Assembly (NCBI GenBank): GCA_045588325.1
Contig: JAZNEA010000093.1
Coordinates: 1-54,792 of the forward strand
From: Clostridia bacterium
GTDB taxonomy: Bacteria; Bacillota; Clostridia; RGIG7378
Reading direction: 5' to 3'
Length of the DNA: 54,792 bases
Numbering within the stretch: the first letter of the stretch is position 1; each line of letters opens with the position of its first letter. Of this stretch, positions 1-54,792 are shown piece after piece. The notes under the pieces are model-generated. The model was not told the origin of the DNA. It searched no databases and was given only the letters and a program-made list of their open reading frames with translations. The position numbers and the translations under genes were made by a program.

Positions 1-28
1 CAAACTTGTTGAAATTTCAACAAGTTTG
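1..28. promoter_or_regulatory. Perfect 28-bp palindrome, probable MarR operator
   Basis: CAAACTTGTTGAAA/TTTCAACAAGTTTG is an exact inverted repeat 45 bp upstream of the marR ATG; it may extend left of the window. Confidence 0.65.
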
Positions 29-73
29 TGCTATGTTTATCCACGTCACCGGCAAAACCTATGTGGAGAGGCT

Positions 74-511
74 ATGGAAGAGAGATTTGAGACATTTACA
101 GTGCTAATCAACAGGATTAGCAGGAATATTCGCAGGATTAAGAATCAGGAGATGGCGGAGTATGACCTTAAGAGCCCACAGGTCTCATGTCTCTATTATC
201 TGTACAAGTCTGATGGCTTGACAGCTACCGACTTGTGCGAGAGGTGCGAGGAGGACAAGGCCACGATTTCTCGTTCCCTGGAGACCCTGGAACTCAATGG
301 ATATCTGGCACGAGGGCCTAAAGGTGTAAAGAGGTACAAGAGTCCCCTGGTTTTGACAGAAAAGGGTGTCCTAGTGGGCAAAAAGATATCCGACAAAATA
401 GATGGAGTCCTCAGCGAGATTAGCAGCAGGATGACAGAGGAGGAGAGAATCAGGTTTTATACATGCCTCTCAGCAATCAGCGACAGCCTGGAAGAGGTTG
501 CGCAACACTAA
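74..511 (+). CDS. MarR family transcriptional regulator
   Basis: Winged-HTH pattern (LTATDLCERCEEDKATISRSLETLELNGYL...LTEKG); start moved from ORF-track 26 to ATG 74 behind GGAGAG. Confidence 0.9.
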   Translation: MEERFETFTVLINRISRNIRRIKNQEMAEYDLKSPQVSCLYYLYKSDGLTATDLCERCEEDKATISRSLETLELNGYLARGPKGVKRYKSPLVLTEKGVLVGKKISDKIDGVLSEISSRMTEEERIRFYTCLSAISDSLEEVAQH

Positions 512-535
512 TCCGTATACTGCAAAAAGATAAAC

Positions 536-575
536 AAACGCCCCCAATTCTGCTTTTAGAATTAGGGGCGTATTT
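536..575. terminator. Bidirectional intrinsic terminator between convergent marR and the PP2C-like gene
   Basis: Stem CGCCCCCAATTCT / AGAATTAGGGGCG with A/T-rich flanks. Confidence 0.7.
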
Positions 576-602
576 GTATCGTTTTTCACAATGTTGTTCT
601 GG

Positions 603-1412
603 CTACACCTCAAAGACAATGGCACTGGCATCGTCGTGAACCTTAAAGCGCACATTTTCGTTGAGCAGGTTGTCCTGTTCCTCAGCCCGGCGCAACTCAT
701 CGCAGGCCTGGGATAGCGGATAATCCATATCCTCCAGCAGATGATCCACCAGGTCAAATCCGTCGGTAAAGGCCACAATGTGGTGGATGTTCTCCGTAGG
801 CAGGGTGATTACGCTGTCGGGCAGACATGGAGTCATGCCAAAGGACAAAATGCGATATCCAGAGGGGGTGTTCATGTTGCTGCGGTGTAGTGCCAGCATG
901 GATCGAATCTCGGGTGCTTGCACCAATTCGCTGATACTCTTGCCTGTGGATTGACGCATGGTCTCCATGGCGGAGAAAACGCGCTGGTCATAGACAGAGA
1001 CCTCCGGATCATATACGCACAATGGTAGGGCCTGATCCTTAAAATAGATGTTGGCGCAGCAGTCGCCGATGGTCACAATCTGCAAATTGGCTCCATCTGT
1101 GTGGAAGAAAAGTCCCGATGCAGAAGGGAAAAACTTTGGGGCCACAGTGGCGTCGTCCTTGACAGCCTCCTTGAACTCGTCAAACAGCACCTCCAGAGTC
1201 CTGTTGATGGCGTGGCAAATATCCCCGGTGGCGGTGATGGCCTCTGCATACAGGCGGCTAAACCTGTCCACGAACCAGGTTGCATCCAGGCTAGAGGGAG
1301 ATAGGCTGGTGGAGCCGTCCAGAACCAAAACATCCTGGGGACCGTGCCAAATCTTGTCTTCGTTTTTAATCCCGTCGCCAGAATGGCTGAGGAGTTGCAA
1401 AACCTTAATCAT
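603..1412 (-). CDS. PP2C (PPM)-like phosphatase domain protein
   Basis: Metal-binding motifs NED, VLDGST, IGDC, FTDGF and C-terminal HDDAS; ATG overlaps the TIR gene stop (ATGA). Confidence 0.75.
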   Translation of the reverse strand: MIKVLQLLSHSGDGIKNEDKIWHGPQDVLVLDGSTSLSPSSLDATWFVDRFSRLYAEAITATGDICHAINRTLEVLFDEFKEAVKDDATVAPKFFPSASGLFFHTDGANLQIVTIGDCCANIYFKDQALPLCVYDPEVSVYDQRVFSAMETMRQSTGKSISELVQAPEIRSMLALHRSNMNTPSGYRILSFGMTPCLPDSVITLPTENIHHIVAFTDGFDLVDHLLEDMDYPLSQACDELRRAEEQDNLLNENVRFKVHDDASAIVFEV

Positions 1413-2620
1413 CTGTTAGTCTGACGGCGCTGAACCTCTTGGTCCAATCCGCTCATTATCTCCTTAATAGTGTCTATATCTGTCATATCATACTTGAACA
1501 CATGCTGATATCTGTCCAGTTGCATGCTCATACCGGGGCTGAGAGTAGTCTCCTCCAGGAATACGCAAATGGGGGTCTTGCCGTGCTTGATGGCGTGCGA
1601 AATCTCCATACGGACGTAATCCCTGTTAACCGAGGTGGGGGAGATAAAGAACAGCACCTTGGAGCAATCAATAATGCGCTGTGCTATATATTCTGTGAAC
1701 TCTACTGCGCTGGGTATGCCCTTTTTGTCGAACCATAGGCGCACACCACGGTCAGATAGCTTTTGCAAAAGGCTAAAGACAGCGGCCTTGTCATCATGGG
1801 CGTAGCTGACAAAGAGGTACGGGTCGGTGCCGTTGTAGGGAATCAAATCCGTTGACTCCGGCTCCTGTGCGATCTGAACCTGAGGAAGCAAAGACTCCAA
1901 CTGCTGCAGGCGCTCCTGTAGCTGATGGAACTTGGCCGATGATGCGATCATGGCCTTGTGGTACAAGTATGTTGCAATGCGTAGCGCATAGTCGGAGCGG
2001 GAGGAGTTCTCATAGCTGATGGCCTGATTGATGTTGTCCAGGGCCTGAGAATAATTGTGCCTGAAACTCAGTATGCGAGCCTTAGTACAGTAGTACTTGG
2101 CGTAAGAGGGGTCCAGGTCGATGGCCCGGTTTACTGCATCCAAAGCCTTGTCGTACCAATCATCTGCCACGGTGTTATCAGCAGACAGTCCGCCTTTTTC
2201 GCAAACAGATGCAAACACATCGGCAAACAGGTGGACAAAGCCAGCGTTGTCGCTAAACAGGCAGGAATCTTTGTAGGTGGTTCTCAGCAGCTCAGAATAA
2301 CTGTAGAAACCATCGCTCTCAATGTAAAACAGCGCGCGCAGATGGTCAAAAGTAATATGCAGTTCAAAGCGTATGGCGTTGGCCTCAATGAGGTCACTGA
2401 GCTTTTGGTAATCCTTGACGTGGCGGTAGTAGATGTTGAGACAATAGAATGCGTTGTAGCATGTGTCGCCGGGGTAAATGCCATCCACAACCTCCAGCAG
2501 TAGTCGCTCCAGCTCGGAGGAGCCGTTGGACATGACAAACTTGGTGGCACCCAGCTCATATTGGCGAGTGCGCTCATTGGGAAGACTCTCTAAAAATTGT
2601 AAAAGCTCAGTCAAGCACAT
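1409..2620 (-). CDS. TPR-like helical N-terminus + C-terminal TIR (TIR_2) domain protein
   Basis: TIR motifs YLFVSYAHDD, VRLWFD, FFISPTSV and RMEISHA (candidate catalytic Glu); TPR-like ALDAVNRAIDLDPSYAKYYCTKARIL; ATG 2620 follows AGGAGG. Confidence 0.85.
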   Translation of the reverse strand: MCLTELLQFLESLPNERTRQYELGATKFVMSNGSSELERLLLEVVDGIYPGDTCYNAFYCLNIYYRHVKDYQKLSDLIEANAIRFELHITFDHLRALFYIESDGFYSYSELLRTTYKDSCLFSDNAGFVHLFADVFASVCEKGGLSADNTVADDWYDKALDAVNRAIDLDPSYAKYYCTKARILSFRHNYSQALDNINQAISYENSSRSDYALRIATYLYHKAMIASSAKFHQLQERLQQLESLLPQVQIAQEPESTDLIPYNGTDPYLFVSYAHDDKAAVFSLLQKLSDRGVRLWFDKKGIPSAVEFTEYIAQRIIDCSKVLFFISPTSVNRDYVRMEISHAIKHGKTPICVFLEETTLSPGMSMQLDRYQHVFKYDMTDIDTIKEIMSGLDQEVQRRQTNR

Positions 2621-2643
2621 AGGGAACACCTCCTGTTCACCAA

Positions 2644-3858
2644 TTACTTTACCAAATTCAGTACGATGTTTTCAACCACCTGACAGGCCTTGTCCAGGGA
2701 CTCGATGGGCAAAAATTCAAAGCGTGAGTGGAAGTTCTCGCCGCCTGTAAACAGGTTGGGGCAAGGCAGACCCTCGTAAGAAAGGCGTGCGCCGTCGGTG
2801 CCTCCGCGGATGGGCTGGATCAGGGGAGTGATGCCGGCCTGCTCCATGGCCTCCACAGCGCGATCAATAATGTACATGTGGTCGGCAATCTTCTCTCTCA
2901 TGTTGTAATAGGAGTCGGCGATTGTCACCTTGCAGGTGCCGGGGCCATACTTTGCGTTAATCTTGTTGGCGCACTCTGCAAACAGTGCCTTTTTGGCCTG
3001 GAATTTATCCATATGATGATCTCGGATAATGTATGATGCCTTGGCGTGCTCGGTGGCTCCGCTAATGCCGGTGAGGTGGAAGAATCCCTGATAGCCCTCT
3101 GTGGTAGAGGGTGTCTGGTCAGCTGGCAACATGGAGGCAAACTCTGTGGCAACCAATGCGGCGTTAATCATCTTGTCCTTGGCAGAACCGGGGTGAATAG
3201 AAACGCCGGCGAATTCTGCCACCGCAGAAGCACCGTTAAAGTTCTCGTATTCCAGCTCGCCCACTGCTCCGCCGTCTACGGTGTAGGCATACTGGCAGCC
3301 AAACCCCTGCACATCGAAAAGGTCTGCACCTCTGCCAATCTCCTCGTCGGGGGTAAAGCCGATGCGCACCTTGCCGTGAGGCTTGCCGGATCTAATGATG
3401 TTCTCAATAGCAGTGATAATTGCGGCAATGCCGGCCTTGTCGTCCGCTCCTAGCAGTGTGGTGCCGTCGGTAACAATAAGGTGGTTGCCCACGTACTTGG
3501 ACAGGCAGGGGTAGTCCTTCTCCCTGAGATAGATGCCCCTGTCCTCGTTGAGCAGGATGTCCTCGCCAAAATACTCCACAATGGATGTGTGGATGGGGTA
3601 GTCAGCTGCCTCGTCGGAGGTGTCCATGTGGGCGATGAGACCGATGGTGGGGGCATCTGTGTCACAGTTGGCCTCCAAAGTGGCGTACAGATAGCCGTTG
3701 GCATCCAGAGTCACCTCTGTAAGGCCCAGCTCCTGCAGCTCAGCAACCAGATATTTGCCTAACTCCAGCTGCTTGGCAGTGGAGGGGCAGGTGGTGCTTG
3801 TCTCGTCGGACATGGTTGGAAAAGATACATATTTTAAAAATCTCTCGTATGCTTTCAT
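2644..3858 (-). CDS. pepT: Peptidase T (tripeptide aminopeptidase, M20B)
   Basis: AHMDTS, LGADDKAG, FTPDEEIGRG, YTVDGG, IRGGTDGARLS, HSRFEF motifs. Confidence 0.95.
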   Translation of the reverse strand: MKAYERFLKYVSFPTMSDETSTTCPSTAKQLELGKYLVAELQELGLTEVTLDANGYLYATLEANCDTDAPTIGLIAHMDTSDEAADYPIHTSIVEYFGEDILLNEDRGIYLREKDYPCLSKYVGNHLIVTDGTTLLGADDKAGIAAIITAIENIIRSGKPHGKVRIGFTPDEEIGRGADLFDVQGFGCQYAYTVDGGAVGELEYENFNGASAVAEFAGVSIHPGSAKDKMINAALVATEFASMLPADQTPSTTEGYQGFFHLTGISGATEHAKASYIIRDHHMDKFQAKKALFAECANKINAKYGPGTCKVTIADSYYNMREKIADHMYIIDRAVEAMEQAGITPLIQPIRGGTDGARLSYEGLPCPNLFTGGENFHSRFEFLPIESLDKACQVVENIVLNLVK

Positions 3859-3882
3859 AGTTCCTCCGTTAGTGGAAATGGG

Positions 3883-5001
3883 TTATACCTCAGAATAATT
3901 GCCCAGGAAGTGGAAACTCCTGCATGTGCGCTGCAGCTGCTCCAACATGGGGATAACACAAGGGTCCTCTACGGATGCGTCCAGGTCCACCAGGAAGATG
4001 AACTCAAAGTTCCTGCCGGAAATGGGGCAGCTCTCCAGCTTGGTCATGTTGATACCCAGGTTGGAGAAAAGGGAAAGGGTGTCATGCAGGGCGCCGGGCT
4101 TGTTATCCAGGGCCAGAACAAGGCTGATCTTGTTGCTGCCGGGGTAGATCTCGGGGCGCTTGGAAATGCAAATAAAGCGTGTGTAATTGTTGTCGTTATT
4201 CTGAATATCTGAGGCCAGTGTTTCCAGGTGATACAGGTCAGCGCAAACAGGGGCACAAATGGCGGCAATATGGTTGTCGGGGCAGTCGGCCACTATCTTA
4301 GCAGCAACAGCTGTGTTGGCACATGAATGCAGCGTTACGCCGGGGAGCTTGGACAAATATGCGGAGCACTGTCCCAGAGCCTGCTCATGGGAATAAACCT
4401 CGGTAATGTCGCTTAGCTTAGTGCCGGGCTTGACCAACAGCTGGTGACGAATGCAGAGTCTGGTGCTGCGAACGATAGAGCAATTCTTCTGCTGCAGGAG
4501 CTCGTATACAGCACGGACAGAACCGTTAGTGCTGTTTTCGATGGGTACTACGCCATACTGGCAAAGGCCTGACTCAACTGCAGAGAAAACTGCATCGAAG
4601 GTCTTGACATACATAATGTGGCCTCTGGGGAACAGCTGGTCACAGGCGGCCTGGCTGTTGCCACCCTCTACGCCCTGGCAGGCGATGACAGCAGACTGGG
4701 GGAAGACCTTGCCAGCGTTGCTAAGGGAACCCTCCAACTTGCCACGGAGCTCAGAGTGACCAGAGGTCAGCTCAGACTCGCGAATGTCGGTCAGTTCCAG
4801 CATGTTCTCAAAAAATCGATATACATATCTCTCCATATCTCCGGACTGCTCACAAACGCGCCTCAAAATCTCGCGGTTGCGGGCCTTGGTCTCAACGGTG
4901 GAGTCTGCATTGCCGGCAGACAGGGACAGCCTCTGCAGGAACAACTCCAGCAGCTGGTCGTCCAAATTATTAATAGCATTGTGCAAATTGTTGTCTGACA
5001 T
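3883..5001 (-). CDS. pheA: Prephenate dehydratase with ACT domain and a degenerate N-terminal chorismate mutase-like domain
   Basis: VVPIENSTNGSV, SHEQALGQC, NYTRF, KPGAL and MTKLESCP motifs. Confidence 0.9.
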   Translation of the reverse strand: MSDNNLHNAINNLDDQLLELFLQRLSLSAGNADSTVETKARNREILRRVCEQSGDMERYVYRFFENMLELTDIRESELTSGHSELRGKLEGSLSNAGKVFPQSAVIACQGVEGGNSQAACDQLFPRGHIMYVKTFDAVFSAVESGLCQYGVVPIENSTNGSVRAVYELLQQKNCSIVRSTRLCIRHQLLVKPGTKLSDITEVYSHEQALGQCSAYLSKLPGVTLHSCANTAVAAKIVADCPDNHIAAICAPVCADLYHLETLASDIQNNDNNYTRFICISKRPEIYPGSNKISLVLALDNKPGALHDTLSLFSNLGINMTKLESCPISGRNFEFIFLVDLDASVEDPCVIPMLEQLQRTCRSFHFLGNYSEV

Positions 5002-5091
5002 ATATACCTCTTATTTTACGGGGCGATCCCCCAAATTTACTGTAAAGTAGAGTTAATTTTATTCTTATATATATAAAAACGCAATAGCGTG

Positions 5092-5120
5092 TTGACGGAG
5101 GATGCAGGGAAAAGTATATT
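5092..5120 (+). promoter_or_regulatory. Sigma-70-type promoter for the GH1 gene
   Basis: TTGACG-17 bp-TATATT. Confidence 0.55.
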
Positions 5121-5152
5121 TTGGATATAGACATAGAAAACGAGGAGGAAAC

Positions 5153-6472
5153 ATGAGCTTTTCTAAGGATTTTTTGTGGGGAGCAGCCACTGCTTCTGCT
5201 CAGATTGAGGGTGCCTGGGATCAGGACGGCAAGGGGCCTAGTATTTGGGACGTGCTGTACCCCGGACATACGCGCAACAACGAGCATCCTCACGAGGCCT
5301 GCGACCATTACCACCACTACAAAGAGGACGTGGCCTTGATGAAGGAAATGGGCCTCAAGGCGTACCGCTTTTCCATTAGTTGGCCCAGGGTCATTCCAGA
5401 GGGAACAGGCCCGGTAAACCAAGAGGGCTTGCAGTTTTACAAAAATTTGACCGCCGAACTTAAGGCTGCCGGAATAGAACCAATTGTAACTCTGTATCAC
5501 TGGGACTTGCCCTACGCACTGCACATCAAGGGTGGATGGAACAATCCTGAGATAGTGGACTGGTTCGCCGAATATACGAGGGTTGTCGTGGAGGCCCTGT
5601 CAGAAGATGTTAAATACTGGCTCACGTTTAACGAGCCTCAGTGCTTTATCGGCATCAGCTATGTGGGAGGGGAGCATGCGCCCTTCTATAACGACCCACT
5701 GGCATTGCCAGGACTCACAAGGAATGTGCTGTTTGCCCACGCCAGAGCAGTAAAGACAATTCGCCAATATGCTAAGCAACCGCCCTTGGTGGGATATGCA
5801 CCTACAGGAACCATATTTGAACCTGCAGAGGAGACCCCGGAGGGCATCGAAAAGGCCAGGCAGGCAACATTTGCCACAGGTCATAGCTTTACGGTAAGTT
5901 GGTGGTGTGACCCTGTTTTGTTGGGTAAGAATGCGCCTCCCTGCCAGGGATGTCCTGTGTTCACGGAAGAGGAGTTGGCAGAACTTAATCAGCCCCTGGA
6001 TTTCCTGGGCTACAATGTGTATCAGGCCGCAGGAATGCATGTGGATGGCAGCAACTATTCATCCAATGCCTGGGTAGGATCTCCTTTGACTACAATGGAC
6101 TGGGGAGTGACACCCAACGCCCTGTACTGGACGGTCAGGTTTCTCAGCGAAAGGTATGGAAAGTCCATTCTCATTACGGAGAACGGCATGGCAAATACAG
6201 ACTGGATCATGTTGGATGGAGCAGTTCACGATCCACAGAGAATAGACTTTATGCATAGATACCTGCTGACGGCCAAGAGAGCTGTGGAGGAGGGCTATCC
6301 TATGATGGGCTATTTGTACTGGTCATTTATGGATAACTACGAATGGGCCTGGGGATATGGACGCAGATTCGGCCTGGTTTATGTGGATTACCCCACTCAG
6401 AGACGCGTGGTCAAAGACTCCGGACACTGGTATAAGAAGGTAATCGAGAGCAATGGAGAAATGCTAAGTTAA
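5153..6472 (+). CDS. Beta-glucosidase, glycoside hydrolase family 1
   Basis: FLWGAATASAQIEG, TLYHWDLP, catalytic TFNEP and ITENG, WSFMDNYEWAWG; ATG 5153 behind GAGGAGG. Confidence 0.95.
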   Translation: MSFSKDFLWGAATASAQIEGAWDQDGKGPSIWDVLYPGHTRNNEHPHEACDHYHHYKEDVALMKEMGLKAYRFSISWPRVIPEGTGPVNQEGLQFYKNLTAELKAAGIEPIVTLYHWDLPYALHIKGGWNNPEIVDWFAEYTRVVVEALSEDVKYWLTFNEPQCFIGISYVGGEHAPFYNDPLALPGLTRNVLFAHARAVKTIRQYAKQPPLVGYAPTGTIFEPAEETPEGIEKARQATFATGHSFTVSWWCDPVLLGKNAPPCQGCPVFTEEELAELNQPLDFLGYNVYQAAGMHVDGSNYSSNAWVGSPLTTMDWGVTPNALYWTVRFLSERYGKSILITENGMANTDWIMLDGAVHDPQRIDFMHRYLLTAKRAVEEGYPMMGYLYWSFMDNYEWAWGYGRRFGLVYVDYPTQRRVVKDSGHWYKKVIESNGEMLS

Positions 6473-6645
6473 AAGTGAAAAGTGAAGAGTGAAAAGTTCA
6501 GTTAAGAGATAAGAGTGAAGAGTGAAAAGTTCAGTTAAGAGATAAGAGTGAAGAGTGAATAAAGTTGGTTAGTGAAAAGTTGGAAGTTGACTAATTCTAC
6601 ACTTGCCAACTTTGTTATCTCTTAACTCTTAGTTATTAGCTGAAC
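6471..6645. repeat. Heptamer-built inverted-repeat element, copy 1
   Basis: Left arm of AAGAGTG/AAAAGTG/AAGAGAT/AAAAGTT units, core AAAGTTGGTTAG...GCCAACTTT, right arm TTATCTCTTAACTCTTAGTT. Confidence 0.85.
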
Positions 6646-6669
6646 CTAACATGAGAATATTAAGAAAAT

Positions 6670-6698
6670 AAAAAAGCACTCGTTTTCACAAGTGCTTT
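6670..6698 (-). terminator. Intrinsic terminator after tRNA-Ala
   Basis: AAAAGCACT...AGTGCTTTT stem with a U tract on the minus strand. Confidence 0.75.
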
Positions 6699-6774
6699 TG
6701 GTGGAGATTAGGGGAATCGAACCCCTTACCTCCTGCGTGCAAAGCAGGCGCTCTACCAGGTGAGCTAAACCCCC
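6699..6774 (-). tRNA. tRNA-Ala(TGC)
   Basis: Full cloverleaf GGGGGTTTAGCTCA...CCTGC-TTTGCAC-GCAGG...TTCGATT...CTCCACCA; G3:U70 pair; CCA encoded. Confidence 0.95.
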
Positions 6775-6806
6775 ATAAATTGTAGCCATCTCGCGACAGC
6801 TTGGTC

Positions 6807-6835
6807 ATTATAGCACAGCATTTTTTTGAATGCAA
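6807..6835 (-). promoter_or_regulatory. Sigma-70-type promoter of tRNA-Ala
   Basis: TTGCAT-17 bp-TATAAT on the minus strand. Confidence 0.7.
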
Positions 6836-6870
6836 CACCCTAATTTTATATTTTTATAATCAGATTGCAA

Positions 6871-6910
6871 AAGAAAGGTCCACCCCTGTTGCTAGGAGGT
6901 GGAATTTCTT
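6871..6910 (-). terminator. Probable terminator of the ZIP transporter gene
   Basis: Imperfect stem CCACCTCCTAG/CAGGGGTGG followed by CTTTCTTTT on the minus strand. Confidence 0.5.
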
Positions 6911-6936
6911 TTAAATGAGCCGTGGCATGTCGCGAT

Positions 6937-7734
6937 TTACCCCAGCAGGGTGTCCAGCAACATCATAGCAGCAAACCCAAGGGTTACGCCTACGGTTCCC
7001 ATATACGAATGGGGCCTGGCCTGAGCCTGAGGGATTAGTTCCTCGGCGACCACGTAGATCATGGCGCCTGCGGCAAATGCCAATATGTAGGGCAGAGCAG
7101 GTGCAATCAGCCAAGTCAGCACCAAAGTGACCACAGCCCCTATGGGTTCTACGATCCCTGACAAAACGCCCATCAGGAAACCTCGCCATTTGCCCTTTCC
7201 CGCAGCAGCTAATGGCATTGAAATAATAGCCCCCTCCGGGAAGTTTTGCACAGATATGCCGATGACAAGAGACATGGCCGCAGCTGTGGTGACGGCATCC
7301 CCGCGAATCAGCCCTGCCAGAGTTACGCCAACAGCCATTCCTTCTGGCAGATTGTGCAGGGTCACAGCCAGCATAACCATGTTGTTCTTACTGGCCTGAG
7401 GCCTGCCGTCCGACAAACAATAGCGTCGCTCCAGTTTGCGGATCAGCACGTCTAATACCAGCAGGAATAGAGCTCCGGCCAGGAATCCTGTAACCGCCGG
7501 GATACTGGGCACCACTCCGGCCTCTTCTGCCATTTCCAGTGCTGGCAACAGCAGAGACCAAACGGATGCAGCAATCATAACACCAGCGGCAAAGCCTGAC
7601 AGGGTCTTGTTGAGAATATGGTTTAGGGAGCTCTTGAGAAAAAGCGCCATGGCTGATCCCAGGATGGTTCCAATCCAGGGTAAAAATATGCCCAGGATAA
7701 CAACAAAATCTTCCTTCATCTTACCTCGCGCCAC
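6937..7734 (-). CDS. ZIP family divalent metal transporter (ZupT/GufA-like)
   Basis: GFAAGVMIAAS, TLHNLPEGMAVG, QNFPEG, AFAAGAMIYVVAEELIP; start may be 7719. Confidence 0.92.
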   Translation of the reverse strand: MARGKMKEDFVVILGIFLPWIGTILGSAMALFLKSSLNHILNKTLSGFAAGVMIAASVWSLLLPALEMAEEAGVVPSIPAVTGFLAGALFLLVLDVLIRKLERRYCLSDGRPQASKNNMVMLAVTLHNLPEGMAVGVTLAGLIRGDAVTTAAAMSLVIGISVQNFPEGAIISMPLAAAGKGKWRGFLMGVLSGIVEPIGAVVTLVLTWLIAPALPYILAFAAGAMIYVVAEELIPQAQARPHSYMGTVGVTLGFAAMMLLDTLLG

Positions 7735-7791
7735 GAGGCGCAGTATGTGTCTGCTTTAAACTATGCATATCCGGCAGATTGTGACAATAAT

Positions 7792-7818
7792 AAAAGAGGA
7801 CTCATTTCTGAGTCCTCT
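7792..7818 (-). terminator. Terminator of the sugar ABC ATPase gene
   Basis: AGAGGACTCA-TTTC-TGAGTCCTCT stem with a U tract on the minus strand. Confidence 0.75.
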
Positions 7819-7866
7819 CTATCTGTATTTGTTCCCTTTAAAAATGCTACTGATCTGAAAATTTGC

Positions 7867-8985
7867 TTAGTGGCAAATTGTAACCTCTGTTTCTTTGTCG
7901 AAGATGTGCATTTTCTTAATATCGAACGCAACTGTGATGTTGTCCTCTGGACGAGCCTTGGAGCTAGGATGTACCTTAGCTGTTACGCTGTTGCCGTCAA
8001 TGATGAGGTAAAGCAGTGTCTCTGCACCAAGTCTCTCAACAACCTCAACCTTGGCGTTAACTGTTCCAAGGGGATTGGCGTCGATGATCTCAGCCTGATC
8101 GGAAATGTTCTCAGGACGAATACCGATGTAAACTTCCTTACCCATGTAGCCGCCAGCCTTGATAGCCTCTACCTTGTCCTCGGGGAGAACGATCTGTGTT
8201 CTCTTACCGAACTCAGCAACTACGCGACCCTCGTCGTCCTTCTCAATACGAGCAACGATGAAGTTCATCTGAGGGCTGCCGATGAATCCTGCAACGAACA
8301 GGTTGTCGGGTCTGTTGTAAAGTACTACGGGACTCTCAACCTGCTGGATGATACCGTCCTTCATAACTACGATACGAGTACCCATTGTCATAGCCTCTGT
8401 CTGGTCGTGAGTAACGTAGATGAATGTTGTCTGCAACTTCTGGTGAAGCTTAGTAATCTCAGTTCTCATCTGAACACGGAGCTTAGCGTCCAAGTTAGAG
8501 AGAGGCTCATCCATCAAGAATACCTTAGGCTCACGAACGATAGCACGTCAAAGAGCAACTCTCTGTCTCTGACCTCCGGACAGAGCCATAGGCTTTCTGT
8601 TCAGCAAGTGCTCGATGCCGAGGATGCGAGCTGCCTCCTCAACACGTCTCTTAATCTCATCCTTGGGAGTCTTACGAAGCTTAAGACCAAAGGCCATGTT
8701 GTCGAATACTGTCATGTGAGGATACAGAGCGTAGTTCTGGAATACCATTGCGATATCTCTGTCCTTGGGTGCGATATCATTAACAACTCTGTCGCCAATC
8801 TTAACCTCGCCCTCGGAAATCTCTTCCAAACCAGCGATCATTCTGAGAGTAGTTGACTTTCCGCAACCGGAAGGTCCTACGAAAATAACAAATTCCTTAT
8901 CTGCGATATTGAGGTTGAAGTCCTTAACAGCAAGAACGTTGCCTGCATATCTCTTGTATACGTTAATAAGTTGTACACTTGCCAT
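7867..8985 (-). pseudogene. Multiple-sugar ABC transporter ATPase (MsmK/MsmX/UgpC-like) interrupted by an in-frame TGA at 8548-8550
   Basis: Walker A GPSGCGKS, signature [27 protein letters not shown]-terminal TOBE region; one frame throughout; ATG 8985 behind GGAGG. May be a sequencing error rather than a true pseudogene. Confidence 0.8.
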
Positions 8986-9176
8986 GAGTGTTACCTCCAT
9001 CAATAAAACTGTAACCATGATAGCAAAACTTACAGAGATATTCATCGGTAAACTGTCATGAAATAAACTCTCTAGTTTTGTTAGATTTGCATAATCTTGT
9101 GAAAAGAGCAAAAAAATGTGAAAAAATTCAAGAAAATGCAACAAAAGGCCATTTTTTGAACACAAAACGGCGAGCT

Positions 9177-9193
9177 TTGTGCAATTTGCACAA
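9177..9193. promoter_or_regulatory. Palindromic operator in the divergent ATPase/cdaR promoter region
   Basis: TTGTGCAA-T-TTGCACAA, 4 bp before a TATAAT (9198-9203); 13/17 degenerate copy at 9078-9094. Confidence 0.55.
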
Positions 9194-9302
9194 CCAGTAT
9201 AATTTATGTTATACTGTACGCGTAATCGACGACAAAAATGAGTCGTAGGATATTTTGGACGGGATGTTAGCTCATCCCAGACGTAGCCGGAGGAAAACGA
9301 AC

Positions 9303-10391
9303 ATGACGCAGAAGGTGTTTCAGACATTGATCAATCAGGCAAAGATGGTTATCGACAAGGAGTTCGGTATCGTCAATAGCGACGGAGTCATTGTTGCTTC
9401 CAACAATGACAGACACGTAGGCACATACTTGGAGGAGTACGACGAGGTCCTGGCTGCACGTCAGGAGACATACGTTTTGGACTCCGACACGTATATCAAT
9501 GTGGGCAATCGCCTCAGGCCAGAGTTTTTAGGATACATTAAGGGCGTAGGCGACCAGTACAACGTCGCATTGCATATGTTGCTCATCAGCGCATATGAGA
9601 TTAAGAATCTATACGATGAGAAGTTTGACAAGAGCCGTTTTCTTAAGAACGTTCTGCTCAACAACATTCTGCCTGCAGACATGATGCTCAGGTCCAGAGA
9701 GTTGGGCGTGGATGTGGATCAACCTAGAGTGGCCATGCTTATCCGCACCGAGAGGGAGAAGGAGATTCCGGTTTACGATGTTCTGCATCACATGTTCCCC
9801 GACACAGATACCTGCGCAGTTATCGTCATTGACGAGGGCAATATCGCGCTGATCCATACATTGACCCACAACGAGACAGATGAGCAGATCGAGCAAATGA
9901 CTCAGGTTATCAGAGACAACCTCTTCACAGAGACCATGATTCCTGCCAAAATCGGCGTAGGTGGCAGAGCAGCCTCTATCAAGGAACTGACTCGCTCCTT
10001 TAAGCAGGCTCAGGAGGCCATCGTCATCGGAGAGATATTCGAGGAAGACAAGAAGATTTACATGTACTCCAAGCTGGGCATTGGCCGTCTGGTATATCAG
10101 CTGCCCATTACAGCCTGTGAGCTGTTCATCAACGAGATTTTCAGAGATAACTCCCTGGAGAATCTGGACGAGGAGACAATGACCACTATTCTCAAGTTCT
10201 TTGAGAATAACCTCAACGTTTCTGAGGCCGCAAGACAGCTGTATATTCACAGAAACACATTGGTTTACAGACTTGAGAAGATTATGCGCAACACAGGCCT
10301 GGATCTTACCAACTTTGACCACTCCGTAGTATTCTATATTGCAATACTGCTTAAGAAATACCTTGCAAATAAAAAGGACAGCAAACTATGA
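9303..10391 (+). CDS. CdaR/PucR family transcriptional regulator
   Basis: C-terminal [32 protein letters not shown]; N-terminal sugar-diacid-recognition-like region; ATG behind GGAGG. Confidence 0.9.
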
Positions 10392-11104
10392 TTCAACCAG
10401 CCATCTCCTTCGAACAGGTATGCAAGACCTACACCAACGGCGTAGATGCCTTGGAGAATGTATCCTTTTCGGTGGATCCCGGCGAGTTTGTTTTCATTAC
10501 CGGGGCCAGTGGCTCAGGCAAGTCAACAATGATTAAGCTTCTCCTGAGGGAGATAAACGTGACATCCGGTCGTATTTCAGTTTTTGGTGAGGATATCACC
10601 CAGCTGGAACACGACCAGATTCCATTTTTGCGCCGTGAATATGGCGTTGTTTTCCAGGATTTTAAGCTGCTGATGGATCGCACGGTGTACGAGAACGTTG
10701 CCTTCGCCATGCGTGTGGTAGGTGCAACCCCCTCCGAGATCAGGAGGAGGGTTCCTGATGTGCTGTTTTTGACAGGGCTCACGTCCAAGGCCAAGGCCTA
10801 TCCAGGCCAGTTGTCCGGTGGAGAGCAGCAGAGGGTGGCCATAGCCCGCGCCGTAGCCAACAACCCCAAGATTTTGCTGGCAGATGAGCCCACAGGCAAC
10901 CTGGATCCTGAGATTGCAGATCAGATAATGGAGTTGTTCACAGATATCAATGAGACTGGCACCACTGTACTTATGATTACTCATGCCAGAGACCTGGTAA
11001 ACAAGTTGCACAAGAGAGTTCTTTCTATGGAGAGAGGCAGCTTGATCAGGGACAGCCATGACGGGGGATATCCCCAGGGGGAGGTAGATTCCCATGTGGA
11101 TTAA
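10388..11104 (+). CDS. ftsE: Cell division ATP-binding protein FtsE
   Basis: [41 protein letters not shown]; upstream of ftsX. Confidence 0.93.
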
Positions 11105-11993
11105 GCAATTGTCATACGCCCTGTCAGAGGGATTCCGCAACATCAGGAAGAACGGTCTTTCAGCCATTATGTCAGTGGGCATCGTTATGGTGTCCTTGCT
11201 TATAATGAATCTTGTATTTTCTGTGACGCTAGTAATACGACAAAACGTTTCCCAGTTGGAGCAGTCTGCTCAGGTGGAGGTTTTTTGTTACCCAGATGCC
11301 ACAGCAGAGGAGATCTCCGCAGTTGGATCTGCAATATACGCCCAGGATGGAGTGGCGTCTGTGACAGAACGCAGCCAGGAGGACAATTACCAGCTGTACA
11401 GAGAATATCTGGGAGAGGATGCATATCTGCTGGATCAGTACGACAGCAGCATTATTTCTCCGTCTTTTATCATCGACCTGGATAATGTGTCGGTGGGACA
11501 GGCCATAGTGGAGGCCATGGAGCAGGTGGATGGAGTGCAGAGCGTTCAGTTCCCTGGACAGGCGGCCAGAGCCATTTCTGCCATTGCCACAGGGTTGGAT
11601 GTTGCCAATATCGTGATTACTGTTTTCCTAAGCATTACATCTGCTTTTGTGATTTCAAACACTATTCGCATTGCCCTCATGACGCGCAAGAGGGAGATAG
11701 GCATTATGAGGCTCATAGGAGCCACTGACCAGTATATTCAGATGCCATTTTCTGCAGAGAGCATATTGCTGTCGGTAGTCGGAGCGGTGTTGGCGCTGGT
11801 GCTGTCGTCGATTATTTATAGCGCAATGGCCGGCGGGTTGCAGGCCAATTTGCAAAGTGGAGGCATGACATTTATCAGGATGTTGCCCCTCTGGAGGATT
11901 TTGGTAATAACTGCACCACTGAACATCCTGCTCAGTGCGTTGTTGGGATATGCAGGCAGCAAAATTTCCCTGCGCAAGTATCTGGAGGTGTAA
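11094..11993 (+). CDS. ftsX: Cell division permease FtsX
   Basis: Four-TM layout; ISNTIRIALMTRKREIGIMRLIGAT motif. Confidence 0.92.
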   Translation: MWIKQLSYALSEGFRNIRKNGLSAIMSVGIVMVSLLIMNLVFSVTLVIRQNVSQLEQSAQVEVFCYPDATAEEISAVGSAIYAQDGVASVTERSQEDNYQLYREYLGEDAYLLDQYDSSIISPSFIIDLDNVSVGQAIVEAMEQVDGVQSVQFPGQAARAISAIATGLDVANIVITVFLSITSAFVISNTIRIALMTRKREIGIMRLIGATDQYIQMPFSAESILLSVVGAVLALVLSSIIYSAMAGGLQANLQSGGMTFIRMLPLWRILVITAPLNILLSALLGYAGSKISLRKYLEV

Positions 11994-11995
11994 AA

Positions 11996-13207
11996 GTGAC
12001 AGCAATCAAGAAAATGATTCTGTTTTTCTTGCCGGTGCTGATGGTGTGTTTTGTGGCAGGGGCTTGGATCTCTCTGGCGGATGTGGACCAGATGCAGGAC
12101 GAATACGACAAAATATGGGAGCGGTTGGAGGATGTGGACTGGCTCATGAAGCAAAATGAGGCAGAGAAGCAGGAGGCTATACAGCAGGCCCAGCAATATC
12201 TCCAACAGTTGGAGGAGGCGGAGAGCCAGCTGAACCTTTCCCAGGAGCAAATAGACTACGTTCTGGCAGAGATGGAGTCGATTCAAACAGAATACAACAA
12301 GGCGGTAGAGGCCTACGACAGGTTGTACAACCAGGCCGCAGTCAGACTCAATGTAAATTTCCAGAACAGAAACACATCTTCTATAGACGCCATATTGGGC
12401 TGCGACAGTCTGATGGAGTCCCTCAGGATGATTTTCTTTGGCGTACAGGTGTCACAGGAGGATGTGGACCTGCTGCGGAGGCTCGAGGAGTCTAAGGAGG
12501 AACTGCAGATCAAACACAATCTGCTATACGAGGACAAGTTGGCACTGACGTTGCAGCAGGCAGATGACCAGGCCTCCCTGGAGGAGATAGAGGCCCTGTA
12601 CAACAGCACACAGGAACAGCTGCGCAGTATAGAGAGCATGTTCCTGAAACTGCAGCAGATGGAGGAGGACATGCTGGCCGAATCCGACAAATTGGCCCAG
12701 CTGATTAAGGATGCAGAGGAGGCTCTCAGACAGGAACAGGCTAAACCCACGGCCACCCCAGCCCCTGCAGTCAAGCCAACACCTACGCCTACGACACCTG
12801 CCTATACAGAAAAGTATATTTGGCCATGCCCCGATTACCCCGGCATCTCATCGTACTTTGGCATGAGACTGCACCCAATACATGGGGATTGGCGCTTGCA
12901 CAAGGGCATTGACATCAACGCGGCAGATTCTACATACATTAAAGCATCTGCAGCAGGCACAGTTATTGCGGCCCAATGGATGGACGGCTACGGGTATTGC
13001 ATCATGATCAGCCACGGAGGCGGAGTGGTAACGCTGTACGCCCACTGCTCCAAGATGTTGGTAACCACTGGGCAAAAGGTTTCCCAGGGACAGAACATTG
13101 CTTTGGTAGGCAGCACAGGTTTGTCCACAGGCCCTCACCTGCATTTTGAGGTACTGGTGAACAATACGCCACAGGATCCGTTAAATTATGTAAAACAGCC
13201 TAAGTAA
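11996..13207 (+). CDS. Murein hydrolase activator EnvC-like protein (coiled coil + M23 peptidase domain)
   Basis: Signal/TM, long coiled coil, PT-rich linker, M23 motifs HKGID, YAHCS and GPHLHFEV. Confidence 0.9.
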   Translation: MTAIKKMILFFLPVLMVCFVAGAWISLADVDQMQDEYDKIWERLEDVDWLMKQNEAEKQEAIQQAQQYLQQLEEAESQLNLSQEQIDYVLAEMESIQTEYNKAVEAYDRLYNQAAVRLNVNFQNRNTSSIDAILGCDSLMESLRMIFFGVQVSQEDVDLLRRLEESKEELQIKHNLLYEDKLALTLQQADDQASLEEIEALYNSTQEQLRSIESMFLKLQQMEEDMLAESDKLAQLIKDAEEALRQEQAKPTATPAPAVKPTPTPTTPAYTEKYIWPCPDYPGISSYFGMRLHPIHGDWRLHKGIDINAADSTYIKASAAGTVIAAQWMDGYGYCIMISHGGGVVTLYAHCSKMLVTTGQKVSQGQNIALVGSTGLSTGPHLHFEVLVNNTPQDPLNYVKQPK

Positions 13208-13231
13208 CAAATAATATATGAGGAAATAGAT

Positions 13232-14527
13232 ATGGATTATAATTATTCAGAAGAGCAAATGGAATTAGAGGCCCAGGCCAGAGAGGCTGACAGGAGAAAG
13301 GCCCTCAACAAGAGAATACTATACGCATTGGTTCTCGTTCTGGCATGTACACTCACGTGGTTTTTTACCCGCTCCTACTATAAGATTAAGGATGGGATGG
13401 GATTTAATTACGAATCCCTGTCCGAGGTAATCTCCGACGAGGAGGCCCTTGAGAAGTTTGTAGAGCAGATAGCGGTATTTAAGCAGTATTTCTACTTTGA
13501 CGCAACAGACGAACAGTTGATGGAGGGCGCATTGCGTGGCATGGCCAGCTATCTGGGAGATCCATACACCACATATTTTTCAAAGGAGGAGCTGGAGAGC
13601 TACAATGCCGAAATGGACGGCAGTTACGTGGGAATTGGCGTTTCAGTGACCATGGGCACAGACAACATGGTGACCATCCTTAAGGTTTTCCCCGATAGCC
13701 CTGCAGAGAAGGCAGGAATGATGAAGGGCGACAAGTTCCTCAAGGTGGGAGACGTGGACGTAACATCAGGATACGATACCAACGAAATCGTAACCTTGAT
13801 CAAGGGCGAGCCCGACACCACGGTTAACATAACATTTTATCGTCCCTCTACAGAGGAGACATTTGCCAAGGATGTGCAGAGAAAACAGATAACTAATTAC
13901 AATGTTACCTATGAAATGTTGGAATCTAATGTGGGATACCTGCAGATTGACTCCTTTGACGCCACAGTGGACACCCAGTTCGAAAAAGCCATGTCAGAAT
14001 TGATCAAGGCTGGAGCCCAGGGAATCGTCATTGACCTGAGAGACAACGGCGGTGGATACCTGCAGCAGACCCTCAACATGTGCGACACCCTTGTAGCCAA
14101 GAACGACGTTATGCTGACCCTCAAATATGCCAACAACCAGGAAGATGTTTACAAATCCTGGTCCAACCCAAAATACGAGGGAATCGAGCTGGTAGTTCTG
14201 GTAAATGAGTATAGCGCCAGTGCATCTGAGGTGTTTACCGGCGTCCTCAAGGACAGTGGCAGGGCCAAGGTTGTGGGAGTAACCACATTTGGCAAGGGAA
14301 TTGTACAGACAATGTACACCTATGACGATGGATCCGCCATCAAGCTGACGACAGCCAGCTATTTCACGCCCGGTGGGTACGAGATTCATAGCAATGGCAT
14401 CACACCTGATGTGGTGGAGGCAATTGATCCTGAGTATGAATTGTACTCTCCATCTGTAATACCAGAGGGTTGCGATAACCAGCTGAACAAGGCGGTAGAA
14501 GTATTAAAAGGTATGATAAATGAGTGA
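13232..14527 (+). CDS. S41 family C-terminal processing peptidase (CtpA-like)
   Basis: PDZ (GIGV), DLRDNGGG, SASASE, GKGIVQ, IKLTTASYFTP. Confidence 0.93.
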   Translation: MDYNYSEEQMELEAQAREADRRKALNKRILYALVLVLACTLTWFFTRSYYKIKDGMGFNYESLSEVISDEEALEKFVEQIAVFKQYFYFDATDEQLMEGALRGMASYLGDPYTTYFSKEELESYNAEMDGSYVGIGVSVTMGTDNMVTILKVFPDSPAEKAGMMKGDKFLKVGDVDVTSGYDTNEIVTLIKGEPDTTVNITFYRPSTEETFAKDVQRKQITNYNVTYEMLESNVGYLQIDSFDATVDTQFEKAMSELIKAGAQGIVIDLRDNGGGYLQQTLNMCDTLVAKNDVMLTLKYANNQEDVYKSWSNPKYEGIELVVLVNEYSASASEVFTGVLKDSGRAKVVGVTTFGKGIVQTMYTYDDGSAIKLTTASYFTPGGYEIHSNGITPDVVEAIDPEYELYSPSVIPEGCDNQLNKAVEVLKGMINE

Positions 14528-15278
14528 TACATACAGAGGGTTTGCCTCAGTCTACGATGCCCTGATGTACGACGTGGACTATCCAGGGCTGGTGGAGTAT
14601 ATTAACTCCCTGGCGACGATTAAGGGGGCCAAGGTGCTGGATTTGGGTTGTGGCACGGGCAGTGTGATGAAGTTGTTGCAGGAGCGGGGCTGCGTTGTCT
14701 CAGGTATGGATTTGTCCCAGGAAATGCAGGAAATGGCGCAGAAGAAGTGTCCGGGCAGCAAGGTTGTTGTGGGGGATATGACTTGCGCTGACAGCTACAA
14801 ACAATTGCCATACAGAGGGCAATACGACTTGGTTCTCAGCTTGCTGGATTGCATGAACTATCTGTCCACAGAGGACGCACTCTTGCATGCTTTTTCCAAT
14901 GCGTGGGATGCATTGGCGCCAGGAGGGCACCTGCTCTTTGACATGAACTCAGAACACAAGCTGTCCCAGGTTCTGGGCAACAATTTTTACTATGATTTGG
15001 GAGATGACGAGTGTTATCTCTGGGAAAACGAGTATGATCCAGACAGAAAAGTCTGCCGTTTTGATTTGACGTTTTTTGTCAAGGAGGCGGATGGACGTTA
15101 TGCCAGGGTTGATGAGGTTCATAGGGAATATGCGTACACTGCAGAACAGATAGCGGCGTTGCTGGAGAGAGCTGGGTTCGTCAACATTAAGATGTATGGC
15201 AACAGGACGCAGCATGAGCCGACGCTCGAAGAGGAGCGAATTTTTTACCTTGCGGTAAAGCCGCATGTTGGAGGTTAG
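14520..15278 (+). CDS. Class I SAM-dependent methyltransferase
   Basis: VLDLGCGTG, GMDLS, FDMNS motifs. Confidence 0.88.
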   Translation: MSDTYRGFASVYDALMYDVDYPGLVEYINSLATIKGAKVLDLGCGTGSVMKLLQERGCVVSGMDLSQEMQEMAQKKCPGSKVVVGDMTCADSYKQLPYRGQYDLVLSLLDCMNYLSTEDALLHAFSNAWDALAPGGHLLFDMNSEHKLSQVLGNNFYYDLGDDECYLWENEYDPDRKVCRFDLTFFVKEADGRYARVDEVHREYAYTAEQIAALLERAGFVNIKMYGNRTQHEPTLEEERIFYLAVKPHVGG

Positions 15279-15281
15279 GCA

Positions 15282-16166
15282 ATGGAAAACAATCCAAATA
15301 TGTTAGTCAGAGGAACTGCTGCCAATGGGCACATTATGTTCTTTTCGTTAGATTCTACACAATTGGTGGAGGAGGCCCGTGTTAAGCATAATCTGAGCCC
15401 CTTGTCCACGGTGGTGCTAGGTCGACTCCTTACGGCGGCAGCATTGGCCGGGCAGGAACTCAAGGGTGAAAAGGATGTCTTGACCATGATACTCAAGGGA
15501 AGTGGTCCTGCAGGAACGGTATTGGTCACCGCTGATTCAAAGTCAAGGGTTAAAGGATATATAGACAATATTAATCTGGAGACCAGGAGTCGAGAGGATG
15601 GGCATTTTGATGTGGCATGGGCGGTTGGTCCAGAGGAGGGATATTTGACCGTAATTCGCGATCTGGGTCTCAAGGAACCCTATTTAGGGAGGACAGAGTT
15701 AATCTCAGGAGAAATCGCAGAGGATGTTGCGTATTATTACGCAGTTTCTCAGCAGACACCGTCGGTAGTTTCCTTGGGCGTGCTTATTGATACAGATAGC
15801 AGCGTAAAGCATGCAGGTGGGTTTATGCTGCAGTTGCTCCCTAATACGCCGGATGAGGTGATAGATGCACTGGAGCCCCTGGTAGGTGGGTTCCCACCTG
15901 TAACATATCTGCTGGAGCAGGGATTTACAGCGGCAGAACTTATGGATTTGTTGCTGAACAGGCTGGGATTCGAAATAACAACACGGACCACAGCGGAGTA
16001 TTACTGTGATTGTTCCAGGGAACGCATGGAGCGCAAGCTTATGACCATAGGCAAGGCAGACCTCCAGAGCATAGTGGATGACGATCAGGAAGGTGTGGAA
16101 CTGGTATGCAACTTCTGCAATACAGCGTACAATTTTACTAAGGAAGATGTAAAAAAACTAATCTAG
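15282..16166 (+). CDS. hslO: Hsp33 redox-regulated chaperone HslO
   Basis: LGRLLTAA, SGEIAED, AGGFMLQLLP, CDCS...CNFC zinc centre. Confidence 0.95.
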   Translation: MENNPNMLVRGTAANGHIMFFSLDSTQLVEEARVKHNLSPLSTVVLGRLLTAAALAGQELKGEKDVLTMILKGSGPAGTVLVTADSKSRVKGYIDNINLETRSREDGHFDVAWAVGPEEGYLTVIRDLGLKEPYLGRTELISGEIAEDVAYYYAVSQQTPSVVSLGVLIDTDSSVKHAGGFMLQLLPNTPDEVIDALEPLVGGFPPVTYLLEQGFTAAELMDLLLNRLGFEITTRTTAEYYCDCSRERMERKLMTIGKADLQSIVDDDQEGVELVCNFCNTAYNFTKEDVKKLI

Positions 16167-16188
16167 CTCCCGCTAGATTAGTTTTTTT
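16151..16188 (+). terminator. Intrinsic terminator after hslO
   Basis: 17-bp perfect stem AAAAAAACTAATCTAGC / GCTAGATTAGTTTTTTT. Confidence 0.85.
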
Positions 16189-16335
16189 GTTAAGAGATAA
16201 AAGTTAAGAGATAAAAGTGAAAAGTTAAGAAAGTTGGTTAGATATGAGTTGGGAGTTGACCAACTTTTCGTTTGCCAACTTTATTCACTCTTCACTCTTA
16301 GTTCTTAACTGAGATTTTCACTTTTCGCTTTTAAC
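16189..16335. repeat. Heptamer-built inverted-repeat element, copy 2
   Basis: GTTAAGAGATAAAAGTTAAGAGATAAAAGTG...AAAGTTGGTTAG...GCCAACTTT...CACTCTTCACTCTTAGTTCTTAACT. Confidence 0.85.
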
Positions 16336-16383
16336 TAAAACAACGGGGGACAAAAAGTTGTCAAAAAAATCTTTATAAACCCC

Positions 16384-16412
16384 TTGACAGTATGTAGGCG
16401 AATGTGTAAAAT
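16384..16412 (+). promoter_or_regulatory. Strong sigma-70 promoter of the tRNA operon
   Basis: TTGACA-17 bp-TAAAAT with an upstream A-tract region. Confidence 0.8.
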
Positions 16413-16463
16413 AACCCTTGCTTTCGCACGGAACAGATTGTTTCTGATGAGGCGAGGGATAGT

Positions 16464-16540
16464 GGCCCGGTAGTTCAGTTGGTTAGAATGCCAGCCTGTC
16501 ACGCTGGAGGTCGTGGGTTCGAGCCCCATCCGGGTCGCCA
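16464..16540 (+). tRNA. tRNA-Asp(GTC)
   Basis: GGCCCGGTAGTTCAGTTGGTTAGAATGCCAGCCTGTCACGCTGG...TTCGAG...GGGTCGCCA. Confidence 0.95.
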
Positions 16541-16548
16541 CTATTTTT

Positions 16549-16624
16549 GGTCAGATAGCTCAGTTGGTAGAGCAGTGGACTGAAAATCCACGTGTCGTTA
16601 GTTCAATTCTAATTCTGACCACCA
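16549..16624 (+). tRNA. tRNA-Phe(GAA)
   Basis: GGTCAGATAGCTCAG...GTGGA-CTGAAAA-TCCAC...TTCAAT...CTGACCACCA. Confidence 0.93.
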
Positions 16625-16626
16625 AT

Positions 16627-16701
16627 GCGGGTTTAACTCAGTGGTAGAGTGTTACCTTGCCAAGGTAAAAGTCGCGAGTCCGAATCTCGTAACCCGCTCC
16701 A
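16627..16701 (+). tRNA. tRNA-Gly(GCC)
   Basis: GCGGGTTTAACTCAG...TTACC-TTGCCAA-GGTAA...AACCCGCTCCA; T-loop reads TCCGAAT. Confidence 0.9.
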
Positions 16702-16732
16702 AAGGCCGTTCATACGAACGGCCTTTTATTTT
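16701..16732 (+). terminator. Terminator of the tRNA operon
   Basis: AAAGGCCGTTC-ATAC-GAACGGCCTTTT. Confidence 0.85.
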
Positions 16733-16913
16733 TTGTCCTGGGACGCTGTTTGCATATTATTCATGGTTTTTGCATAAGCTTTGCGGTGGCCGATTCCACA
16801 TGAACATGTTAGAAAGAGCGGGACCAAAGCTTTTATATCATTATATTCACTATAGTTCTCGACAGAAATCGACAGCAGTTTGTATATTTTTGCTTATTTC
16901 TGCATCAATAAGG

Positions 16914-16941
16914 TTGACAAGTTCGGTATATGTGATATCAT
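16914..16941 (+). promoter_or_regulatory. Probable promoter of the Opp operon
   Basis: TTGACA-16 bp-TATCAT with an extended TG. Confidence 0.5.
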
Positions 16942-17074
16942 TTACGAATTCCTATACCCTCGCAGTCTGCTTTTCTTTCATTGAAATGTACACTTTAAGC
17001 AGTGTGATCGATGAAGAGAAAAGGAGGTCGCGAGAGTAAACAAATATTCAGAATTCATAAATGGAGGAAACATT

Positions 17075-19675
17075 ATGAACAAGAACTTCAAATCTCTGCT
17101 TGCGCTGGTTTTGTGTCTTGTTATGGTTGCTGGCATGTTTGTAGGCTGTGGACAGAAGACTACAGATACAACTGGCGGCGATAAAACAAATGACATCGTA
17201 CAGGCTACATTTAAGCAGGCTGAGTACAACACTTACACGGCTACAATGCCCAGTAACTGGAACGAGTTGACCTATGCGGACAACAACGACACCCAGATTA
17301 TGAGCTACATCGGCTCATCCTTCTTTGATTACGACTACAAGTTTGAGGGCGATAAGAAGTACAATCCCGACGGCTCCATCAACAAGGACGCTATCGTAGT
17401 TGGTGCTTACACAACTAACTTCTCCGCAGCAACCAAGCTTGAGGATGTTACATCCACAGTTGATGCAAAGTGGGGCTACACCGACGCTCAGAAGACTGAG
17501 GGTGGTTACGCATGGAAGATTACTCTTCGTAACGACCTGAAGTGGGACGACGGCACAGCTATTAAGGCTGCTGACTTCGTATACTCCATGCAGGCTATGT
17601 TGGATCCCACATTCATGAACATGAGAGCCAACACATACTATGATACTCTTCGTATCAAGAACTCCAGAGGCTACTTCTTCCAGAATCAGGAAGGTACATA
17701 TGAGCCTATCAGCGGTTTGGGCTACAAGACCAATGCTGATGCTGTAGCAGCTGGCGAGAAGATTTACATCAACGCTTGGGAGTTCTGGGGAGCAGCTGGT
17801 TACCCAGACGAGAATGGCAACGAGTGCCCCGAGTGGCTCGCATTTGACGACGAGACAGTTTACACTGGCGAGTACGAGGGTGAGCCTGATCCCGTATCTG
17901 GTAAGATGCTTTGGGATGATTACATGAACCCTGAGACTGGTGCTTATGCTGGCTACGTTGAGGTAGGCGGTCAGTATCATTCTTGGCTTTCTATTTACGT
18001 TGAGAACACAATTCGTGACGTTAAGTGGGAGGACGTTGGTATCTACGCAATCGAGAGCGAGAACGCTATCGTTGTTTGCCTTGATAAGGCATATGCATTC
18101 CTCATGGATGATGGTTCCCTTTCTTACCTTGCAGCATACTACATGAGCTCTCTTCCTCTTGTTAAGCAGAGCCTGTACGAGTCCTGCAAGATCGCTCCTG
18201 CAGAGGGTGCAACTCTCTGGACAAGCAAGTACAACTCATCCCTTGAGACATCCGCTAGCTGGGGTCCCTATAAGTTGGCTGAGTTCGAGGCTGGTAGCCA
18301 CTACAAACTCGTTAAGAACGAGAACTGGTATGGTTACAACATGGATGAGTACAAGAACCAGTACAACATTACTGCTATTAACTGCAGAAAGATTTCCGAG
18401 TTCGCTACACAGTGGATGGGCTTCTTGAACGGAACTCTTGACGATGCAACTCTCGCTACAGAGAACATTGCTGACTACAAGGATTCTAAGTATGTTACAT
18501 ACACACCCAGCACAGGTACATTCGGTATGCAGCTCTTCAGTGACCTTAAGGTTTTGAAGGCAAGCGGCAACAACAATGGTATCCTTGCTATTCAGGAGTT
18601 CAGACATGCATTCAACCTTGCTCTGAACAGATCTGATATCGTTGAGAAGATTTGGCCCGGTACATCCACACCTTGTTTGGGTCTGGTTAACTCCGAGTAC
18701 TACTATGACATCGAGAACTCCCCCAACCTTGCTGACGGTGGTGTTTACCGTAACACAACAGAGGCTAAGGAAGGATTGCTTCGTGCCTATGGTTTCACAA
18801 AGGGCGCAGACGGCAAGTGGTCTTCCGGTGATGTAAGCGGACTTTCTCTTGAAGAGGCTTACTACTCCTTGACAGGTTATAACCCCACTCTTGCAAAGTC
18901 CAAGATGGCTGAGGCTATCAAGATTTTGACAGAGAATGCTGATGAGTATGGATACGATGCATCCAAGAACATCACCTTCATCTATGGTTCTTCCACAGAC
19001 ACAGCTAAGCAGCGTGAGAGAGCAACTTACCTGCAGAACGTTCTGGATGACCTGACAAAGGGCACAGTTCTTGAGGACAAGATTGACGTTGTATTCGATG
19101 CTTCCGCAGGTTCTGGTTGGGCAGATGCATTCCGTAACGGCGATACACAGATTGGTTTCGGTTATGGATTCTCTGGTAACCCCTTCAACCCCTTCGATAT
19201 CATGGGCGCATTCGTTGATCCTGACGATTCTCTCAACTACCACACATATTGGGATACATCCGTTATCGATATGGAGCTGACAATGCCTGCAGGCGACTAC
19301 GAGGGTGCTGGACAGACAATCAAGATGAGCGTTCAGAACTGGTTCTACTGCCTGAACGGTCTTGCAACTGAGAAGAATCAGGCTCAGAAGTACAACTGGG
19401 ATGCTGGTTATGCTCCTGCAAATGTAAGATTGATGATCCTTGCTGCACTTGAAGAAGTTGCAATTAAGGAGAGCCGTTCTGTTATGTTGATCGGTGACTA
19501 CTCCGGTTCCTTCTTGGGCGGAAAGTTCTCTCACTTCTACGCAGATAGCTACAACACATTCATGGGCTTCGGCGGCATGAGATACATGGTTGTTAACTAC
19601 ACAGACGCAGAGTGGACCGATTATGTTGCACAGAACAACAACGACCTCACAAACGAGTACAAGAAGACAGAGTGA
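17075..19675 (+). CDS. oppA: Very large family-5 ABC substrate-binding lipoprotein (OppA-like, 866 aa)
   Basis: Lipobox MFVGC; ITLRNDLKWDDG, ADFVYS, GPYKL, FRHAFNLALNR; precedes oppBCDF. Confidence 0.85.
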   Translation: MNKNFKSLLALVLCLVMVAGMFVGCGQKTTDTTGGDKTNDIVQATFKQAEYNTYTATMPSNWNELTYADNNDTQIMSYIGSSFFDYDYKFEGDKKYNPDGSINKDAIVVGAYTTNFSAATKLEDVTSTVDAKWGYTDAQKTEGGYAWKITLRNDLKWDDGTAIKAADFVYSMQAMLDPTFMNMRANTYYDTLRIKNSRGYFFQNQEGTYEPISGLGYKTNADAVAAGEKIYINAWEFWGAAGYPDENGNECPEWLAFDDETVYTGEYEGEPDPVSGKMLWDDYMNPETGAYAGYVEVGGQYHSWLSIYVENTIRDVKWEDVGIYAIESENAIVVCLDKAYAFLMDDGSLSYLAAYYMSSLPLVKQSLYESCKIAPAEGATLWTSKYNSSLETSASWGPYKLAEFEAGSHYKLVKNENWYGYNMDEYKNQYNITAINCRKISEFATQWMGFLNGTLDDATLATENIADYKDSKYVTYTPSTGTFGMQLFSDLKVLKASGNNNGILAIQEFRHAFNLALNRSDIVEKIWPGTSTPCLGLVNSEYYYDIENSPNLADGGVYRNTTEAKEGLLRAYGFTKGADGKWSSGDVSGLSLEEAYYSLTGYNPTLAKSKMAEAIKILTENADEYGYDASKNITFIYGSSTDTAKQRERATYLQNVLDDLTKGTVLEDKIDVVFDASAGSGWADAFRNGDTQIGFGYGFSGNPFNPFDIMGAFVDPDDSLNYHTYWDTSVIDMELTMPAGDYEGAGQTIKMSVQNWFYCLNGLATEKNQAQKYNWDAGYAPANVRLMILAALEEVAIKESRSVMLIGDYSGSFLGGKFSHFYADSYNTFMGFGGMRYMVVNYTDAEWTDYVAQNNNDLTNEYKKTE

Positions 19676-19724
19676 TTTCTAGAATCTTCTAAGTAATTCG
19701 CAAATTTATTAATTACTAAAGGAT

Positions 19725-19754
19725 GCGGTGGGCGAAGTTTCCTTCGCTCACCGC
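19725..19754 (+). other. Intercistronic stem-loop between oppA and oppB
   Basis: GCGGTGGGCGAAG-TTTC-CTTCGCTCACCGC, no U tract. Confidence 0.7.
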
Positions 19755-19927
19755 TGAATTTGCATTATAGAGAATTAAAAGAAAACAATAATTAAACGGA
19801 ATTAGATACACAGCGCGCAGTCAATTTGCGTGCATACCCCACATAACCTCCAGCAACTTATATGTTGGCCAGGTTAATTGTATTTTTTTTATTAAGTGCG
19901 AAAATAACAAACAGAGGAGTAACCCCT

Positions 19928-20935
19928 ATGTATATGTTTAAATATGTAATGAAGCGCTTAGGGTTGATGATGCTTACATTCCTCATCATCATCGTTATGT
20001 GCTTTGTTCTGATAAAACTTTTGCCGATTCACGTAAACGTCGGACCCGATCAGGATCCGCTGATTGCGTATAAGCAATTGGAGGGCAGAGGTTGGATTAC
20101 TAATATCAGGCCGGAGGCAAATGGAACATACACCTATGACCGCGTGCCGATTTTAATTCAGCTGTGGACATACGTTAAGAAGATCTTTACCGAGGGTGAC
20201 TTTGGTATTGCTACTACTTACGGTGAATATCTCAACATGCCCGTCTGGGACGTCTTTGTTAGAAAGTTGCCCCCCACAATTCTTATTAACATATACTCTA
20301 CTCTTCTGGGTGTACCGATAGGTTTAGGCCTGGGTATTCTTGCTGCCCTTAGAAAGAACAAGTGGCAGGACCAGGTCATTAACATCTTTATTATTTTGTT
20401 GATTTCAGTTCCATCTATTATTTTGGGACTTATGATCCAGTATTTCTTGTGCTTTAAGTTAAACTGGTTCCCGCTCACCATGAATCTGGGTACAGACTAC
20501 TTCACATGGGAGATGTTCCGCTCCATGTTGCCTGCTGTATTTGCTCTCTCCTTGGGTTCTATCGCAGGTTATGCACGTTACACACGTGCCGAGCTCTCTG
20601 AGGTGCTGACCAGCGAGTTTATGCTGCTGGCCAGAACTAAGGGTTTGACCAAGAGACAGGCGATTTACAGACATGCTATGCGTAACTCCATGGTAGTTAT
20701 CTTCCCCTCTATTTTGAGTGAGTTTGTTGCGGTGCTTTCCGGATCCCTTATTATCGAGAGCATGTTCGCTATCCCAGGTGTTGGTGGATTGTACCTTAAC
20801 TCTATTACTTTCCAGGATTACGATTTCTTTATGCTGTTGTCCGGCTTCTATACTTTGGTAGGCTTGGCAGCTGGTATTGTTATCGATATCAGTTACGGTT
20901 TCATTGACCCGAGAATCAGAATGGGGGCGAAGTAA
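19928..20935 (+). CDS. oppB: Opp-type ABC permease OppB
   Basis: ARYTRAELSEVLTSEFMLLARTKGL (EAA-like loop), IIESMFAIPGVG; ATG 19928 behind GAGGAG. Confidence 0.92.
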   Translation: MYMFKYVMKRLGLMMLTFLIIIVMCFVLIKLLPIHVNVGPDQDPLIAYKQLEGRGWITNIRPEANGTYTYDRVPILIQLWTYVKKIFTEGDFGIATTYGEYLNMPVWDVFVRKLPPTILINIYSTLLGVPIGLGLGILAALRKNKWQDQVINIFIILLISVPSIILGLMIQYFLCFKLNWFPLTMNLGTDYFTWEMFRSMLPAVFALSLGSIAGYARYTRAELSEVLTSEFMLLARTKGLTKRQAIYRHAMRNSMVVIFPSILSEFVAVLSGSLIIESMFAIPGVGGLYLNSITFQDYDFFMLLSGFYTLVGLAAGIVIDISYGFIDPRIRMGAK

Positions 20936-20937
20936 AG

Positions 20938-22512
20938 ATGGCAACAAATAAGTACGACAATATTCCAGTAGAAAAGTTTCAATTCGCCAAGAAGACCGAC
21001 TTTTCTCACGATAGCAAATTTGATACCAAGCCTGTAAGTTATTTTCAGGGAGCTTTCCGCCGCTTTTGCAAGAACAAGGGCGCCGTTGTAGGTGGTATAG
21101 TTATACTTTTCCTGGTGCTCTTTGCAATTATTGCACCATTCTGCACACCCTATAATCCTGCCTATTACGACAAGCTGTATGCTTCTGTTCGTCCTAGATG
21201 CAAGTGGTTTGAGGACACCAATTTCTGGGATGGCTGCAGAGACAAGGAGACAGGTTATGTCGGATATCTGCAGGACTATGCCCTGGGCCTTGAGACCGGC
21301 AGAGAGGTTGTTAAGAACAACGAATTCCAGGTCAGCGAGGATGGCAAGATTTATACCTACCGCTATAACACCTATTATGGAGTTGGTTTTGGTAAGTATA
21401 AGGTTATATCCGAAGCAGAATTTAAGGATATTCAGAGATACCAGGATGAGACAGGCAAGCAGGTGCTCTATCCCACAGTTGCACCTTGGGATAGACCCAC
21501 GGCAACTCAGGACGCAGAGAACGCTAATATTTACTACAAGACAAAGACTGTAGCAGGTAAGACTCAGCCAGCTCTGGATGCCAACGGAGACATTGTTCCC
21601 AACTACTGGTCCTATGAGGTAGGTACTGAATCTTCTATTGTTGCTGAATACACATCCAAGATGAGAATTGAGGGTGAGGAAGGCTTTACACAGGATGGCA
21701 AGCAGTACGAATATGTTTATGGCCGAAAGGTAGACGGCGGTATCGAGGTTAGAGTCGAGTACTACGAATACTACACATATGAGCACACTCAGAAGCTAAA
21801 GGACGGTATCGGCGAGCCCAACTTCCTGTTTGGTACAACTTCTGAGGGCAAGGATATCTTCGCTTGTTTGTCAAACGGTGCCAGATTCTCCTTCATCTTT
21901 GCCATTGTTGTAGCAGTAGTTAACCTGATTGTTGGCGCAATCTGGGGATCCATCTCCGGATATTTTGGTGGAAAGATCGACCTCTTTATGGAGAGATTCT
22001 CCGAGATTCTGGGTTCTGTTCCCTCCATCATTGTTATCACTCTGCTCAAGTATCATATGGGTGCCTCCAGCCACACATTGATCCTGTTCATATCATTCTT
22101 CTTGACAGGATGGATTGGTATGGCTGCAACAACTCGTATGCAGTTCTATAGATTTAAAAATCAGGAGTACGTTTTAGCAGCCAGAACCCTTGGTGCTCGA
22201 GACTCGAGAATTATGTTTAAGCATATTTTCCCCAATGGTCTCGGAACCATCGTAACACGTTGCGCATTGGTAATCCCCTCCATGATTTATACGGAGACCA
22301 ACTTCTCATATCTGGGTATCATCAACTTGGAGTCCGGTAATATTACCAGTGTTGGTACACTGATTGCTGCAGGACAGCGCGACATCTTGTTCGCTCCCTT
22401 TGTAGCAGCATTCCCATGTGTATTCCTGGTATTGCTGATGCTGAGCTTTAACTTGTTTGGTAATGGTTTGCGCGATGCATTTAACCCGTCACTCAGAGGT
22501 TCGGAGGAGTAA
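20938..22512 (+). CDS. oppC: Opp-type ABC permease OppC with a large extracytoplasmic insertion
   Basis: FRRFCKNKGA N-terminus, LFGTTSEGKDIF, EYVLAARTLGA, GNGLRDAFNP. Confidence 0.9.
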   Translation: MATNKYDNIPVEKFQFAKKTDFSHDSKFDTKPVSYFQGAFRRFCKNKGAVVGGIVILFLVLFAIIAPFCTPYNPAYYDKLYASVRPRCKWFEDTNFWDGCRDKETGYVGYLQDYALGLETGREVVKNNEFQVSEDGKIYTYRYNTYYGVGFGKYKVISEAEFKDIQRYQDETGKQVLYPTVAPWDRPTATQDAENANIYYKTKTVAGKTQPALDANGDIVPNYWSYEVGTESSIVAEYTSKMRIEGEEGFTQDGKQYEYVYGRKVDGGIEVRVEYYEYYTYEHTQKLKDGIGEPNFLFGTTSEGKDIFACLSNGARFSFIFAIVVAVVNLIVGAIWGSISGYFGGKIDLFMERFSEILGSVPSIIVITLLKYHMGASSHTLILFISFFLTGWIGMAATTRMQFYRFKNQEYVLAARTLGARDSRIMFKHIFPNGLGTIVTRCALVIPSMIYTETNFSYLGIINLESGNITSVGTLIAAGQRDILFAPFVAAFPCVFLVLLMLSFNLFGNGLRDAFNPSLRGSEE

Positions 22513-22514
22513 TT

Positions 22515-24752
22515 ATGAATAAAGAAGTCAAATTATCAGTTAACAATTTGAGCATCTCCTTCCGTACAGACGGAGGTAAGGTGCAGGCCGTTCGTGATAT
22601 CTCCTTTGATCTTTACAAGGGCGAAACTTTGGCCATCGTTGGAGAGTCAGGTTCTGGTAAATCTGTTACATCCAAGGCTATTATGGGTATCTCTGCAGTT
22701 AACGCCATTCACGAGGGCGGAGAGATTCTGTATGACGGACATGATTTGGTGCGTATCCCAGAGGAGGAGATGCATAAGCTTCGTGGTGACAAGATTGCCA
22801 TGATCTTCCAGGATCCGTTGTCCTCTCTCAACCCTATCATGCGTATAGGTAGGCAGATTACCGAGGCAATGCTCCTCAAGAACAAAGCAAACCGCAAAGA
22901 GGGTCGTGTGGCCTTTAACGAAATGCTGGTATCTCTGTCCACATTGATGAAGGAAGCTATTGCCACAGGAACGAACACAGGATTTTCTTCTGATGACGTT
23001 CAGGAGTATATCAAGACATTTGATAACTTTAACATTCAGGCAATTAAGCTTGAGAACGGCTATAACGATGCCAAGACTGCTGCAGAGGAAATGATTGCCC
23101 TCATAGAGGAGTTCCTCTTCCTCACAGAGAAGAAGCAGAAGGTTGACGTGGTTTCCACCCTTAACCTGGTAGAGCGTAAGCTCAAGGACATCGACGACAA
23201 GTACTTCGCATCTGGATACGAAGGTATTTTGAGCGATTACTTGACTACCCTTAGTGTCCTTAAGAAAGAAGAGCGCTCTAAGCTGACCATCGTAGATGCA
23301 CTTAGGAAAGCCTCCGGCAAGGCCGCATCCCACACAGAGGCCTCTGCAGAGACCATTGAAACATTGGAGAAGGCCAAGGAGACTGCTAAGGAAATGCTGG
23401 CACGTCCTGCATACAATTTCTTTAGAATCGGTTACTATATCTACAAGAATCCCGATGTTGATTTGAGCAAGGTTCCTGCAGAAGAGGCTAATGAGATGGC
23501 AGTAAGATTCCTGGATGAGGACTTTATGAACTCTTTCAGGAGCCTGGAAAAGCTGGCAGTTGAGTACTCCATAAATAAAACATTGGAGAACAAGAAGGTA
23601 GCTATCGCAGCATTGCAGAATGCTATCGACTTCTTCAAGGCTGGCAATTTCGAAAAGAATGATGCAACAGCCCTTTGTCAGAATCTGGACAAGACTGTTC
23701 GTGCAGCAGTTGATCCTCTGGCAGTTATTAAGGACACAGTAGCATATACCTTTGGAGAGGCTATTAAGAGAGAGGTTAATAACTATTACTTCTATCTCAA
23801 GAATAACCCCAAGGAAGAGGCTCGCTTTGCACGTCAGACAGCAAAGAGAGATGCCCTTATTGCAAGAGGCAAAAAGGTGGATTGGAAGATTGTTCCTAAG
23901 TCTGTTATTGAGCCCGAGAGACAGATTGCAACCATCGTCTCCGTTCTCACACGTGTTATGAACAAGTTCAAGGCAGATGTGGAGAATGCAGGCAGTGTAG
24001 ATGCAGACAAGCGTTGCTTGGAAATTATCGATTACCTTAAGGAAAAGGCTTCTCAGATCGTATATACACTCACCAAGAGCATTGCCAAGGAAAAGGCTAT
24101 TAAGCTCATGGAGGAGGTTGGTATTTCTGAGCCCAGAATCCGTTACAGACAGTATCCCTTTGAGTTCTCAGGTGGTATGCGTCAGCGTATCGTTATCGCG
24201 ATTGCTCTGTCCGCTAACCCAGACATCCTGATTTGTGACGAGCCTACAACAGCACTTGACGTTACAATTCAGGCAACAATTCTGGAGCTTATTAACAAAC
24301 TTAAGCGCGAGCACAACCTGTCCATTATCTTCATCACCCACGACTTGGGCGTTGTTGCAAACATGGCAGACCGTATCGCCGTTATGTATGCAGGTAAGAT
24401 CGTAGAGTATGGAACAGCCAATGAGGTATTCTACAATCCTCAGCATCCCTACACTTGGGCATTGCTTTCCTCTATGCCTGACCTGGATACAAACGAAAAG
24501 CTGGATGCTATTCCCGGCACACCACCAAACATGATTTATCCACCTGTTGGTGATGCTTTTGCAGAGAGAAACAAGTACGCAATGGAAATTGACTACGAGA
24601 TGCAGCCACCTATGTACGAGGTTTCTCCAACACACTATGCGGCAACATGGTTGCTCCACCCCAATGCACCAAAGGTGGAACTTCCAAAGATTATCGCAGA
24701 TCGCATCAAGCGCATGAAGGAGAGAGGAGGCAATTATGGAGAACAAGAATAA
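22515..24752 (+). CDS. oppD: Opp-type ABC ATPase OppD with a ~400-aa insertion
   Basis: GESGSGKS, MIFQDP, then after the insertion YPFEFSGGMRQR, DEPTTALDVTIQ, HPYTWALL. Confidence 0.9.
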   Translation: MNKEVKLSVNNLSISFRTDGGKVQAVRDISFDLYKGETLAIVGESGSGKSVTSKAIMGISAVNAIHEGGEILYDGHDLVRIPEEEMHKLRGDKIAMIFQDPLSSLNPIMRIGRQITEAMLLKNKANRKEGRVAFNEMLVSLSTLMKEAIATGTNTGFSSDDVQEYIKTFDNFNIQAIKLENGYNDAKTAAEEMIALIEEFLFLTEKKQKVDVVSTLNLVERKLKDIDDKYFASGYEGILSDYLTTLSVLKKEERSKLTIVDALRKASGKAASHTEASAETIETLEKAKETAKEMLARPAYNFFRIGYYIYKNPDVDLSKVPAEEANEMAVRFLDEDFMNSFRSLEKLAVEYSINKTLENKKVAIAALQNAIDFFKAGNFEKNDATALCQNLDKTVRAAVDPLAVIKDTVAYTFGEAIKREVNNYYFYLKNNPKEEARFARQTAKRDALIARGKKVDWKIVPKSVIEPERQIATIVSVLTRVMNKFKADVENAGSVDADKRCLEIIDYLKEKASQIVYTLTKSIAKEKAIKLMEEVGISEPRIRYRQYPFEFSGGMRQRIVIAIALSANPDILICDEPTTALDVTIQATILELINKLKREHNLSIIFITHDLGVVANMADRIAVMYAGKIVEYGTANEVFYNPQHPYTWALLSSMPDLDTNEKLDAIPGTPPNMIYPPVGDAFAERNKYAMEIDYEMQPPMYEVSPTHYAATWLLHPNAPKVELPKIIADRIKRMKERGGNYGEQE

Positions 24753-26001
24753 TGAGATTTTGTTAAAAGTTGACCATCTTTGCCAGTACTTCCGCGTAAA
24801 GCGTCGCGACATGAAGGCCGTTGATGACGTCAGCTTTGAGGTAAAAAGGGGCGAGGCATTTGGTCTGGTAGGAGAGTCCGGTTGCGGCAAGACCACAACA
24901 GGTCGTTCCATCATTAAGTTGTACAACATTACCTCTGGTAACGTGTACTTTAAGGGCCATAGAATAGGAGCAGGAACACGTTCCTATAAGGATGCCATTG
25001 CTGCAGCACGTGCTGAGGCTTCCAAAAAGATTAAGGCTCTCCGCACAGAAAAGGCTGGAGATCCATATCTCCAGGATGAGATCAACAAGATTAAGAGTGA
25101 GCTTGCTGAAACAGTTGCTCAGAACAAAATGTTGATCCGTGACGCTAAGATCGATGGCAAGGCTGTTGACAGAAATTATGCAGAGTCTGTAATCCAGGCT
25201 TTGGAGCAGGAGTATGCAGAAAAGTTCCTTGCAGCAGAGAATGATCCCGTAAAGACTCAGGAACTGGAAAAAGAATTCAAGAACAAGTGTCGCATTGCAA
25301 AGAAGAGCAAGCTGATTACACAGATTCAGATGATCTTCCAGGATCCTATCGCATCTCTTGATCCCCGTATGACCGTACGTGAGATCATCGCAGAGGGATT
25401 GGTTATCAAGGGTATTACCGACAAGGAGTACATTAACGAGAAGGTTTATGAGATTCTGGAGATGGTTGGCCTCGTTCGAGAGCACGCCGACAGATATCCT
25501 CACGAGTTCTCAGGTGGTCAGAGACAGCGTATCGGTATCGCCAGAGCTGTTATTATGCAGCCCGAGATGATTATTGCCGACGAGCCTGTATCCGCTCTGG
25601 ACGTATCTATTCAGGCACAGGTTATCAACCTGCTCAATGACCTCAGACAGCGTCTGGGCCTTACAATTATTTTTATTGCCCACGATTTGTCTGTTGTTAA
25701 GTACTTCTCCGACAGAATCGGTGTTATGTATTTCGGTAAGCTGGTTGAGTTGGCTGACTCAGAGGAGTTGTTTAAGAACCCTCTGCACCCATACACAAAG
25801 TCCTTGCTTTCCGCAATTCCGTTGCCTGATCCGGTATACGAGAAAAAGCGTGTGCGTGTGAGCTACAATCCTCTTGCAGAGCATGATTACTCCGTGGATC
25901 AGCCCACAATGCGCGAGGTTGCTCCTGGACACTTTGTATATTGCAACGATGCAGAGGAAATAAAGTATAAGCAGATACTTAGGGACAACGCCAACGGGTA
26001 A
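24736..26001 (+). CDS. oppF: Opp-type ABC ATPase OppF with a ~115-aa insertion
   Basis: GESGCGKT, QMIFQDP, YPHEFSGGQRQR, DEPVSALDVSIQAQ, HPYTKSLL. Confidence 0.92.
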   Translation: MENKNNEILLKVDHLCQYFRVKRRDMKAVDDVSFEVKRGEAFGLVGESGCGKTTTGRSIIKLYNITSGNVYFKGHRIGAGTRSYKDAIAAARAEASKKIKALRTEKAGDPYLQDEINKIKSELAETVAQNKMLIRDAKIDGKAVDRNYAESVIQALEQEYAEKFLAAENDPVKTQELEKEFKNKCRIAKKSKLITQIQMIFQDPIASLDPRMTVREIIAEGLVIKGITDKEYINEKVYEILEMVGLVREHADRYPHEFSGGQRQRIGIARAVIMQPEMIIADEPVSALDVSIQAQVINLLNDLRQRLGLTIIFIAHDLSVVKYFSDRIGVMYFGKLVELADSEELFKNPLHPYTKSLLSAIPLPDPVYEKKRVRVSYNPLAEHDYSVDQPTMREVAPGHFVYCNDAEEIKYKQILRDNANG

Positions 26002-26007
26002 AATGCA

Positions 26008-26430
26008 GTGAACGAAGAAAACAAGTCATTATTAACAAAGTATGTAATTTGTTTTTGCGTTGCCTCCATGATTACCTTTGCAGTAATCTGGATGAGAGGA
26101 TTCTTTACCGAGGATACTGGAGTGAATATCCAGATTTTATCGGATGGTTTCTCTGTGGCAGGAATTTTGCTGTTGATAGCCGCAGGAATGCTATTTATCA
26201 GCAGCGAGGGCGCATTAATAGGAATCAGCTTTGTTATGAGAAATGTTATCCAGGCCTTTATCCCCATGGGACGTAAGAACCACGAGCTTTTCGGAAAGTA
26301 TCGTGAACGCAAGATGGCAGAGCTCAAAAAGGCTAACGACGGGGCGATATTTGTAACCGGCTTGGTATTCCTGATAATCGGCATTGTTTTTACGGTTATT
26401 TGGTATACGAAGTACTATAACGTAGTCTGA
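26008..26430 (+). CDS. Small membrane protein, DUF3899-like
   Basis: Three TM segments, 6 bp after oppF; family assignment from recall of the pattern only. Confidence 0.6.
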   Translation: MNEENKSLLTKYVICFCVASMITFAVIWMRGFFTEDTGVNIQILSDGFSVAGILLLIAAGMLFISSEGALIGISFVMRNVIQAFIPMGRKNHELFGKYRERKMAELKKANDGAIFVTGLVFLIIGIVFTVIWYTKYYNVV

Positions 26431-26447
26431 TAATTCATAATAATTAC

Positions 26448-26483
26448 AAAACCTGATTGTGCTGCGGCGCGGTCAGGTTTTTA
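26448..26483 (+). terminator. Terminator of the Opp operon
   Basis: AAAACCTGATTGTGC / GCGCGGTCAGGTTTTTT. Confidence 0.75.
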
Positions 26484-26576
26484 TCATATTGCGGAAATAG
26501 TTCTAGTATTGTATAAATAAAGTATAGGAAATATACACGTTTTATAGTCGTTAACAGAACATACAGGAGGTGTGTT

Positions 26577-27278
26577 ATGAACGTTCTAGAATGTAAAAAC
26601 CTTAGCAAGGCCTATAAGAAGGGCGATTTTGTGCTAAGGGGTATGAATCTGACCATCCCAGCCGGAAAGATCGTTGGACTTTTGGGTCCTAATGGCTGCG
26701 GTAAATCAACACTGATTAAGTTAATATGTGGATTGCTCCAGCCCGACCAGGGGGAGATATTGGTGTGCGATCAGCCCGTAGGGGCGGGCACCAGAGCCCT
26801 TGTATCCTATTTGCCCGAGCGTCCGTACTTTGACTCTTGGATGAAGGTCCACGAACTCCTGGACTTTTTTGTGGAGTTCTATCCAGATTTTGACAGAGCA
26901 AAGGCAGATACATTGCTCAAGGACCTGGGCATTGATCCCATGGCAAAGCTCAAGACGCTTTCTAAGGGTACTAAGGAGAAGGTGCAGCTGGTTTTGGTAA
27001 TGTCTCGTCGCGCCAGACTCTATTTGTTGGATGAGCCCATTGCCGGCGTTGACCCTGCAGCCAGGGACTACATCTTAAGGACAATTGTGGGCAACTACAA
27101 TCCAGATTCTACCATTGTGATTACTACTCATTTGATTGCCGATGTTGAGGAAATCCTGGACGATTACTATTTTATGGGATTTTCCGGCATCATCCGACAG
27201 TCCGGATCTGTGGCGGAGGCCAAGGAGGCCGCCGGCAAGACGCTGGATGCCATATTCAGGGAGGTGTACAGATGTTAA
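26577..27278 (+). CDS. ABC exporter ATP-binding protein (YtrB-like)
   Basis: GPNGCGKS, LSKGTKEK, LLDEPIAGVDP, TTHL. Confidence 0.92.
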   Translation: MNVLECKNLSKAYKKGDFVLRGMNLTIPAGKIVGLLGPNGCGKSTLIKLICGLLQPDQGEILVCDQPVGAGTRALVSYLPERPYFDSWMKVHELLDFFVEFYPDFDRAKADTLLKDLGIDPMAKLKTLSKGTKEKVQLVLVMSRRARLYLLDEPIAGVDPAARDYILRTIVGNYNPDSTIVITTHLIADVEEILDDYYFMGFSGIIRQSGSVAEAKEAAGKTLDAIFREVYRC

Positions 27279-28072
27279 AGAAACTCCTTAGGTACGACCT
27301 GAAATTTTTATTCAAGTATTGGTGGATAGTGGCCCTGGCAACCCTGCCTATAGCGGTGGCGGGAGGACTTTCCTTCAGGACATTGCTCCGGGCCAATGCA
27401 GATATCACAGCACTGCAGATTATTTTCTCATCTTTGGGCATGATCGGTGCTGTTGTTGCCATCGTCGCCATGGCCATTATGCCGGTGATTCTCAATGGCG
27501 TTCGATTTTATAAGAACCTCTATAGCGATGAGGGCTATTTGACCTTTACCCTGCCGGTGGAGAGGAGAGATATTCTGAAGGCCAAGCTGCTATCGGCTAT
27601 GATTTTACAGCTGACGACCATCCTTTTGGTTGTGGTCGAAGTGCTTATATTCACTCTTTGCGCCACAATGGGCCTTGAGGATATAGGTGTAGTGGTCTTG
27701 CCCGAATTCAGAGCCAGTTACCTTCTACTGGGATTAGAGGTGTTGATCCTCTTTCTGGAGGCAGAGATGTTCTCAATATTATTGATGTATGCGTGCATAT
27801 CCTTTGGAGCCATAATTGCCAAAAAGCATAAGGTCCTGGCCGCAGTGGGCATTTACTACGGTGTCGGAGGCCTGGTTTCGGGAATTGGACAGTTCTTCTA
27901 CATGATAGGAGCTGTGTTGGTGGCGGGCATCATAGCCAGCGGCGAACAAATCGGAGAGATTGTGGTGGTGTCATTTATGCTGGTTCCAGTGATAACCATC
28001 TTGGGAGCAGTAGTTATGGGCCTATACACCTTGGTTCATTGGCAGATGGACCGCAAGCTTAATCTGAGCTAA
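27272..28072 (+). CDS. ABC-2-type permease
   Basis: Six TM segments; RFYKNLYSDEGYLTFTLPV motif; overlaps the ATPase stop. Confidence 0.85.
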   Translation: MLKKLLRYDLKFLFKYWWIVALATLPIAVAGGLSFRTLLRANADITALQIIFSSLGMIGAVVAIVAMAIMPVILNGVRFYKNLYSDEGYLTFTLPVERRDILKAKLLSAMILQLTTILLVVVEVLIFTLCATMGLEDIGVVVLPEFRASYLLLGLEVLILFLEAEMFSILLMYACISFGAIIAKKHKVLAAVGIYYGVGGLVSGIGQFFYMIGAVLVAGIIASGEQIGEIVVVSFMLVPVITILGAVVMGLYTLVHWQMDRKLNLS

Positions 28073-28083
28073 GGAGGTGCCAC

Positions 28084-29031
28084 ATGAATAGGAAAATAAC
28101 TTTTCTGTTGATCGCGGTTTTGTCCCTGTTGGTTCTGTGCACACCTGCAATGGCTGACACCACGGCCGACACTCAGGATGCTACTATCAGCACAAATTAT
28201 AAGGAGATCTATTACCAGGGAGAGACGTACAGCATAATTAACACAGACCTGGGAATTACGGTGAGTCCGGCTGGTAGTCAGGATATACTCGTCCAACTGA
28301 GCGAGGTTCAGCAGCAGGCGGTCTACCATATAGAGGCTTCCGGAAACGAAAACATAATAGAGCTGCAGATAATGTTCGAGGGTGGCGGCTACGTATATGC
28401 ATGTTATCTGAACACTAAGCACGCCGAAAGAATTAAGGGAATCGGCAGCGGATGGGCAGAGTACTATGAGATATATGCTGAGGAGGATTTTTTCAAAGAG
28501 AATCCTATCGCTGTCACTTCTGAGGTGCTTAACGACAATTCCCTTTATGTGAGGGGTTATCACCTCGCCATGTATGACCTGCAACCAGTATATGGATATT
28601 GCCTGGATGGGGAAATAAGTTGCCTCATGGGATATCTCATATATTGTGACGACAACTCGGTGTATTATCTGAGCCGACATTTCTTCCAGGACTTATATGG
28701 GTCGGAACCAAATCTCCTTTTATGTGACTATGTGATGGTTTCTGCCATAAAGGATGCGGAACTCCTGGAGCAATTGCATGCCACTGAAGAATTGCCAAAC
28801 GGAGACTCCAGCAACCTTGATGTAGAAGCGATTGTGATTGTCGCAATTCTCAGCTTCATATTCATAGTGGTGCCGTTTGTGTTGGCCATCGTTATTCTGG
28901 TTATGTCTCGCAAGGCAAAACAGCCCTACAAGAAGTATTTTGGGGTGATTTCGGGTCTGCTATGGGGCACTACAGTAGTACCTGCTATATTGCTGTTAAT
29001 AGTCATAATAGGTGGACTGATCACAGGATAA
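28084..29031 (+). CDS. Hypothetical secreted, membrane-anchored protein
   Basis: Signal peptide ending PAMA, acidic/Tyr-rich body, two C-terminal TM helices; RBS AGGAGG. Confidence 0.7.
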   Translation: MNRKITFLLIAVLSLLVLCTPAMADTTADTQDATISTNYKEIYYQGETYSIINTDLGITVSPAGSQDILVQLSEVQQQAVYHIEASGNENIIELQIMFEGGGYVYACYLNTKHAERIKGIGSGWAEYYEIYAEEDFFKENPIAVTSEVLNDNSLYVRGYHLAMYDLQPVYGYCLDGEISCLMGYLIYCDDNSVYYLSRHFFQDLYGSEPNLLLCDYVMVSAIKDAELLEQLHATEELPNGDSSNLDVEAIVIVAILSFIFIVVPFVLAIVILVMSRKAKQPYKKYFGVISGLLWGTTVVPAILLLIVIIGGLITG

Positions 29032-29063
29032 AAAGGATCCGCGGCTTGTTGAATAATAAAATT

Positions 29064-29096
29064 AAGGCAGACATTCAAAAGAGTGCCTGCCTTTTT
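29064..29096 (+). terminator. Intrinsic terminator
   Basis: AAGGCAGACA...TGCCTGCCTTTTT. Confidence 0.65.
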
Positions 29097-29255
29097 GTGA
29101 CAAATGTTGATAAATAGTTAGTTAAACATATACATAAGATATTGCACATAATTGCGACACATGATATGCTAAATGAGACAAAAAGCCGAGAAAGGCTGGT
29201 TTTCGTAGCAGTTTTGCGGCCGGTGCATAGAGAACGATAGGAGAAGGGACAAGCC

Positions 29256-29788
29256 ATGAGCCAAAAATTAAAGTTAGTTCTCAGGATTGTAGCTAATGCT
29301 ATTGTACTGGTTGTATTGGTACTGGCGTTTCTGCTGCATGGTGTCAAGCTGTTTGGCCTGACACCTTACTCTGTGTTATCCCCATCGATGCAGTCGGTGT
29401 ATCCTACAGGCTCCCTGATATACGTCAAGGATGTGGAGCCAGCCACATTAGAGGTGCAGGATGTTATTACATTCAGGATGGGGAATGGCAGCATAGCCAC
29501 CCATCGTATTGTGGAGATAGTCCCCGACGAGGGGGATGGAGAGGTTGTACGGTTCCGCACTAAGGGCGATGAGAACGAGACTGCAGACGGGCCACTGGTG
29601 GACTATAGCAGCGTCGTTGGCAAACCTGTGTTCTGCATACCGAAATTAGGTTTTCTAGCCACCTATATGACCACCACTTCGGGAAATACGCGACAATCAC
29701 GGTGGCAATGGGAATTGTCCTGTTGGAACTGCTGATAAACATGCTTATAGGCGACAAGGATAAACACAAAAAGGAGGAAGTGACATGA
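29256..29788 (+). CDS. sipW: Signal peptidase I, SipW (ER-type) family, with an apparent -1 frameshift near 29681-29687
   Basis: VLSPSM (Ser), ITF, THRI (His), TKGDEN; the -1 frame restores GKYATITVAMGIVLLELLINML TM and a TGA overlapping the next ATG. Confidence 0.8.
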
Positions 29789-31638
29789 GAGGTTCAAGGG
29801 CTTTGATCCTGGCAATATGCACAGTGCTGCTGATTACGGTATCCGTTTTGGGCACGATTGCGTGGCTGACCAGCCAAGATGCAGTTGTAAATACATTCTC
29901 TGTTGGCAAGGTCAAAATTACGCTGGATGAGGCTGCAGTCAATGCGGACGGCTCATTGGCCGCAGGAGGTCGAGTCAAGAGCAATGCTTATCACCTGCTA
30001 CCAGGTGGTACATATATCAAGGACCCCACACTGACTGTCAAGGCAGACAGCGAGACAGCATATGTTCGCTTGTTGCTCACCATAAATTGCCTGGAGGAGC
30101 TGGACGCCATATTTGCTCCTGAAGGTGTTGATTTGCAGACTATTTTTAATGGCTACGATGAAAGTGCGTGGATTTATGTGGAGACCGCCAGAGACACAAC
30201 CAACAACACTGTTACTTACGAGTTCCGCTACAAGGAGCTTGTGACAAAGGCCAGCGACGATACAGTATTGGAGCCCCTGTTCCAGTCTATAACAATCCCT
30301 GGAACGTTTACCTCGGAGGACATGGCGTCCACAGAGGGCATGGCAGCCAACCTGCTGATAGGCAAGACGGTGGAACATCCCCTTGGAGAGGCATACGTAA
30401 TCCCTGCAAACATCTCCTTTGACTTTAAGGTGGATCTGGGATCATACTACGCAAATGCCACCATCGAGACGTCAGGTGGAACAGTGGAGGCCGACGAGAA
30501 CGGATCGATTACCGTTTCGGTAAAGCCAGGACAAGATTTTACAGTAGAGAACATTGACGCAGGCACCAAGGTTACGGTTACCGAGCTCAGGACATATGGC
30601 CCAGGGTTCTCCGCCAAGGATGGCGTGCTTGTCAGAGAGGGAGTAGTAGGGCAAGATGGCAGTCTGAGACTTGATTTTGTAAACATCTACGCTCCTGCAG
30701 CAGTGCAGTTTACCAATGCAACAGTCGTTGGCGTCAAGGAGCTGGAGGGCAGACCCTGGCAAGAGGGAGACACATTCTCATTTGCCCTTGAACAGGAGAC
30801 CAGTGAGGGAGTGTGGACGCAGCTGGGCACAAGGTCAGTTGCATACGACGCACAGGACCCGGAGTTTAATAAGTTTGATTTTAGCGATATTGTTCGCGAG
30901 ATTACATTTGACCAGATAGGTACATACAGCTTTCGCATGACGGAGGAGGTTGGCGACCTGGAGGATGTGGACTACGATAGGAGTGTCAACACATTTGCCG
31001 TAGAGGTTACGGATGCGGACATGGATGGCCAGTTAGAAATCGGTAAGGTTACAGCGGCTCAAAATGCAGAGGCCACAGAGGTTAATGGTGAGCACGTGAT
31101 TTCTGTAGTGTTTAACAACACATTTATCCCAGCGACTCCGACACCAGAGGACATAACGGTTAATGTAGAGGTAAACAAGACAGTCGAAAATATGGGAGCC
31201 TCTGCCATTGGGCCAGAGGGATTCCAGTTCGTGCTGGAGGATGTGGCAACAGGCGAAAAGCTAATGCTCCAGACGAGCAGTGATGGTAAGGTAATCTTTG
31301 ACCTAGATTTCACTGCAGGAGATGTGGGCCGTACATACACGTACAAGTTGTTCGAGGTCAACACAGGAGTAAAGGGAGTTACCTACGACACCACCGTCCA
31401 CGAGATAGCCATATCCATTTCCCTTGGAGAGGACGGCAATTTGGATGCAATGCTTAAACTAAACGGCAGCGCAACAGACAGGCTGGTGGCGGCCTTCGAA
31501 AATACTTATGAGGTAGAAAATCCCGTGGAGCCTCCTACTGGAGACGTGGAGAATGGCGGATTCTGGTTTATCATGATGATGATCAGCGGTGCGGCATGCG
31601 TAGTCCTGTTCGCGCTGGACAAGAAATACGCCAGGTAG
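29785..31638 (+). CDS. SipW-type signal peptide protein with pilin-like/Spy0128-like Ig domains and a C-terminal sorting signal
   Basis: GTIAWLTSQDAVVNTFSVG, KDPTLTV, repeated K.LEGR...FSF / ITF...GTY / YTYKLFE...GVTYD domains; EPPTGD + TM + KKYAR. Confidence 0.8.
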   Translation: MRGSRALILAICTVLLITVSVLGTIAWLTSQDAVVNTFSVGKVKITLDEAAVNADGSLAAGGRVKSNAYHLLPGGTYIKDPTLTVKADSETAYVRLLLTINCLEELDAIFAPEGVDLQTIFNGYDESAWIYVETARDTTNNTVTYEFRYKELVTKASDDTVLEPLFQSITIPGTFTSEDMASTEGMAANLLIGKTVEHPLGEAYVIPANISFDFKVDLGSYYANATIETSGGTVEADENGSITVSVKPGQDFTVENIDAGTKVTVTELRTYGPGFSAKDGVLVREGVVGQDGSLRLDFVNIYAPAAVQFTNATVVGVKELEGRPWQEGDTFSFALEQETSEGVWTQLGTRSVAYDAQDPEFNKFDFSDIVREITFDQIGTYSFRMTEEVGDLEDVDYDRSVNTFAVEVTDADMDGQLEIGKVTAAQNAEATEVNGEHVISVVFNNTFIPATPTPEDITVNVEVNKTVENMGASAIGPEGFQFVLEDVATGEKLMLQTSSDGKVIFDLDFTAGDVGRTYTYKLFEVNTGVKGVTYDTTVHEIAISISLGEDGNLDAMLKLNGSATDRLVAAFENTYEVENPVEPPTGDVENGGFWFIMMMISGAACVVLFALDKKYAR

Positions 31639-31682
31639 ACTCTGGTGCCCCAGATTGCGGAACATAGAATAAGGACAAAAAT

Positions 31683-31711
31683 ATGGCATAGGCGGAACCC
31701 GTCTATGCCAT
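31683..31711. terminator. Bidirectional terminator at the convergence point
   Basis: ATGGCATAGGCGG-AAC-CCGTCTATGCCAT. Confidence 0.75.
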
Positions 31712-32188
31712 TTACTCTTTTGTAAATATAGCTTTTAACCTATCAAAAAATCGCTTTTTTGTTGGAAATGTTCCTGTAAGGGGTTCGTTTAAGACCCAGG
31801 GTAGCACAATGTTGTAAACCGTCACAGCGAAATAATCTGTTTTTTGATCGTTTGGAATACAGGAATCGTCGATTACAATGCTCAAGAACAAATTGCCGTC
31901 ATTTAAGTCAATTTCATGTTTATCCAGTTCGAGTATTTTTCCGCAAACAGTATATGATGCAAAAAGATACTGTGTCTCTTTGTCTGACTCGACGGAGCTC
32001 AGTTGGTCAGGGCGATCAATAGATACACCAAGTTCGAGCAAGAATTCGTCTAATAAAGGGAATCTATCCTTTACCTGTGCATAATAATTGCGGCAGGACG
32101 GGCAATCGCAAAGGGAGTGGGAGGCATAATATGCTTTTGTCTGTTCAACATCAATATCCATTTTGCAATTTTGCTTTTGAATAATCAT
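31712..32188 (-). CDS. Hypothetical protein with a CxCxxC motif
   Basis: 158-aa ORF with RBS-like GAAAGGCGGTG; LCDCPSCRNYY and a distal YTVCG. Confidence 0.7.
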   Translation of the reverse strand: MIIQKQNCKMDIDVEQTKAYYASHSLCDCPSCRNYYAQVKDRFPLLDEFLLELGVSIDRPDQLSSVESDKETQYLFASYTVCGKILELDKHEIDLNDGNLFLSIVIDDSCIPNDQKTDYFAVTVYNIVLPWVLNEPLTGTFPTKKRFFDRLKAIFTKE

Positions 32189-32285
32189 CCCATCACCGCC
32201 TTTCTTAGATTAAAATATGGCACCCATGGGGTTTCGCCTTAAGTAAACTAAAACCTGTACACAACGAAGCTCGATGGCCACAAAA

Positions 32286-32852
32286 TTAATCCTTTGTTCG
32301 CTGATCTCCACCGCAAACTGTACATTTTTCGTTTTCGAATTGGTGAGCAGGCGCGCCAGTGATTATGTGTGTTCGCAGGACCTCCTGTCCACACCCCGCA
32401 CAATAAATGACCTCATCATGTGATCCAGCCTCTGTGCAGGTGGGGGAGACCTCGTTCTCCAGGACTCGACTTAACTCCGGATGGGTATGCACCGCGTTTT
32501 TGCTGTTCACTATGCCAATTATAGCACAGGCAGACAACAAACCAATGAGACAAATTGCGGGTATCAGATACCAATGGTTCTTTTTTCGAACCAAAAGCTT
32601 TGTTTCATCCACCTCAGCTTCAACAGCAGGAGCATTTACATCCGGCTCATCTTCATAATCGTCATTTAGCAGATAATCTGCAGTCACGTTAAACAGCTTG
32701 CTGATTTGCAATATATTCTGCGCATCTGGCAACGCTGTTCCGTTTTCCCAACGGCTGACTGCCTGGCGGGACACATTAAGATTTCCAGCGAAATCCTCTT
32801 GGGACCAGCCCCTTTCTTTTCTGAGCATGATTATTTTATCTAACAATTTCAT
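32286..32852 (-). CDS. XRE-family HTH protein with a TM helix and a C-terminal Cys/His-rich motif
   Basis: LRKERGWSQEDFAGNLNVSRQAVSRWENG...PD; TM; PTCTEAG...YCAGCG...HQFENEKCTVCG; ATG 32852 behind AAGGAGGG. Confidence 0.85.
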   Translation of the reverse strand: MKLLDKIIMLRKERGWSQEDFAGNLNVSRQAVSRWENGTALPDAQNILQISKLFNVTADYLLNDDYEDEPDVNAPAVEAEVDETKLLVRKKNHWYLIPAICLIGLLSACAIIGIVNSKNAVHTHPELSRVLENEVSPTCTEAGSHDEVIYCAGCGQEVLRTHIITGAPAHQFENEKCTVCGGDQRTKD

Positions 32853-33013
32853 AATAAGCCCTCCTTGATTTGATGGTTTCACTATAGCTAAATAAGCCTC
32901 AGAATGCCACCGCATCAACTTTACAATTTTGCAACAAGACTTTACAAATGGCCCTTTGGCGAAAGGATACAAAAATGTTCATTGAAAAAATCCGTCACAG
33001 CGAAATCAAAAAC

Positions 33014-33047
33014 AAAAAAGATCCGCTCTCATTTGAGAACGGATCTT
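33014..33047 (-). terminator. Terminator after tRNA-Cys
   Basis: AAGATCCG...CGGATCTT stem with a U tract on the minus strand. Confidence 0.75.
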
Positions 33048-33052
33048 CGTGT

Positions 33053-33126
<74 letters not shown>

Positions 33127-33140
33127 GAACTTGCTTTGCT

Positions 33141-33169
33141 ATTGTAGCAAAGTACTCCCTCGGTGTCAA
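33141..33169 (-). promoter_or_regulatory. Sigma-70 promoter of tRNA-Cys
   Basis: TTGACA-17 bp-TACAAT on the minus strand. Confidence 0.8.
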
Positions 33170-33304
33170 CGCAGAAATTTAGGACTTTTCGGCGGCCCCG
33201 CAAATTTTACGGCTATTACCACGCCGAGCCACATGCAGCGCAGGGGGAGATACAGCCTATATTCATAATCTGTGCTATAATACAGAAAAAAGCGGAGCAA
33301 AATT

Positions 33305-34909
33305 ATGTACATACCAGAATGCACAATAACATACCTGCACAAAGATGGTCGTCAGTATAGTGGCAACCTTAAGTCCAGCGGACTGAGAGCTCAGGTCCAC
33401 GACCGCAACGGCGAGATCAGCGTGTCCATTAATCCTATGGAGCAAGTTCGCCTGGTGTCTTTTACCATGTCATTCCACTGGATTTGCGAAACTGACGAGC
33501 GCTTTTTTATGAACGGTTTTCGCTCCGATTCACCCTGCATGGAGACGAGCAGGGACAACAAACTATCGCGCTTACCTGCTATCCTTAAGCGCCACCTGAG
33601 AGTTAGTACAGCCGCCAGATTGTTTGGCGCCTACGACATTAACAACGGATCCCCCATGGGTTTCTCATACTGCTATTTCCGCACATCCCGCAACAATTAC
33701 AGACTTGTGGCATCACTGTCAGACCGCAATGGATACACCGTATTCCAATATGACGGCCCCGACAGCACCATCTATATATCCAAGGACGTGGAAGGCATCT
33801 GCCTGAATCCAGGCGAATACAAGCTGATGAACGTCAAGATATACGACGGCACTGAGGATGCCGTATTTGCACAGTGGTTTGACGACCTAGGTTTGCCTAA
33901 GATGGATGTTGCACCAATGGGAGGCTACAGCACCATGGCCATGGGAAATCACGTGGATGGTCTGGATATTAACGAGGCCCTGTCGGGATTGGCACCCCTG
34001 CAGCAACAGGATGGAATGTTCCTGGTGGCAGAGGGATGGAACCAGACCAAGGGGGACTGGATGCCAGCACCATATAGATTTCCGGAGGGTATGGCGCAGG
34101 TTGCTAAAAATATTCATTCCGCGGGGCTTAAGGCAGCCCTGTGGATAACGCCCTTTTCTGTAGATAGGCGCAGTCAACTGGCGACAGACCATAGGGATTG
34201 GATCAAGAGAGACAGGAACAACAAAATAGTTAATAGCCCCATGGATGCAAATCTGGTGGCGCTGGATGTGTCCCGAGCTGACGTGAGAGACTATATTCGC
34301 AGGCTGATTGACACTGTAATCAACAAGTGGGGGTTTGATGTGCTTGTGGCAGGAGACCTCTACATGGCCGGGATTGTGCCCGAGGAGGGACACAGCCGAG
34401 CAGAGGCCATGTACAATGCCATTGATACCCTTAGAGAATTGGCGGGAGATACACCTATTCTGGCTGAGGATGTGCCTCTGATGCCCGCCTTTGGCAAGGT
34501 GGAGTATTGCCATATCTCCACAGGTACAACAGTTACGTCTAAGACTGCATTTCGCTCTGTCAGGGCATTGGTGGATTACTTTACTCCGGACAGGTCCGTT
34601 CTTGGGGCCCTGTTCAGGAGGCAACTCAGTGGCAGAGCTTGGGTTAACACTCCTAAGGAGTACTCGCTTCTGAGTCACGGAGGCAGGCCGGGACGTGATT
34701 CTCTGAGGGCCAATGCAATCGTCAGCGGCATGATAGGCATGCCCCAGCTGATCATAGACAATGCGACATTGTACGACGAAAAGCAACAGGAACTTGTACG
34801 GCAAAACATGCAGGGCACAGAGCGAAAAATTCGCCGGGTTTATGATGTAAAAAGGCAGGTAGTTGTGGAATATTCAGAGGGCGAAAACCTTTGTACAGTA
34901 AGGCTTTAA
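33305..34909 (+). CDS. GH36 alpha-galactosidase-like protein with degenerate catalytic motifs
   Basis: GDW...RFPEGM, LKAALWITPF, ALDVS, WGFD, VPLMPAFGKV, FRRQLSGR scaffold; extended -10 TGCTATAAT upstream. Confidence 0.75.
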   Translation: MYIPECTITYLHKDGRQYSGNLKSSGLRAQVHDRNGEISVSINPMEQVRLVSFTMSFHWICETDERFFMNGFRSDSPCMETSRDNKLSRLPAILKRHLRVSTAARLFGAYDINNGSPMGFSYCYFRTSRNNYRLVASLSDRNGYTVFQYDGPDSTIYISKDVEGICLNPGEYKLMNVKIYDGTEDAVFAQWFDDLGLPKMDVAPMGGYSTMAMGNHVDGLDINEALSGLAPLQQQDGMFLVAEGWNQTKGDWMPAPYRFPEGMAQVAKNIHSAGLKAALWITPFSVDRRSQLATDHRDWIKRDRNNKIVNSPMDANLVALDVSRADVRDYIRRLIDTVINKWGFDVLVAGDLYMAGIVPEEGHSRAEAMYNAIDTLRELAGDTPILAEDVPLMPAFGKVEYCHISTGTTVTSKTAFRSVRALVDYFTPDRSVLGALFRRQLSGRAWVNTPKEYSLLSHGGRPGRDSLRANAIVSGMIGMPQLIIDNATLYDEKQQELVRQNMQGTERKIRRVYDVKRQVVVEYSEGENLCTVRL

Positions 34910-35034
34910 GGATATTGCGCGAACATTTTGGAACGGCTTTTCGTCCAAGGATTCAGACGAATAAAGCAATGCAAGGTCTGTTTTTGAGCCATCGCGTATG
35001 GTAGAATACAGATATTGTTCATGTAGGGAGTAAT

Positions 35035-36432
35035 ATGGCACGCAAGAAGAACAAAAAGGTTATATTGGAGCAGCAGGTGGTTGAGGCCTCCTTTGATGCT
35101 ATGTTGGAGGATATGGTTCCAGTTGCTGCGGATGACATTATAATCGGAGACGCCACTGAGCTGGAGGTTCAGGAGGCAGTTCAGCCTGCGCCTGTAGAGG
35201 GTATGTCACACAGCTCCAATGCGGATGCCCCAGGCGAGGCCACAGCAGCATCGCTCTATCAGATGGAGTTTGAGAACAATAGCCTTGAGGATCCGGAGCT
35301 CACAGTTTCTGCCTTTGACCGTGGAGGCAGGAGCGGACGTGGCCGCACATATGACCCCAGGCTCAAGCCTCAGGGTATGCCCAGACATAAGGAGAAGAGA
35401 TGGCGCGATTTGCCCCTGGCAGGTAAGGCCTATGAGATAGTTTATTATCTGTGTCTTGTGGTTTTCTGCATCTCCATCGGCGTTTTGGGAGCCAGAGGAT
35501 ATGTATACATGACACATAAACAGCAGGTAGATAGTATCAAGGATTTGTATGTCCGCGATCCCATAATCACATCTACTCCTGGGCCCATTTACACAGATGT
35601 ACCTACCCTTGCCCCCAGCAATACACCGCCAGCCGGCGATTATCCAATGGACAACACACAGGATGTTACACAGGACGTTACACAGGATATTACTGGAGAT
35701 GGCACCACAGATGTTACAGAGGACATCACTCAGCCACAGGGGCCGTTTATCCCCACACCTCCACCAGTTTCTACGCCAGTGCCTCAGGTCAGGCCGTCCT
35801 TTTCCAGTCTCCTTAGCATTAACAGAGACGTGGTTGGATGGATCCAGCTGACGGGCACGGTTATCAATTACCCTGTACTGCAGAGTCACGACGACAACAA
35901 CAAGAGCTTCTATATAGACCACGATATTTTCGGCAAGGGCACATACTATGGCTCCATTTTCATGGATTATTTTTGCTCCTCCGACAATCTGGGCAGGAAC
36001 ACCATTATCTCTGGCCACCACATGCAGGACGGCGAGATGTTCAGACAGATTGCAAACTATACCAGCACATATATGTGGAAACAGAATCCCATCATATACT
36101 TTGACACCCTGTATGAGAGCTATGAGTGGGAGGTGTTCGCATCCTTCTTGGTAGATGCAGATTCGGAGAAGATTCCCGTAACGTTCTCATCCGACAATGA
36201 GTTTATCGATTATTGCAATAGTTGCCTTAAGAGGTCTACGGTTAAGTTGGCACAGAACGTGCAGTTTGGCCCCAATGACAAGATTTTGACACTGGTAACC
36301 TGTAGCTATAATGGCAAGTACGCAGACGAGAGGACATTTACCATATTCAGACTGGTAGAGCGTAGCGGAGAGCTGGACACAGACGGAACGTGGAAACCTA
36401 CTACACCCAGACTCAGTGGCTCCTGGAAGTGA
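35035..36432 (+). CDS. srtB: Class B sortase with a long acidic N-terminal extension and a Pro/Thr linker
   Basis: VVGWIQL, NYPVLQ, GSIFMD, NTIISGHHM, LTLVTCSY, distal R. Confidence 0.88.
   Translation: MARKKNKKVILEQQVVEASFDAMLEDMVPVAADDIIIGDATELEVQEAVQPAPVEGMSHSSNADAPGEATAASLYQMEFENNSLEDPELTVSAFDRGGRSGRGRTYDPRLKPQGMPRHKEKRWRDLPLAGKAYEIVYYLCLVVFCISIGVLGARGYVYMTHKQQVDSIKDLYVRDPIITSTPGPIYTDVPTLAPSNTPPAGDYPMDNTQDVTQDVTQDITGDGTTDVTEDITQPQGPFIPTPPPVSTPVPQVRPSFSSLLSINRDVVGWIQLTGTVINYPVLQSHDDNNKSFYIDHDIFGKGTYYGSIFMDYFCSSDNLGRNTIISGHHMQDGEMFRQIANYTSTYMWKQNPIIYFDTLYESYEWEVFASFLVDADSEKIPVTFSSDNEFIDYCNSCLKRSTVKLAQNVQFGPNDKILTLVTCSYNGKYADERTFTIFRLVERSGELDTDGTWKPTTPRLSGSWK
35656..35691 (+). repeat. 12-bp coding tandem repeat (TQDV/TQDV/TQDI)
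   Basis: ACACAGGATGTT ACACAGGACGTT ACACAGGATATT. Confidence 0.85.
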
Positions 36433-36433
36433 C

Positions 36434-37054
36434 ATGAACAATATTTATACCAATTATTTACAAACAGAGGATACAGAACTAATTCAAATTGCTCGCAGTG
36501 GGGACCGTGATGCCCTCAATGCCCTTATGGAGCGCTACAAAACCATGGTTAAGGCCAAGGCTCGCAGTTATTACATCGCAGGTGCAGACATGGAGGACAC
36601 TATCCAGGAGGGCATGATCGGACTATATCACGCTTATGCCAGTTACGATTGTGGCAAGGACGCCAGCTTTAAGACCTTTGCCAACCTGTGTGTGGAGAGG
36701 GCAATGGTTAGCGCCGTTCGCAAGGCCACTGCCAACAGCCAGATCCCTGTGGAAAAATTTGTCTCCCTGTACGACAACGATCAGGAAGGAATAGGCGACG
36801 CGCTGCAGGCGGCTATTGGAGAGGGCGTAGAGTGTGATCCCGAGGAGATTTACCTTCGCAAGAGCCACACCCAGATGTTGCACAAATATGCAGAGGAGCA
36901 CCTATCCGCTATGGAACTGCAGGTTCTGAGGCAGTATTTGCAGGGCAACTCTCAGAGCGAAATTGCAGAGATATTGGGCATCAGCCGCAAGTCGGTGGAC
37001 AATGCTCTGTCCAGGATCAAAGGGAAGCTGGTAAAGACAGATGGCAAAGAGTAA
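36434..37054 (+). CDS. sigH: SigH-like RNA polymerase sigma factor
   Basis: VKAKARSYYIAGADMEDTIQEGMIGL, SFKTFANLCV, SEIAEILGISRKSVDNALSRIKGKL. Confidence 0.85.
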   Translation: MNNIYTNYLQTEDTELIQIARSGDRDALNALMERYKTMVKAKARSYYIAGADMEDTIQEGMIGLYHAYASYDCGKDASFKTFANLCVERAMVSAVRKATANSQIPVEKFVSLYDNDQEGIGDALQAAIGEGVECDPEEIYLRKSHTQMLHKYAEEHLSAMELQVLRQYLQGNSQSEIAEILGISRKSVDNALSRIKGKLVKTDGKE

Positions 37055-38408
37055 GACAGTTTTTGTGTGTCAGGATTGTGGGTATACCAGCCCAAAGTGG
37101 TTGGGCAAGTGTCCAGCCTGCGGACAATGGAATACCATGGCAGAGGAGTTTGTGGTGCAGGAAAAGCATCCTGGTCCTGCTATGCTTCAGGCAGAAAATA
37201 GAGGTAATGCAGTTGAGCTTTCCCGCGTGGACAGCACCGAGTATGGCACCAGATTTACCTCGGGCATACCTGAGTTGGACCGAGTGTTGGGGGGAGGGTA
37301 TGTGCCATCGTCCCTTATATTGCTGGGTGGAGACCCTGGCATAGGAAAGTCCACATTGGTACTGCAGATTTGTGGCAAACTACCTGCCGACAAGAGGGTG
37401 TTGTACGTATCAGGCGAGGAGTCTGCTCCGCAGATCCGCATGAGGGCCCAGAGATTGGGCATAACTCGCCCCAATATCAAGCTACTTAGCGAAAACGCCA
37501 TGTCGGTTATATTGTCCTGCATCGAGAAGGAAAAACCGGATTTTCTCATAATAGACTCCATACAGACCGTGTATAGCGACGAAATGAATTCTGGCCCCGG
37601 TAGCGTGGGACAGGTTCGCGAAGTGACAGGCATGTTGCTCAAGTTGGCCAAAACAGCAGGGATCACAACCATGATTATTGGTCATGTGACCAAGGAGGGC
37701 AATCTGGCAGGCCCCAGAGTGCTGGAGCACATGGTGGACACAGTGCTCTACTTTGAGGGAGAGAGAAATTTGCCTTTTAGAGTGTTGAGAGGTGTAAAGA
37801 ACAGGTTTGGATCCACCAACGAAATTGGCCTTTTTGAAATGACGGGAGAGGGTTTGTGCCCTGTAGAGAATCCTGCAGATGCCATGTTGACCCAGAGGGA
37901 CAGCAATATCAGCGGAGCCTCCGTAGTTTGTGGCATGGAGGGTACCCGCCCGCTGTTAACAGAGATACAGGCGCTGACATCCAAGTCCCCATACAATTTG
38001 CCTAAACGCACCGTCAATGGCACGGACCCCAGTAGAGTAGGCATGTTGCTGGCCGTAGCAGAAAAGAGCATGCGTTTGCCACTGTGGGAGAGAGATGTAT
38101 TTATCAATGTGGCAGGAGGTATCAGGCTGACGGAGCCTGCCTGCGACCTGGGCATACTGGCGGCGGTGTATTCAGCTGTTAAGGACTTGCCTCTGGAGCG
38201 AGGGGCAGTATACTGCGGAGAGGTTGGCCTGACAGGGGAGGTTCGCTCAGTTGCCAGAATAGATGCCCGCATTATGGAGGCGGCCAGAACAGGATTCACG
38301 GACTTTTATCTGCCAAAGGCCAATTATGCCAAGCTGACACAGAGCCAGATCAGGGAGTTCGGCGGCATAAGGTTGCATCCCATAGCAAATGTAAAGGAAT
38401 TGTTCTAA
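37041..38408 (+). CDS. radA: DNA repair protein RadA/Sms
   Basis: CQDCG...CPACG zinc finger, GGDPGIGKST, KNRFG, Lon-like C-terminus. Confidence 0.96.
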   Translation: MAKSKTVFVCQDCGYTSPKWLGKCPACGQWNTMAEEFVVQEKHPGPAMLQAENRGNAVELSRVDSTEYGTRFTSGIPELDRVLGGGYVPSSLILLGGDPGIGKSTLVLQICGKLPADKRVLYVSGEESAPQIRMRAQRLGITRPNIKLLSENAMSVILSCIEKEKPDFLIIDSIQTVYSDEMNSGPGSVGQVREVTGMLLKLAKTAGITTMIIGHVTKEGNLAGPRVLEHMVDTVLYFEGERNLPFRVLRGVKNRFGSTNEIGLFEMTGEGLCPVENPADAMLTQRDSNISGASVVCGMEGTRPLLTEIQALTSKSPYNLPKRTVNGTDPSRVGMLLAVAEKSMRLPLWERDVFINVAGGIRLTEPACDLGILAAVYSAVKDLPLERGAVYCGEVGLTGEVRSVARIDARIMEAARTGFTDFYLPKANYAKLTQSQIREFGGIRLHPIANVKELF

Positions 38409-38446
38409 AGAAAAACTCTGCTAATTTTTGTAGCAGAGTTTCTTTT
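38407..38446. terminator. Bidirectional terminator between radA and the DHHW gene
   Basis: AAACTCTGCTA / TAGCAGAGTTT with A and T tracts. Confidence 0.8.
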
Positions 38447-38448
38447 CG

Positions 38449-39603
38449 CTATTTTGTAATCAGACCAAATTGGTATTCATCAATCAGGGATTCCATATTT
38501 ACCAGCACCAAAGCTCGATCTACGGAAATGTCTGCCAGCAGTCTGCTGATGGGCTGCCCGTAGTATCTCATGTCCACGATAACCAGATCGTAATGTATAG
38601 CCAGGAATGGAACCATGCTGTGTGCAAAGCTGTCTTTAATCAGCAGCAGGGTCTCTCTGTCGGAGTTGTCGCCGTTCTTGGTAACGTAGGTCACGCCGTT
38701 GTTGCCGGAGATAAAGCTGCTGTACTTATCCTTTTGATCCAGGAAAGAGGTATCGTAAAATCCTGCAAAGCTCTTGTTGATCTCAGGGATGCTGGTCGTG
38801 TAATCCATGTCCCCATCATATCGGTAGTATTCCATGGTATCAGGGCCGACCCAGGACATGCCTGCGGTGGACCAAATCGTGCCGTAGAATTCGGAGCTGA
38901 CCTGGGTAATGTCAAAGAAGGATGCGTCCTTAGAAGTCAGACCCCAATGATCCATAAGGGCAACATAGCCCTGGTAGGCTCCTGCGCTGGTCCAGTGGTG
39001 GTCAGTGCGATAATATAGCTCCTGAGGCTCCATATCCAGTCGTCTGAGGCTCATTCGCAGGTCGAGAACGTCCTGTGTGTGGAGAGTGTTGAGGGCCTCA
39101 TTCCACAAATCCCAGTCCACATGGTATGGGTAGGTGCGAGGCAAAACCTGAGGAACTACATCTACAGTTCTGCCGGCCAATGCGATGGTGAGAGGAATAC
39201 CCTGCTCCTCCAGTTTGGCATTAAAGACGTTGAGTGCCTTAAGGTTTTTGTCCATGGTGTCGTAATCTGGATTGTGTACCCAGGCCACCAAAAAACCATT
39301 GTCGCTGAGTACAACATCATGGTTTTGCATTTTGCCCATGGCGATCTCTGTAAATGCCTTAATCTGCACAAAGCCATCTCGCAGAGGGAACTGATCAGAG
39401 TAGTAGGATGCAACATCCTCCATCCACTGCCCGGAGAAAAAACTCTCTGAGTCTGCTACAGGTAGAGTCTGCAGGAATCGGTTTTCCTGTGAGGAGAACT
39501 CATTGTCCGGAACCAGCCAAAAGGCAATGGCAAACCCAAAGATAAAGCCCATCACAAGGACAATGGTCACAATATTGAGAATTTTATCAAAACGTGTGTT
39601 CAT
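38449..39603 (-). CDS. DHHW family protein (AlgX/AlgJ-like O-acetyltransferase partner)
   Basis: YYRTDHHWT, KDSFAH, N-terminal TM, DQFPLRD. Confidence 0.88.
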   Translation of the reverse strand: MNTRFDKILNIVTIVLVMGFIFGFAIAFWLVPDNEFSSQENRFLQTLPVADSESFFSGQWMEDVASYYSDQFPLRDGFVQIKAFTEIAMGKMQNHDVVLSDNGFLVAWVHNPDYDTMDKNLKALNVFNAKLEEQGIPLTIALAGRTVDVVPQVLPRTYPYHVDWDLWNEALNTLHTQDVLDLRMSLRRLDMEPQELYYRTDHHWTSAGAYQGYVALMDHWGLTSKDASFFDITQVSSEFYGTIWSTAGMSWVGPDTMEYYRYDGDMDYTTSIPEINKSFAGFYDTSFLDQKDKYSSFISGNNGVTYVTKNGDNSDRETLLLIKDSFAHSMVPFLAIHYDLVIVDMRYYGQPISRLLADISVDRALVLVNMESLIDEYQFGLITK

Positions 39604-39613
39604 GGTTGCCTCC

Positions 39614-41026
39614 TCAGAATCTAAAGTACAGGAATGGATTAAAGGAAGAATCCACCAGGTATGCTGTGCACAATACCAGCAGAACCACGCACCCAGCCAA
39701 TGTCAGCGCCCTGACCACAGGGGAGGCATCGTACAGCTTGCGCCAAATGCGCTTGGGCAGTGCGGTGGAAGCCAGTCCCAGAATGACCAACAGAGGCAGG
39801 TTCCGCAGCAGGTCAAACAGGTCGCGCTGATTCAGGAACTGAGCCGTTCCAACTCCGAACATATTGCCCAGCCATTGCATGCCGGCTCCCAGATCCTCAA
39901 ATACAAAGAGCAGCCAGCCAAAGAGGACAAATACCAGGGTGTACAGGTGGCCAACCCACTTGGGTGCCTTGCCCAGCAGGTTGAGCAGGAATCGCTTCTC
40001 AACTACCAGCAACAGGAAGAAATACAGCCCCCACAGGATAAAGTTCCAGTTGGCTCCGTGCCAGAAGCCTGTCAGGAACCATACGGCCAGCAGGTTCAGA
40101 TACATGCGTCCCTCACCTCTGCGGTTGCCACCAAGGGGGATGTATACGTATTCCTTGAACCAGGTGGACAGGGAAATGTGCCATCTGCGCCAGAATTCTG
40201 TAATGCTGCGGGATATGTAGGGATAGTTAAAGTTCTCCAGGAACGTAAATCCAAACATTTTGCCAAGGCCTATTGCCATATCGGAATATGCGGAGAAGTC
40301 AAAATAAATCTGGAATGCGTAAAAGATAAGGCCTAACCAGCTGCCCAACACGGTGCGGGAATCCACAGAAACTGCGGACATGATGGTCCACATCTCACCA
40401 GCAGGATTGGCCAGCAAGACCTTCTTGGCAAGACCGGCCATGAAGGTGCGGATACCGTCGGCAAACAGGGAGGAACTGTGCTCCCTGTTGCGCAACTGAT
40501 CGTCAATATCCTTGTATCTGACGATGGGACCTGCGATCAGCTGAGGGAACATAGTTACATATGCACCAAATGAAAGGACATTTGGTTGCACGTTGGCGTC
40601 CTGCCTGTACACATCCACAACGTAGGACAATGACTGGAATGTGTAGAAAGAAATGCCGATAGGCAAGGCCAGCCCCAGAGGCTGCATCCAGTCCAATCCC
40701 GGAATCAGTCGCAGGTTGGACACGAAGAAATCGTAGTACTTAAAGAATCCCAGCAGGCCCAAGTCCACAATAGCTGTGATAACAAGGGCACGTCTGCTGC
40801 CCGGGGTACCTCTCAGTCGGTCCACAAACAGTCCACCTAGATATGAAACCGCAATTGTAAAAATCATCAACAATACGTACAAGGGCTCTCCCCATCCATA
40901 AAAGACAAGGCTAACCGCCAGCAGCATCACATTGCGGGCAAAGAGGTATCTGGCCGGCACAGCAAAATACAGCAGCAGCACAGCAGGCAGATACATAAAT
41001 AGAAACTCAAGACTGGAAAATACCAC
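39614..41026 (-). CDS. MBOAT family O-acyltransferase (AlgI/DltB-like)
   Basis: LPIGISFYTFQ, FPQLIAGPIVRY, YFDFSAYSDMAIG, FWRRWHISLS, WHGANWNF; GTG 41026 behind GGAGGT. Confidence 0.95.
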   Translation of the reverse strand: MVFSSLEFLFMYLPAVLLLYFAVPARYLFARNVMLLAVSLVFYGWGEPLYVLLMIFTIAVSYLGGLFVDRLRGTPGSRRALVITAIVDLGLLGFFKYYDFFVSNLRLIPGLDWMQPLGLALPIGISFYTFQSLSYVVDVYRQDANVQPNVLSFGAYVTMFPQLIAGPIVRYKDIDDQLRNREHSSSLFADGIRTFMAGLAKKVLLANPAGEMWTIMSAVSVDSRTVLGSWLGLIFYAFQIYFDFSAYSDMAIGLGKMFGFTFLENFNYPYISRSITEFWRRWHISLSTWFKEYVYIPLGGNRRGEGRMYLNLLAVWFLTGFWHGANWNFILWGLYFFLLLVVEKRFLLNLLGKAPKWVGHLYTLVFVLFGWLLFVFEDLGAGMQWLGNMFGVGTAQFLNQRDLFDLLRNLPLLVILGLASTALPKRIWRKLYDASPVVRALTLAGCVVLLVLCTAYLVDSSFNPFLYFRF

Positions 41027-41198
41027 GACAACCTCCGGGAAATGTAGTGATGTGCTCACGAAAATCGCTAGCTAGTATAAGTGTATACAATGAAAATACC
41101 ATTAAATAGAGTATAGGTAAAGAAAGGACTTTGCAATTTGTTTGTGTTGGATTTGTATTTGGTTAATGCTAAAATAAAATTATCTATGTGGAGGTGTT

Positions 41199-41987
41199 AT
41201 GAAGGGTTTTGTTAAGGCCATAGTATACACAGTGGTTTGCGTCCTGATATTTGAGTGTGTCCAGGTTCTGGTTTCCTACGGAGCGTTGGTCATTATCAGG
41301 ATGATTGCAGGAGCGGATTTCGCATCTGTCTACTATTACCACATCAATATTATTGGTGCGGTGGCCGATTTTCTGTGCATTGCCTTGCTTGTGCTGTTCC
41401 TTAGCAGGCTTGGCCTGGATGTCAGGTCAGAGCTCAACCTTAACCCCATCAATATGCGTAATGCCCTGGCCTGCCTGGTTGCAGGAGTGGCTATGCTGAT
41501 TTTTGTAAATGGCATACTCACCATATTGCCTATTCCTGACAATTGGTGGGCAGATTATTCAGATGCATCCCAGAGTCTGGCCGAGGGCCCGTTTTGGGCA
41601 CAGGTGCTGTTCACATGTCTGGCGGCTCCCTTATGCGAAGAGGTGGTGTTCCGAGGGCTTATTTATGGCAACTGCCGCAGGAACATGCCCATGGCTCCAG
41701 CTGTTATAATAGGCGCCGCGGCCTTTGGCATTGTGCATGGCCAGTTTTTATGGATTTCATATGCCATGGTATGCGGGTTTTTCATGATTATGGCATACAA
41801 TAATACAGGTTCCCTGTGGGGTAGCATTCTCATGCACATTGGATTCAACGGGTTTTCTCAGTTTGCCCCTGCAGACTGGGATATCAGCGGTCCACAGTGG
41901 CTCATTGTCTCTATCATAGTGATGGTGGGTGCCTATGTGGTTATGACTCCAGCTAATATACATAAAAAGCAAAACAAAGAGGCCTGA
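41199..41987 (+). CDS. CPBP family intramembrane metalloprotease
   Basis: APLCEEVVFRG, FGIVH, SILMHIGFN. Confidence 0.9.
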   Translation: MKGFVKAIVYTVVCVLIFECVQVLVSYGALVIIRMIAGADFASVYYYHINIIGAVADFLCIALLVLFLSRLGLDVRSELNLNPINMRNALACLVAGVAMLIFVNGILTILPIPDNWWADYSDASQSLAEGPFWAQVLFTCLAAPLCEEVVFRGLIYGNCRRNMPMAPAVIIGAAAFGIVHGQFLWISYAMVCGFFMIMAYNNTGSLWGSILMHIGFNGFSQFAPADWDISGPQWLIVSIIVMVGAYVVMTPANIHKKQNKEA

Positions 41988-41989
41988 GT

Positions 41990-42943
41990 ATGAAGATAGC
42001 AATTTTAGATGTATGCACAGTTACAAATGGAGATGTTTCCCTGGACAAAATTGAGGCACTTGGGGATGTGGTTTTGCATGACGTGGTGCCAGTAGAGAGA
42101 GTTCCCGAGGCCATAGGAGATGCAGATGCTGTCATTGTCAACAAAGCTGAGATCACAGATAAAGTCATGGAGGCATGTCCCAATCTTAAGTATATAGGGC
42201 TGTTTGCCACAGGCTATAACAACATAGATATTGCGGCAGCCGACAGGCACGGAGTTACAGTGTGCAATGTGCCTGGGTATTCCACAGACTCTGTGGCACA
42301 GATGACTATTGCCATGATTTTGAATTTTGCTACCAGCATTGGGAGATACGACCAATCCACACACCAGGGTGACTGGACTCGCATGGATCGGTTTTCATAC
42401 ATGCCTTATCCCATCATGGAGCTCAGAGGAAAAACCTTGGGCATCTATGGATTTGGCACCATAGGCAGACAGGTTGCAGCAGTTGCGCAGGCCCTGGGAA
42501 TGGAGATAATTGTGCACAATCGTAGCATCCCCAAGGATTGTCCTTACCCGATGGTATCCATGGAGGAGATATTCGCCAGGTCAGACTTTTTGTCATTCCA
42601 TTGTCCTCTTAACGACCAGTCAAGACACATAATCAACAGGGACACCCTGGCGCTAATGAAACCCACCGCCTATCTTATTAATACAGCCAGGGGTGGCCTG
42701 GTCAAGGAGCAGGAGCTGGCGGACGCTCTGAGACAGGGAGTTATTGCCGGAGCGGGCATAGACGTATTGACTGTGGAACCCATGACACCAGAACATCCAT
42801 ATCTGGATGCGCCCAATATGATTATTACTCCTCATGTGGCCTGGGCCGCGCTGGAGTCAAGACAGCGTCTTATTACCAAGGTGGCAGAAAATCTCTCTGC
42901 CTTCATGAGGGGATGCCCTATAAATACTGTAAATGGCAGGTGA
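41990..42943 (+). CDS. D-2-hydroxyacid dehydrogenase (glycerate dehydrogenase-like)
   Basis: ATGYNNID, GIYGFGTIG, LINTARGG, DVLTVEP, TPHVAW. Confidence 0.93.
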   Translation: MKIAILDVCTVTNGDVSLDKIEALGDVVLHDVVPVERVPEAIGDADAVIVNKAEITDKVMEACPNLKYIGLFATGYNNIDIAAADRHGVTVCNVPGYSTDSVAQMTIAMILNFATSIGRYDQSTHQGDWTRMDRFSYMPYPIMELRGKTLGIYGFGTIGRQVAAVAQALGMEIIVHNRSIPKDCPYPMVSMEEIFARSDFLSFHCPLNDQSRHIINRDTLALMKPTAYLINTARGGLVKEQELADALRQGVIAGAGIDVLTVEPMTPEHPYLDAPNMIITPHVAWAALESRQRLITKVAENLSAFMRGCPINTVNGR

Positions 42944-42950
42944 GACATAG

Positions 42951-44108
42951 ATGATTAACCAGAGGTATTGCGAATCCTTCAAAAAGTGTGGCGGTTGCAC
43001 CATGCTTAACCGCACGTACGAGGAGCAACTGAAAATTAAAGAAAATCGCTGCAAGGATTTGCTAAGGGGTATTTGCCGCACGGACAGGATTGTCGGAATG
43101 GCAGACCCTTGGTATTACAGGAACAAGGTGCACCGTAGCTTTGCCTCCGATCACAGAGGCAGAGTGTTGACTGGCACATATGAGCCAGGATCTCACAGGT
43201 TGGTGGCAGCGGATAAGTGCCTGTTGGAAAATCGTCGTACGGCAGCTATTATCGAGGGCATTCGACTGTTGGTGGAGGACTTTAGGATTCCCGTATTTAA
43301 CGAGGTTACGATGCGAGGCTATATGCGTCGCGTGCTTATTCGTACATCCAGAACCACCGGAGAAATCATGGTGGTGTTGGTTGTGGCAGACCTGGCCTTC
43401 CCGTGCAAAAATGACTTTATGAAGGTGCTAAGACAGAACCATCCTGAGATATCCACGCTGATTCTCAACGTAAACAGGGCTCATACGCCGGTGATTCTTG
43501 GCCAGCGCTCAGAGGTAGTGTTTGGCAGGGGATATATTGAGGACACACTGTGTGGAAAGGTATTCCGCATTTCTCCCAGCTCGTTTTTCCAGATAAATCC
43601 CGCACAGACAGAGGTTTTGTACCAGACGGCCATCGACCTGGCAGAAATAGATGACAGTGACCTGGTAGTAGATGCATATTGTGGCATTGGTACTATAGGA
43701 ATCATTGCTGCAGACAGGGCCTGGCATGTGGTTGGAGTTGAAAATAACAAGTCGGCAGTCAGAGATGCTGTTATCAACAAGAGGGAGAACGGCTTGACCA
43801 ACATGTCCCTGTATTGTGGGGATGCCGGCGAGTTTTTAGAGGCTATGGCAAACGACGACGAACAAGTGGACGTGGTGTTTATGGATCCACCCAGAACAGG
43901 CAGCACCAGGCAGTTTATGGATGCAGTCATCCGTCTGTTCCCCAGGAGAGTAGTCTATATTTCCTGCAATCCAGAGACACTGGCCAGGGACCTGAAATAC
44001 ATGTGCGCCAGGGGATATGCAGCAGTCAGAGCCATTCCCTTTGATCAATTCCCTTGGACAGATCACACAGAATGCGTGGTTCTGCTGGTAAATAAGAATT
44101 ACGCATAA
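42951..44108 (+). CDS. rlmD: 23S rRNA (uracil-C5)-methyltransferase RlmD family, no TRAM domain
   Basis: C..FKKCGGC, YRNK, SFFQIN, DAYCGIG, DPPR, YISCNP. Confidence 0.9.
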   Translation: MINQRYCESFKKCGGCTMLNRTYEEQLKIKENRCKDLLRGICRTDRIVGMADPWYYRNKVHRSFASDHRGRVLTGTYEPGSHRLVAADKCLLENRRTAAIIEGIRLLVEDFRIPVFNEVTMRGYMRRVLIRTSRTTGEIMVVLVVADLAFPCKNDFMKVLRQNHPEISTLILNVNRAHTPVILGQRSEVVFGRGYIEDTLCGKVFRISPSSFFQINPAQTEVLYQTAIDLAEIDDSDLVVDAYCGIGTIGIIAADRAWHVVGVENNKSAVRDAVINKRENGLTNMSLYCGDAGEFLEAMANDDEQVDVVFMDPPRTGSTRQFMDAVIRLFPRRVVYISCNPETLARDLKYMCARGYAAVRAIPFDQFPWTDHTECVVLLVNKNYA

Positions 44109-44148
44109 ACCAGGTCAGAGACGGACAATAAACAGTGTATACAAACGC

Positions 44149-44185
44149 CATGGGCGGTCTCATAACAGAGGCCGCCCATGTTTTT
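44149..44185. terminator. Terminator between convergent genes
   Basis: CATGGGCGGTCTC / GAGGCCGCCCATG-TTTTT. Confidence 0.8.
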
Positions 44186-44186
44186 C

Positions 44187-45188
44187 CTACTTCATTGCCT
44201 CTGTTGCAAACTCTGTATTCACCATGTCCTGGTAGACAGGACGTGCGGAGAGCTCACCCGCAGACTCCATAATGACCATGAGGGATTCAAGTGCCTCGGG
44301 CTCCATAATGGGATCAGAGCACCAGGCATCTATGGACATGTAACGCTCTATTGCCTGTGTCAGTATATCCAGGTCCGTATCAGGGAAGCTGGGCAACACC
44401 ACCTGGGCAATTTCTCGGGGAGTGTGTTCGAAGCAGAATTGCTGCCCCTTGTAAATGGCGTTGGTAAAGCTCTGTATGACGTCGGGGTGCTCCTCCATGT
44501 ATTCCTTGCTGGCAAAGTAGGCAGTATATGGAATGTAGCCGCTGTTTTCGCCAATGGAGGCTACGACATAGCCCTGTCCTTGCTGTTCGAAGGAGGAGGC
44601 TGTGGGCTCAAACAGGGTTACAAAGTCACCTGTTCCGCCGGTGAATGCCCCTGGAGTCAAGGCAAAGCTGATGGAGGTGTCAAGGGTAATGTCTTTTTCG
44701 ATATCAATTCCCTTTTGCTTCAGTACGTACTCAAAAGTCATCTCTGGAACGCCACCGACTCTGCCTCCGATGACATACTTGCCCTTTAACATATCCCAGC
44801 TAAAGTTGTCGATCTTCTCTCTGGACACCAGGAAAGCTCCGTCACGCTGCGTCAGCTGGGCAAAAATAACGGAGTGGTTTTCATTTCCCTGATTATAGAC
44901 ATAAATCGCAGCCTCAGGTCCAGCCAAGCCTATTTGAGCTTCGCCAGAAATGACAGAAGTCATTACTTTGTCGGCACCACCGCCGTTTATCAGTTGTACA
45001 TCCAGCCCCTCTTCGGCAAAATACCCCTGGTTGATAGCCACGTACTGTGGGGCATAAAACACGGAGTGTGTTACCTCGCTGAGTATAATTGTGTGGTCAT
45101 CCGCAGATTTGTCACACCCGCATAGCACAAGGCATACTGCTGTTGCCATTACAAGCAGTAAAGGCAGCAATTTTTTTGTTAGTTTCAT
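44187..45188 (-). CDS. ABC substrate-binding lipoprotein, NMT1/THI5/SsuA-like
   Basis: Lipobox VLCGC; HSVFYAPQYVA, GYFAEEGLDV, GGVPEMT, FEPTAS. Confidence 0.88.
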   Translation of the reverse strand: MKLTKKLLPLLLVMATAVCLVLCGCDKSADDHTIILSEVTHSVFYAPQYVAINQGYFAEEGLDVQLINGGGADKVMTSVISGEAQIGLAGPEAAIYVYNQGNENHSVIFAQLTQRDGAFLVSREKIDNFSWDMLKGKYVIGGRVGGVPEMTFEYVLKQKGIDIEKDITLDTSISFALTPGAFTGGTGDFVTLFEPTASSFEQQGQGYVVASIGENSGYIPYTAYFASKEYMEEHPDVIQSFTNAIYKGQQFCFEHTPREIAQVVLPSFPDTDLDILTQAIERYMSIDAWCSDPIMEPEALESLMVIMESAGELSARPVYQDMVNTEFATEAMK

Positions 45189-45298
45189 AGGGTCTCCTGA
45201 AAATTTATATATTGTAGACTATGCGCAGACGTAAATAGTGTGATAACAGGCCCACCTGTGTTATTATATAAAGAGAATCTTTGAGTGAGGAGATAACC

Positions 45299-45982
45299 AT
45301 GAGCCAATACAAGTATTTGCTATTCGATGCAGATGAGACCCTGTTCGATTTTAAGAAGGCAGAGGCCATGGGCCTTAGCCGTACATTTGAGGAAATGGGA
45401 CTGCAACCTACACCGGAGATTATTGGCGAGTATCACAGGTATAATGACAGCCTGTGGAAGGCTCTGGAACGTGGGGAGATCACCAAGGCCGAGCTCAAGA
45501 TTGATAGGTTCAGACATATTATTAAGAGGTTTGGATTGTCGGAGGCGGATCCCTATGAGATGGGCGAGAGATATGTTTATAATCTGGGCCTTGGATGTTA
45601 CCTTTTACCAGGAGCCATGGAGGTTGTTCGGCAGTTGTCTGATAGATACCATCTCAGCATTATTACAAACGGAGTGGCCTACGTTCAGCATACTCGATTT
45701 GACGCATCTGGGCTCCAACCATATTTTAAGGAATTGTTCATTTCCGATGAGATGGGAGTCCAAAAGCCAGACAAAGGGTTTTTTGATATAGTGCTGGACA
45801 CCTTGGGAGCAGATAGGAGCCAGTGCCTGGTTATAGGAGACTCCCTGTCATCAGACATGAGAGGAGCTCACAACGCAGGCATTCACAAGTGCTGGTATAA
45901 CAGAACTGGCCAGCCGGCAAACGTAGATTTTTCCATAGAATACGAGATAAAACACATCGAGGAACTGCTGCAGATGTTGTAG
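45299..45982 (+). CDS. YjjG-like HAD nucleotidase
   Basis: LLFDADETL, IITNG, KPD, IGDSLSSD. Confidence 0.9.
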   Translation: MSQYKYLLFDADETLFDFKKAEAMGLSRTFEEMGLQPTPEIIGEYHRYNDSLWKALERGEITKAELKIDRFRHIIKRFGLSEADPYEMGERYVYNLGLGCYLLPGAMEVVRQLSDRYHLSIITNGVAYVQHTRFDASGLQPYFKELFISDEMGVQKPDKGFFDIVLDTLGADRSQCLVIGDSLSSDMRGAHNAGIHKCWYNRTGQPANVDFSIEYEIKHIEELLQML

Positions 45983-46006
45983 CACAGGCAAACACAGGAG
46001 GACAAA

Positions 46007-47083
46007 GTGAACAACACATTGGTGCTGATACCTTGTTATAAGCCCGACGAAAAGCTGCTCAAGCTTATAGACGACCTACACGATGCAGGTATTTTGCATA
46101 TCATGGTTGTGGATGATGGCGGCGGAGACACATACGATTCCATCTTTCAGGGAGCACGGGATAAAGGATGTATGGTATACAGATACCCTACCAACAGAGG
46201 CAAGGGGTATGCCATGAAGTATGGCATGGCCCAAATACCTACACTGGATATGGAATGTCATCGTGTAATTACCGCAGATTGTGACGGTCAGCATACGCCA
46301 CAGGACATCTGCAGAGTCATTGATACATCAAAGGAGTTTCCCGACGACCTGATTCTGGGCGGTCGCAGATTTACCGGCAACGTGCCCTTTAAGAGCAGAT
46401 TTGGCAACGCCTTTTCGAGGTGCGCCTTTTATCTCATGTCCGGAGCCAAGGTGCACGATACTCAGACAGGCCTGAGAGCATTGCCGGCGTCCAGTCTGGA
46501 TGTGCTGTCTGTTTCTGAGGGAGACCGCTACGAATATGAGATGAATGTCCTGTCGGACTGTGGCGAGTACGGCATACATATTCGCGAAATCCCCATAGAG
46601 ACTATATACATTGATGGCAACAAGTCCTCACATTTTAGGGTTATCAGGGATTCGCTGCTGATTTACAAAAACCCGCTGAAATACATAGGGGTTGCCCTGT
46701 CGTCCTTTGTGATTGACGTAGTGTTGTTTGCTGTTCTGTCATCAACAAAGGTTATGGATATTGCGGTGCCAGAGACTATTCAGGAGTTTTTTTCCACTAA
46801 GGTCTTGTTGCCCACGGTAATGGCCAGGGTTGTTTCATCGGTGTACAACTTTGTCATGAACAAAAAGGTGGTCTTCAGGCATAAGGGCAAAACGGCCACT
46901 ACCTTTGGCGAATATGCGGCTCTGGCGGTGGTCATCATGATTATATCCGCCCTGACGCTGGGTTTTGTAGACAAGATATTGCCCTGGGGAACAGTGTTTA
47001 TCAAGGCGTTGGTAGATTTGGTTCTGTTCGTGGTTAATTATCTGGTACAAAAGAGGTTCATTTTCAGGAAGGGGAAGAGATGA
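46007..47083 (+). CDS. GT2 glycosyltransferase fused to a GtrA domain
   Basis: LIPCYKP, VVDDG, NRGKG, TADCDGQH, DTQTGLR; C-terminal four-TM GtrA-like region. Confidence 0.9.
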   Translation: MNNTLVLIPCYKPDEKLLKLIDDLHDAGILHIMVVDDGGGDTYDSIFQGARDKGCMVYRYPTNRGKGYAMKYGMAQIPTLDMECHRVITADCDGQHTPQDICRVIDTSKEFPDDLILGGRRFTGNVPFKSRFGNAFSRCAFYLMSGAKVHDTQTGLRALPASSLDVLSVSEGDRYEYEMNVLSDCGEYGIHIREIPIETIYIDGNKSSHFRVIRDSLLIYKNPLKYIGVALSSFVIDVVLFAVLSSTKVMDIAVPETIQEFFSTKVLLPTVMARVVSSVYNFVMNKKVVFRHKGKTATTFGEYAALAVVIMIISALTLGFVDKILPWGTVFIKALVDLVLFVVNYLVQKRFIFRKGKR

Positions 47084-48267
47084 AAACAGATACTAAGCTG
47101 ATGGAACTGATTCAGCGACTGATTGATAAGGAGTTGCTGACAGGACTGACAATCACTCCCAGCAAGGGGATCAGCACTGGCATAACTAAGGTAACAGCCC
47201 GCAAGGTTATTATCAAAGATAGAGCCAATTGGCAGTTTGAGGTGCGGCTGACTAAGCAGGTTCGCCACATTAACGTTTCAAATGTGGGAGGGGTATTCCT
47301 GGATCAGCTGGAGACTCTGTTGGATCAGTGTAGTTTCTCTACACTTAACCTAAAGACCACTGAGGGTATGTACCAGGTGGTAGCCAATCCCGACAGAGAG
47401 ACTGTCAAAATCATTCACCACAGCAGCAAGGTCGACTCCACGGTTCGGACCGAGGCGACTTCTCATAACAGGACCAAAAACTACATCATTCCTGAGGGAC
47501 AGCCCCTGAATTTTCTGCAGGAATTGGGAGTTATGGATGCCAGTGGCCGAGTGCTGCAGCCCATGCGAAGGAAATTTGTACAGATAAATAGATTCCTGGA
47601 GATAGTTGACGATATCTATTATTCACTGCCAAACAGAGATGTTTTGAGGATCGTGGATTTTGGTTGCGGCAAGTCCTATTTGACCTTTGCAATGTATTAC
47701 TATTTTACTGTGATTAAGGAGAGAACTGTGGATATGGTGGGCCTGGACCTTAAGGAACAGGTAATAGAGGATTGCAACAAACTGGCCGCTAACTGCGGGT
47801 TCCCCAAGCTGAGGTTTGAGACAGGTAGCATAGAGGAATACCGCCAGGGATATGCAGACACAGACATGGTGGTTACATTGCACGCCTGTGATACGGCCAC
47901 AGATGCTGCTTTAGAAAAGGCGGTTCTGGGGGAGGTGCCGGTAATATTGTCTGTGCCCTGTTGTCAGCACGAGTTAAATGGACAGATTCAGAACGAAACA
48001 TTGGCACCATTGCTGAAGTACGGCCTGCTAAAGGAGAGGTTTTCCGCGCTGCTGACAGACGCCCTGCGAGCCAGGATTCTGGAGCTTTGCGGGTACAAGG
48101 TGGATATTATCGAATTTGTAGATATGGAGCATACGCCCAAAAATTTGATGATCAAGGCAGTATATACCGGAGAACCACCATCAGCCCTTAAGAGGAGAGA
48201 ATATGACACCCTGGTTGGCGAAATGCAGGTACATCCATGGTTGGAGAGATTGGCGAAGCGAGGCTGA
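47080..48267 (+). CDS. SAM-dependent methyltransferase (Methyltransf_32-like)
   Basis: KFVQINRFLE, VDFGCGKSYLTF, LHACDTATD, VPCCQHE, HTPKN. Confidence 0.88.
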   Translation: MKTDTKLMELIQRLIDKELLTGLTITPSKGISTGITKVTARKVIIKDRANWQFEVRLTKQVRHINVSNVGGVFLDQLETLLDQCSFSTLNLKTTEGMYQVVANPDRETVKIIHHSSKVDSTVRTEATSHNRTKNYIIPEGQPLNFLQELGVMDASGRVLQPMRRKFVQINRFLEIVDDIYYSLPNRDVLRIVDFGCGKSYLTFAMYYYFTVIKERTVDMVGLDLKEQVIEDCNKLAANCGFPKLRFETGSIEEYRQGYADTDMVVTLHACDTATDAALEKAVLGEVPVILSVPCCQHELNGQIQNETLAPLLKYGLLKERFSALLTDALRARILELCGYKVDIIEFVDMEHTPKNLMIKAVYTGEPPSALKRREYDTLVGEMQVHPWLERLAKRG

Positions 48268-48280
48268 GCAGAGCTTCGCT

Positions 48281-48388
48281 AGTGAAGAGATAAGAGTTAA
48301 GAAAGTTGGTCAGTTTATAGTTGGCCAACTTTTTTATCTCTTCACTATTAGTTGTTAGTTGAACAAAGCTCTTAGTTATTAACTGAAC
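48281..48388. repeat. Heptamer-built inverted-repeat element, copy 3
   Basis: AGTGAAGAGATAA...TTATCTCTTCACT perfect 13-bp inverted repeat around AAAGTTGGTCAG-TTTATAG-TTGGCCAACTTT. Confidence 0.85.
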
Positions 48389-48551
48389 CGTTGCTCTTCG
48401 ACAGAAAACAGTCTTTTTCGATGCGCAATTTAGGATGGCGAAAATTGTCGGTATTTTGGGTGCGATTCCCTGAAAGCATTGAGATACAAGGGTTCCATGG
48501 GACTTGCAGAAGTGTCGAACAAAAAAAGACAGTTCAGAGTTGCTGTAAGAT

Positions 48552-48657
48552 TAGTTAAGAGATAAGAGATAAGAAGTAACAAAGTGGGCCAGTTTATAGT
48601 TGGCTAACTCATAACTAACCCACTTTCTTCACTCTTCACTCTTAGTTCTTAGCTGAA
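48552..48657. repeat. Heptamer-built inverted-repeat element, copy 4
   Basis: AGTTAAGAGATAAGAGATAAG...AAAGTGGGCCAG-TTTATAG-TTGGCTAACT...CACTCTTCACTCTTAGTTCTTAGCTGAA. Confidence 0.82.
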
Positions 48658-48674
48658 TTATTTTGGTGCGAAAA

Positions 48675-49355
48675 ATGAACCTTGAATTTATATGGAAGGG
48701 GATATTCCCCACAGTTTGTGTCATGTGTGGAGCGGTAACAGAGGACGCATCCACGCATATATGTGATGATTGCTACAGATCGCTGCCATTGAGAAAGGGC
48801 TTTTTTCTGTGTTGCCCCGCAAAAAGCGATGGGTTTCGGTATTGCAACGGCGTTTATTGCCCGCTTTACTACAGCGGCCAGGTTCCCGCCCTTGTTGGCG
48901 AGCTAAAGTTTGCCGGCCATCGGGAGGCGGCCAAAGCGCCTGCCCAGCTACTGGCCCAGATGCTGCGCCGCAGCAGCATGACCCTTCCGGGCCGCAATGT
49001 GTGCCTGGTGCCCATTCCCCTGCACCGGGACCGCCAGAGACGCAGGGGTTACAATCAGGCACAAGTCATTGCCGCAGAGGTGTCGGCCCGCACAGGCATA
49101 CCGCTGGACGAGGGCCTGTTGCTACGAGCTAACAACACAGACCCACAGCATCTGCGGGATCGACTACAGCGGCTGGCGATGGACGCCGGCTTCGTAGCCT
49201 CTCCCAGGGCCCGTGGCAAAGTTATAATACTAGTGGATGACGTAATAACCACGGGCGTCACCATGGAGGCTGCTGCCTTGGCGTTACGCCAGCAGGGAGC
49301 AACTGGAGTGTATTACGCTGCGGCCGCCGGGAACCTGCCGCTCTTACCTGAGTGA
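48675..49355 (+). CDS. comF: ComF family protein (zinc ribbon + PRTase-like domain)
   Basis: CVMC..CDDC, PIPLH, RGYNQA, LVDDVITTGVT; start could be 48663. Confidence 0.88.
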   Translation: MNLEFIWKGIFPTVCVMCGAVTEDASTHICDDCYRSLPLRKGFFLCCPAKSDGFRYCNGVYCPLYYSGQVPALVGELKFAGHREAAKAPAQLLAQMLRRSSMTLPGRNVCLVPIPLHRDRQRRRGYNQAQVIAAEVSARTGIPLDEGLLLRANNTDPQHLRDRLQRLAMDAGFVASPRARGKVIILVDDVITTGVTMEAAALALRQQGATGVYYAAAAGNLPLLPE

Positions 49356-49498
49356 GCAGGCCTTTACAAAAGCTCTGTTAGGCCGTAAACTTGATTTATT
49401 TTCTGTATATTTACATATTAGGGAATGCAAAGTTCTTTGATTTGTGGCACAATATACGATATATATGCAGGAGTCCCTGCTTATTAATTGGAGGACAT

Positions 49499-50443
49499 AT
49501 GATAGAGATATCACATCTGATTAAACAATATGGCGATATACACGCCGTAAATGATATCAGCTTCACCGTTGAGGATGGAGAGGTTTTGGGTTTCTTGGGA
49601 CCCAACGGAGCAGGCAAATCTACGACCATGAATATTCTCACTGGATTTATCCCATATACCAGTGGAGCCATTCGTGTTAATGGTCACGAGATTATGGAGG
49701 AGCCAGAGGCCGTTAAGAAGATGATCGGTTATTTGCCGGAGATTCCGCCCCTCTATATGGATATGACAGTTATAGAGTATCTTAAGTTTGCCGCAGAGCT
49801 TAAGAAGATCCCAAAGGCAGAGAGGCCTGGTCAGGTTGCTATGGCTATGGATATGCTTAAGATTGCCGACCACTCACACAGATTGATTCGCAACCTGTCC
49901 AAGGGATATAAGCAGCGTGTTGGTTTTGCTCAGGCTCTGTTGGGCAATCCAGAGGTTTTGGTCCTGGACGAGCCCACCGTAGGACTTGACCCCAACCAGA
50001 TTTTGGAGATCCGCAAGATTATCAAGAGATTAGGGCAAAAGCACACTATTATCCTCAGCACACACATCATGCAGGAGGTTAGTGCAGTATGTGACCGCGT
50101 TGTTATTATCAACAAAGGCCGCATCGTAGCAATTGATACGCCCGACAATCTTTCGAGGCATCTTACTGGTGCAGGAGCTTTGTCTGTTACTGTTTCTGGC
50201 CCAGAAAAGGAGATTATTAACTGCATTCGTGCAGTTGCGGGAGTTAAGAGCGTCAGGGTTGGCGCAGACAGAGGCGAAAACGGCAAGGTTTATGATGTTA
50301 CATCAGACTCTCAGGTAGATGTTCGCAAGTCTGTTTCTCTTGCATTGGGCAAGGCTGGATATCCCGTAACAGAGATGAGGGCTACAGACAAGTCTTTGGA
50401 GGAGATCTTCCATGAGCTCACCACCGAAGGAGGCAAGAAATAA
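49499..50443 (+). CDS. ABC transporter ATP-binding protein (GldA-like)
   Basis: GPNGAGKS, LSKGYKQRVG, LDEPTVGLDP, STH; ATG behind GGAGG. Confidence 0.92.
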   Translation: MIEISHLIKQYGDIHAVNDISFTVEDGEVLGFLGPNGAGKSTTMNILTGFIPYTSGAIRVNGHEIMEEPEAVKKMIGYLPEIPPLYMDMTVIEYLKFAAELKKIPKAERPGQVAMAMDMLKIADHSHRLIRNLSKGYKQRVGFAQALLGNPEVLVLDEPTVGLDPNQILEIRKIIKRLGQKHTIILSTHIMQEVSAVCDRVVIINKGRIVAIDTPDNLSRHLTGAGALSVTVSGPEKEIINCIRAVAGVKSVRVGADRGENGKVYDVTSDSQVDVRKSVSLALGKAGYPVTEMRATDKSLEEIFHELTTEGGKK

Positions 50444-51147
50444 TGAAGGCAGTTTTTAAACGCGAGTTCCGTGCATATTTTCAGTCACCCATTGCCTACG
50501 TGGCAATCGGAACCTTTTTCTTTGTGGCAGCGCTGCTGTACGTCATCGGCAACCTGCTTATTGGAGACGGCGATTTTGTTAACATTCTCAGCAATTTGAC
50601 TTTTGCTCTCATGGTTATTACTCCCGTTTTGACCATGCGTATTATGTCTGATGACCGCAAGAACGGCACAGAGGTTTTGTTGGTCACTTCGCCCACCACA
50701 ACAGCAGAGGTGGTTGTGGGCAAATACCTGGCAGCTCTGTGCGTGTTCCTTATCATGGTAGCAACTTCTGTGATTTTCCCACTTATTACGACCATTTATG
50801 GTAGCCCTTCCATGGCAGCTATAGTTAGCTGCTACATTGGCTTCATACTGTTGGGAGCCAGCTATTTGGCTATAGGCGTATTTGCATCCTCCCTTACAGA
50901 GAATCAGATCGTTTCTGCCTTGATTACACTGGTGTTTATTATCTTTATGTTCGTAATAGATGCCTTGGTGGCGGTTACGGGATGGTTTGGAACAGTGTTG
51001 TCATGGTTATCTCTGTTGTCACGCTTTGACCCCTTCTCTCTCAGCGTGCTCAGTCTGACATCCATTTTCTACTATTTGACATTTATTGCAGTGGTCCTGT
51101 TTGTTACAGTAGTCAGCGTGGATCGCAGGCGTTGGAAGAGCAACTAA
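50443..51147 (+). CDS. ABC-2 permease (GldF-like)
   Basis: REFRAYFQSPIAY, PVLTMR, VVVGKYLA. Confidence 0.9.
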   Translation: MKAVFKREFRAYFQSPIAYVAIGTFFFVAALLYVIGNLLIGDGDFVNILSNLTFALMVITPVLTMRIMSDDRKNGTEVLLVTSPTTTAEVVVGKYLAALCVFLIMVATSVIFPLITTIYGSPSMAAIVSCYIGFILLGASYLAIGVFASSLTENQIVSALITLVFIIFMFVIDALVAVTGWFGTVLSWLSLLSRFDPFSLSVLSLTSIFYYLTFIAVVLFVTVVSVDRRRWKSN

Positions 51148-51160
51148 GGAGGGTGTAGAG

Positions 51161-52672
51161 ATGAAGAACAATAAGAAAAATTCACAGTCTTCTAACCTGG
51201 CACAGAAGACCGCCCGCATGAGAAACCTTAAGCAGGGCACAGGATCCCTGATTCTGGTGGCAGCTGTTGTAGCAATAGCTGTAGTGCTCAACGTGTTTGT
51301 TGGACTACTGGATATTAAGTTTGATATGACATCCAACGACCTTTACTCCCTCACGGAGGAGAACAAGGAGTTCCTGGATCAGGTCAAGGATACCAACATC
51401 GAAATATATGGTCTTTTTGATGTGAATAACTTGCCCAGTTCCGACTACAACCTGATTATGCAGCTTCTGGAGGACTACAGTGTCAATTACAGGAATATCA
51501 AGGTCACATATATAGACCCTGACAGGAATCCTGAGCTCCTCAACAAACTGGACCCCATGGGCACACTGGACTACACAACAGGAGATTTCATCGTAATTAA
51601 CGGAGATGGTGTAGATCAGGATGGCTCCTACTATTCTGCCAAGAAGAAGGTAGTCAGAAAGGATTCTCTGTTTTATCAGGAGACTGACGGTGCCGGAGTT
51701 GTATACAACTATTCAATGAGAGCAGAGCAGGCTATTAGTGGCGCTATCAACTACGTAGCCTCCGAAAAAACGCCTACTATCTACTACCTCACAGGTCATG
51801 GAGAACCAGATTTTAAGACAAACTTTTCACATATGGTGGAACAGCTGGATTATTCCAACTATGCAGTAGCGGCATTGGATCTGGTAGCTAATAGTCAGGT
51901 GCCGGAGGACGCGGCGATGCTGTTGGTTGTCAACCCCACCAAGGATATTTCCACAGACGAAAAGGTAAAGATTAACGATTATCTCAAGTCGGCAGATGGT
52001 AACCTCATCGTAATTTGTGAGGCAGCCAGCAAGGGCGAGGAGTACAACAATCTCCAGAGTGTGATGTCGGCATACAACCTTACTATGAACAATGACCTGG
52101 TGGCTGAGGCTTCCAGATACCTGGTAAGCGACGCCCAGAGCGCTAACGTTTTCCGAGTAATTCCGTCAAGGGACGACAAGATCCTGACAGCTAACAACAT
52201 GAATGAGTATCAGCTCATCATGGGATTCAGCCGCAGCATCCGCTTCCTGAGCAACTACAACCAGTCCTTGGACCAGATTAGTTTGTTGACCACATCCAGC
52301 TCAGCTACAACTACATCCATGGTAGAGGGACAGTCTGGTTCCAGCGGTTCCATGATGCTGGGCGCAGCGGTTTCGTCAGCCAGTGGCTCCAAGGTAGCTC
52401 TGTTTGGTAGCAGCACATTTATCGCAGATTCCATTTTCTCCGGTTATATAGCAAACTGGATGGCAGGCGCAGTAGTTTTCAAGAGTGTGGTGGAGTGGAT
52501 GGTTCCAGTTGAGAATGCCATCAACATCCAGGCAAAGGTTATTCACACTGATAACAACCTGTATGTTTCTAATATTGATGTTATATTAGTGGCTCTGGTC
52601 TGCGTTATTGTAGTACCTCTGGTAATCATAGCAACTGGAGTTGTCGTATGGATGAAGAGGAGAAATAAGTAA
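51161..52672 (+). CDS. GldG-like ABC auxiliary component
   Basis: DMTSNDLYSLTEE, YIDPDRNP, YLTGHGE, PTKDIS, C-terminal TM. Confidence 0.85.
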   Translation: MKNNKKNSQSSNLAQKTARMRNLKQGTGSLILVAAVVAIAVVLNVFVGLLDIKFDMTSNDLYSLTEENKEFLDQVKDTNIEIYGLFDVNNLPSSDYNLIMQLLEDYSVNYRNIKVTYIDPDRNPELLNKLDPMGTLDYTTGDFIVINGDGVDQDGSYYSAKKKVVRKDSLFYQETDGAGVVYNYSMRAEQAISGAINYVASEKTPTIYYLTGHGEPDFKTNFSHMVEQLDYSNYAVAALDLVANSQVPEDAAMLLVVNPTKDISTDEKVKINDYLKSADGNLIVICEAASKGEEYNNLQSVMSAYNLTMNNDLVAEASRYLVSDAQSANVFRVIPSRDDKILTANNMNEYQLIMGFSRSIRFLSNYNQSLDQISLLTTSSSATTTSMVEGQSGSSGSMMLGAAVSSASGSKVALFGSSTFIADSIFSGYIANWMAGAVVFKSVVEWMVPVENAINIQAKVIHTDNNLYVSNIDVILVALVCVIVVPLVIIATGVVVWMKRRNK

Positions 52673-54045
52673 TGAGCAAGGGCACAAGAAACCTCATTAT
52701 AGTGGTAGTGGTGGCTGTCGTTTTGGCAGGAGCAGTATTTGGAGGCAAGGCCTTGATAGACTATATCCAGGCTGTGCGTACCCCCGAGACCACAGAAGAG
52801 GACACGTCAAAGGTTCTGATTAACATTACCAACTACAACTTTATAGAGAAACTCACCATAGACAATTCCTATGGTTTGGTTACGTTCACAAACACAGACA
52901 ACGGCTGGGTTTTGGAATCAGATGACATCTCTGCAGACCCAAAGCTGATTGAGGTTTACGTCATGCTTGCCTCCTATATCAAGGGAGCAAAGTTGGTCGA
53001 GGAGAATGTTTCAGACAGGTCATTGTATGGACTCAACAACCCCATCAGAGTTACGTTGACGCTCAAGGCTGGAGAGGAGACGTTTTTGTTGGGCGGCCTC
53101 ACTCCCACAGAGGAGTCCTTCTACGTTATGAAGGAGGGCGAAAATGCGGTGTACACCCTGGATGCCAATTACAATTTGAGAGTTGGCCCCTTAGATCTTG
53201 GCAGTTACTTTGCCATGAATGTTATCTCACTGGTTGTGGACAAGGATTTCTTCCCGGACAGCGATTACAATTATCTCCATTTCCAGAGAGATGATCAGGT
53301 GGTTATTGAGACGTCCAAGAATGAGGATTTGACATGGACGATGTCCGCCCCCATTCGCATCCAGACAGAGGCAACCAGCTTGTCCGTTATCTTCGTCTCC
53401 ATGAGAGATTGTCAGATAGTACAGTATCTTGGCAAAGAGTTGGATGACAAAACCCTGGAGGAATACGGCTTGGTTACGCCAAAGTACGTGATCAAGTACA
53501 CCTGCGACAGTGGCAAGGAGCGCACCATCAATTTTGGCAAGGATTCGTCCTCCTCCTGCATCTACGCCATGGACACAGATACGGGAGTTGTAGTAACTCT
53601 CAGCAAGGGCGACCTGGAATTCCTGGACAACAAGGCAGTAGACTTGGTTTCTTACGTTATCTACACAGAAAAGGTTGTTGACCACTCCAAGGTTACAGCC
53701 ACATGGCAGGGAGGTTCAGCCCTGTTGGATCTGCCTGTCGGCGACGAGACCGAAACCTTCCTGAACGGCAGACCAGTAACCAGCGATGAGGTTTCTGAGA
53801 TTTACACCGTAATGTTGTCAGCTATGCAGCCCTACGACATCGAGGCAGATGCACAGCCTCAGGGAGCCAAGGCCTTGACCATTACCTTTGAGAAAAAGGA
53901 TGGAACGACAAGGGAGTTCTCTTTTGTAGCCAAGGTAAATCCTGAGGACAACAAGGTATACGAGTACTACCTCTTTGACAATGGCGAATACACCGGCATT
54001 CTTGTTTCTGCCAGAGACGTAGAAATGGTGATGGAGCTTCGTTAA
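52672..54045 (+). CDS. DUF4340-like membrane-anchored protein
   Basis: N-terminal TM; two YGL..P repeats; usual position after GldG-like genes. Confidence 0.75.
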   Translation: MSKGTRNLIIVVVVAVVLAGAVFGGKALIDYIQAVRTPETTEEDTSKVLINITNYNFIEKLTIDNSYGLVTFTNTDNGWVLESDDISADPKLIEVYVMLASYIKGAKLVEENVSDRSLYGLNNPIRVTLTLKAGEETFLLGGLTPTEESFYVMKEGENAVYTLDANYNLRVGPLDLGSYFAMNVISLVVDKDFFPDSDYNYLHFQRDDQVVIETSKNEDLTWTMSAPIRIQTEATSLSVIFVSMRDCQIVQYLGKELDDKTLEEYGLVTPKYVIKYTCDSGKERTINFGKDSSSSCIYAMDTDTGVVVTLSKGDLEFLDNKAVDLVSYVIYTEKVVDHSKVTATWQGGSALLDLPVGDETETFLNGRPVTSDEVSEIYTVMLSAMQPYDIEADAQPQGAKALTITFEKKDGTTREFSFVAKVNPEDNKVYEYYLFDNGEYTGILVSARDVEMVMELR

Positions 54046-54268
54046 GTGAAAGGTGAAGAGTTGTTACTTTGGACCGACCCAAAGTAACCAAAAGTCGCCG
54101 GCTACTCCCGCAAGCGCCGAAGGCACGGCTTAGGGCGCAGCCCTAAGAACCCTAGGTTGTTTAGTTAACAACTAAGAGATAAGAGTTAAGAAAGTTGGTT
54201 AGCTGATAGCTGGCCAACTTTTTTGTTTTGTCTCATAAGCTTTTTCGCTTTTCACTGTTCATTTTCGC
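54043..54268. repeat. Heptamer-built element, copy 5, interrupted by a second multi-hairpin element (~54063-54160)
   Basis: AAGTGAAAGGTGAAGAGTT | insert | AAGAGATAAGAGTTAAGAAAGTTGGTTAG-CTGATAG-CTGGCCAACTTT...CGCTTTTCACT. Confidence 0.78.
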
Positions 54269-54277
54269 AACATAGGC

Positions 54278-54306
54278 TTGACCTGGGTTCTATTTTGTCG
54301 TAATCT
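54278..54306 (+). promoter_or_regulatory. Possible sigma-70 promoter
   Basis: TTGACC-17 bp-TAATCT. Confidence 0.45.
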
Positions 54307-54373
54307 CCTTTTAATGTTTTAGTTACAAAATGTAAAAAATCAGGGTATCAAAAAATTAATTAGGGGGAAAACG

Positions 54374-54787
54374 ATGAAAAAGGTATTGTCTTTGATTTTG
54401 GTGTTGGCAATGCTGATTACAGTGATTCCTGTAATCTCGCCAACCATTCGAGTGGAGGCAGCACAGACATTTTCGGCAGCAAAAGTGACTGTGTCCAACG
54501 CGGGTCAGACCAGATTTCAGTTTAAGGTTAATGGAGTCAATGTTAAAAGTGGCGACACAATAGATATGATTGTAAACCTTAGTGACATTCAGGGAACGAC
54601 TACGAAAGGGGGCACAGATGCAACTAGTGCATCCGTTGCAACCATAACTGTAAGAGATAACGTATCAAACACCAAGTATGTAGATGGTGAGTCCTTTAGC
54701 TCGTTCTCTACATCACTTGGAGATGGGTGGTACAAGGTTTCCATTCCTGCCACATGTTCAAGTACACAGCTTAAAGTCGGATCGTAG
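54374..54787 (+). CDS. Secreted beta-rich protein, possibly the truncated start of a larger surface protein
   Basis: Signal peptide MKKVLSLILVLAMLITVIP...VEA; RBS GGGGG; S/T/V-rich; stop 5 bp from the window end. Confidence 0.6.
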   Translation: MKKVLSLILVLAMLITVIPVISPTIRVEAAQTFSAAKVTVSNAGQTRFQFKVNGVNVKSGDTIDMIVNLSDIQGTTTKGGTDATSASVATITVRDNVSNTKYVDGESFSSFSTSLGDGWYKVSIPATCSSTQLKVGS

Positions 54788-54792
54788 CCATG

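What the first reader, a model, noticed from the sequence alone, without database searches (positions are those of the whole stretch)
603..2620. Coupled TPR-TIR + PP2C-like gene pair: candidate defence/signalling system
Seen: a TPR-like helical protein ending in a short coiled coil and a TIR domain with an intact Glu motif (RMEISHA). Its stop overlaps the start of a PP2C-like gene (ATGA), and the pair has its own AGGAGG RBS and a downstream terminator. Established: bacterial TIR domains are NADases or signal generators in anti-phage systems (Thoeris, TIR effectors of CBASS/Pycsar/Avs), and TPR regions act as sensors in Avs proteins. I do not recognise a TIR + PP2C pairing among named systems. 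Inference: a sensor-effector with a phosphatase that resets or modulates it, or that processes a nucleotide product.
Basis: partly seen in the sequence, partly recalled or inferred. Interest (0 to 1): 0.78.

Follow-up and report, generated by a model that had tools for sequence, protein, structure and literature searches.

The report
TPR-TIR plus PP2C gene pair
A helical-repeat protein carrying an NAD-cleaving TIR domain is always followed by, or fused to, a PP2C-type phosphatase; the pair looks like an undescribed bacterial self-killing or anti-phage switch, but its function is untested.

Summary
Gene A (1409..2620, minus strand, 403 aa) is a TPR-like solenoid, a long helix and a TIR domain whose catalytic Glu is invariant. 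Gene B (603..1412, 269 aa) is a PP2C-fold protein with every metal-binding Asp invariant. The genes overlap by ATGA, have an AGGAGG ribosome-binding site and end at a strong terminator.

Comparative evidence shows a real two-gene module:
- Every A-type gene with enough flanking sequence is followed by, or fused to, a B-type gene. One weak relative is the exception.
- Fusion arose at least twice, and the two parts co-evolve (Mantel r=0.70).

The TIR form is the minority. Most relatives carry a highly conserved three-helix membrane module in place of the TIR. The conserved core is therefore TPR domain plus PP2C, with a swappable effector. That argues against the phosphatase processing a TIR nucleotide product.

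B-like genes also occur alone, whereas A almost never lacks B, which fits an antidote role for B. No kinase is linked.

No PADLOC, NCBIfam or literature match to a described system was found. Evidence for a defence role is suggestive only: some loci sit in defence islands or a conjugative element, while many, including this window, have housekeeping flanks.

Best reading: an undescribed abortive-infection or toxin-antitoxin-like module restrained by a phosphatase.

The parts
2646..2675 (-). Weak sigma-70-like promoter match (TTGAAA-18-TAAAGT with an extended -10 TG) inside the 3' end of pepT. The pair may equally be read through from pepT, since the intergenic gap is only 23 nt.
   Evidence: 9 of 12 matches; such sites are only about 2.5x more frequent here than in shuffled sequence
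2629..2634 (-). Shine-Dalgarno AGGAGG, 8 nt upstream of the gene A ATG
   Evidence: sequence read directly
1409..2620 (-). Gene A, 403 aa: TPR-like solenoid, long helix, TIR domain
1886..2620 (-). N-terminal TPR-like helical domain (residues 1-245), shared by all architectures. Signature motif YAKYYCTKARI (residues 173-183). Includes the long helix 211-244 (1889..1990).
1436..1819 (-). TIR domain (residues ~268-395). Invariant F270, S272, Y273, W296, D298, R337, E339.
1604..1606 (-). Codon of the putative catalytic Glu339 (RMEISHA)
1409..1412 (-). ATGA overlap: the stop of A and the start of B. This implies translational coupling, and no separate SD precedes B.
603..1412 (-). Gene B, 269 aa, PP2C/PPM-fold protein. 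Invariant D19 (1356..1358), D32 (1317..1319), D117 (1062..1064), D217 (762..764) and D260/D261 (630..635).
538..571 (-). Intrinsic terminator after gene B (14-bp stem, T-rich tail). It lies between B and the convergent marR gene.

Best explanation
The pair is a self-contained two-protein module of the abortive-infection or toxin-antitoxin type.

Protein A is a cytoplasmic TPR-like scaffold joined by a long helix to a death effector. Here the effector is a TIR NADase. In most relatives it is a conserved three-helix membrane module.

Protein B is a metal-dependent PP2C-family phosphatase made in fixed ratio with A through translational coupling. It binds A and keeps A off, most likely by continually removing a phosphate (or a related phospho-linked mark) from A's conserved N-domain, or simply by sequestering it.

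A trigger tips the balance. Candidates are a phage or host kinase, a phage protein that blocks or titrates B, or a ligand of the TPR groove. A is then released and oligomerises through its helix and TPR region. The TIR domains assemble composite active sites and hydrolyse NAD+, stopping growth of the infected cell.

Shown by analysis:
- domain identities and folds;
- conservation of the TIR Glu and of all PP2C metal ligands;
- near-obligate A-to-B linkage, independent fusions and co-evolution;
- TIR/TM interchange;
- solo B genes;
- absence of a linked kinase.

Inferred:
- NADase and phosphatase activities;
- physical A-B binding;
- the sign of regulation (B as inhibitor);
- the trigger;
- the anti-phage role.
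For: 1. Module reality.
- In 27 reference-genome loci plus metagenome loci, every A-type gene with enough sequence is immediately followed by, usually overlapping, a PP2C-like gene, or is fused to one.
- Fusions in the order Nhel-TIR-PP2C occur in two separate clades: Saccharofermentans L016, and Bacteroidaceae L024/L041.
- Distance matrices of the two parts correlate: r=0.70, with 0 of 2000 permutations reaching that value.

2. Effector logic.
- The position after the long helix holds either a TIR or a 3-TM module.
- TM1 (NLEFLGFFAGIISFTIGSI) is the most conserved stretch of the 3-TM proteins, so it is not a mere anchor.
- A third form has the TIR N-terminal to the helical domain.
- The TIR's nearest relatives are NADase effectors: SARM1 TIR (TMt 0.84, rmsd 2.3), SPARTA TIR, Cat1, SAVED-TIR and Aga-TIR.
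- The catalytic Glu is invariant.

3. B is an enzyme.
- D19, D32, D117, D217 and D260/D261 are invariant in 29 partners that share as little as 18% identity.
- In the profile alignment, D19, D32, D117 and D217 pair with tPphA D18, D34, D119 and D193. That these tPphA residues are metal ligands is from my own knowledge, except Asp119.
- Asp119 is the ligand of the essential third metal and is lost in SpoIIE (PMC3517971).
- The fold matches PstP, Stp1 and tPphA.

4. B is antidote-like.
- A almost never lacks B, but B-like genes occur alone: P0228, P0230 and P0236.
- The genes are translationally coupled.
- B diverges faster than the A N-domain.

5. Conflict context in some loci.
- Cargo of a relaxase/T4CP element.
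- Between PDC-S01 and AbiEi/AbiEii.
- Next to a TIR-NACHT-like-TPR protein and a NUDIX gene.
- Next to a SIR2_2 gene and a transposase.
- Patchy cross-phylum distribution: Bacillota, Bacteroidota, Actinomycetota and Haloplasmataceae.
Against: - No experiment exists for any member.
- Defence-island signal is weak overall. In 122 flanking genes from 22 loci, most hits are housekeeping. The apparent AriA/GajA/mad hits are generic ABC ATPases.
- The window's own flanks are marR, pepT, pheA-like, GH1 and ZIP. The pair has host-like composition and has kept this site across three lineages at 75-79% identity.
- No relatives were found in IMG/VR by motif scan or in PLSDB. The one 'phage' record has no phage genes.
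- No kinase is linked: 0 Hanks-signature ORFs in 32 loci, 529 kb. The phospho-substrate is therefore hypothetical.
- The sign of regulation is inferred only from the co-occurrence asymmetry, which rests on four sampled B-side loci.
- The AF2 fusion model gave no usable inter-domain information (pTM 0.66, no PAE).
Confidence: 0.5

Rival explanations
1. Same module, opposite sign. B is the activator or sensor. In the resting state A is held off, for example phosphorylated by a housekeeping kinase. Infection or stress switches on the PP2C, which dephosphorylates A and releases the effector, as SpoIIE and RsbU do in partner-switching circuits.
For: - PP2C phosphatases are the activating step in the SpoIIE/RsbU/RsbP pathways (established knowledge; SpoIIE structure paper).
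- B evolves faster than A's N-domain, as expected of a component that meets variable triggers.
- The catalytic site is fully conserved.
Against: - Solo B genes exist, whereas A without B is almost never seen. This fits an antidote better than an activator.
- B is a bare 260-290-aa catalytic domain with no added sensor domain.
- No STAS or anti-sigma-type partner and no kinase is nearby.
Confidence: 0.2
2. This is not an immune system. It is a toxin-antitoxin or addiction module, or a stress-triggered growth-arrest module, that stabilises the DNA carrying it or responds to physiological signals, with no role against phages.
For: - Two-gene, translationally coupled architecture.
- Presence on a conjugative or mobilisable element.
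- Many loci, including the window, sit among housekeeping genes with host-like composition.
- Orphan B genes resemble orphan antitoxins.
Against: - Swapping a TIR for a TM effector on one sensor scaffold is typical of phage-defence systems such as CBASS, Pycsar, Thoeris and retrons (established knowledge; Pucsar abstract).
- Several loci are embedded among AbiE, PDC-S01, TIR-NLR-like and SIR2 genes.
- The two roles are not mutually exclusive.
Confidence: 0.2
3. It is an ordinary Ser/Thr phospho-signalling module. A membrane-anchored (3-TM) or TIR-scaffolded TPR adaptor recruits a PP2C phosphatase to cellular substrates. The TIR serves as a protein-interaction domain, not an NADase.
For: - The dominant form is membrane-anchored.
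- TPR domains commonly act as adaptors for phosphatases such as PP5 (weak PP5 TPR matches).
- The genomic contexts are housekeeping.
Against: - The TIR catalytic Glu and surrounding motifs are invariant.
- TM1 carries a strongly conserved polar and glycine-rich motif, the most conserved segment of the protein. That is unlike a passive anchor.
- Patchy cross-phylum distribution and carriage on a mobile element.
- The TIR's closest relatives are NADase effectors.
Confidence: 0.12
4. It is a Thoeris-like signalling system. The TIR makes a nucleotide signal, and the PP2C-fold protein is either its effector or the enzyme that degrades or processes it. The second option is the first reader's alternative.
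For: - Weak ThsB_TIR similarity.
- PP2C-fold enzymes can cleave phosphodiester-linked nucleotides, as the SidD de-AMPylase does (PMC3656104, listed).
Against: - The same PP2C partner accompanies the 3-TM variants, which have no nucleotide-producing domain.
- The 3-TM loci examined, the 11 in the co-evolution set, form one clade in both trees, so PP2C linkage goes with the N-domain and not with the TIR.
- B has no SLOG, Macro, SAVED or CARF-type ligand domain.
- No ThsA-like gene lies in the window.
Confidence: 0.06

Closest known systems
Pycsar / CBASS / Pucsar effector sets (one sensor module fused alternatively to TIR or TM effectors)
   Same: A single conserved regulatory domain carries either a TIR NADase or a multi-TM membrane effector at the same position. 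The TIR is closest to effector-type NADase TIRs (Pucsar abstract).
   Different: There is no cyclase, and no cNMP-binding, SAVED or CARF domain. The regulatory domain is TPR-like, and the obligatory partner is a PP2C phosphatase, not a nucleotide synthase.
Thoeris (ThsB TIR + ThsA)
   Same: Bacterial TIR with a conserved catalytic Glu. Weak ThsB_TIR profile hits.
   Different: There is no ThsA (SIR2/SLOG, Macro or TM-SLOG). The TIR is fused to a TPR-like domain, and it is interchangeable with a TM module. That points to an effector rather than a signal generator.
SARM1 (ARM repeat - SAM - TIR NADase)
   Same: Helical-repeat regulatory domain in cis with an NADase-type TIR. SARM1 is the best whole-chain fold match (E=3.9e-5), and its TIR superposes at rmsd 2.3 A.
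   Different: This is analogy, not homology of the repeat region. There is no SAM domain, and nothing suggests NMN/NAD sensing. Regulation here is proposed to go through a separate phosphatase.
TerY-P triad and KKP (kinase-kinase-phosphatase): phage-defence modules containing a PP2C
   Same: A PP2C-family phosphatase in a conflict system (Kaur et al. 2020; KKP abstract).
   Different: Those systems encode their own Ser/Thr kinase(s), and TerY-P also a vWA protein. Here no kinase or vWA gene is part of the module, and a TIR or TM death effector is present.
Partner-switching PP2Cs (SpoIIE, RsbU/RsbP)
   Same: A bacterial PPM-fold phosphatase dedicated to a single partner protein. The fold matches include a SpoIIE-family protein.
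   Different: There is no STAS-domain substrate and no kinase or anti-sigma factor. The third-metal Asp is kept, whereas SpoIIE has lost it. The partner is a TPR-effector protein.
BcTir/Tpr (Bacillus cereus TIR gene + glycosidase-TPR gene; bioRxiv 10.1101/2023.05.26.542521)
   Same: An anti-phage two-gene operon that combines TIR and TPR elements and depletes NAD+.
   Different: There the TIR and the TPR are on different proteins, the NADase is the N-terminal domain of the TPR protein, and there is no PP2C.
PADLOC candidates PDC-M21 (component C) and PDC-S66
   Same: Weak partial profile similarity. B matches PDC-M21C (E=1e-3; 2e-5 for a homologue). The helix plus TIR start of A matches PDC-S66 (E=3e-7; 1e-9 for P0054).
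   Different: The matches cover only 80-135 residues. PDC-M21 is a three-gene cassette, and no match to its A or B component was reported for either window protein or for the nine homologues scanned. PDC-S66 is a single-gene candidate. The 3-TM variants and their partners match nothing in PADLOC.

Membership tests
TIR domain superfamily (Pfam TIR_2, PF13676), NADase type | Profile match above the curated threshold | tested here: met
   62.4 bits against a cut-off of 28, E=7e-17
TIR domain superfamily (Pfam TIR_2, PF13676), NADase type | Flavodoxin-like TIR fold | tested here: met
   AF2 pLDDT above 90 in this region. SARM1 TIR TMt 0.84, rmsd 2.3 A; SPARTA TIR rmsd 2.3 A.
TIR domain superfamily (Pfam TIR_2, PF13676), NADase type | Conserved catalytic glutamate | tested here: met
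   E339 is invariant in 48 sequences. It aligns with the Glu of Cat1 and 7uxr.
TIR domain superfamily (Pfam TIR_2, PF13676), NADase type | NAD+ hydrolase activity | not testable with these tools
   Needs an enzyme assay.
PPM/PP2C phosphatases | Profile match above the curated threshold | tested here: met
   PP2C_2 at 34.2 bits against a cut-off of 24 for gene B. Divergent partners fall just below the cut-off, at 21-24 bits.
PPM/PP2C phosphatases | PP2C beta-sandwich fold | tested here: met
   Tested on the fused homologue P0025, not on gene B itself. Best matches PstP, Stp1 and tPphA; TMt 0.5-0.62, E down to 1e-5.
PPM/PP2C phosphatases | Metal-binding Asp residues for M1/M2, and the M3 Asp | tested here: met
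   D19, D32, D117, D217 and D260/D261 are invariant in 29 partners. D19, D32, D117 and D217 pair with tPphA D18, D34, D119 and D193. Role of Asp119: PMC3517971.
PPM/PP2C phosphatases | Conserved phosphate-binding Arg before the (N/Q)(E/Q)D motif | tested here: inconclusive
   K or R sits at -3 in many TIR-type partners, but the position varies in TM-type partners.
PPM/PP2C phosphatases | Phospho-Ser/Thr phosphatase activity | not testable with these tools
   Needs an assay. The substrate is unknown.
TPR repeat proteins | 34-residue repeat signature, or a TPR-like helical solenoid | tested here: met
   Single Pfam TPR hits are below cut-off. The N-domain profile matches STI1/SGT/CHIP TPRs over residues 140-220 (E=3.5e-5). 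Fold matches include MamA and CTPR. Residues 1-135 are helical without a TPR sequence signature.
Thoeris | ThsA-type effector gene (SIR2/SLOG, Macro or TM) next to the TIR gene | tested here: not met
   The window's neighbours are PP2C, marR and pepT. No ThsA-type effector gene lies immediately next to the pair in the homologous loci; in L044 a SIR2_2 protein with a weak ThsA-profile match (E=1.6e-7) lies about 2.6 kb upstream, separated by other genes.
Avs / bacterial NLR (STAND) sensors | Central STAND NTPase (NACHT/NB-ARC) domain | tested here: not met
   No P-loop domain in A or B by Pfam, NCBIfam or PADLOC. The model is solenoid plus TIR only.
TerY-P / KKP phospho-defence modules | Cognate Ser/Thr kinase (and vWA for TerY-P) in the operon | tested here: not met
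   No kinase in the annotated neighbourhoods. Zero Hanks-signature ORFs in 32 loci.
CBASS / Pycsar | Nucleotide cyclase gene, and a ligand-sensing domain on the effector | tested here: not met
   Absent from the Pfam and PADLOC results for A, B and their neighbours.
Type II toxin-antitoxin / Abi pair | Toxin neutralised by a co-expressed cognate protein | not testable with these tools
   Only indirect support: translational coupling, and the asymmetry between 'A always with B' and solo B genes.
PADLOC PDC-M21 / PDC-S66 candidates | Full-length matches to all components | tested here: not met
   Only partial, weak hits to M21C and S66. The M21 cassette has three families.

The most novel reading that the evidence does not exclude
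This would be a kinase-less phospho-surveillance immune system. A dedicated PP2C phosphatase continuously erases a phospho-mark, or another phospho-linked mark, on a TPR-scaffolded death effector. The system then fires when a phage brings its own protein kinase or nucleotidyl-transferase, or when a phage inhibits the phosphatase. That would be a sensing principle (guarding of phosphorylation homeostasis) not described for bacterial immunity. It would be used by hundreds of protein clusters across at least three phyla, with interchangeable NADase and membrane effectors.
Probability: 0.2. Interest if true: 0.85.

Novelty: new variant of a known kind. Interest (0 to 1): 0.68.

Why it matters
If the module is a defence or abortive-infection system, it adds a family with a new regulatory logic: a PP2C phosphatase with no cognate kinase controlling a TIR NADase or a membrane effector. 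The family is sizeable, at 244 clusters at 50% identity with E<=1e-30 and 820 with E<=1e-10, and it spans Bacillota, Bacteroidota and Actinomycetota.

It would link Ser/Thr phospho-signalling, so far seen in defence only in kinase-bearing systems such as Stk2, TerY-P and KKP, to NAD+-depletion immunity.

The natural fusions and the three effector arrangements give ready-made constructs for testing. The conserved 3-TM module and the YAKYYCTKAR TPR-like domain are themselves uncharacterised.

Solo PP2C-like relatives next to Hachiman or NADAR genes raise the question of orphan antidotes or anti-defence use.

If instead it is a plain toxin-antitoxin or signalling module, it is still an undescribed and widely distributed pairing.

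Tried and rejected
1. Known-system match. PADLOC, NCBIfam and Pfam scans of A, B, the fusions, the TM variants and their partners gave only partial TIR/PP2C-level hits.

2. Literature. Six searches and the text or supplements of five papers found no description. BcTir/Tpr, TerY-P, KKP and the component-modularity systems differ.

3. 'Empty site' test. PepT relatives from metagenomes were at most 63% identical and shared no synteny, so the test is inconclusive.

4. Phage or plasmid carriage. There were no IMG/VR motif hits and no PLSDB hits. The single hit in the phage collection, MT836178.1, is an UNVERIFIED contig with bacterial-type neighbours.

5. Defence-island enrichment by batch scan. 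I first read it as AriA/GajA/mad hits, then traced those hits to generic double-ABC ATPases and discounted them.

6. Composition anomaly. None was found.

7. Fold search of the fusion model against viral structures returned only generic giant-virus PP2Cs.

8. SLATT or other known TM-effector families for the 3-TM module gave no Pfam match.

9. Inter-domain contacts in the AF2 fusion model could not be examined, because the tool returns no coordinates or PAE.

10. Direct sequence search of gene B against the PDB found nothing. Only the family profile reached tPphA and PstP.
Full report
**1. The observation**

Two minus-strand ORFs occupy 603..2629.

Start of gene A. The mechanical ORF starts at a GTG (2629), but that codon lies inside the AGGAGG site (2629..2634). 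The ATG at 2620 follows AGGAGG by 8 nt, and the database copy of the protein is 403 aa. Gene A is therefore 1409..2620.

Junction with gene B. Its TGA overlaps the ATG of gene B (603..1412) as ATGA. No separate Shine-Dalgarno precedes B, so the two are translationally coupled.

Ends of the operon. A 14-bp-stem terminator with a T-tract follows B at 571..538. The upstream gene, pepT, ends 23 nt before A. A weak promoter-like site lies at 2675..2646, so the pair may have its own promoter or be read through.

**2. The proteins**

Gene A.
- It matches Pfam TIR_2 (E=7e-17) and gives several sub-threshold TPR hits.
- With 48 homologues as the alignment, AlphaFold2 gives a confident model (pLDDT 91.6). 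It has eleven helices forming a solenoid (residues 1-203), one long helix (211-244), a disordered linker, and an alpha/beta domain (269-390).
- Foldseek matches TPR proteins (MamA, consensus TPRs, SPY/OGT, LapB) for the solenoid. It matches the NADase TIRs of SARM1 (TMt 0.84, rmsd 2.3 A) and SPARTA for the C-terminal domain. SARM1 as a whole chain is the top match, which is an architectural analogy.
- A profile of the N-domain alone hits the STI1/Hop, SGT and CHIP TPR domains over residues 140-220.
- The Glu of VRMEISHA (E339) is invariant in 48 sequences, as are F270, S272, Y273, W296, D298 and R337. It aligns with the equivalent Glu of the CRISPR-associated NADase Cat1 and of the 7uxr TIR.

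Gene B.
- It matches Pfam PP2C_2 above threshold.
- A fused homologue, modelled at pLDDT 91.1, has PstP, Stp1 and tPphA as its best structural matches for this part.
- Across 29 partners that share as little as 18% identity, D19, D32, G116, D117, D217, G218, D260 and D261 are invariant. So are the family-specific N181, G185, Y186 and D247.
- In a profile alignment to tPphA, D19, D32, D117 and D217 pair with D18, D34, D119 and D193.
- Asp119 binds the third metal needed for activity and is replaced in SpoIIE (PMC3517971).
- B therefore looks like a catalytically competent, though divergent, PPM enzyme. A profile of the family reaches solved PP2Cs only at E~1e-3.

**3. The pair is a module**

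Homologues of A include ~690-aa proteins in which the N-domain, TIR and PP2C are fused in that order.

I scanned one genome per GTDB species and found 27 loci. I then mapped three home-made HMMs (N-domain, TIR, PP2C-like) onto all six frames. In every locus that extends far enough, the N-domain gene is directly followed by, usually overlapping, a PP2C-like gene, or is fused to one. The only exception is the weakest relative (L038, N-domain E=1e-20).

One apparent exception in metagenome data, L043, was a gene-calling artefact.

The distance matrices of the N-domain and of the PP2C part correlate over 28 pairs: r=0.70, with 0 of 2000 permutations as high. UPGMA clustering of the two parts gives largely congruent groupings of the same three sets of loci. 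Fusions occur in two of those clades, so fusion happened at least twice. PP2C diverges faster (mean distance 0.74 against 0.64).

**4. The TIR is only one of several effectors**

About half of the genome loci have no TIR. After the long helix they carry three hydrophobic helices instead. Another form has a divergent TIR N-terminal to the helical domain.

An exhaustive HMMER search with the N-domain profile found 244 clusters (50% identity) at E<=1e-30 and 820 at E<=1e-10. Of 135 new top representatives:
- 95 are N-domain plus 2-4 TM helices;
- 15 are N-domain plus TIR;
- 8 are N-extension plus N-domain;
- 4 are PP2C fusions (three N-domain-TIR-PP2C, one with an N-terminal extension);
- 1 is an N-terminal extension plus N-domain plus 3 TM helices;
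- 2 carry an unclassified C-terminal extension;
- 10 are short.

In 84 3-TM representatives, TM1 (NLEFLGFFAGIISFTIGSI) is the most conserved stretch of the protein. It is slightly more conserved than the YAKYYCTK motif. That speaks for a functional membrane module rather than an anchor.

The partners of TM variants are PP2C-like with the same invariant residues.

The conserved core is thus TPR-like domain plus PP2C, and the TIR or TM part is a swappable output. This disfavours the idea that the phosphatase works on a TIR-made nucleotide.

**5. The view from the B side**

A profile search with the 29 partners found further ~270-aa proteins. Of four contexts examined:
- One (P0234) follows a 416-aa N-domain-TIR gene.
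- Three (P0228, P0230, P0236) are solo genes with no A-type ORF in any frame.

A therefore almost never occurs without B, but B-like genes occur without A. This is the pattern expected if A is dangerous without B. The sample is small, and all the solos belong to one PP2C clade.

**6. Context**

The window is ordinary chromosome: marR, pepT, prephenate dehydratase, GH1, ZIP, tRNAs, an Opp-type transporter, a pilin-like gene and MBOAT. The pair's composition matches its neighbours. The same pepT-side synteny is kept in relatives at 75-79% identity.

Elsewhere the pair occurs in varied settings:
- It is cargo of a relaxase/T4CP element seen in many samples.
- It lies between PDC-S01 and AbiEi/AbiEii.
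- It lies beside a TIR-NPHP3_N-TPR protein and a NUDIX gene.
- It lies beside a SIR2_2 gene and a transposase.

A batch scan of 122 flanking genes was dominated by housekeeping families, however. Its apparent OLD/Gabija/PARIS-type hits proved to be generic ABC ATPases.

No relatives were found in IMG/VR or PLSDB. The one 'phage' record carrying the pair has bacterial-type neighbours.

No Hanks-type kinase signature occurs in 32 loci, 529 kb.

The distribution is patchy across Bacillota, Bacteroidota, Actinomycetota and Haloplasmataceae.

**7. Mechanism**

The best-supported reading is an abortive-infection or toxin-antitoxin-like module:
- A is a TPR-scaffolded effector that must oligomerise to act. 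TIR NADases need assembled active sites, and TM modules need to multimerise. Both statements rest on established knowledge of SARM1, SPARTA, Cat1 and of the Pycsar and CBASS effectors.
- B is a stoichiometric partner that restrains A, probably through its catalytic activity.
- A trigger that phosphorylates A, blocks B or occupies the TPR groove releases the effector.

The steps after 'A and B form a functional unit, and the C-terminal part is the output' are inference.

Rivals are:
- the opposite sign of regulation, as in SpoIIE or RsbU;
- a non-immune addiction or stress module;
- plain phospho-signalling;
- a Thoeris-like signalling system.

Their evidence is listed in the rival-explanations section.

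**8. Comparison with known systems, and novelty**

The module works like the TIR/TM effector sets of Pycsar and CBASS, and in architecture like SARM1. It is not a member of any of these:
- Thoeris (no ThsA);
- Avs/NLR (no NTPase);
- CBASS/Pycsar (no cyclase or ligand domain);
- TerY-P/KKP (no kinase or vWA);
- BcTir/Tpr (different proteins).

PADLOC v2, NCBIfam 2026 and the searchable literature hold no description. DefenseFinder could not be run.

I rate it a new variant of a known kind: a modular two-gene effector system with an unprecedented phosphatase partner and an undescribed TPR-like sensor domain. Interest is 0.68. The comparative evidence for a real, sizeable, undescribed module is strong. 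Function and mechanism are untested, and the defence context is only partial.

Noticed in passing
window 1..28: A perfect 28-bp palindrome (CAAACTTGTTGA-AATT-TCAACAAGTTTG) sits just upstream of the marR gene and overlaps a promoter-like site (9..37). It is probably the MarR autoregulatory operator. It lies at the very edge of the window.
   Followed up: no
L126 674..4769; L125 6001..7692: Solo PP2C-like genes (P0228) of the same clade as some partners occur without any A-type gene. One lies directly after a Hachiman HamB helicase (E=1e-240). Another lies next to a NADAR-domain gene. A ~90%-similar copy (P0230) sits in an alphaproteobacterial MAG in a different context. These could be orphan antidotes or anti-defence genes.
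   Followed up: partly
L043 6364..12317; L127 1..3453: Giant Tubulin_2 (~1100 aa) and vWA (~1000 aa) genes lie within a few kb of two unrelated family members: a high-GC 3-TM variant and a Bacteroidales TIR variant. This suggests a recurrent neighbouring conflict system.
   Followed up: no
L133 (MT836178.1) 7220..9300: A GenBank record labelled 'UNVERIFIED: Bacteriophage sp.' carries the full A+B pair. Its other genes are a 1865-aa subtilase with Big_2 domains and a ComEA-like HHH protein, and there are no phage hallmark genes. It is probably bacterial DNA in a virome.
   Followed up: yes
L007-L011: The most widespread homologue (P0054, indexed in 115 blocks of the contig collection) rides in a relaxase/T4CP/MobC element beside ThyX and dUTPase genes. 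In two versions a Card1-type (CARF) endonuclease gene lies upstream.
   Followed up: partly
L024 69..7805: Upstream of the Bacteroidaceae fusion lie a second, unrelated 455-aa TIR protein and a 2122-aa protein with no PADLOC match.
   Followed up: no
22 homologous loci (alignment A6): RyR-domain proteins occur 3 times among 122 flanking genes. Phage-type integrases occur twice.
   Followed up: no
P0060 (451 aa): An N-domain-TIR protein ends in ~50 residues that resemble the start of a clade-2 PP2C ('KIIEHFCEGKTG'). It is apparently a truncated or frameshifted fusion.
   Followed up: no
window 6699..6774, 16464..16701, 33053..33126; 29785..31638: Five tRNA genes: Ala; an Asp-Phe-Gly cluster; Cys. 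There is also a 617-aa Spy0128/FctA-type isopeptide pilin-like gene. Together with the rest of the window, these mark an ordinary Gram-positive chromosomal region with no defence island.
   Followed up: partly

Follow-up and report, generated by a model that had tools for sequence, protein, structure and literature searches.

How five short intergenic elements built of seven-nucleotide units came to lie in the chromosome of an uncultured Clostridia bacterium, and what they may do there, is the question raised by this stretch of DNA (54,792 nt, hereafter the window). We know of no accepted explanation for the over-representation of heptamers in intergenic DNA. The phenomenon itself has been known in bacteria since about 1990 (STRR) and from a 2007 SSR survey, as cited in PMC4692102. 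Our preferred reading, held tentatively at a probability of roughly 0.4, is that the elements are a Clostridial form of this known class of intergenic heptamer repeats, arranged around terminator-like hairpins and changing by slippage, block duplication and exchange between copies. Such an element would need no transposase of its own. It could grow, shrink and spread when strands slip and mispair, when larger blocks are duplicated in tandem, and when copies recombine or convert one another, and it would fill the stretch from a stop codon to the next promoter, where added DNA is likely to do little harm. Where transcribed, the arms would lengthen the terminator hairpin, and the element would therefore act as an extended terminator or as a hairpin that protects the 3' end. 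That the elements are transcribed, that they terminate transcription or stabilise RNA, and that slippage and recombination have shaped them, we infer from the features described below. Should they turn out to terminate transcription or to protect 3' ends, they ought to be annotated in the genomes of such lineages.

All five copies of the preliminary description, which saw a family of heptamer-built inverted repeats, were confirmed where it had placed them, far above chance expectation and with limits refined as in Table 1. The core pattern AAAGTKGG-N5-35-CCMACTTT has 5 exact matches in the window, all on the + strand, and 0 in 100 dinucleotide-preserving shuffles. Adjacent heptamer pairs AARAGTGAARAGT (at most 1 mismatch) were found 11 times against 0.27 expected, all within the five copies and none elsewhere. 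Parsing of the units GTGAAGA, GTGAAAA, GTTAAGA and GATAAGA likewise gives 11 tracts against 0.54 expected by shuffling. All five copies have a period of 7 according to TRF and thus consist of tandem 7-nt units with several related variants per array; a repeat search of the window places them in direct-repeat families (D1-D5) and inverted pairs (I1-I6). The copies are 105 to 223 nt long, share 62-92% identity and vary in internal architecture. Common to them is a purine-rich arm of 7-nt units (the four types just named, degenerate and mixed within one arm), a short central stem AAAGTTGG...CCAACTTT, and a pyrimidine-rich arm of complements. The ends of subfamily A, TTCAGTTAAGAGATAAGAG and CTCTTAGTTCTTAGCTGAA, are terminal inverted repeats (family D5). 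The single orientation of all copies says little about the arms, since an inverted repeat reads purine-first on either strand. The core of copy 4 had been called less exact; the difference is a double compensatory change, AAAGTGGG/CCCACTTT against AAAGTTGG/CCAACTTT.

Table 1. Repeat copies and neighbouring features, in window coordinates.
Feature	Position	Strand	Description
Copy 1, subfamily A	6467..6646	+	Left arm, long core, single right arm ending CTCTTAGTTATTAGCTGAAC
Copy 1 left arm	within 6467..6646	+	33-nt block AGTTAAGAGATAAGAGTGAAGAGTGAAAAGTTC x 2.8 (TRF)
tRNA-Ala	6699-6774	-	Next to copy 1
Hsp33 canonical intrinsic terminator	about 16158..16189	+	CTAATCTAGC...GCTAGATTAG, then seven-T run; read from sequence
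Copy 2, subfamily A	16189..16336	+	81% identity to copy 1 over 111 nt
tRNA-Asp	16464		Downstream of copy 2
Small hairpin	48253..48285	+	GCGAAGC...GCTTCGC, then TAGTGA; precedes copy 3
Copy 3, subfamily B	48280..48389	+	Perfect 14-bp outer stem; core stem, then TTTTTT
Unique spacer between copies 3 and 4	48390..48551	+	Outside repeat; 89.5% identity in L015
Copy 4, subfamily A-like	48553..48657	+	Compensated core AAAGTGGG/CCCACTTT
Copy 5, composite	54046..54268	+	Directly after TAA 54043-54045

All five copies are intergenic, and copies 1, 2, 3 and 5 start at or just after a stop codon or terminator, both as first described; the two tRNA loci said to lie near copies are those in Table 1. Copy 1 begins within the final codons of the GH1 gene, and its first AGTTAA provides that gene's TAA (6470-6472). 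Copy 2 is situated between the Hsp33 terminator and the promoter of a tRNA-Asp/Phe/Gly cluster. In the case of copy 3, the stop codon of the upstream methyltransferase gene (48265-48267) falls in the loop of the preceding small hairpin, a module type shared with the TAGTGA-hairpin arrays of relatives, and the right end of the copy carries the motif TTAGTTNTTARYTGAAC twice. Copy 5 opens with two heptamers, GTGAAAG GTGAAGA, right behind the stop codon. Behind these it encloses a GC-rich module of 90 nt with three hairpins (about 54062-54150) and a small hairpin (54157-54171), followed by a subfamily-B core (54187-54225) of 18 pairs and then TTTTTTGTTTTG. Starts at a stop codon are also seen beyond the window. 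Among relatives they occur at site 5 of contig L015, at the second copy of L022, and in L007, where a (GAAGTAA)n array begins 3 nt after the Hsp33 stop. Among AAGAGTG-type arrays lying between co-directional ORFs on IMG/VR contigs, 33 of 71 start at most 10 nt from the upstream stop. In the heptamer units a TGA or TAA recurs every 7 nt, and three units therefore suffice to block every reading frame.

Folding gives a long, imperfect hairpin for each copy, at z = -4.4 to -8.4 relative to shuffled sequence whichever strand is taken, and the description of a dispersed, hairpin-forming family without an ORF stands. The proposal that these are 3'-UTR RNA hairpins holds up only in part: it fits copies 1, 3 and 5, but copy 2 has a good terminator ahead of it and the strand asymmetry is mixed. 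The core of copy 5 is the best terminator-like site in a scan of 48000-54792 (6.8 kb), and a T-run follows the core stem in copies 3 (T6, by eye) and 5. The inner hairpin of copy 2 (16246-16266) is terminator-like, with a weak match to terminator shape in the consensus scan. The Hsp33 terminator was read by eye and is absent from the list of that scan; because it directly precedes copy 2, transcription reaching this copy from upstream is probably low. Wobble pairs (G.T) in the window favour the + strand by 26 to 9, in counts that are not independent, and wobble and energy asymmetry favour it in 4 of 5 copies; copy 4 folds better antisense to the genes. Several phage elements, including L113 2679-2765, also fold better on the antisense strand. 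Over all scorable elements the preference is 7 coding and 4 antisense, a comparison weakened by biased gene calls beside the arrays, whose pyrimidine strand has no stop codons. Stem changes are compensatory in the core of copy 4 and, between the window and L015, in copy 3.

Intrinsic terminators with paired A- and U-tracts, and hairpin clusters downstream of operons, have been described (PMC8355165). The elements resemble them in the hairpin after a stop codon, the T-run of copies 3 and 5, and the purine-rich 5' flank that pairs with a pyrimidine-rich 3' flank and so extends the stem; relatives carry runs of small hairpins at the same places. In contrast, the arms in the window are periodic and tens of nucleotides long, and copy 2 stands behind another terminator. 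What counts against the preferred reading here is that an RNA role would be unnecessary at copy 2, behind a strong terminator, that copies 1 and 4 lack a T-run, and that the strand evidence is mixed.

Comparison with relatives reveals how the elements change, and shows that they are not confined to the window. The L015 contig, with 96.3% identity to the window across 5.4 kb of coding DNA present in both, carries copies 3 and 4, and L022, a more distant relative, has two related copies at other, mutually unrelated loci that share an arm module of roughly 60 nt. Presence/absence and structural polymorphism was found at the corresponding sites in L015, L008, L022 and L024. For instance, L015 is without copy 5, and a 30-nt terminator-like hairpin occupies the site; the whole segment has been replaced, the last codons of the gene included, rather than a clean insertion having occurred. 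The left half of copy 3 has only 72% identity to its L015 counterpart, plus a 17-nt indel. In the window, copy 3 shares 92% identity in its left arm and core with copy 5, 5.8 kb away, whereas the orthologous L015 copy has a different left half, related to the L022 elements instead; halves have been exchanged between copies. L015 copy 4 is 99% identical to that of the window except for an extra 43-nt block in its right arm. Blocks are also duplicated in copy 1 (33 nt x 2.8) and in L022 (64 nt x 4). None of these indel and block sizes (17, 43, 33 and 64 nt) is a multiple of 7, and stepwise 7-nt length variation was not seen, which counts against the preferred reading. Exact-protein look-ups with the Hsp33 and FtsE of the window, made for further contigs of the same organism, gave no match.

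Dispersed copies with common ends and core, a copy 5 that the 96%-identical L015 lacks, and one arm module at two unrelated L022 loci could also be the work of a non-autonomous transposable element (MITE- or REPIN-like) whose enzyme is encoded elsewhere in the genome or in a phage; TTCAGTTAAGAGATAAGAG...CTCTTAGTTCTTAGCTGAA would then be its terminal inverted repeats. Many phage contigs carry the arm vocabulary and might ferry it between hosts. The + strand, if it is the structured one, is the lagging-strand template, to judge by the positive GC skew, and this is the template that IS200/IS605 and RAYT-type enzymes use. We nevertheless regard such an element as unlikely. Inspection found no target-site duplications at the flanks of any of the five copies, and a conserved GTAG-type tetranucleotide, the sort of motif at which cleavage would occur, is absent from their ends. 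A Pfam search of the 55-kb window found no transposase, RAYT, integrase, reverse transcriptase or four-helix-bundle gene, in line with the first remark that the elements hold no ORF or transposase, and none of the first three is listed among the genes called or scanned on the relatives' contigs. A larger, ORF-bearing copy was found neither in the window, nor in relatives, nor at 127 viral loci, where only 3 pairs of inverted arrays lie 200-1000 nt apart, 0 of 3 enclosing a recognisable enzyme. The segment replacement at site 5, the range of lengths with its variable internal architecture, and an identity among copies that is unlike a recent burst all speak against it as well. Mobilisation by a protein encoded elsewhere, as suggested at first, is therefore not borne out; the changes seen are block duplications and swaps of half-elements.

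The elements can be compared with known families of small dispersed repeats. The REP, BIME and REPIN elements of proteobacteria, mobilised by RAYT, are credited with stabilising upstream mRNA and with transcription termination, and their hallmark is a palindrome of 20-40 nt after a conserved GTAG-type tetranucleotide. They too are short, dispersed, imperfect palindromes just past stop codons, mosaic and with a variable number of modules. The window elements differ in having no such 5' tetranucleotide, arms built of heptamers, lengths of 105-223 nt, no RAYT in the window and no population of high-identity copies. BOX elements of Streptococcus pneumoniae (boxA-boxB(n)-boxC), which affect the expression of neighbouring genes, are likewise intergenic and modular, repeat their internal units a variable number of times and have no known transposase, and their complementary end modules fold into long RNA hairpins. 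However, there is no sequence similarity, BOX modules measure 45-59 nt against 7 nt, and the phylogenetic group is another. MITEs such as Correia/NEMIS, RUP and Nezha are also small, dispersed and without ORFs, have terminal inverted complementarity and can supply stops or terminators. Unlike them, the window elements lack target-site duplications, uniform length and sharp boundaries, and no related insertion sequence was found.

The turnover could also mean that the elements do nothing. Slippage-prone simple sequence and quasi-palindromes may pile up harmlessly as a functionless by-product in dispensable intergenic space, especially at junctions left by rearrangement or insertion. The corresponding sites in relatives are consistent with this: they are empty in L008, hold a terminator only in L022 and L024, and elsewhere hold different repeats, either TAGTGA-hairpin arrays or, in L007, (GAAGTAA)n. 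The TAGTGA-hairpin arrays vary in length and module make-up among contigs with identical Hsp33 protein; TAGTAG/TAGTGA linkers are confined to these separate GC-hairpin arrays of the relatives. Synteny breaks among relatives coincide with 3 of 4 sites, and the polymerase footprint has been invoked to explain why heptamer SSRs are over-represented (as cited in PMC4692102). Copy 4 argues otherwise. With the unique spacer next to it as a yardstick of local intergenic divergence, it shows 1 difference from L015 in 106 positions, whereas the spacer shows 17 in 162 (Fisher p = 0.002), which suggests some constraint on this copy. Stems preserved by compensatory changes, arrays that consistently begin at stop codons, and a unit vocabulary common across phyla also make a mere by-product doubtful.

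How far the family extends depends on which part of it is followed. The core is a poor probe for public collections, because conservation resides in the arms. Among GTDB representative genomes, AAGAAAGTTGGTYAG-N5-35-CCAACTTT gave one chance match, in Ruegeria, and of six matches to AAAGTTGGTYAG-N5-35-GCCAACTTTNTT in JGI metagenomes, likewise put down to chance, none (0/6) has heptamer arms. By contrast, GTGAAGA, GTGAAAA and GTTAAGA in the arm-hairpin-arm layout occur on >120 IMG/VR contigs of roughly 40-70% GC, counted as contigs with three or more AAGAGTG-type units, and about 20 non-redundant elements among them match an HMM of the window copies over most of its length. The term lineage-specific, applied to the family at first, is thus right for the central core and wrong for the arm heptamers and their layout. 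No catalogued family was recognised. In Rfam 15 tRNAs alone pass the gathering threshold, the sub-threshold matches being generic miRNA-precursor hairpin models far below cut-offs; blastn of the elements and of two IMG/VR contigs against plasmids and GenBank phages gave no match, and the unit string turned up in no paper in a literature search. The link first proposed between heptamer tracts and the four-helix-bundle genes they would flank was not found here: PF05635 (the 23S rRNA IVS protein) was found in 0 of 150 representative ORFs adjoining IMG/VR heptamer arrays and, by Pfam, in no gene of the window, and a literature search on the association came back empty.

The same units recur in a Clostridia chromosome and in phage contigs of diverse composition, among them L107 (63% GC), from whose overall composition they depart strongly. 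This recurrence speaks against slippage alone and in favour of either horizontal spread or recognition of the sequence. From simple slippage one would expect units that are arbitrary and peculiar to a lineage, and finding the same ones at about 40-70% GC counts against the preferred reading; sequence-specific recognition would account for it better than slippage. Single-stranded RNA or DNA might be read in a 7-nt register by a protein whose binding sites make up the arms, with the hairpin as competitor; by analogy, a cold-shock-type OB-fold protein or a regulator like the ring-shaped HutP would be a candidate. CspB-type proteins bind one heptamer per monomer (PMC4679880; PMC7704496), and heptamer orientation relative to neighbouring genes is non-random on phage contigs (AAGAGTG/AAAAGTG 37 to 6; AATAATG 0 to 11). 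The latter counts also dispose of a general rule that the stop codons always lie on the coding strand. Yet no candidate protein was found, the units are degenerate and mixed within an arm, the arms would be largely base-paired in these hairpins, and turnover among close relatives is fast; recognition of this kind seems quite improbable. A bolder idea, to which we give very little credence, is that the vocabulary is a cross-phylum signal of gene ends or module boundaries, read or written by some machinery that may be phage-borne, and that the elements are active junctions promoting the exchange of gene modules. This would explain the synteny breaks described above. If a protein does read or write the elements, that would be new biology.

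For the preferred reading, the elements stand closest to published intergenic heptamer arrays such as STRR, the repeats of heterocystous cyanobacteria. The likeness, already drawn in the preliminary description, is apt: both have mixed variant 7-nt units, are intergenic, often abutting stop or start codons, and are missing or different at the same sites in close relatives. What is added here is that such arrays can form inverted arms around terminator-like hairpins, making a defined dispersed element; that they begin at a stop codon and can provide one; and that common units and layout are found both in the chromosome of an uncultured Clostridia bacterium and on many phage contigs whose base composition differs widely. 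Published intergenic heptamer arrays are absent from the same sites in relatives (PMC4679880, PMC4692102), and examples include TAACTGA and mixed heptamers in Beggiatoaceae, Cyanobacteria and Bacteroidetes (PMC4679880) and GGGAATC/GGGGATT in Xanthomonas and Nostoc (PMC4692102). The window arrays differ from these in being short and degenerate, always inverted arms around a specific central hairpin, with subfamilies, and in indels that are not 7-nt steps. Their host, an uncultured Clostridia, belongs to a group outside both studies, and their GTGAAGA-type units are unlike the published CCCCAGT, TTGGTCA, CAACAGT, TAACTGA and GGGAATC. Shared with the published arrays are stop codons within the units and occasional inverted stem-loop pairs, and TAACTGA / TCAGTTA itself is present at the ends of the window elements, once per arm end.

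The five intergenic, heptamer-built inverted repeats of the preliminary description are confirmed as an observation, with refined limits (see the table), and their interpretation is supported in part. The core pattern AAAGTKGG-N(5-35)-CCMACTTT has five matches in the window, all on the + strand, and none in 100 dinucleotide-preserving shuffles. Adjacent heptamer pairs (AARAGTGAARAGT, at most one mismatch) number 11 against 0.27 expected and lie only within the five copies. TRF finds period 7 in every copy and, in copy 1, 2.8 repeats of a 33-nt block. A repeat search of the window returns the copies as direct families of 21-111 nt and as inverted pairs of up to 77 nt with 84% complementarity. 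For both strands of every copy, the fold is a single long, imperfect hairpin (z = -4.4 to -8.4). The window's remaining intergenic regions have terminators and promoters of the usual kind but lack such repeats, and a search of the window with an HMM built from the copies gives no sixth one.

The copies can be divided into two subfamilies. Copies 1, 2 and 4 (subfamily A) are alignable over ~115 nt, from AGTTAAGAGATAAGAG to CTCTTAGTTCTTARCTGA, so that one end is the inverted complement of the other, and copies 3 and 5 (subfamily B) share a 51-nt left arm and core at 92% identity. The copy 4 core, earlier called less exact, differs by a double compensatory change (AAAGTGGG/CCCACTTT versus AAAGTTGG/CCAACTTT in the other copies). 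Left-arm units are GTGAAGA, GTGAAAA, GTTAAGA and GATAAGA; with a TGA or TAA in every unit, a run of three units leaves no reading frame open. Right arms are built of the complements and terminate in TTAGTTNTTARCTGA, which holds TAG, TAA and TGA. The arms are ~75% Watson-Crick complementary, with a further 11% G.T. In copies 3 and 5, T6 follows the central stem, and the copy 5 core is the top terminator-like site of its 6.8-kb scan. Copy 5 is composite: it starts with two heptamers, and a GC-rich three-hairpin module separates these from the element itself. The first ~65 nt of this module are ~90% identical to a stretch at the orthologous site in the relative L018 (also in L019), where the flanking protein is only 80% identical, and one pair is compensatory (CGGC/GCCG versus CCGC/GCGG). 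Rfam has no match to the module, which may represent either a small structured RNA or a further mobile module.

The window is ordinary chromosome of an uncultured Clostridia lineage. Its proteins have their nearest named relatives in MAG entries labelled ‘Clostridia bacterium’, its Hsp33 is ~50% identical to that of Mogibacterium, and its genes include a GH1 beta-glucosidase, FtsEX, Hsp33, an oligopeptide transporter, RadA, a sortase-pilin cluster and an ABC exporter. No transposase is present among them, nor any RAYT, reverse transcriptase or four-helix-bundle gene. Copies 1, 2, 3 and 5 do start at or after a stop codon or terminator. For instance, copy 1 begins within the final GH1 codons and supplies the stop codon, a TAA in its first AGTTAA; the protein ends in NGEMLS in the window versus NGENI in relatives. 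Copy 5 adjoins the DUF4340 stop codon, and the C-terminal residues encoded there are likewise unlike those of all relatives; copy 3 is preceded by a small hairpin with the stop codon in its loop, and copy 2 lies between a canonical terminator upstream and a tRNA promoter downstream.

Features of the window and of contigs of its relatives
Feature	Contig	Positions	Remark
Copy 1	window	6467-6646	refined limits
Copy 2	window	16189-16336	refined limits
Copy 3	window	48280-48389	refined limits
Copy 4	window	48553-48657	refined limits
Copy 5	window	54046-54268	refined limits
Copy 5 core	window	54187-54225	
Three-hairpin module	window	54062-54150	
Match to module	L018	3643-3712	
Spacer of copies 3/4	window	48390-48551	162 nt, unique
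GC-hairpin array	L002	10892-11107	
GC-hairpin array	L003	5958-6173	
GC-hairpin array	L004	4225-4448	
GC-hairpin array	L005	1681-1772	
GC-hairpin arrays	L016	5715-5745, 11372-11410	
GC-hairpin array	L018	3551-3640	
GC-hairpin array	window	48253-48285	trace only
Inverted repeat beside tRNA	L005	2310-2400	
Gene-content breaks	window	6473-6698, 16167-16463, 54046-54373	vs L020, L022, L002, L016-L019
PP2C/TIR gene pair	window	603-2629	- strand
Surface-protein, sortase-domain and sigma-factor genes	window	29785-37054	

Syntenic contigs were retrieved via close homologues of Hsp33, DUF4340 and GH1. The most informative is L015, 96.3% identical to the window across 5.4 kb of coding DNA. Copies 3 and 4 recur there, and related elements occur in the more distant L022, so the family is not confined to the window. 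Copy 4 is 105/106 identical in L015 but has an additional 43-nt right-arm block, and identity in the spacer of copies 3/4 is 89.5%. For copy 3 the figures are 92% in the right arm but only 72% in the left arm plus core, which has a 17-nt central indel; this left half is akin to L022 elements in L015 and to copy 5 in the window. Copy 5 is missing from L015, which has two heptamers, a 30-nt hairpin and T6 at that site. L022 holds one 60-nt arm module in two copies, one with four tandem 64-nt right arms and the other beginning at a stop codon. Over a very short evolutionary distance, a whole copy has thus been gained or lost, blocks have been duplicated and half an element has been replaced from another copy. 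The spacer itself, upstream of a ComF-like gene, repeats TCGACA/TGTCGA motifs and might serve as an operator or leader.

Presence/absence polymorphism extends to the site between Hsp33 and tRNA-Asp, which is empty in L008 (Hsp33 73% identical), the stop codon overlapping the -35 box. In L007 (87%), (GAAGTAA)n runs from 3 nt past the stop to the contig end, and in L002-L005 (91%, with Hsp33 identical among the four) the site holds small GC hairpins arrayed with TAGTGA/TAGTAG linkers between them, 3 in L005 and 10 each in L002, L003 and L004; the module sequences of L004 are unlike those of L002/L003. At the GH1 site, L002 has different heptamers (CACTAAA, CACCCAA) and a terminator, L022 and L024 a terminator only, and L020 another gene. 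A trans-mobilised MITE- or REPIN-like element, close to the mobile element first proposed, could account for such differences, but neither a target-site duplication nor a clean insertion edge is visible at the copies or in the relatives, and we consider it unlikely. Gene content also differs among relatives at three of the four element-bearing sites: GH1 is followed by an inserted HMA-ATPase or pst/pho operon, the tRNA cluster by a different gene set, and DUF4340 by a 9-kb block or the pyr operon. The GC-hairpin arrays belong to a class of modular hairpin repeat separate from the heptamer elements, whose positions they occupy; their 4-6 bp stems, immediately after stop codons, vary by compensatory changes (GCACC/GGTGC versus GCAAC/GTTGC). 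L005 also carries CTCTTCA CTCTTCA CTATTCC within a larger inverted repeat (AAAATCCTCGTTCGTA...TACGAACGAGGATTTT) beside a further tRNA, where the contig terminates; contigs often end at such repeats.

Our favoured reading, with a probability of about 0.4, is a repeat that would require no enzyme of its own, would change through slippage, duplication of blocks and inter-copy recombination, would occupy the space from stop codon to next promoter and, if transcribed, would form a putative extended terminator or 3'-end hairpin. Events of each kind are seen in the comparison with relatives, slippage and recombination being the presumed mechanisms. Slippage-prone filler devoid of function would share this turnover, but copy 4 is better conserved than the adjacent spacer between the window and L015 (Fisher p = 0.002) and compensatory changes preserve stems, which points to some constraint and speaks against filler, likewise rated unlikely. 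Against the favoured reading, the T-run is missing in copies 1 and 4, copy 2 sits behind a terminator, indels are not multiples of 7 and the signs of a preferred strand point both ways. The 3'-UTR RNA hairpin suggested earlier agrees with copies 1, 3 and 5 at stop codons, less so with copy 2. As to strand, the window has 26 G.T wobbles in favour of the + strand and 9 in favour of the other, yet antisense to genes is the better-folding strand for copy 4 and several phage elements, and the better fold overall is coding in 7 cases versus antisense in 4. In the window, the coding strand and, judged by GC skew, the lagging-strand template coincide in the + strand, so that an RNA hairpin is not separable from an ssDNA one there.

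Core scans of GTDB representative genomes and JGI metagenomes gave chance matches only, and the elements have no match in Rfam, plasmids or GenBank phages. However, a scan of IMG/VR for three arm units (AAGAGTGAARAGTGAARAGTG) matched at least 120 stretches, and the epithet ‘lineage-specific’ holds for the central core only. Among the matches listed, contig GC rounds to 40%-70% (mostly 40-60%), and many contigs have the window-like layout of purine arm (GTGAAGA, GTGAAAA or GTTAAGA), short, often GC-rich hairpin and pyrimidine arm (TCTTCAC, TCTTCGT or TCTTAAC); ~20 non-redundant elements match the window-copy HMM over most of its length. Neighbouring genes among these matches are phage structural and lysis genes, with no four-helix-bundle gene, so that the link to such genes mentioned earlier has no counterpart there. 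Also among them, 33/71 AAGAGTG-type arrays between co-directional ORFs start within 10 nt of the upstream stop, counts that are not independent because many contigs are related phages. A binding array for a protein reading the 7-nt units would best account for this cross-phylum vocabulary, yet we rank it somewhat below the other alternatives. Many other long intergenic heptamer arrays occur in these phage contigs (loci L033-L152; e.g., L090 2726-3494, L107, L145, L096), with units such as AATGAAT, AACATTG, AGTGAAC, CAGAGAA, GGATTTT, CTTCTGA, GTCACTA and CTAACCA. Among the matches listed, the bias in orientation to genes is specific to each array type, and the stop-free strand easily yields spurious long ORF calls.

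Heptamer SSRs are commoner than expected in bacterial intergenic DNA, according to work cited in PMC4692102, which also notes inverted heptamer pairs in Xanthomonas. Mixed heptamer arrays that abut start/stop codons and are absent in close relatives are described, with no known function, from Beggiatoaceae, Cyanobacteria and Bacteroidetes (PMC4679880). The window elements fit this class and extend it by a defined inverted-repeat architecture, by units of new sequence and by a new host group; their unit string was not found in the literature searched. Most worth pursuing are the identical heptamer units and layout in very different genomes, starting at stop codons.

Elsewhere in the window, a PP2C-type phosphatase gene adjoins that of a 406-aa protein with a C-terminal TIR domain, which may form a defence or signalling pair. 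A surface-protein gene with isopeptide (FctA/Spy0128-like) domains is followed, a few kb downstream, by genes for a sortase-domain protein and an ECF-type sigma factor, with a melibiase-like gene and tRNA-Cys in between.
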